22,562 nucleotides of DNA, from positions 1 through 22,562 of the forward strand of contig NW_021836797.1 of NCBI RefSeq assembly GCF_006345805.1. The letters run 5' to 3'. The translations under genes and the position numbers were made by a program. Source of the DNA: Octopus sinensis (lineage: Eukaryota). Shown piece after piece: positions 1 to 22,562 of the stretch (its first letter is position 1; every line of letters starts with the position of its first letter). The notes beneath the pieces are model-generated. The model saw nothing but the letters and a program-made list of their open reading frames with translations. It did no database searches and was not told the origin of the DNA.

Positions 1-59
1 AATGGGCTTTCAGTTTCTGTCTACCAAATGCATCCATGAGGCACGTACAATATATATAT

Positions 60-297
60 ATATTCAAAATATGACCGCGTGTGTACCGTTGGCGAATTCT
101 TTTCCTCCGTCTTCCCTTCTTTGGATCTTTCCTTTTCCTATGTTTCTGACGAAGAGCTCCGCTCGAAACGTTAAACCCTCCTTCTTTCCTTCATGCCTGG
201 GCGTCCATTAATACTATACTTGTTCCACGTCCTCGTGTTGTTGTGTCTTCTCTTTGTTTTTTCATGTTTGGATTAACTATATATATATACTGGATAT
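60..297 (+). mobile_element. Penelope-like-element 3' tail with minimal hammerhead ribozyme motif (142-176)
   Basis: GTTT-CTGACGA-A-GAGC(TCC)GCTC-GAAAC-GTT-AAAC, followed by a T-rich tail ending in (TA)n. Element boundaries are approximate. Confidence 0.6.
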
Positions 298-951
298 TAA
301 TAGTTATCACCAAGCTAATGTGGCAGTCCAGAAATATAGGACGGATGCTGCCGTCGATTAGCTCCAAGCGGCCTATGCCTCCAGCTAGCTATGTGACACA
401 CGAACCTGTGTCCATTATGCCCTTCGAACAGGGCAGGTCAGCCGCTTCCCCTATCTGGTCAGGCATCTACAGACTAGTTTCATGGTATTTGCCCCTTATC
501 AATGCAGAGTAGCCGAAATCAGCAGGCGGCGCTACTGACCGTCTGTTCGAAGGATTATTTACCTAAATTCAGTGGAATACATCCACTGGTTTTCAAATAT
601 AGAAATATTAATATTTCTAAGCCTCTCTAAAGGAGACTACGGCAGCGGTACTGGATATATTTGGTTTTCTTTTTTTTTATTTAATGAATTAACTGATAAA
701 ACTTAGTAAAATTCTTCAGAGTTTTATATATAGGGGTTTATTTGTTCATGCATACTACTTCAGAAATATATGCAATGTTCATTCTATTATCACACATCTT
801 AAATGTATATACATACTAATAACAAGAGTAATCCGACAGCCCCAAACCTCCACCAACGCAACACCAACGTCTTTGTTTCATTTATTGAGCACATGGCTCT
901 TATAGAGAGGGAACAGTAATTATGTTTTTTTTTTCTTCACTATTGTTTTAG

Positions 952-1177
952 GAATCGCCTTTAACACTGGAAAAGAATGGAAGGACTTGAAAAAGTTTAC
1001 TATTTCAACACTCCGAGATTTAGGAATGGGTAAGAAAAAGCTAGAAGAGCAGATATATTTGGAAATCCAGACTTTAGCCGATGCTTTTCAATCTCACAAT
1101 GGTAAACCGTTTTCTCTGAAAGATCCGCAGGCACATTTCTCTTTGAGTATTGTGTATTATATAGTATTTGGTGAAAG
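952..1177 (+). CDS. CYP exon 2 (C-helix to E-helix region)
   Basis: Acceptor ttttag|GA, donor AG|gttagt. Translates (G)IAFNTGKEWKDLKKFTISTLRDLGMGKKKLEEQIYLEIQTLADAFQSHNGKPFSLKDPQAHFSLSIVYYIVFGE(R); the TLRDLGMGK segment is typical of CYP2. Its phase-1 start matches the phase-1 donor of the exon-1 copies. Confidence 0.95.
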
Positions 1178-1301
1178 GTTAGTAAAAGTCAACATAATTG
1201 TATGCATTTATTATGGATGTATTGTATATTAGCATGCATGTATACGTGTATATATATATATTATATTATATGATGTTATATCATATATTTCGTAATTAAA
1301 G

Positions 1302-1428
1302 GATCAGATTTGGTGAGCCAGAGTTTCAAGAAATAGCTGATGACTTACGATTTTTCTTCAACAATGTAAGTGCATTTATGCCAGAGAATTTCTTTCCATT
1401 CCTGAGATTTTTCCGATGGAATTCTCCC
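1302..1428 (+). CDS. CYP exon 3 (F-helix region); acceptor at 1301 or 1307
   Basis: Translates (R)IRFGEPEFQEIADDLRFFFNNVSAFMPENFFPFLRFFRWNSP, donor CCC|gtaagt. Two in-phase AG acceptors lie 6 nt apart. Confidence 0.88.
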
Positions 1429-2113
1429 GTAAGTATAAACACTTCCTATTCAAATTTGAATATCATTAAATCAGGTGCTGAACCGAGAAAATATAGCTTC
1501 GATAAACTCAAAATTCCATTATACCCTTATTATGAGGACTCAATGAGTCAGAGGAAAATTGCCAGAACAATATAGTACCAGAATTTGCCTTTCATATCAT
1601 AAAATTATTTCGTACTTAGATGCCTTCGATGCTGATAATTTTCTCAGTTATGTTGATTTACCTTTACATATTTACACCTCACCTGCAAGCTAAGTTTCCT
1701 CTATGCCTGATAAAATATCACTAATTCTCCTTGAATTTGGGCCTACGATGAAGACAATAGTAACGTTTGCCAGTAATAAATACCCACATATATAATTATA
1801 TAATTCATAAGAATTTATACTTACACAAAACAATTTGTTTAGGAAAATATTTTAATTATAAAGACAGTTATGCATGTAAATAATATTCTCTTTTAGAAAT
1901 GTGGCTAAAGAAAAACGTGGATACAATTTGTGTTAATTAATGAGTATAGCTGATTGATTTGGCTTAGTATAACAATTACGTTTATTTTATTGTCTACAAA
2001 ATGAGGAAATTCCTTTACAACGGAGAACGTTGATGACTGTAGATGAAAGCAAAATACTATAAAACTTTAAATTGGACACATAGGCCACCGATGCTAATTT
2101 TTTTTCACTATAG

Positions 2114-2274
2114 CTAGAACAAATTATCAAGAACAACAACAAGATCCGAAGTTATATAAAAGAGAAAATCAGGGAACATAAGGAAACATTTAATGTCGGC
2201 GACATAAGAGATTTCGTTGACGTCTACTTACTTACACTAGAGAGGGAACCAAACAGTGAATCTATCTTTATCTG
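2114..2274 (+). CDS. CYP exon 4 (G/H-helix region)
   Basis: Acceptor ctatag|CTA, donor TG|gtgagt. Translates LEQIIKNNNKIRSYIKEKIREHKETFNVGDIRDFVDVYLLTLEREPNSESIFI; IRDFVDVYL matches the CYP2 H-helix motif. It ends in phase 2, whereas exon 5 needs phase 1. Confidence 0.92.
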
Positions 2275-2849
2275 GTGAGTTACAAGAACTGTTATGCTTC
2301 TTTTTCTTCTATATTTATTTTGGTAATTTTGACTTTAAGAGTCCCTCCCTGCGTGTGGCATTTATGTATAATAATGCCCTCTATATAATATAAATAAATA
2401 TATTTAAGTGAAAAATTGGTAGATCATTTTCTCTTATGAGGTTTTTCACGCTAAACTACTTGATAAATTCTTATAAAGATTTTATCCTAATTTTAAATTT
2501 TAAATTTAACCGGAGTATACTCAGTACTGAATTTTATTCCGAATAAGCACGTTGTTACTGAAATGCAATTCGAAAAACCCGCCATTTACATAGATGTATA
2601 AAATGTGTGCATTTCTATATGCTACGTTGGATACATTGGTTGTTCGCCTGGTATGTTGATTTTGTTCATTCGTTATAAATCTTGAATTATGCATGCACTG
2701 AGGGGTAAAAAGTGCATTACTAATTATGAAATCACGGTGGTATGCAGCTAAATTCTGTTTTTAAATGACTTGCTTCGAGAGTTGCATTCGGTACGATGTG
2801 TTTATTTATTTTGCTAGTTTTGACTTTAAGAGTCTCTCCTAGCGTGTGG

Positions 2850-2915
2850 CATATATATATATATATATATATAAATATATATATATATGTATGTATATAT
2901 ATATATAAAGTAAAT
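2850..2915. repeat. (TA)n microsatellite
   Basis: Direct reading. Confidence 0.9.
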
Positions 2916-2969
2916 ATGTACTTACATATAAGACCAAAAAGGGTGCGGGCTCGCTATATATATATGTAT

Positions 2970-3593
2970 ATGTAAAAAAATACAAACTGGGACAAGAACG
3001 CAAAACATTTAGAAGACGATACAAAAAACATGGACGGGACATTCGAAGCCTTCAATCTTCAGTCAAGAACCGGATCATCCTCGCAATTTCTCTTCATCCT
3101 CACACGTGACTAACTGACCTTTTCGTTGTCAGCAGCCGTCCAGGCTAGACACATTTTTTTCTCTCTCTGCCCAAGGCATTTAACTAAAGCGCCAGCTCAA
3201 GTTCACACGTCCTGTCGAAAAGACGCCTGTCTGTGACGTCCTATTTTTGTTGTTATTATTTATTATTATCATTATTGTTTTTACGTATTTTCGTATTCTT
3301 ATTCGTGTTATCATTATTGTTTTTACGTATTTTTGTATTCTTAGTCGTGTAACATCGTCCGTTTTCCCGTCCTTGTTTGTATACATTCGAGGCTTTCTTC
3401 CAAGGAATCTAATGCGCTTGGCTTAGATTTTCCTTTGGGGCTGGCCAGGTCTGAGCAATCTCAAGATTAATCAGCCGAAATTGCGAGAATGATCCAGTTC
3501 TTGACTGAAGATTGAAGGCTTCGAATGTCCAGTCCGTATTTTTTGTATCGTCTTCTAAATGTTTTGCGTTCTTGTCCCAGTTTGTATTTTTTT

Positions 3594-3597
<4 letters not shown>
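2970..3597. repeat. Inverted repeat with 121-bp arms (2970-3090 and 3477-3597) and 386-bp spacer; arms end in microsatellites
   Basis: The arms are reverse complements with 5 mismatches by manual comparison. Confidence 0.92.
3267..3350 (+). repeat. 42-bp tandem duplication (2 copies)
   Basis: tatcattattgtttttacgtattttcgtattcttattcgtgt at 3267 and 3309, with 2 mismatches. Confidence 0.85.

Positions 3598-3644
<47 letters not shown>
3596..3644. repeat. (CA)n(TA)n microsatellite
   Basis: Direct reading. Confidence 0.9.
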
Positions 3645-4400
3645 ATTAGTGAATGGAAGAAATGGAGTTGAACGAAGATTGTACAGAATTCCTTTTATTA
3701 CATTCTACACATGTTTCAAAGGCCACAATTTTCCAAATTCTGATTAAATAAGGATACCATATTGCAGCTTTCTCTTCAGGAAAAACCAGGAATTACGTCG
3801 TCAGAACAAAACAAAACAAAGGCGCAGCAAAGCAATTCGAACGAGGACGCTCCTTAAGAGCCCATGGGTAAAATGTTTATCAATGTACGTTGAAATCGGG
3901 GGATTGGTGGGGGCCGACGAAAGGTCCGTTGGAATAAATCCAGGTCAGGCCGCGGTCAAATCTAGTAGGTGAGGAATTAATGAGAACAAGGGGTGTGGAG
4001 ATGTTCTGTGTGACCAAAGTTAATGTTCTGAATATTTTAAGAATTCAGGTTGTATTTTTTAGGGGCGAGACAATACCTACCTAAAAGCATGTGTGTGTAT
4101 ACTAGCCTATGTGTGCGCCGCCGTATGTTGGCGAGGGGCCCTAGATAATGAGCACTGCTGAAAAAAGCCTGTCAGGCGGCTGAAATAATTCTGTGTTCGT
4201 GTGTCCGTCTGTGGCCTGCTTGTCTAAAATTATCCTCGTCAAAGAATCAGGAGGGTATATAATTCCAGCGCTTGCTTCTAAAAAAACCGACCAATCGCCT
4301 AAGGGGAGTAATTTCCCCTTGCAAGAGTTATTCAGAGATTTTTAAAAAGTTTTTTGTACAATCTTCGTTCAACTCCATTTCTTCCATTCACTAATTATAT
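3640..4400. repeat. Inverted repeat with perfect 46-bp arms (3640-3685 and 4355-4400); left arm continues as a minus-strand Penelope-type tail with hammerhead motif (3703-3782)
   Basis: atataattagtgaatggaagaaatggagttgaacgaagattgtaca and its exact reverse complement. Confidence 0.9.
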
Positions 4401-4548
4401 TAAACTTCAATTATCCGCACCAACGCACGGTTGCAACACCATATGGTCATATCTCCAACCGTGTTTTTTCTGCTGTGATTTTTGCTACCCAGGTATCGGT
4501 TAAACTTTTGAATAATCCGTAACAAGATAATTCATCTTTCCATTTCAA

Positions 4549-4549
4549 C

Positions 4550-4611
<62 letters not shown>
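4549..4611. repeat. (TA)n(TG)n microsatellite
   Basis: Direct reading. Confidence 0.9.
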
Positions 4612-4613
<2 letters not shown>

Positions 4614-4646
4614 ATTGTCCTCATCTGTAGAATTTATAAATAAATA

Positions 4647-5494
4647 TACTCGGTGATATCAGAAAGTTCCTGGACTAGTACTGTAGCATACCAATAGCTG
4701 GTAGCACACGATTGCATGCATCATGACAGCAGTGGCCTTCACGAGGTTGTATGCCGAAAGACTTCGCAGTGTTCACTTTGCGAGTGGAGAAATTTGTGTT
4801 TTTGTGAGCCCGTATATGATGTAGTCTGCACATTTGTCATGGATAGGAGGTGGAACAATAAGCCAGCGTGATTTTTTTGCATTAAACTTGGGAAGTCTAC
4901 TACAGAGACATTCAGAATGCTTCAGCAAGTTTATGGCAATGAAGTAATGGGTCGTACGCACTGCTTTGAGTGGCAAGGGCGCTTCAAAAGTGGAAGACGA
5001 TGAGAGCGTCACCCCTGGAATTATGGTATAGTGCTTTGAGAATTCCTCACCCAGGGACAGACAATTAATTGAGAGTTTTACTGTGATGTTTTGAAGCGTT
5101 TAAGAGAAGACATTCGGCTAAAGCAACCGAGCACAAAGTATTGAATTCATCGCGATGACACCGCACCCTGTTGCCGGAATCTCCTCTTGCGTAGATTTCT
5201 CGCCAAACTCACGAGATTCAGAACCGGCGGACTTCCATCTCTTTCCCAAGATGAAAATACACCTCAAAGGTCACCGTTTTAACACTTGTCGAGATCGAGA
5301 CGAATCACAGAAGGTCCTCGACTCGCTAACAAAAAACGACTTTGAAGACGGATTCCAAACGTAACAGTAACGCTGGGACTGGTACCTTGCTGCACTAGGT
5401 GACTATTTTGAAGGTGATGATATTGAAACTTAGGTAAATGAATGATACTTTATTAAATATAACTACTCTGCAAACATTTTGGTGCCGCCTCGTA
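4647..5494 (+). mobile_element. Mariner-family transposon relic, internally deleted
   Basis: Broken frames give FCIKLGKSTTETFRMLQQVYGNEVMGRTHCFEW (mariner HTH), QGQTIN*EFYCDVLKRLRE and DFHLFPKMKIHLKGHRF. TA at both ends; TIRs degenerate (about 18 of 31 matching by eye). Confidence 0.85.
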
Positions 5495-5505
5495 TATACA
5501 AAAAC

Positions 5506-5734
5506 GCATACATACATACATACATACATACATACACACATACATACACACATACATACATACATACATACATCATACATACATACATACATACATACAT
5601 ACACACAAACACACACACAAACACATACATACATACATGCATACATACACACAAACATACATACATACACACACATACATACATACATACATACATACAT
5701 ACATACATACATACATACACACACACATACATAC
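5506..5734. repeat. (TACA)n/(CA)n compound microsatellite, left part
   Basis: Direct reading; continues at 6687-6805. Confidence 0.95.
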
Positions 5735-6686
5735 TGTTAGGTCGTCGGGTGCTCAACTCGACTCAGGACCCTAAGTCAGCGACGACGACTACGCTCAGTC
5801 AAACGGAAATCCACCACAGAAAGCGGAGTTAGACAGCGAACGCAAACCAGTAACCGGAGACGACAACACCAAAAGTGAGAGACAGCGGAAGGCAGTTGCT
5901 TACATTTAACATCAATTTATATAATTTTACATCAATTAAACGTAATACATTTCAAATACATTTAAAAACAAAAGCATTTAACAATTCACAGCTTTACAAA
6001 TCAAACAAACGTAATACACAAATCGACATTTCAAAAACAATCAACTGGTTGACATGCAACACAATACAGAATCAAACAAAGTCTTTCTCTTTTCTTTTCT
6101 CCTCCTTCTCTTCTTACGCAGTGAGTTCGTTCTCAATTTTCTTTAAACATTTACAAGTTCTTTTATTTTTTCTTAAACAGATTACACGTTCTTTTTACAG
6201 AGTCACTTTTTCAAACATTATAATTCAACATTAAAGTCCAAACACAAATCGAAACATAAACAACAATAGTGAATGTTTCTGAACCCGCTATAGTAGTCCA
6301 GCTTCTTTGCTGTCATCCTCTTCTCTACCTCTCGCCTGCCAATTTCTCATTATTCTCTGCCTGTCTTCCTCGCCTCGCCGTTGCCTCTCGCCATCACCAC
6401 CTTCTTGGCTGATCGTCCGTATCGCTGTCTGTCTCTTGCCAACTGAACCCTTCTCTGGCCCTTCGCTGTCTGATCTCCCTAACACCAGTTCGTAGCATTT
6501 TAAAGGGTGGCATTCCAATTTTTTCAGCTTTACCTGACCGTGTAAGGGTCAGAGGTACTTCATATACTCATTAATCTTAACCTTGCCGTTGACAAGACAA
6601 AAAACCATTATTTTTTCCCCTGCCCGTTAGACTCCAACCAACGGAACTAGGGCATAGCGTTTTCCCGCTTATTCACCTCCGTAACA
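5735..6686. mobile_element. Probable solo LTR (952 bp) inserted in a (TACA)n microsatellite
   Basis: Termini TGTTA...TAACA, with ATAC on both sides (5731-5734 and 6687-6690). Complex sequence splits one (TACA)n tract in two. No coding homology recognised. Confidence 0.6.
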
Positions 6687-6805
6687 ATACATACATACAT
6701 ACACACAAACACACACACATACATACATACATACATACATACATACATACATACATACATACATACATACATACATACATACATACGTACGTACATACAT
6801 ATACA
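6687..6805. repeat. (TACA)n microsatellite, right part
   Basis: Direct reading; ends about 65 nt upstream of the exon 5 acceptor. Confidence 0.95.
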
Positions 6806-6871
6806 TTTTATTGTTTCGGTTTACATAGTTATCAAGTTTTTTATCGTTAAATATTTTTCCTACTGTTGCAG

Positions 6872-7008
6872 AAGCGAATATTTTCCAGGCGATTATGGAT
6901 CTTTTTACGGCCGGATCGGACACAACATCTACCGTTCTTATCTGGGTTTTTATATATATGGCCAAATATCCTGATATACAGGACAAATGTCGAGCAGAAA
7001 TCGAGAAG
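6872..7008 (+). CDS. CYP exon 5 (I-helix and J-helix)
   Basis: Acceptor ttgcag|AA, donor AAG|gtaaaa. Translates (E)ANIFQAIMDLFTAGSDTTSTVLIWVFIYMAKYPDIQDKCRAEIEK, containing the AGxDTT oxygen-binding motif. Confidence 0.95.
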
Positions 7009-7467
7009 GTAAAATATCAGATTCTTTCATTTATATGTCTAATTTATTTTAATTTTTATTAAAATATATTTCATTGCGTGCATATAAAATTGCGTAGTAA
7101 GTATCTTAACACTTATGTTGTTTTGTGACTGTAGTACTGGTTCTGAAGTAGCACTGTACTAATGGTTCTGAATTTTAGGCCTAACAAAGATCATTAATAA
7201 GGATTAACACCAAAAAATCCAACTTCTGATTATTTAATCAATTATCGATATCTCACTGACACTGCGGAGTTACTGAAGTAGATCCTCATTTTAAATTTTT
7301 ATCAATAATTTACAAAAGTGAGAAGTTGACACAAAGTCCGAGAGTTCTTCTGCGTTGGCACTTACCAAGGGCAAACTCACGAAATATACTCGATCTGCGG
7401 TTGACACCACGTCGTCCAAACCATGCCAGCACTCTACTCAACACTTCAACACACTAGTCCAAAATAT

Positions 7468-7511
7468 TACATACATACATACATGCATACATACACACGC
7501 TCACACAAAAA

Positions 7512-7593
<82 letters not shown>
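7468..7593. repeat. (TACA)n(CA)n(TA)n compound microsatellite
   Basis: Direct reading. Confidence 0.9.
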
Positions 7594-7595
<2 letters not shown>

Positions 7596-7811
7596 TTAGC
7601 AGAAGTAACAGTTTGACTCCAGGTTTCAGAGCTTCGTGAGTTTACCCTTGACGTATGCGAACGCACGATACTCAACCTAAACCTTCAATACTGTATGTGT
7701 GTGTGTATGTGTGTGCGTATGACGCACCCTGTTAACTCTGCAAAATATTAGTAAAATGCTAAATATTGATGAAAAGTACGCATATTTTTTCTGTTTGCAC
7801 CAACATAACTA

Positions 7812-7945
7812 TATATATATACATACATACATATATACATACACACATATATATGTATATATATATATGTGTGTGTGTGTGTATACATATGCATATACAT
7901 AGATATGTATGTATATACATAAATACACACACACACATGTATATA
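7812..7945. repeat. Degenerate (TA/CA/TG)n microsatellite
   Basis: Direct reading. Confidence 0.85.
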
Positions 7946-8385
7946 TGCAAACAAAATTACACACATTTCCATCCATAAGTCGTTGCGTCTGATTCAAAGA
8001 TAAATATGCTAAACGCTGTCGTATTTCGCCGGATGAGAACAATTCATTTCATAAATAAGACCCAGTTTTCTTGACGAGATCATCGATTTAGAGCTGGCTT
8101 TGAGAGAAGAGACACAACCAGGCAGAAACCTTGCAGGGTCTCAATTTCCCATTTCCATCATGAATAGAGCACATTGTGGACACACATACCTTTGGAAGGA
8201 TGTGTTCTCCGAATCAGAAATGCAACTGTGATTAGCATATTCATGTCCGAATTTACCAGACCGTATTAAGAATGAATGGATTATATACACAAGCAGGCAC
8301 ACGCACACACGCACAAACAAACGCACACACACATATTTAGAGTATCAAAATATAGATATCCATTATAACGAATTGTTAATTCCAG

Positions 8386-8482
8386 ATCACCGATCTGAAT
8401 AGACCAATCACAATGGAAGACAAACAACACATGACATACGTTGCAGCGACTCTACTTGAAGTCCAGAGAATTGCTCCTGTTG
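8386..8482 (+). CDS. CYP exon 6 (K-helix)
   Basis: Acceptor ttccag|ATC, donor G|gtaagc. Translates ITDLNRPITMEDKQHMTYVAATLLEVQRIAPV, containing ExxR (EVQR). Confidence 0.94.
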
Positions 8483-8817
8483 GTAAGCAAGCAGTGACAT
8501 AACTTTTATTGCTAAAGGGAAGCTATTCCACGCGCCATATTTTCTATAATTTGTCCAATAACGAAATGATTTTAGCACAAAAGAGAGAAAAAAAATTAAT
8601 CATCGCACATATGATATCGATATCAAATTATTAGATCCTTTGTCAAGGGAGGGTCAAAGGAAATAAACAGCTAAATCCTCTCAAACGAACTCTCCTTATC
8701 AAGACTAATTCAATAGCTATCTTAGTGTACATAACACCCTTCCCCTGATGAAAGAAAAAAAATGCAAAATCAAAGAAGTATATAGTTTTCTCACCAAGAC
8801 ATATGTATATCACAATA

Positions 8818-9189
8818 CTAGCACTATGACCCGGTAACACCGGGTCATAGTGCTAGTGCATGCATATACAGCTGCGTGCGTGCGCACATACACGCGACTA
8901 CTGTCCAAATCTCCAACCAATCACATACAGCTAACTGGCATTCAATTGGCATATCAAGATTCGGGCATTTTGATTGGGTTTTGGATAGAAAATTCACAAA
9001 AAAGTCACTTCTATTGATTTTTTAATGGCTTTGCGGGGGACTGGGGAATGTAAAGATGTGCACGACCATCCTTGGACGGTTTTGAATGACCATAGACAGT
9101 TCGAGCCCTCTAACTGAAAAATTGTGGATTTGTATAAAGGACTCACACATAGACAGACAGACATTTTGCTGTTTATAAATAGAGAGAGA
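8818..9189 (-). mobile_element. Non-autonomous Helitron (372 bp)
   Basis: On the minus strand: A|TCTCTCTCTATTTATAAA 5' end, a (GTCT)n tract, a subterminal hairpin gacccggtgttaccgggtc and a CTAG|T 3' end. Inserted between A and T with no TSD. Confidence 0.78.
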
Positions 9190-9851
9190 TAAAGTATTCG
9201 AAATCCAAAGAAAATGAGCATTTGTTGTATTTGTGAGTTTCTTTAAAACATTGAAAAGGCTGGAATGCAATTTCATGAAGTGTTTAACAATAAATACATG
9301 TACCTATGCAAAAATAAAAGAATACATAGAAAAGACATGGGCACGATAGAGTGCTTAAAGCGTAAACAACGGATGAAAACATATGATTATGATGACAATT
9401 ATCATGAGATAAAATCAAAACTAGTTAAATAGATTGCTCCGAAAGGAATTTGAATTCTCGAAAAGACGTTTCCTCGCGTTCCGACTAATTTGAATGCTTT
9501 CGATGGGTAATTCGAATGATATAAATGCTAAATGCTTTGACCGTAGTGCGAAATTGAATGATCGGAAACCGAATTTGAATGACTAACTTCATGTTGCTAA
9601 ATTTTATCGTTATTTTCTTTTTGTGATTTTCGAATGACCCGATAATCGAATTGAATGACAAACGCACGAAAATGACTGCAAAAACCTATGTATTTGGTCA
9701 GCTTCCCAACATGAAACCAAGTTTTACAGCTAAATAAACTCATAACCTTGCACTACAATGTTACATCACCAAACGTACTCTCCTATGACAGCCTATATCA
9801 AATTACCATTTATCTCAACATTATTAATATTTAGAAAATTTCTTTTCACAG

Positions 9852-10058
9852 CTACACTCACTGCTCCACATGCCTCTACGGTAGACACGAAACTAGGAGG
9901 TTATGATATTCCAAAACATACCATTGTTCAATTCATGTTAATGGCTGCTCATTATGATCCGAACTATTGGGATAAACCAGAGGAATTCCGACCTGAAAGA
10001 TGGATTGATGAAGATAATGAGTTAAAGAAAAATGAGGCTTTCATGCCTTTCTCTTTGG
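9852..10058 (+). CDS. CYP exon 7 (beta sheets, meander, start of heme motif)
   Basis: Acceptor tcacag|CT, donor G|gtaagt. Translates (A)TLTAPHASTVDTKLGGYDIPKHTIVQFMLMAAHYDPNYWDKPEEFRPERWIDEDNELKKNEAFMPFSL(G). Confidence 0.96.
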
Positions 10059-10615
10059 GTAAGTATTGTAAATAGATTTTAATGATAGGGCACGCCTATT
10101 CAGGAGGGAAGACAATAACATTATCTTGTTACTGATGGTGACTTCTTTTTATATAATCGTAATGTGTCATTTGGAGATTGAGGTATCCTGTTTAAGGATC
10201 ACACGTGGTCGGTTTGCTAGGTCATAGCTAAAACTTTATGTGTTAGCTTACATCCTCCTGCTTCGAATCGTTCTTCGGTGGCAGTCATCACTTCAGGGTC
10301 AATAAAATAGCAATATTCTACTGCTTCTTATTAATTCTTTATACTTTCTTACGAAAGTTTGGTCTTTTGCTCACTTAAGATTTATCATCCTTTTATTAGC
10401 AAAATTTTGCCTCTTTATGTTATCTTCATTATTGATAAGAGTTCTTTTAAAATTTAATTCAGGAAATATTTTATTCTCTGAAATATTACAAGAGCTATGA
10501 TATTTAAATTTATTCGTCGTATAATAGAAATTTAATATTTTATTAAAATGCAAACTTTATTATATTCTATCATTTAATTATGCTATGTATTTTATATCGT
10601 CTATTTTATTTGTAG

Positions 10616-10794
10616 GTCCCAGAATGTGTGCAGGAATATCACTAGCCAATATTGAAAATTTCATGGTTTTTTCAAATATCTTACAAAGATTTAGATTGGA
10701 AAGTCCTGACGAAACACCAATGACAATGGAAGGCAAACAATCGGGAATTATTTACGTTCCAGTGAATGATAATATCCGTGCAATTCCACTGTGA
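10616..10794 (+). CDS. CYP exon 8 (heme-ligating Cys, L-helix, stop codon)
   Basis: Acceptor ttgtag|GT. Translates (G)PRMCAGISLANIENFMVFSNILQRFRLESPDETPMTMEGKQSGIIYVPVNDNIRAIPL*, completing FxxGxRxCxG as FSLGPRMCAG. Confidence 0.96.
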
Positions 10795-11064
10795 GATATA
10801 TTTGTATTATATATTTGAGGACAACACTTCACAGTTCACTGGCTGTACAGTTGAAAGTATATCACTTTGATGTACAAAGGTATCAAATTCTTATAGAATG
10901 CTGTTATTTTTTAAATGGTATTTAACGAAATAACATAAATTTCTGTTCATTAGTGGTATTACATTGATCTACATGCTACAATACATAACATGTGTGCAGT
11001 AGTATCTACTCATAAACTTCATAAAATTATAAGTCATATGGTAGTTGCAATGTTTAATTCAATC

Positions 11065-11070
11065 AATAAA
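11065..11070 (+). promoter_or_regulatory. Candidate polyadenylation signal of the CYP gene
   Basis: AATAAA about 270 nt after the stop codon, followed by T-rich sequence. Confidence 0.5.
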
Positions 11071-12189
11071 GCTCCAGTATTATTTTCTTTGAGTCACAAT
11101 TTTCTTTATTAACCTAATTTCAGACTTAATATAAATCGTCGAAATGCACACCAAAAGGCTGTCTTTTCTGTTATTTTTGAAAAAGTTTCAGCAACATGGG
11201 ACTGGTATGTCCTACCTTGGGGATCCTACTGGAACGATAATGACATTCCTTTACCAAAATCTGTCAACATAAAAACCAAAACTATCTCTGTTTCTACTTT
11301 AGATAATACAGTTATAGACCTTCCTGGGTCTGTGACTGTTTTATCTACTTTCAGTTTCTAGTAGACGCGGCACAAAAAGGTTTCAGTGAATTGCAAAATT
11401 ATCAGGTATTAGAGAACCGAGTGAAGCTTCTTAGATGCTCGGTGATTGTCTGGAGCGAACGTACAATAACGCCGAACGTGCTCTGGAGATCATGGAGAGA
11501 ATGTTGCAGGATTTGCCTGACAGCAAATACTGAAAGATGAAGCAGAATTGCAGTGGGTTTTTTTTCATGTGTCCTGTGTCGAACCCTGTCACTAATTCCC
11601 AAATGAACAAAACACGATGAAACCCATGCTGCCTTTAATCGCCATCGCTTTGGATAACATTTTTAACAGTTTGCAAATATAGATTCTATACATTCAGAGA
11701 TCAGTTGTCAGGTCTGTGAGTAAGAAAATGTTACAAGAGAGTAAGAGAGAGATTCCTTCCGGTTGTTAAGGAATCGTGGACATAACACCCATAAGGAGAA
11801 TGTTTAAGATAGTTGGTGATTGTCAAAGCTGTAATGAGCACAATCTAAAGCACATCGCAATTCTTAAAATGATTTTTTTATTGCCACCTATGATACCTTT
11901 GATTAGATTATGGCTTATTCCAGATAACGTCCCCATATTTGGTACTTTTTCCTGGGATATAGTGGGAGAGATGGACACATAGAGGCAAATATTATGTTTG
12001 AATATAAAATTCATACTATATATTTGAACAGACTAAAATCTTACTAAAAAATTAACATGAAATACGAAAGCAACATGAAATACGGAGGAAAACTTGGGTA
12101 TGCGAGCAACGAGAGAAAGAAATGGAAAGCAAGACAAGTAACTTAAAGAACGACCCTTCATCAGTTGTCGGCTGTTCATCTACTCCGCA

Positions 12190-12620
12190 TTTCGAGCAAT
12201 TAACGACAATATGAGGCTATAAACTCTAAACTTGGAATGACCAATTTTAAATACTATTGATTTTGCTCATAAGGTATTGGAATCTTATATGTTTACCATT
12301 CTGCCCAAATAATGGATCTATAAATACAATATCCCTGCGTATCTCACATCTATTTTCATTCCTCCACTTCACTTTCTATTTCGTATCTTATCTAAATTAA
12401 CTATTGCTTAACCATCCTCTCACACCGTCTCCGATGAAGGGATAAAATAAATATCCTAGAAACAGCTGTACGACCTTCTATTTATAAACGTTCTAAAATC
12501 TACACAACCTTGGTTTTTTATCTCATTACGGGAAAAAAAATTTATATACACACGTTGGACCCCTTATTCGCATAATCACCAAACCTGGAACTTAACTATG
12601 GTCTATCCATAGCACTTACT
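12190..12620 (+). mobile_element. Probable Penelope-like-element 3' fragment with degenerate hammerhead motif (12427-12474)
   Basis: GTCT-CCGATGA-A-GGGATA(AAATAAA)TATCCT-A-GAAAC-AGCT-GTA-CGAC. Boundaries are approximate. Confidence 0.5.
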
Positions 12621-12685
12621 CAGCATTACCTGACACCTTTGGGTCTCACTGACACCATTAATTCTCATAACCTCTCTCTATCTCT

Positions 12686-12706
12686 ACATACACACACAGA
12701 CACACA

Positions 12707-12781
<75 letters not shown>
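12686..12781. repeat. (CA)n(TA)n microsatellite
   Basis: Direct reading. Confidence 0.9.
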
Positions 12782-12783
<2 letters not shown>

Positions 12784-13025
12784 TATGTGCTAGACGGCTC
12801 AGGGTTAATAGAGAAATGCATACATTGTATATAACGCACAAAAAAATTTAAAACTACAGTACGCCAAACTCAGTAACTAAGGCAAATAAAATGCCATTCT
12901 AAATAAACAATTGCACTTTAGAAAAATTAATTAATGAAATTAAAAGGAGTTATGTTTTTATTCTACATGAAGATCTTACAGTGACACTCTAGCCCTCAAA
13001 ATGAGACTCGTATCACATTTGGCTT

Positions 13026-13311
13026 GATATAACTCGGATTTAAAATCAGCGTTAGGTCCTAACAGTTTAGCTCAGCTAGGGAAATATAATTTCGAAGTCG
13101 AAAATTGTCAGGAATAGTAAGAGAAACGCAAAAGAAAGAATACATACATGTATATAAACATGTATACATGTGAGTGCACATTACAACATTTTACTTAACC
13201 CACAGGCGTGCGCATACAAACACACACAATACGCACAGGGGCGCACACATGCATATATTCATGTGCGTGTGTGTGTGTGTGTGTGGACGCGTGTGCGTGC
13301 GTGCGTGTGTG

Positions 13312-13349
<38 letters not shown>

Positions 13350-13526
13350 CGTGCGTGTGTGTGTGTGTGTGGACGCGTGTGCGTGCGTGCGTGTGTGTGT
13401 GTGTATGTGTGTGTGCGTGCGTGCGTGTGTGCGTGTGTGCGTGCGTGTGTGTGTGTGTGTGTGTGTGCGTGCGTATATGTGTGTGTGTGTGCGCGTGCGT
13501 GTGTGTGTATGTGTGTGTGTGCGTGC

Positions 13527-13564
<38 letters not shown>

Positions 13565-13570
13565 TGTATG
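13026..13570 (+). repeat. Segment duplicated at 21536-21922 (offset 8510 bp)
   Basis: About 240 bp of unique sequence from gatataactcggatt to gcatatattcatgtgcgt is identical at both sites, followed by a compound (GT/GCGT)n tract of different length. Confidence 0.95.
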
Positions 13571-13586
13571 TGTGTGTGTGTGTGTG
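13261..13586. repeat. Compound (GT)n/(GCGT)n microsatellite
   Basis: Direct reading. Confidence 0.95.
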
Positions 13587-13865
13587 AAAGTTACAAGGTG
13601 CATAAGTTGGAATATCTTGACAGAATTGAGAATCAGCAGCCCCAGCTTTTCTTTCATCCTCAGATTTTGATGAAAATCAGAAACGGGTATTTTGTTTATG
13701 AAACTGAAATGGAAAGGATTAAGACAAAAGCCCCTTCATAAGTGTTCTCTTCAAAAATGCTGAAATATTTCGTATAGATCTCCAGTCACTCGAAGCATGA
13801 ATCTGGTTCCTCCGTTTATAGATTAAAAACAGAATTAATTCCTAAAAGTGGAGGTTAATATAACA

Positions 13866-14202
13866 GTGGAGGCGCATGGCTCAGTGGTTAGAGCGTCGAG
13901 CTTACGATCGTGAGGTTGTGAGCTCGAATCCCGGACCGGGCTGCGTGTTGTGTTCTCGAGCAAGACACTTTATTTCACGTTGCTCCAGTTCACTCAGCTG
14001 TAGAAATGAGTTGCGACGTCACTGGTGCCAAGCTGTATCGACCTTTGTCTTTCCCTTGGATAACACTGGTGGCGTGGAGAGGGGAGGCCGGTATGCATGG
14101 GCGACTGCTGGTCTTCCATAAAAACAACCTTGCCCAGACTTGTGCCTCAGAGGGTAACTCTCTAGGTGCAAACCCATGGTCACTCATGACCGAAGGGGGT
14201 CT
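13866..14202 (+). mobile_element. Full-length tRNA-derived SINE (Deu/Nin-like core by recollection)
   Basis: Pol III A box tggctcagtgg (13877-13887) and B box gctcgaatcc (13922-13931). Flanked by an 11-bp target-site duplication ttaatataaca (13855-13865 and 14203-14213). Confidence 0.88.
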
Positions 14203-14331
14203 TTAATATAACATCTTATCGAATAAGAGATGCAATATAACGTTCCTTTCTTCAGACGAGATATACAGCAGGCATACTGCAAGGGCATCCTGAATTTTTT
14301 TTTTCTTCAAAGTGTACAAATAGATTATCTG

Positions 14332-14371
14332 TTTCTTTATTAATCACAAGGGGCTAAACATAGAGGGGACA
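14332..14371 (-). mobile_element. 3'-tail fragment of the second SINE family, interrupted by the Tc1 insertion
   Basis: tttctttattaatcacaaggggctaaacatagaggggaca matches the unit ends at 19257 and 20579. A short continuation (ggacacacaa) follows the TIR+TA at 16450 and 17805. Confidence 0.7.
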
Positions 14372-14373
14372 TA

Positions 14374-15591
14374 CAGGGGTTGGAAAAAATAATAGAAACA
14401 CCATAAAATTTCAAACAAATTTACTTTAATATGGGGTAGGACCGCCTTTGGCAGTAATTACAACTTCAATTCTACGAGTTATGAACTTGTACAAAGTTTG
14501 AATTGTTCCCAAATTAATTTTTGTCCATTCTTCGGCTAAAACAGTCTCCAGTTCTTGTAGTGATGATTGTTGGAGGATATCGACTCCTTTCTTGTTTTTC
14601 TAAAATGCACTATAAACGTTCAATAATATTGAGATCTGGGGACTTTGGTGGCCAGGTAAGATGTTCAACTTCACTAGAATGTTCCTCGTGCCATTCAGTA
14701 ACAACTTTAGCTGTGTGAATTGGTGCATTATCATCCTGAAAGATTGCGTTTCCCTCCGGAAGCAGTTCTGCAACCATAGGATGAATTTGATCAGATAAAA
14801 TGCTTAATTCTGCCATGAAAGGAAACCATTGGGCCGTCGGATTTCCAAGATATAGACCCCCCCTCCAGATCATTACAGATCCTCCTCCATGTTTAACAGT
14901 TGGAATGCTTCTTTTGGCTGTCTCCACACGTATACTCAGCCGGTGGCCGGAAAAAAGGTAAAGGATGACTCGTTGGGGAAAATAGCAATATTCCACTGCT
15001 GTAGGTACCAATTCTGTAGGTTTTTACTCCACTCTAAACGCTTTGCAACGTTTGTTTTTGAAAGTAGCGGTTTTCTGATTGCAGCCTTCCCGTGAAATCT
15101 GGCTTTGTGCAGCTTCAGATAAACAGTTTTGTGGAAACTAGGTTCTGGAGGTGGTCATTAAGCTCTGCAGTAATTTTGAAGCTGTACTTTAGTGATCCTT
15201 TCTAAAAATTCGCGTAAGAGTCCGACGGTCCCTATCTGAAAGTTATGGCTTTCTTCCGGAGATTTGTTTCGATGAGGAGCGTTTCCCTCTTTCTCAAAGG
15301 CTGTCATTACTTTTGGGACAGTTCTTCCTGATACACCAAACATCTCAGTTGTTTTAGTTTCGCTAGCGTCTGCCTTACAAGCACCAACAATTTGACCTCT
15401 TTGAAAGTCCGATAGATAAATCATTTTAATGAATTCTAATTACCTTTTTCTGATGATATCTGAAAAGAAGCAGCAATTTTAGCAAAACATATTAAGCAGC
15501 ATTAAAAACAAATTTAAAAAACATAAAAATGAACAAGCTTTTAACAGTTTTATAGATATTTCAAAATTATGATGCTATCATGCTAGGTGTT
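14374..15591 (-). mobile_element. Tc1-superfamily DNA transposon with degenerate DD36E-type transposase; distal TIR removed by a deletion
   Basis: TA target at 14372-14373, then TIR caggggttggaaaaaataatagaaacacc. Minus-strand fragments: MIYLSDFQRGQIVGA (HTH start), PTVKHGGGSVMIW and FQDDNAPIH...WPPKSPDLNIIE, with 36 residues between the second catalytic D and E. Contains stops and frameshifts. Confidence 0.92.
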
Positions 15592-15841
15592 ACCCCCGGG
15601 TCCAATAGCCTTTCCAATTATTGGAAATATTCCTCAGATGGCTACAACCACAGACATTAATTTAAAGATGAAGGAATTCGAAAACAATTTGGAGGTATCT
15701 TTAGACTCTATTTTGGTTCTGAAACCATGGTGATTGTATGCAAAACCGAATGGATTTTAGAAGGATTGGTAAAGAAAGGAGAGGAATACATAGGAAGACC
15801 CTACTGGCTGTACGTACCGAAGACATTATTCCAAAAGAAAG
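15590..15841 (+). pseudogene. CYP exon 1 copy A, 5'-truncated and frameshifted
   Basis: Starts abruptly at LPPGP, fused to Tc1 sequence. It lacks the C of CTT(Leu) between 15676 and 15677 (gaa ttcga versus gaa cttcga in B, C and D). Donor G|gtaagt is intact. Confidence 0.9.
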
Positions 15842-16243
15842 GTAAGTCATTTATTTATGTCAACAAATGTCATCGCTTTTATTTCCTCCCCCTTGCATTT
15901 TCCCCCGTTTCCACAACACAGAATTCAATTCTACTTCTACATTTCCTTACTTTGTCTGACGATTTTACTCTATGCTTCTTTGTTTCTCATCTCGGGGTCT
16001 CGTTGGTCGGACAACTGCTAACTCAATCTGTTTACTCTCTTCCTAGTTTATCAAGGGAAACTATTCAAGCATATCACCACTATATATTTCAATCTTCTTA
16101 GCGTTACTTATGACTATGATTCGCTGTAGTGTTACTTTTAGACCGGAATATCACCAGTTTACTTTGATGCTATATTTTCTGTTCTGTAAAGGCATTCTCG
16201 CCATAACGCCTAGAACGCTATTCACAAAACGGGTGGACTTAGT

Positions 16244-16447
16244 GATAGATCAGTCATTTTAATGAACTCTAATTACCTTTTTCTGATGATATCTGAAAAG
16301 AAGCAGCAATTTTAGCAAAACATATTAAGCAGCATTAAAAAAAAATTAAAAAAACATAAAAATGAACAAGCTTTTAACAGTTTTATAGATATTTCAAAAT
16401 TGTGATACTATCATGCTAGGTGTTTCCATTATTTTGTCCAACCCCTG
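16244..16447 (-). mobile_element. Duplicated terminal ~200 bp of the Tc1 element (TIR, transposase 5' leader and start codon)
   Basis: Matches 15411-15591. Ends ggtgtttccattattttgtccaacccctg|TA, the reverse complement of the 14374 TIR with 2 mismatches in 29 nt. Confidence 0.93.
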
Positions 16448-16449
16448 TA

Positions 16450-16825
16450 GGACACACAATATGTCAAACTGCTTATCTATATTTTTTCTGTTTAATCAAG
16501 GCTGACTTGGTATTATATAACACCAACGAAAGTTATTGCAAGCAATTGGTTTTACATGGTGAAAACGTGAGAACAACGATTGAGATTGATATCTAAAGAG
16601 CTTAGTAATCATGCGCTGGAACTTAAAGTGACCTCGGTTGCAGAAATAGACTTTGAATACAACTTTGTTGTTAAACACCTAACCTACTTATATTCAGTTG
16701 ACTGCAAGTATAACTATTTTGTTACCTGCACAAACCTGTATATAGGTAGTAAACCACACTCGTCTAAAGAAGGCTGGGCTCTTAACGAAAATACAGATAC
16801 ATTATTGCAGCAATAACCTAGGATT
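16450..16825 (+). promoter_or_regulatory. Putative proximal promoter/5'UTR of exon 1 copy B (repeated at 17805-18180 and, 5'-truncated, at 21923-22203)
   Basis: Sequence between the Tc1 TIR and the ATG, near-identical in three copies. TATA-like TATATAG lies 87 nt before each ATG (16739, 18094, 22117). Function is inferred from position only. Confidence 0.45.
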
Positions 16826-17196
16826 ATGGATGTTTCAGCATCGTATTTTGTAGAAGCTATTAATATACAAAGTCTTCTGATTGGTAGTAGTTACTTTATT
16901 GCTAGCACGATGGCTTATAACTAGATCGAAATATAATTACAATTTACCCCCGGGTCCAATAGCCTTTCCAATTATTGGAAATATTCCTCAGATGGCTACA
17001 ACCACAGACATTAATTTAAAGATGAAGGAACTTCGAAAACAATTTGGAGGTATCTTTAAACTCTATTTTGCTTCTGAAACCATGGTGATTGTATGCAAAA
17101 CCGAATGGATTTTAGAAGGATTGGTAAAGAAAGGAGAGGAATTCAAAGGAAGACCTTACTGGATGTACGTACCGAGGATATTAACCCAAAAGAAAG
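16826..17196 (+). pseudogene. CYP exon 1 copy B, full length with +1 frameshift
   Basis: ATG at 16826 (MDVSASYFVEAINIQSLLIG). An extra T near 16885 (attggtagtagtt versus attggagtagtt in C and D) shifts the frame. Donor G|gtcagc. Confidence 0.88.
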
Positions 17197-17598
17197 GTCA
17201 GCCATTTATTTACGTCAACAAATATCATCGCTTTTATTTCCTCCCCCTTGCATTTTCCCCCATTTCCACAACACAGAATTCAATTCTACTTCTACATTTC
17301 CTTACTTTGTCTGACGATTTTACTCTATGCTTCTTTGTTTCTCATCTCGGGGCCTCGTTGGTCGGACAACTGCTAACTCAATCTGTTTACTCTTTTCCTA
17401 GTTTGTCAAGGGAAACTATTCAAGCATATTACCACTATATATTTCAATCTTCTTAGCGTTACTTATGACTATGATTCGCTGTAGTGTTACTTTTAGACCG
17501 GAATATCACCAGTTTACTTTGATGCTATATTTTCTGTTCTGTAAAGGCATTCTCGCCATAACGCCTAGAACGCTATTCACAAAACGGGTGGACTTAGT

Positions 17599-17802
17599 GA
17601 TAGATCAGTCATTTTAATGAACTCTAATTACCTTTTTCTGATGATATCTGAAAAGAAACAGCAATTTTAGCAAAACGTATTAAGCAACATTAAAAAAAAA
17701 TTAAAAAAACATAAAAATGAACAAGCTTTTAACAGTTTTATAGATATTTCAAAATTGTGATACTATCATGCTAGGTGTTTCCATTATTTTGTCCAACCCC
17801 TG
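17599..17802 (-). mobile_element. Second duplicated terminal ~200 bp of the Tc1 element
   Basis: Near-identical to 16244-16447, with the same TIR and TA. Confidence 0.93.
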
Positions 17803-18180
17803 TAGGACACACAATATGTCAAACTGCTTATCTATATTTTTTCTGTTTAATCAAGGCTGACTTGGTATTATATAACACCAACAAAAGTTATTGCAAGCAA
17901 TTGGTTTTACATGGTGAAAACGTGAGAACAACGATTGAGATTGATATCTAAAGAGCTTAGTAATCATGCGCTGGAACTTAAAGTGACCTCGGTTGCAGAA
18001 ATAGACTTTGAATACAACTTTGTTGTTAAACACCTAACCTACTTATATTCAGCTGACTGCAAGTATAACTATTTTGTTACCTGCACAAACCTGTATATAG
18101 GTAGTAAACCACACTCGTCTAAAGAAGGCTGGGCTCTTAACGAAAATACAGATACATTATTGCAACAATAACCTAGGATT

Positions 18181-18550
18181 ATGGATGTTTCAGCATCGTA
18201 TTTTGTAGAAGCTATTAATATACAAAGTCTTCTGATTGGAGTAGTTACTTTATTGCTAGCACGATGGCTTATAACTAGATCGAAATATAATTACAATTTA
18301 CCCCCGGGTCCAATAGCCTTTCCAATTATAGGAAATATACCTCAGTTGGCTACAACCACAGATATTAATTTAAAGATGAAGGAACTTCGAAAACAATTTG
18401 GAGATATCTTTAGATTTTATTTGGGTTCCGAAACCATGGTGTTTGTATGCAAAACCGAATGGATTTTAGAAGGATTGGTAAAGAAAGGAGAGGAATTCAT
18501 AGGAAGACCCTACTGGGTCTACGTACCGAAGATATTAAGCCAAAAGAAAG
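18181..18550 (+). CDS. CYP exon 1 copy C, intact first coding exon (123 codons plus 1 nt)
   Basis: Translates MDVSASYFVEAINIQSLLIGVVTLLLARWLITRSKYNYNLPPGPIAFPIIGNIPQLATTTDINLKMKELRKQFGDIFRFYLGSETMVFVCKTEWILEGLVKKGEEFIGRPYWVYVPKILSQKK(G): N-terminal membrane anchor, PPGP hinge and GEEFxGRP. Phase-1 donor G|gtcagt. Confidence 0.9.
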
Positions 18551-19256
18551 GTCAGTCATTTATTTATGTCAACAAATATCATCGCTTTTATTTCCTCCCC
18601 CTTGCATTTTCCCCCATTTCCACAACACAGAATTCAATTCTACTTCTACATTTCCTTACTTTGTCTGACGATTTTACTCTGTGCTTCTTTGTTTCTCATC
18701 TCGGGATCTCGTTGGTCGGGCAACTGCTAACTCAATCTGTTTACTCTCTTCCTAGTTTATCAAGGGAAACTATGCAAGCATATCACCACTATATATTTCA
18801 ATCTTCTTAGCGTTACTTATGACTATGATTCGCTGTAGTGTTACTTTTAGACAGGAATATCACCAGTTTACTTTGATGCTATATTTTCTGTTCTGTAAAG
18901 GCATTCGTGCCTTGAACGCTATTCACAAAACGGGTGGATTCTACGTTGTGTTTGTTAAGCACAAGCAACTTGTCTTTTCTTTAACACAGAACACACACTA
19001 CTAACACTGCCATAAACTCCTCAAATAGCACACAGACTTACAGACGTTTGTGTATATTGGATATTATAAACCGAGATGGATAAAGAAACACGTTAGTAGT
19101 CACAAACGAACGACACATTATGTATATTAAAAAAAGCGTGACAGTCATGGGAAGAACGTTATGTAACGTAGATAAAGATGTAACGAGGGTTAAGCAACAA
19201 TTACGAGAATATTCTCACGGCAACAATCTAACTATTCATTCGATGTGCTTGAAATA

Positions 19257-19671
19257 TATTTCTTTATTGCCCACAAGGGGCTAAACACAGAGAGGACAAA
19301 TAAGGACAGACAAAGGGATTAAGTCGATTGCATCGACCCCAGTGCGTAATTGGTACTTAATCTATTGACCCCGAAAGGATGAAAGGCAAAGTCGACCTCG
19401 GCGGAATTTGAACTCACAACATAACGGCAGACGAAATACGTATTTCTTTATTACCCACAAGGGGCTAAACACAGAGGGGACAAACAAGGACAGACAAAGG
19501 TATTAAGTCGATTACATCGACTCCAGTGCGTAATTGGTACTTAATTTATCGACCCCGAAAGGATGAAAGGCAAAGTCGACCTCGGCGGAATTTGAACTCA
19601 CAACATAACGGCAGACGAAATACGGCTACGCATTTCGCCCGGCGTGCTAACGACTCTGCAAGCTCGCCGCC
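19257..19671 (-). mobile_element. tRNA-derived SINE (MetaSINE-like core by recollection), dimeric: one complete unit plus a 184-bp headless body
   Basis: Minus strand starts ggcggcgagcttgcagagtcgttagc, with B box gagttcaaattcc and core ctttcatcctttcggggtcgataaa. Period 184 (cccacaagggg at 19270 and 19454). A 13-bp TSD tgtgcttgaaata lies at 19244-19256 and 19672-19684. Confidence 0.88.
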
Positions 19672-20035
19672 TGTGCTTGAAATAGCAGTCAAGAATATCT
19701 GAAACCATACAGTCATAAAAAAAAAACAACAATGTAGTTGCTGATAGACAAGATAACAGGGAGGTCGTGGTCTGACGGCCTTTATCATAGCTAATTACAG
19801 GGGTTGTGCAACAACTCATAGAACTTCCATGCAGGAGGTTCCTCTGTAAAATAATACCCGCCATCATTTCCACAAATTACACCTTAGAGTATGGAAAAAT
19901 GGGTAAGTGCAAGGCTTCCTTCCACAGGACTGCTGAAGCTAGAAATAACAAGTCAATTCCCGTATCTTGTCGTCAGACCAGATTTAACAGACAACCATTG
20001 CCAATACCACACGCACGAAATATGAAGTTGTGGGT

Positions 20036-20358
20036 TACACACACACGCACACAAACACACATACACATACATGCACGCACTCACACACACATACATGCAT
20101 ACTTACATGCATAAATACATGCATGCATACATACATACGTACATACATACATCCATGCATACATACATACGTATATACATACGTACATACATATATACAT
20201 ACATACATGCATACATACATACATACATACATACATGCATACATACATACATACATACATACATACATACATACATACGTACATGCATGCATACATACAT
20301 ACATACATACATACATACATGCATACATACATACATACATACATGCATACATACATAC

Positions 20359-20390
<32 letters not shown>
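20036..20390. repeat. (CA)n(TACA)n(GA)n compound microsatellite
   Basis: Direct reading. Confidence 0.95.
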
Positions 20391-20393
<3 letters not shown>

Positions 20394-20578
20394 CAGAAAC
20401 AGAGAGCGAGAAAGTAGAACGTAACTGTAAGATGATACAGTAAACAGTAATTTTTGATCTGATAGTTTGTAGAGGCGAGTAGGGGACGAATCTCAGAGCA
20501 AAATTTCTTGTCATGAAGTGTTTATTTTGTTTTATTGGTAATTATACACATTCCTGAAAAAAGTACAAACACTTAATA

Positions 20579-21167
20579 TATTTCTTTACTGCCCAGAAGG
20601 GGCTAAACACAGAGGGGACAAACAAGGACAGACAAAGGGTTTAAGTCGATTACATCGACCCCAGTCCGTAACTGGTACTTAATTTATCGACCCCGAAAGG
20701 ATGAAAGGCAAAGTTGACCTCGGCGGAATTTGAACTCAGAACGTAACGACAGACAAAATACCTATTTCTTTATTACCCACAAGGGGCTAAACACAGAGCG
20801 GACAAACAAGGACAGACATAGGTATTACGTCGATTACATCGACCCCAGTCCGTAACTGGTACTTAATTTATCGACCCCGAAAGGATGAAAAGCAAAGTTG
20901 ACCTCGGCGGAATTTGAACTCAGAACGTAACGACAGACAAAATACATATTTCTTTATTACCCACAAGGGGCTAAACACAGAGCGGACAAACAAGGACAGA
21001 CATAGGTATTAAGTCGATTACATCGACCCCAGTCCGTAACTGGTACTTAATTTATCGATCCCGAAAGGATGAAAAGCAAAGTTGACCTCGGCGGAATTTG
21101 AACTCAGAACGTAACGACAGACAAAATAAACATTTCGCCCGCTAAGCATTTCGCCCGGCGCGCTAAC
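20579..21167 (-). mobile_element. Same SINE family, trimeric (three 184-bp bodies, head truncated)
   Basis: Unit starts recur at 20592, 20776 and 20960. A partial head catttcgcccggcgcgctaac ends at 21167. No TSD seen. Confidence 0.88.
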
Positions 21168-21187
21168 ATGTCTGTCCAACGAAGCTG

Positions 21188-21283
21188 TACACACACAACA
21201 CACAAACACGCACACAAACACACAAAAAAAACACACGCACGCACGTGTGTGCACACACGTACACACGTACACACGTACACACA
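21188..21283. repeat. Degenerate (CA)n microsatellite
   Basis: Direct reading. Confidence 0.85.
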
Positions 21284-21535
21284 TGGGATTCTAAATATTG
21301 TTATCAGACATTCAAGATAGCCTCCGCTATTTCTAAAATGGGTTAAACTAGCAAAATGCTCTTTGTCCTCTTTTCTTACACTTCAACCTCGATGTAAACA
21401 CTGAGTACAACATTAATGGAGCAAGAGAGAGGGTGGAGAAAGAGAAAGGAGGAGTGAGTATGTGAATCACTCCCCCTCTCTTTCTCTCACACACGCACAC
21501 ACACACACTCACACACACACATACTCAGACACACA

Positions 21536-21922
21536 GATATAACTCGGATTTAAAATCAGCGTTAGGTCCTAACAGTTTAGCTCAGCTAGGGAAATATAAT
21601 TTCGAAGTCGAAAATTGTCAGGAATAGTAAGAGAAACGCAAAAGAAAGAATACATACATGTATATAAACATGTATACATGTGAGTGCACATTACAACATT
21701 TTACTTAACCCACAGGCGTGCGCATACAAACACACACAATACGCACAGGGGCGCACACATGCATATATTCATGTGCGTGTGTGTGTGCGTGCGCGTGCGT
21801 GCGTGTGTGTGTGCGTGGACGCGTGTGGGTGCGTGCGCGTGTGCGTGCGTGTGTGCGTGTGTGCGTGCGTGTGCGTGCGCGCGCGCGTGTGTGTGTGTGT
21901 GTGTGTGTGTGTGGTGCGTGTG
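21536..21922 (+). repeat. Second copy of the 13026-13570 segment, fused at 21923 to the CYP exon 1 promoter
   Basis: Identity starts at gatat (21536). After the (GT)n tract the sequence switches to attggttttacatggtgaaaacg, which matches 16545 onward. Confidence 0.95.
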
Positions 21923-22203
21923 ATTGGTTTTACATGGTGAAAACGTGAGAACAACGATTGAGATTGATATCTAAAGAGCTTAGTAATCATGCGCTGGAAC
22001 TTAAAGTGACCTCGGTTGCAGAAATAGACTTTGAATACAACTTTGTTGTTAAACACCTAACCTACTTATATTCAGTTGACTGCAAGTATAACTATTTTGT
22101 TACCTGCACAAACCTGTATATAGGTAGTAAACCACACTCGTCTAAAGAAGGCTGGGCTCTTAACGAAAATACAGATACATTATTGCAGCAATAACCTAGG
22201 ATT

Positions 22204-22562
22204 ATGGATGTTTCAGCATCGTATTTTGTAGAAGCTATTAATATACAAAGTCTTCTGATTGGAGTAGTTACTTTATTGCTAGCACGATGGCTTATAACTA
22301 GATCGAAATATAATTACAATTTACCCCCGGGTCCAATAGCCTTTCCAATTATTGGAAATATTCCTCAGATGGCTACAACCACAGACATTAATTTAAAGAT
22401 GAAGGAACTTCGAAAACAATTTGGAGGTATCTTTAAACTCTATTTTGGTTCTGAAACCATGGTGATTGTATGCAAAACCGAATGGATTTTAGAAGGATTG
22501 GTAAAGAAAGGAGAGGAATTCAAAGGAAGACCTTACTGGATGTACGTACCGAGGATATTAAC
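22204..22562 (+). CDS. CYP exon 1 copy D, open reading frame running off the window end
   Basis: ATG at 22204 with no stop or frameshift in 119 codons. Nearly identical to copy B but without the +T, and with GGT(Gly) where B has GCT(Ala). Confidence 0.9.
   Translation, partial: MDVSASYFVEAINIQSLLIGVVTLLLARWLITRSKYNYNLPPGPIAFPIIGNIPQMATTTDINLKMKELRKQFGGIFKLYFGSETMVIVCKTEWILEGLVKKGEEFKGRPYWMYVPRIL

Follow-up and report, generated by a model that had tools for sequence, protein, structure and literature searches.

The row of repeated cytochrome P450 first exons in the window, which is the entire unplaced Octopus sinensis contig VCDQ01002085.1 (22,562 bp) and stops where that contig physically ends, is probably a tandem duplication in decay at the 5' end of one CYP2-like gene, that is, ordinary gene-cluster debris. 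A preliminary description had favored a variable-first-exon system and had named as its mundane alternative that the extra copies are dead remnants of duplication. The mundane alternative is the better reading, and the use of copies C and D as alternative first exons appears unlikely.

The locus is a tandem cluster of CYP2-clan P450 genes, in which a spacer filled with transposons separates the seven 3' exons of gene 1 from the 5' end of gene 2 (Table 1). The conceptual protein shows an N-terminal anchor, PPGP, the I-helix AGxDTT motif, ExxR, and the heme loop FxxGxRxCxG. Exon 1 scores 51 bits against Pfam PF00067, and the closest protein matches are Octopus "P450 2B/2J-like" proteins, then CYP2U/2J/2K from other animals. 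By these features, the genes are predicted to encode cytochrome P450s of the CYP2 clan.

Gene 1 is the only gene annotated on the contig (1026-10794) and matches XP_036356187.1 (P0124). Its exon 1 lies upstream of the contig start, and the acceptor of its exon 2, at 952, reads tttag/GA. The exon ending at 2255 uses a cryptic donor; compared with the chromosome haplotype, the contig carries a 4-nt insertion (ATCT) that shifts the normal donor, at 2274, out of frame. Orthologues of both gene 1 and gene 2 are present in O. sinensis and O. vulgaris, and the two genes are sister paralogues. A similar exon-1 array had been suspected ahead of the upstream body (952-10794), but in both species gene 1 turns out to have a single exon 1, and the roughly 10 kb upstream contain no further copy.

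Table 1. Features of the window (22,562 bp); L001 is the orthologous O. vulgaris locus.
Feature	Position	Strand	Details
Gene 1, CYP2-clan P450, exons 2-8	952-10794	+	Exon model, identical to the NCBI model on the contig; Pfam p450, 292 bits
Gene 1, individual exons 2-8	952-1177, 1302-1428, 2114-2255, 6872-7008, 8386-8482, 9852-10058, 10616-10794	+	
Segment X (unique, about 245 nt), then (GT)n microsatellite	13026-13587	+	Source of the duplicate at 21536-21922
Degenerate Tc1/mariner-like element	14374-15594	-	Transposase remnants; DDE_3, E=1.5e-9
Unit A	15411-16243	+	Tc1 end fragment fused to exon 1; dead pseudo-exon; exon-1 remnant 15590-15841, intron-1 part 15842-16243
Unit B (1355 bp)	16244-17598	+	Tc1 16244-16448, upstream 16449-16825, exon 1 16826-17196, intron-1 part 17197-17598
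Unit C, last of the array	17599-18945	+	Tc1 17599-17803, upstream 17804-18180, exon 1 18181-18550, intron-1 part from 18551 into unique intron sequence
Gene 2 intron 1, unique part	18946-21535	+	Colinear with O. vulgaris L001 10760-13598
X'	21536-21922	+	Exact copy of 13026-13275, then a shorter (GT)n tract
Copy D	21923-22562	+	Upstream 21923-22203, exon 1 22204-22562; alpha type, truncated where the contig stops

We compared the window with the corresponding locus on the O. sinensis chromosome scaffold CM016869.1, from the same animal (L003), and with the orthologous O. vulgaris locus (L001). Window positions 1-3796 align to L003 11693-15470 with 35 substitutions and 9 indels, a haplotype-level divergence of about 1%. 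L003 continues with a gap of 100 Ns (15471-15570), beyond which 15571-16873 aligns to window 20578-21535. The contig is thus an alternative-haplotype contig (haplotig) that spans the 100-N gap of CM016869.1. The O. vulgaris locus is colinear with the window, with 95.9% identity between window 7458-15594 and L001 1-8258.

As the preliminary description had held, four copies of exon 1 (A to D) are present, at 93-100% identity over 250-370 nt, and this identity together with a period of 1355/1354 bp would not be expected by chance. Units A to C stand head to tail at that period beside the parent gene, and at every unit junction intron 1 runs into an internal position of Tc1. In a full unit, exon 1 is preceded by a 205-bp fragment of the Tc1/mariner end and 377 bp of upstream sequence and is followed by about 400 bp of intron 1. 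The element itself has its left terminal inverted repeat at 14374-14402, and its right end is cut at the copy A junction; units B (16419-16447) and C (17774-17802) still carry that end whole, terminal repeat included, giving three occurrences of the terminal repeat versus none expected by chance.

The exons fall into two types, alpha and beta. C (beta) and D (alpha) are separated by about 10 changes in 119 residues, some of them in the B-helix/SRS1 region, and by differences at about 5% of nucleotides; the coding end of C reads ...aagatattaagccaaaagaaag and the alpha-type end ...aggatattaacccaaaagaaag. Comparison of reading frames and lesions bore out that A and B are frameshifted, C is intact, and D is open to the contig end. 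In unit A, a truncated Tc1 terminal repeat is joined at codon 40 of exon 1 with 2 nt of microhomology, about 520 bp are absent relative to units B and C, and the exon, which lacks its ATG and first 39 codons, carries a 1-nt deletion. Copy B, the only alpha copy within the array, keeps its ATG but is frameshifted after codon 20 by a private 1-nt T insertion, and it carries a private G>C change as well. Copy C is open for 123 codons plus 1 nt, has a phase-1 donor (AG/GTCAGT), and matches Pfam p450 over positions 1-71, while D is open for 119 codons. The single-nucleotide frameshifts of A and B could be long-read consensus errors inside the repeat.

It had also been proposed that no gene body separates the copies and that a single exon 2-8 body lies downstream, and both points were confirmed. 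After 10794, tblastn with full-length paralogues returned exon-1 matches only and no exon 2-8 sequence. The tandem first exons stand ahead of one shared body on CM016869.1, about 5.9 kb beyond the contig overlap (gene 2 exons 2-8: L003 22729-38696; L001 18658-33867), with a phase-1 acceptor in both species. In O. sinensis, exon 2 (L003 22729-22959) follows the acceptor cag/GA and begins gaatattctttaatacagg.... Copies A, B, and C each close with a GT donor in phase 1 (AG/GT), which fits this acceptor as well as that of gene 1; the donor of D lies beyond the contig end. Within intron 1 there are 184-bp SINE-like tandem monomers (19253-19736 and 20575-21242) and an (ACAT)n tract (20036-20363). 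C has an intact reading frame, a consensus donor, and its own upstream region of about 380 bp, and its transcription and splicing to exon 2 would be compatible with the sequence seen.

The O. vulgaris locus has two units, V1 (L001 8656-9025) and V2 (10001-10370). V1, of which unit A is the positional orthologue, has an in-frame TAA and is of the beta type, the same type as the intact C. V2, the last unit, is the start of the annotated mRNA model (CAI9729732.1). C and V1 differ at 8 of 370 exon positions and at 10/376, 13/394, and 10/205 non-coding positions (2.7-4.9%), and since the exon divergence matches that of the flanking non-coding parts, C would seem to be under no extra constraint. The alpha exons of B and D lie only 2 nt and 1 nt, respectively, from V2 while their flanks differ by 3-9%, which suggests that alpha is the constrained type. 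The pN/pS ratio between alpha and beta is 0.4-0.56, with 0.41 for C versus D.

These comparisons tell against maintained, diversified cassettes of the UGT1/protocadherin kind. The 1.35-kb units stem from a recent tandem duplication that took a transposon fragment along; of the three array copies, A and B are broken, and so is the upstream one of the only two copies in O. vulgaris, where the mRNA model starts at the last copy; and the one intact array copy diverges at the rate of its non-coding surroundings. Across the two species we found no set of several intact cassettes under selection: A, B, and V1 are disabled, and the open frame of C is compatible with low divergence.

We propose that the 5' module of gene 2 was tandemly duplicated before O. 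sinensis and O. vulgaris split, which would have given rise to the alpha and beta types. The module runs from within the adjacent Tc1 element through about 380 bp of upstream sequence and exon 1 to about 400 bp into intron 1. Later unequal crossing-over and gene conversion may have altered how many copies there are and mixed their sequences; O. vulgaris now has 2 units and the haplotig 2.6. One alpha copy would normally serve as exon 1 and be joined to exon 2 by the removal of an intron of about 8-9 kb. The extra first exons, having no acceptor, could be optional start exons at best, and most of them (A, B, and V1) are probably decaying detritus exons.

Copy D is doubtful as a further cassette of the array. 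It lies 3.65 kb past C, behind X' and a (GT)n tract, and so departs from the spacing of A to C. The segment X'+D nearly exactly repeats earlier sequence of its own contig: positions 21536-21785 are identical to 13026-13275 at 250 of 250 positions (the source piece as a whole being 13026-13412), the upstream region of D shows 0/281 differences from that of B, and D and B are identical at 638 of 640 positions, with 1 indel and 1 substitution. X' begins at the exact point where the contig departs from both other assemblies (21535/21536); there L003, from the same animal, and L001 both continue into intron 1, and neither has X'+D at this junction. D may therefore be an artefact of the contig end, through a mis-join or a false duplication, or else a structural variant that is very recent and specific to this haplotype. 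It is not simply B read twice, because B's two private changes are missing from it. The second junction of the segment, from (GT)n to the upstream region, does not fit a simple repeat-mediated assembler overlap.

It is possible, though rather unlikely, that D is the start of a larger real duplication, in which a complex template switch copied X, together with the sequence that starts at 16545, into intron 1. The layout would then be A-B-C-SINEs-X'-B'(=D)-C'-...-exon 2, an array longer than the one visible in the contig, with the assembler having broken in the near-identical second copy of a very young event. A contig that ends within sequence 99.7% identical to B is typical of an assembler break, X' resembles a short templated insertion with 2 nt of microhomology at its first junction, and the chromosome contig on the right-hand side of the gap, starting inside the SINE array, is blind to what precedes it. 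In addition, D is intact where B is not, as would fit the need for a live alpha copy somewhere. Because B is frameshifted, C or D must serve if the haplotig allele is functional, which makes D somewhat plausible as real. Against this, O. vulgaris and the O. sinensis chromosome contig cross the junction point without the D segment, and the 100% identity of X' and X could equally reflect one molecule assembled twice.

Less probable still is that the locus is a nascent alternative-first-exon P450, in which C, of the beta type, and an alpha copy each fire from their own duplicated promoter; the alpha copy would be D, or else B should its frameshift prove to be a sequencing error. Because first exons carry no acceptor, both types would splice to the single exon 2 of gene 2, and two isoforms would result, about 10 residues apart in the N-terminal beta-sheet and B-helix/SRS1. 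The open frames of C and D, the fit of the A, B, and C donors to exon 2, and the one common downstream body are all consistent with such use. In each unit, 281-377 bp upstream of exon 1 have also stayed identical, a TATA-like motif among them (a consensus match only; about 85 nt before the ATG in C), and the alpha/beta split is older than the species split, so that the two types have existed side by side for a while. However, beta is dead in O. vulgaris through its TAA, A and B are dead in the haplotig, the beta exon changes as fast as the adjacent non-coding DNA, and D is missing from the two other assemblies of the site. A 5.8-billion-protein collection contained no protein or transcript-derived sequence with a C-type N terminus, and a look-up of the exact reading frame was empty. 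The cassettes are, moreover, only about 5% apart in nucleotides, and UGT1A and protocadherin variable exons are far more diverged than this. In a narrower form of this proposal, which appears a shade more doubtful again, transcripts would start at duplicated promoters of both C and D and be spliced to the same exons 2-8, the sister species having lost the beta start. If it were true, the locus would be a snapshot of the beginning of a UGT1A-like arrangement, and its two enzymes would be set apart by the N-terminal sheet and the SRS1 region.

Finally, false duplications are common in long-read assemblies of heterozygous, repeat-rich genomes, as PMC9516828 has it, and this is a small unplaced contig from such an assembly, but expansion of a single exon 1 into the entire array is highly improbable and largely refuted by the two units at the orthologous place in the independent O. 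vulgaris chromosome assembly, the 5% exon difference with alpha and beta types common to both species, and the private lesions and distinct unit junctions of each copy.

Several known systems share features with this locus. The vertebrate UGT1A locus has an array of variable first exons and shared exons 2-5, and the octopus array is like it in having a row of phase-compatible first exons, pseudo-cassettes included, ahead of one common exon set. UGT1A first exons are about 860 bp long, encode the whole substrate-binding domain, lie kilobases apart with their own promoters, and are strongly diverged and conserved across vertebrates. In contrast, the octopus units are 1.35 kb long, 95-99.7% identical, and carry a transposon fragment; at most one or two copies are intact, and the sister species conserves no intact cassette. 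With the clustered protocadherins (alpha/gamma variable and constant exons) the locus shares the topology of tandem first exons that lead to common downstream exons. Protocadherin variable exons, which are both large and numerous, are selected through promoter-enhancer looping; nothing like this was seen at the octopus locus, whose copies differ by 10 residues, a divergence far below that of UGT1A or protocadherin cassettes.

CYP19A1 (aromatase; for example PMC8067493 and PMC7827799) is a P450 with several tissue-specific first exons and promoters leading to a common exon 2. The first exons of CYP19 are untranslated, are spread over tens of kilobases, and leave the protein unchanged, whereas the octopus first exon is coding and its copies are recent tandem duplicates. 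For the contig end, the closest parallel is the false or haplotypic duplication at contig ends of diploid long-read assemblies (PMC9516828): the last 1 kb (X'+D) repeats its own contig at 99.7-100% and is missing from the same animal's other assembly. Unlike a simple double assembly, the segment has two junctions and D lacks B's private changes, and so double assembly of one molecule is not a full explanation.

The array itself most resembles the "detritus exons" of P450 clusters, a term from Nelson et al. 2004 as cited in PMC4365919 and PMC4964396. It differs from these in that the duplicate comprises the first exon with its proximal upstream region, from which an intact copy could in principle start transcripts, and in that C is still open and two types persisted across speciation. 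Like detritus exons, the octopus units are isolated copies of a single exon that adjoin their parent gene in a tandem CYP cluster with the rest of the gene absent, most are disabled by truncation, frameshift, or stop, and their origin would lie in unequal crossing-over.

The body of exons 2-8 that the preliminary description expected downstream of the window, as a single body shared by the first exons, is present on the Octopus sinensis chromosome scaffold CM016869.1 and has merely been assembled elsewhere. By locus look-up, the window is all of the unplaced contig VCDQ01002085.1 (assembly GCA_006345805.1), whose sole annotated gene lies at 1026-10794. A eukaryotic locus was evident from the composition of the window, in which (ACAT)n, (GT)n, and (CA)n microsatellites occur alongside SINE-like repeats, and from the split P450 reading frames. 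We compared the window with L003, the chromosome locus CM016869.1:16,097,331-16,146,029. Window positions 1-3796 differ from L003 11693-15470 by 35 substitutions and 9 small indels, and this divergence of ~1% indicates that the contig is the other haplotype. L003 continues with 100 Ns at 15471-15570 (CM016869.1 about 16,112,801-16,112,900) and then with sequence matching window 20578-21535. The contig spans this scaffold gap, and the chromosome record is without ~16.8 kb (window 3797-20577) that carry exons 5-8 of gene 1 along with the spacer and the array of exon-1 copies. A value of 4% for the divergence of window 21130-21535 from L003 was rejected as an artifact of aligning a CA-rich tract; in a three-way alignment, almost no differences occur in the unique part.

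Beyond this overlap, and reached through intron 1 (~8.8 kb counted from exon-1 copy C), lie exons 2 to 8 of gene 2, the P450 gene that owns the exon-1 array. Extension in the 3' direction is not possible within the contig record, since the window stops where the contig does, but an exon 2 is reached on the scaffold. It had been reported that no exon 2-8 sequence follows 10794, and in tblastn searches full-length paralogues indeed match exon 1 only in that region. An unusual gene architecture drawn from this absence was rejected, as the contig just ends. NCBI isoforms X1-X4, named "cytochrome P450 2J6-like" (XP_029642614.1 and XP_036363000-3002), combine gene-2 exons with exon 1 of gene 1 and, in some cases, also with exons 2-4 of that gene. 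These look like artifacts of the scaffold gap that mix exons of two neighboring P450 genes, because the gap hides the 3' half of gene 1 and the first exon of gene 2 from the gene predictor.

Gene 1, which lies upstream, falls among Octopus CYP2-like P450s in protein searches, and the product annotated on the contig, O. sinensis XP_036356187.1 (P0124), equals the gene-1 exon model built here. The suggestion that a similar exon-1 array might precede this gene did not hold, since gene-1 exon 1 is single in both species: no second copy occurs in the 10 kb upstream of it in O. sinensis, and the O. vulgaris locus L004 likewise has one. At the end of gene-1 exon 4 (window 2256-2274), we also observed four extra nucleotides, ATCT, that the chromosome haplotype (L003 13941...) lacks; this insertion puts the usual donor at 2274 out of frame. 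The XP_036356187.1 model uses a cryptic donor at 2255/2256, and the conserved "SESLSE" stretch is gone. The contig haplotype may carry a null or hypomorphic gene 1; alternatively, the ATCT may be a consensus error.

Coordinates and sequence features of the two P450 genes, the exon-1 copies, and associated repeats (window positions unless a locus is named)
Feature	Position	Remarks
Gene 1 exon 1, O. sinensis	L003 10001-10370	
Gene 1 exon 1, O. vulgaris	L004 9836-10205	
Gene 1 exons 2-8	952-1177, 1302-1428, 2114-2255, 6872-7008, 8386-8482, 9852-10058, 10616-10794	canonical GT-AG borders
Gene 2 exon 2	L003 22729-22959	gaatattctttaatacagg
Gene 2 exon 8	L003 38517-38696	
Repeat with tRNA-like SINE head	13866-14202	GGCTCAGTGGTTAGAGCG…GGTTGTGAGCTCGAATCCC
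Same repeat, opposite strand	L001 about 40673-41009; L003 about 47512-47843	
SINE-like half copy	14302-14378	broken into by Tc1 element
Tc1/mariner-like element, degenerate	14374-15594	29-nt terminal inverted repeat, TA flanks, DDE_3 remnant on minus strand
Co-duplicated 205-bp right end of element	16244-16448, 17599-17803	one per unit, with exon 1
Copy A	15590-15841	without codons 1-39 and ATG; joined to truncated transposon end; 1-nt deletion
Copy B	16826-17196	private additional T after codon 20, frameshift
Copy C	18181-18550	open, 123 codons plus 1 nt
Copy D	22204-22562	open for 119 codons to contig end
V1 (O. vulgaris)	L001 8656-9025	in-frame TAA (…GLVK*GEE…), otherwise open; perfect donor, AG/GTAAGT
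V2 (O. vulgaris)	L001 10001-10370	start of annotated mRNA for CAI9729732.1 (P0002); exon 2 8.3 kb downstream
3' end of exon 1, C		...ccgaagatattaagccaaaagaaag
3' end of exon 1, alpha type		...ccgaggatat[t/a]aacccaaaagaaag
3' end of exon 1, A/V1		...ccgaagacattattccaaaagaaag
184-bp SINE-like monomers (…CCCACAAGGGGCTAAACACAGAG…)	19253-19736, 20575-21242; L003 15571-16500; L001 12824-13232	short tandem arrays in intron 1

All four of the exon-1 copies described earlier (A to D) are present, and their sequences bear out the reading frames assigned to them, with A and B frameshifted, C intact, and D open to the window end. The phase-1 donors are there as well: A, B, and C each terminate in AG/GT in phase 1, which fits both the acceptor at 952 and that of the true downstream exon 2. 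These three copies sit in head-to-tail units of 1355/1354 bp. A full unit is made up of the rightmost 205 bp of a Tc1/mariner-like element with its terminal inverted repeat, a native upstream region of 377 bp, exon 1, and ~400 bp of intron 1; at each unit-unit junction, intron 1 runs into an internal transposon position. Compared with units B and C, unit A is without ~520 bp, from within the terminal repeat to codon 39. Because a transposon fragment travels in each unit, the array reflects segmental tandem duplication rather than independently evolved cassettes.

Copy number in the second array of SINE-like monomers in intron 1 varies across haplotypes and species, with three in the window, five in L003, and two in the O. 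vulgaris locus L001. A tRNA scan of the window with ARAGORN found no genes, despite the tRNA-like SINE head at 13866-14202.

Comparison with O. vulgaris places the duplication in time. Window 7458-15594 is colinear with L001 1-8258 (95.9%), and L001 has the same Tc1/mariner-like insertion followed by two units only, which hold the exon-1 copies V1 and V2. Two exon-1 sequence types are common to both species: beta, to which V1, C, and A in its 3' part belong, and alpha, which comprises V2, B, and D. The duplication is therefore real and older than the O. sinensis/O. vulgaris split, and the idea that the array is an assembly expansion was rejected on these grounds. The copies also contain mosaic stretches, a sign that gene conversion or unequal crossing-over took place.

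The two types differ in their apparent constraint. Alpha exons show only 1-2 differences per 359-370 positions between species, while their flanks differ by 3-9%; this near-invariance marks alpha as the constrained type, and it is presumably the functional first exon. For C versus V1, there are 8/370 differences in the exon and 10/376, 13/394, and 10/205 in adjoining noncoding DNA, so that the C exon shows no sign of added constraint by this measure. The pN/pS for alpha versus beta is 0.4-0.56. Only some copies have been maintained: the O. vulgaris beta copy is dead, as are A and B in the O. sinensis contig. With its TAA and perfect donor, V1 would yield transcripts that are targets of nonsense-mediated decay, if its promoter fires.

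We also noted features of the upstream regions. A TATATA motif occurs ~85 nt before the ATG in B, C, and D (window about 16738, 18093, and 22116) and in V1; at this place, V2 and gene 1 have GTGTATCGG. In V2, which is presumably the copy that O. vulgaris uses, ~130 nt of the upstream region resemble gene 1, suggesting that this tract was converted between the paralogues.

Copy D requires separate consideration. At 21535/21536, in a CA-rich tract, the final 1027 bp of the contig part from the O. sinensis scaffold and from O. vulgaris, both of which run on into intron 1. From 21536, identity to 13026-13275 is 250/250, followed by a shorter (GT)n tract; from 21923, there are 2/640 differences from unit B, these being B's private T insertion and one G/C change. 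This pattern suggests either a contig-end mis-join or false duplication, a known error class in diploid assemblies (PMC9516828), or a very recent haplotype-specific rearrangement. If D is real, a larger duplicated block may begin with it, and the assembler may have broken inside that block. In favor of a real rearrangement, D is without B's lesions, a functional allele ought to have an intact alpha exon somewhere, and repeat overlap does not explain the second junction. Alternatively, D might be the other haplotype's allele, shortened by a deletion of the sequence between (GT)n and the upstream region. Whether artifact or real, D is not conserved at the locus.

Genes 1 and 2 group as sister paralogues in the tree, and orthologues of both occur in O. 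sinensis and O. vulgaris; of the proteins in the tree, none from O. bimaculoides is a one-to-one partner of either. The cluster grows mainly through whole-gene duplication. On O. vulgaris OX597824.1 (L004 and beyond), adjoining gene-1-like P450 models CAI9729734-9739 are partial or oddly extended (275, 228, 340, and 562 aa), which suggests further partial duplicates or annotation problems in the cluster.

Searches for usage of the additional first exons gave little. The C-type N terminus occurred in no protein of the large collection searched, the 209-aa ORF from C exon 1 into the intron had no record by exact look-up, and the only four matches to a 199-aa query joining beta exon 1 to gene-2 exon 2 were unrelated or partial paralogues, none with a C- or D-type junction. 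NCBI annotates nothing on the array, but this blank carries no information, since a gene model cannot be built from a single first exon on a contig. The literature searched held nothing specific on cephalopod CYP2 or on coding alternative first exons in P450s, only the noncoding first exons of CYP19. We consider it improbable that C and an alpha copy both act as start exons in O. sinensis, which would make gene 2 a nascent alternative-first-exon gene. The locus would be a modestly interesting case of the birth of such a gene only if transcripts showed both of two intact first exons to be in use.

At present, the main value of these results is in curation. The 22.6-kb unplaced contig can now be placed in the CM016869.1 gap of O. 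sinensis, which accounts for NCBI's four predicted "isoforms," and there is a warning that haplotigs and partial duplicates inflate P450 gene and exon counts in the cluster. More broadly, this CYP2-like cluster is actively expanding in the Octopus vulgaris species complex, with whole-gene duplication (genes 1 and 2) accompanied by small 5'-end duplications that give rise to pseudo-first-exons.

Taken together, the gene-2 locus represents a tandem duplication, small and unstable, that took in exon 1 and the promoter-proximal region of one CYP2-like gene. The exon-1 copies left by it are mostly dead "detritus exons," a category already recognized in CYP clusters (PMC4964396; PMC4365919). The proposed likeness to UGT1A and protocadherin loci stands for topology, as first exons lie in a row before one shared body with matching phase. 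Unlike those systems, however, the gene-2 locus does not maintain several intact cassettes, with A, B, and the O. vulgaris beta copy all dead.
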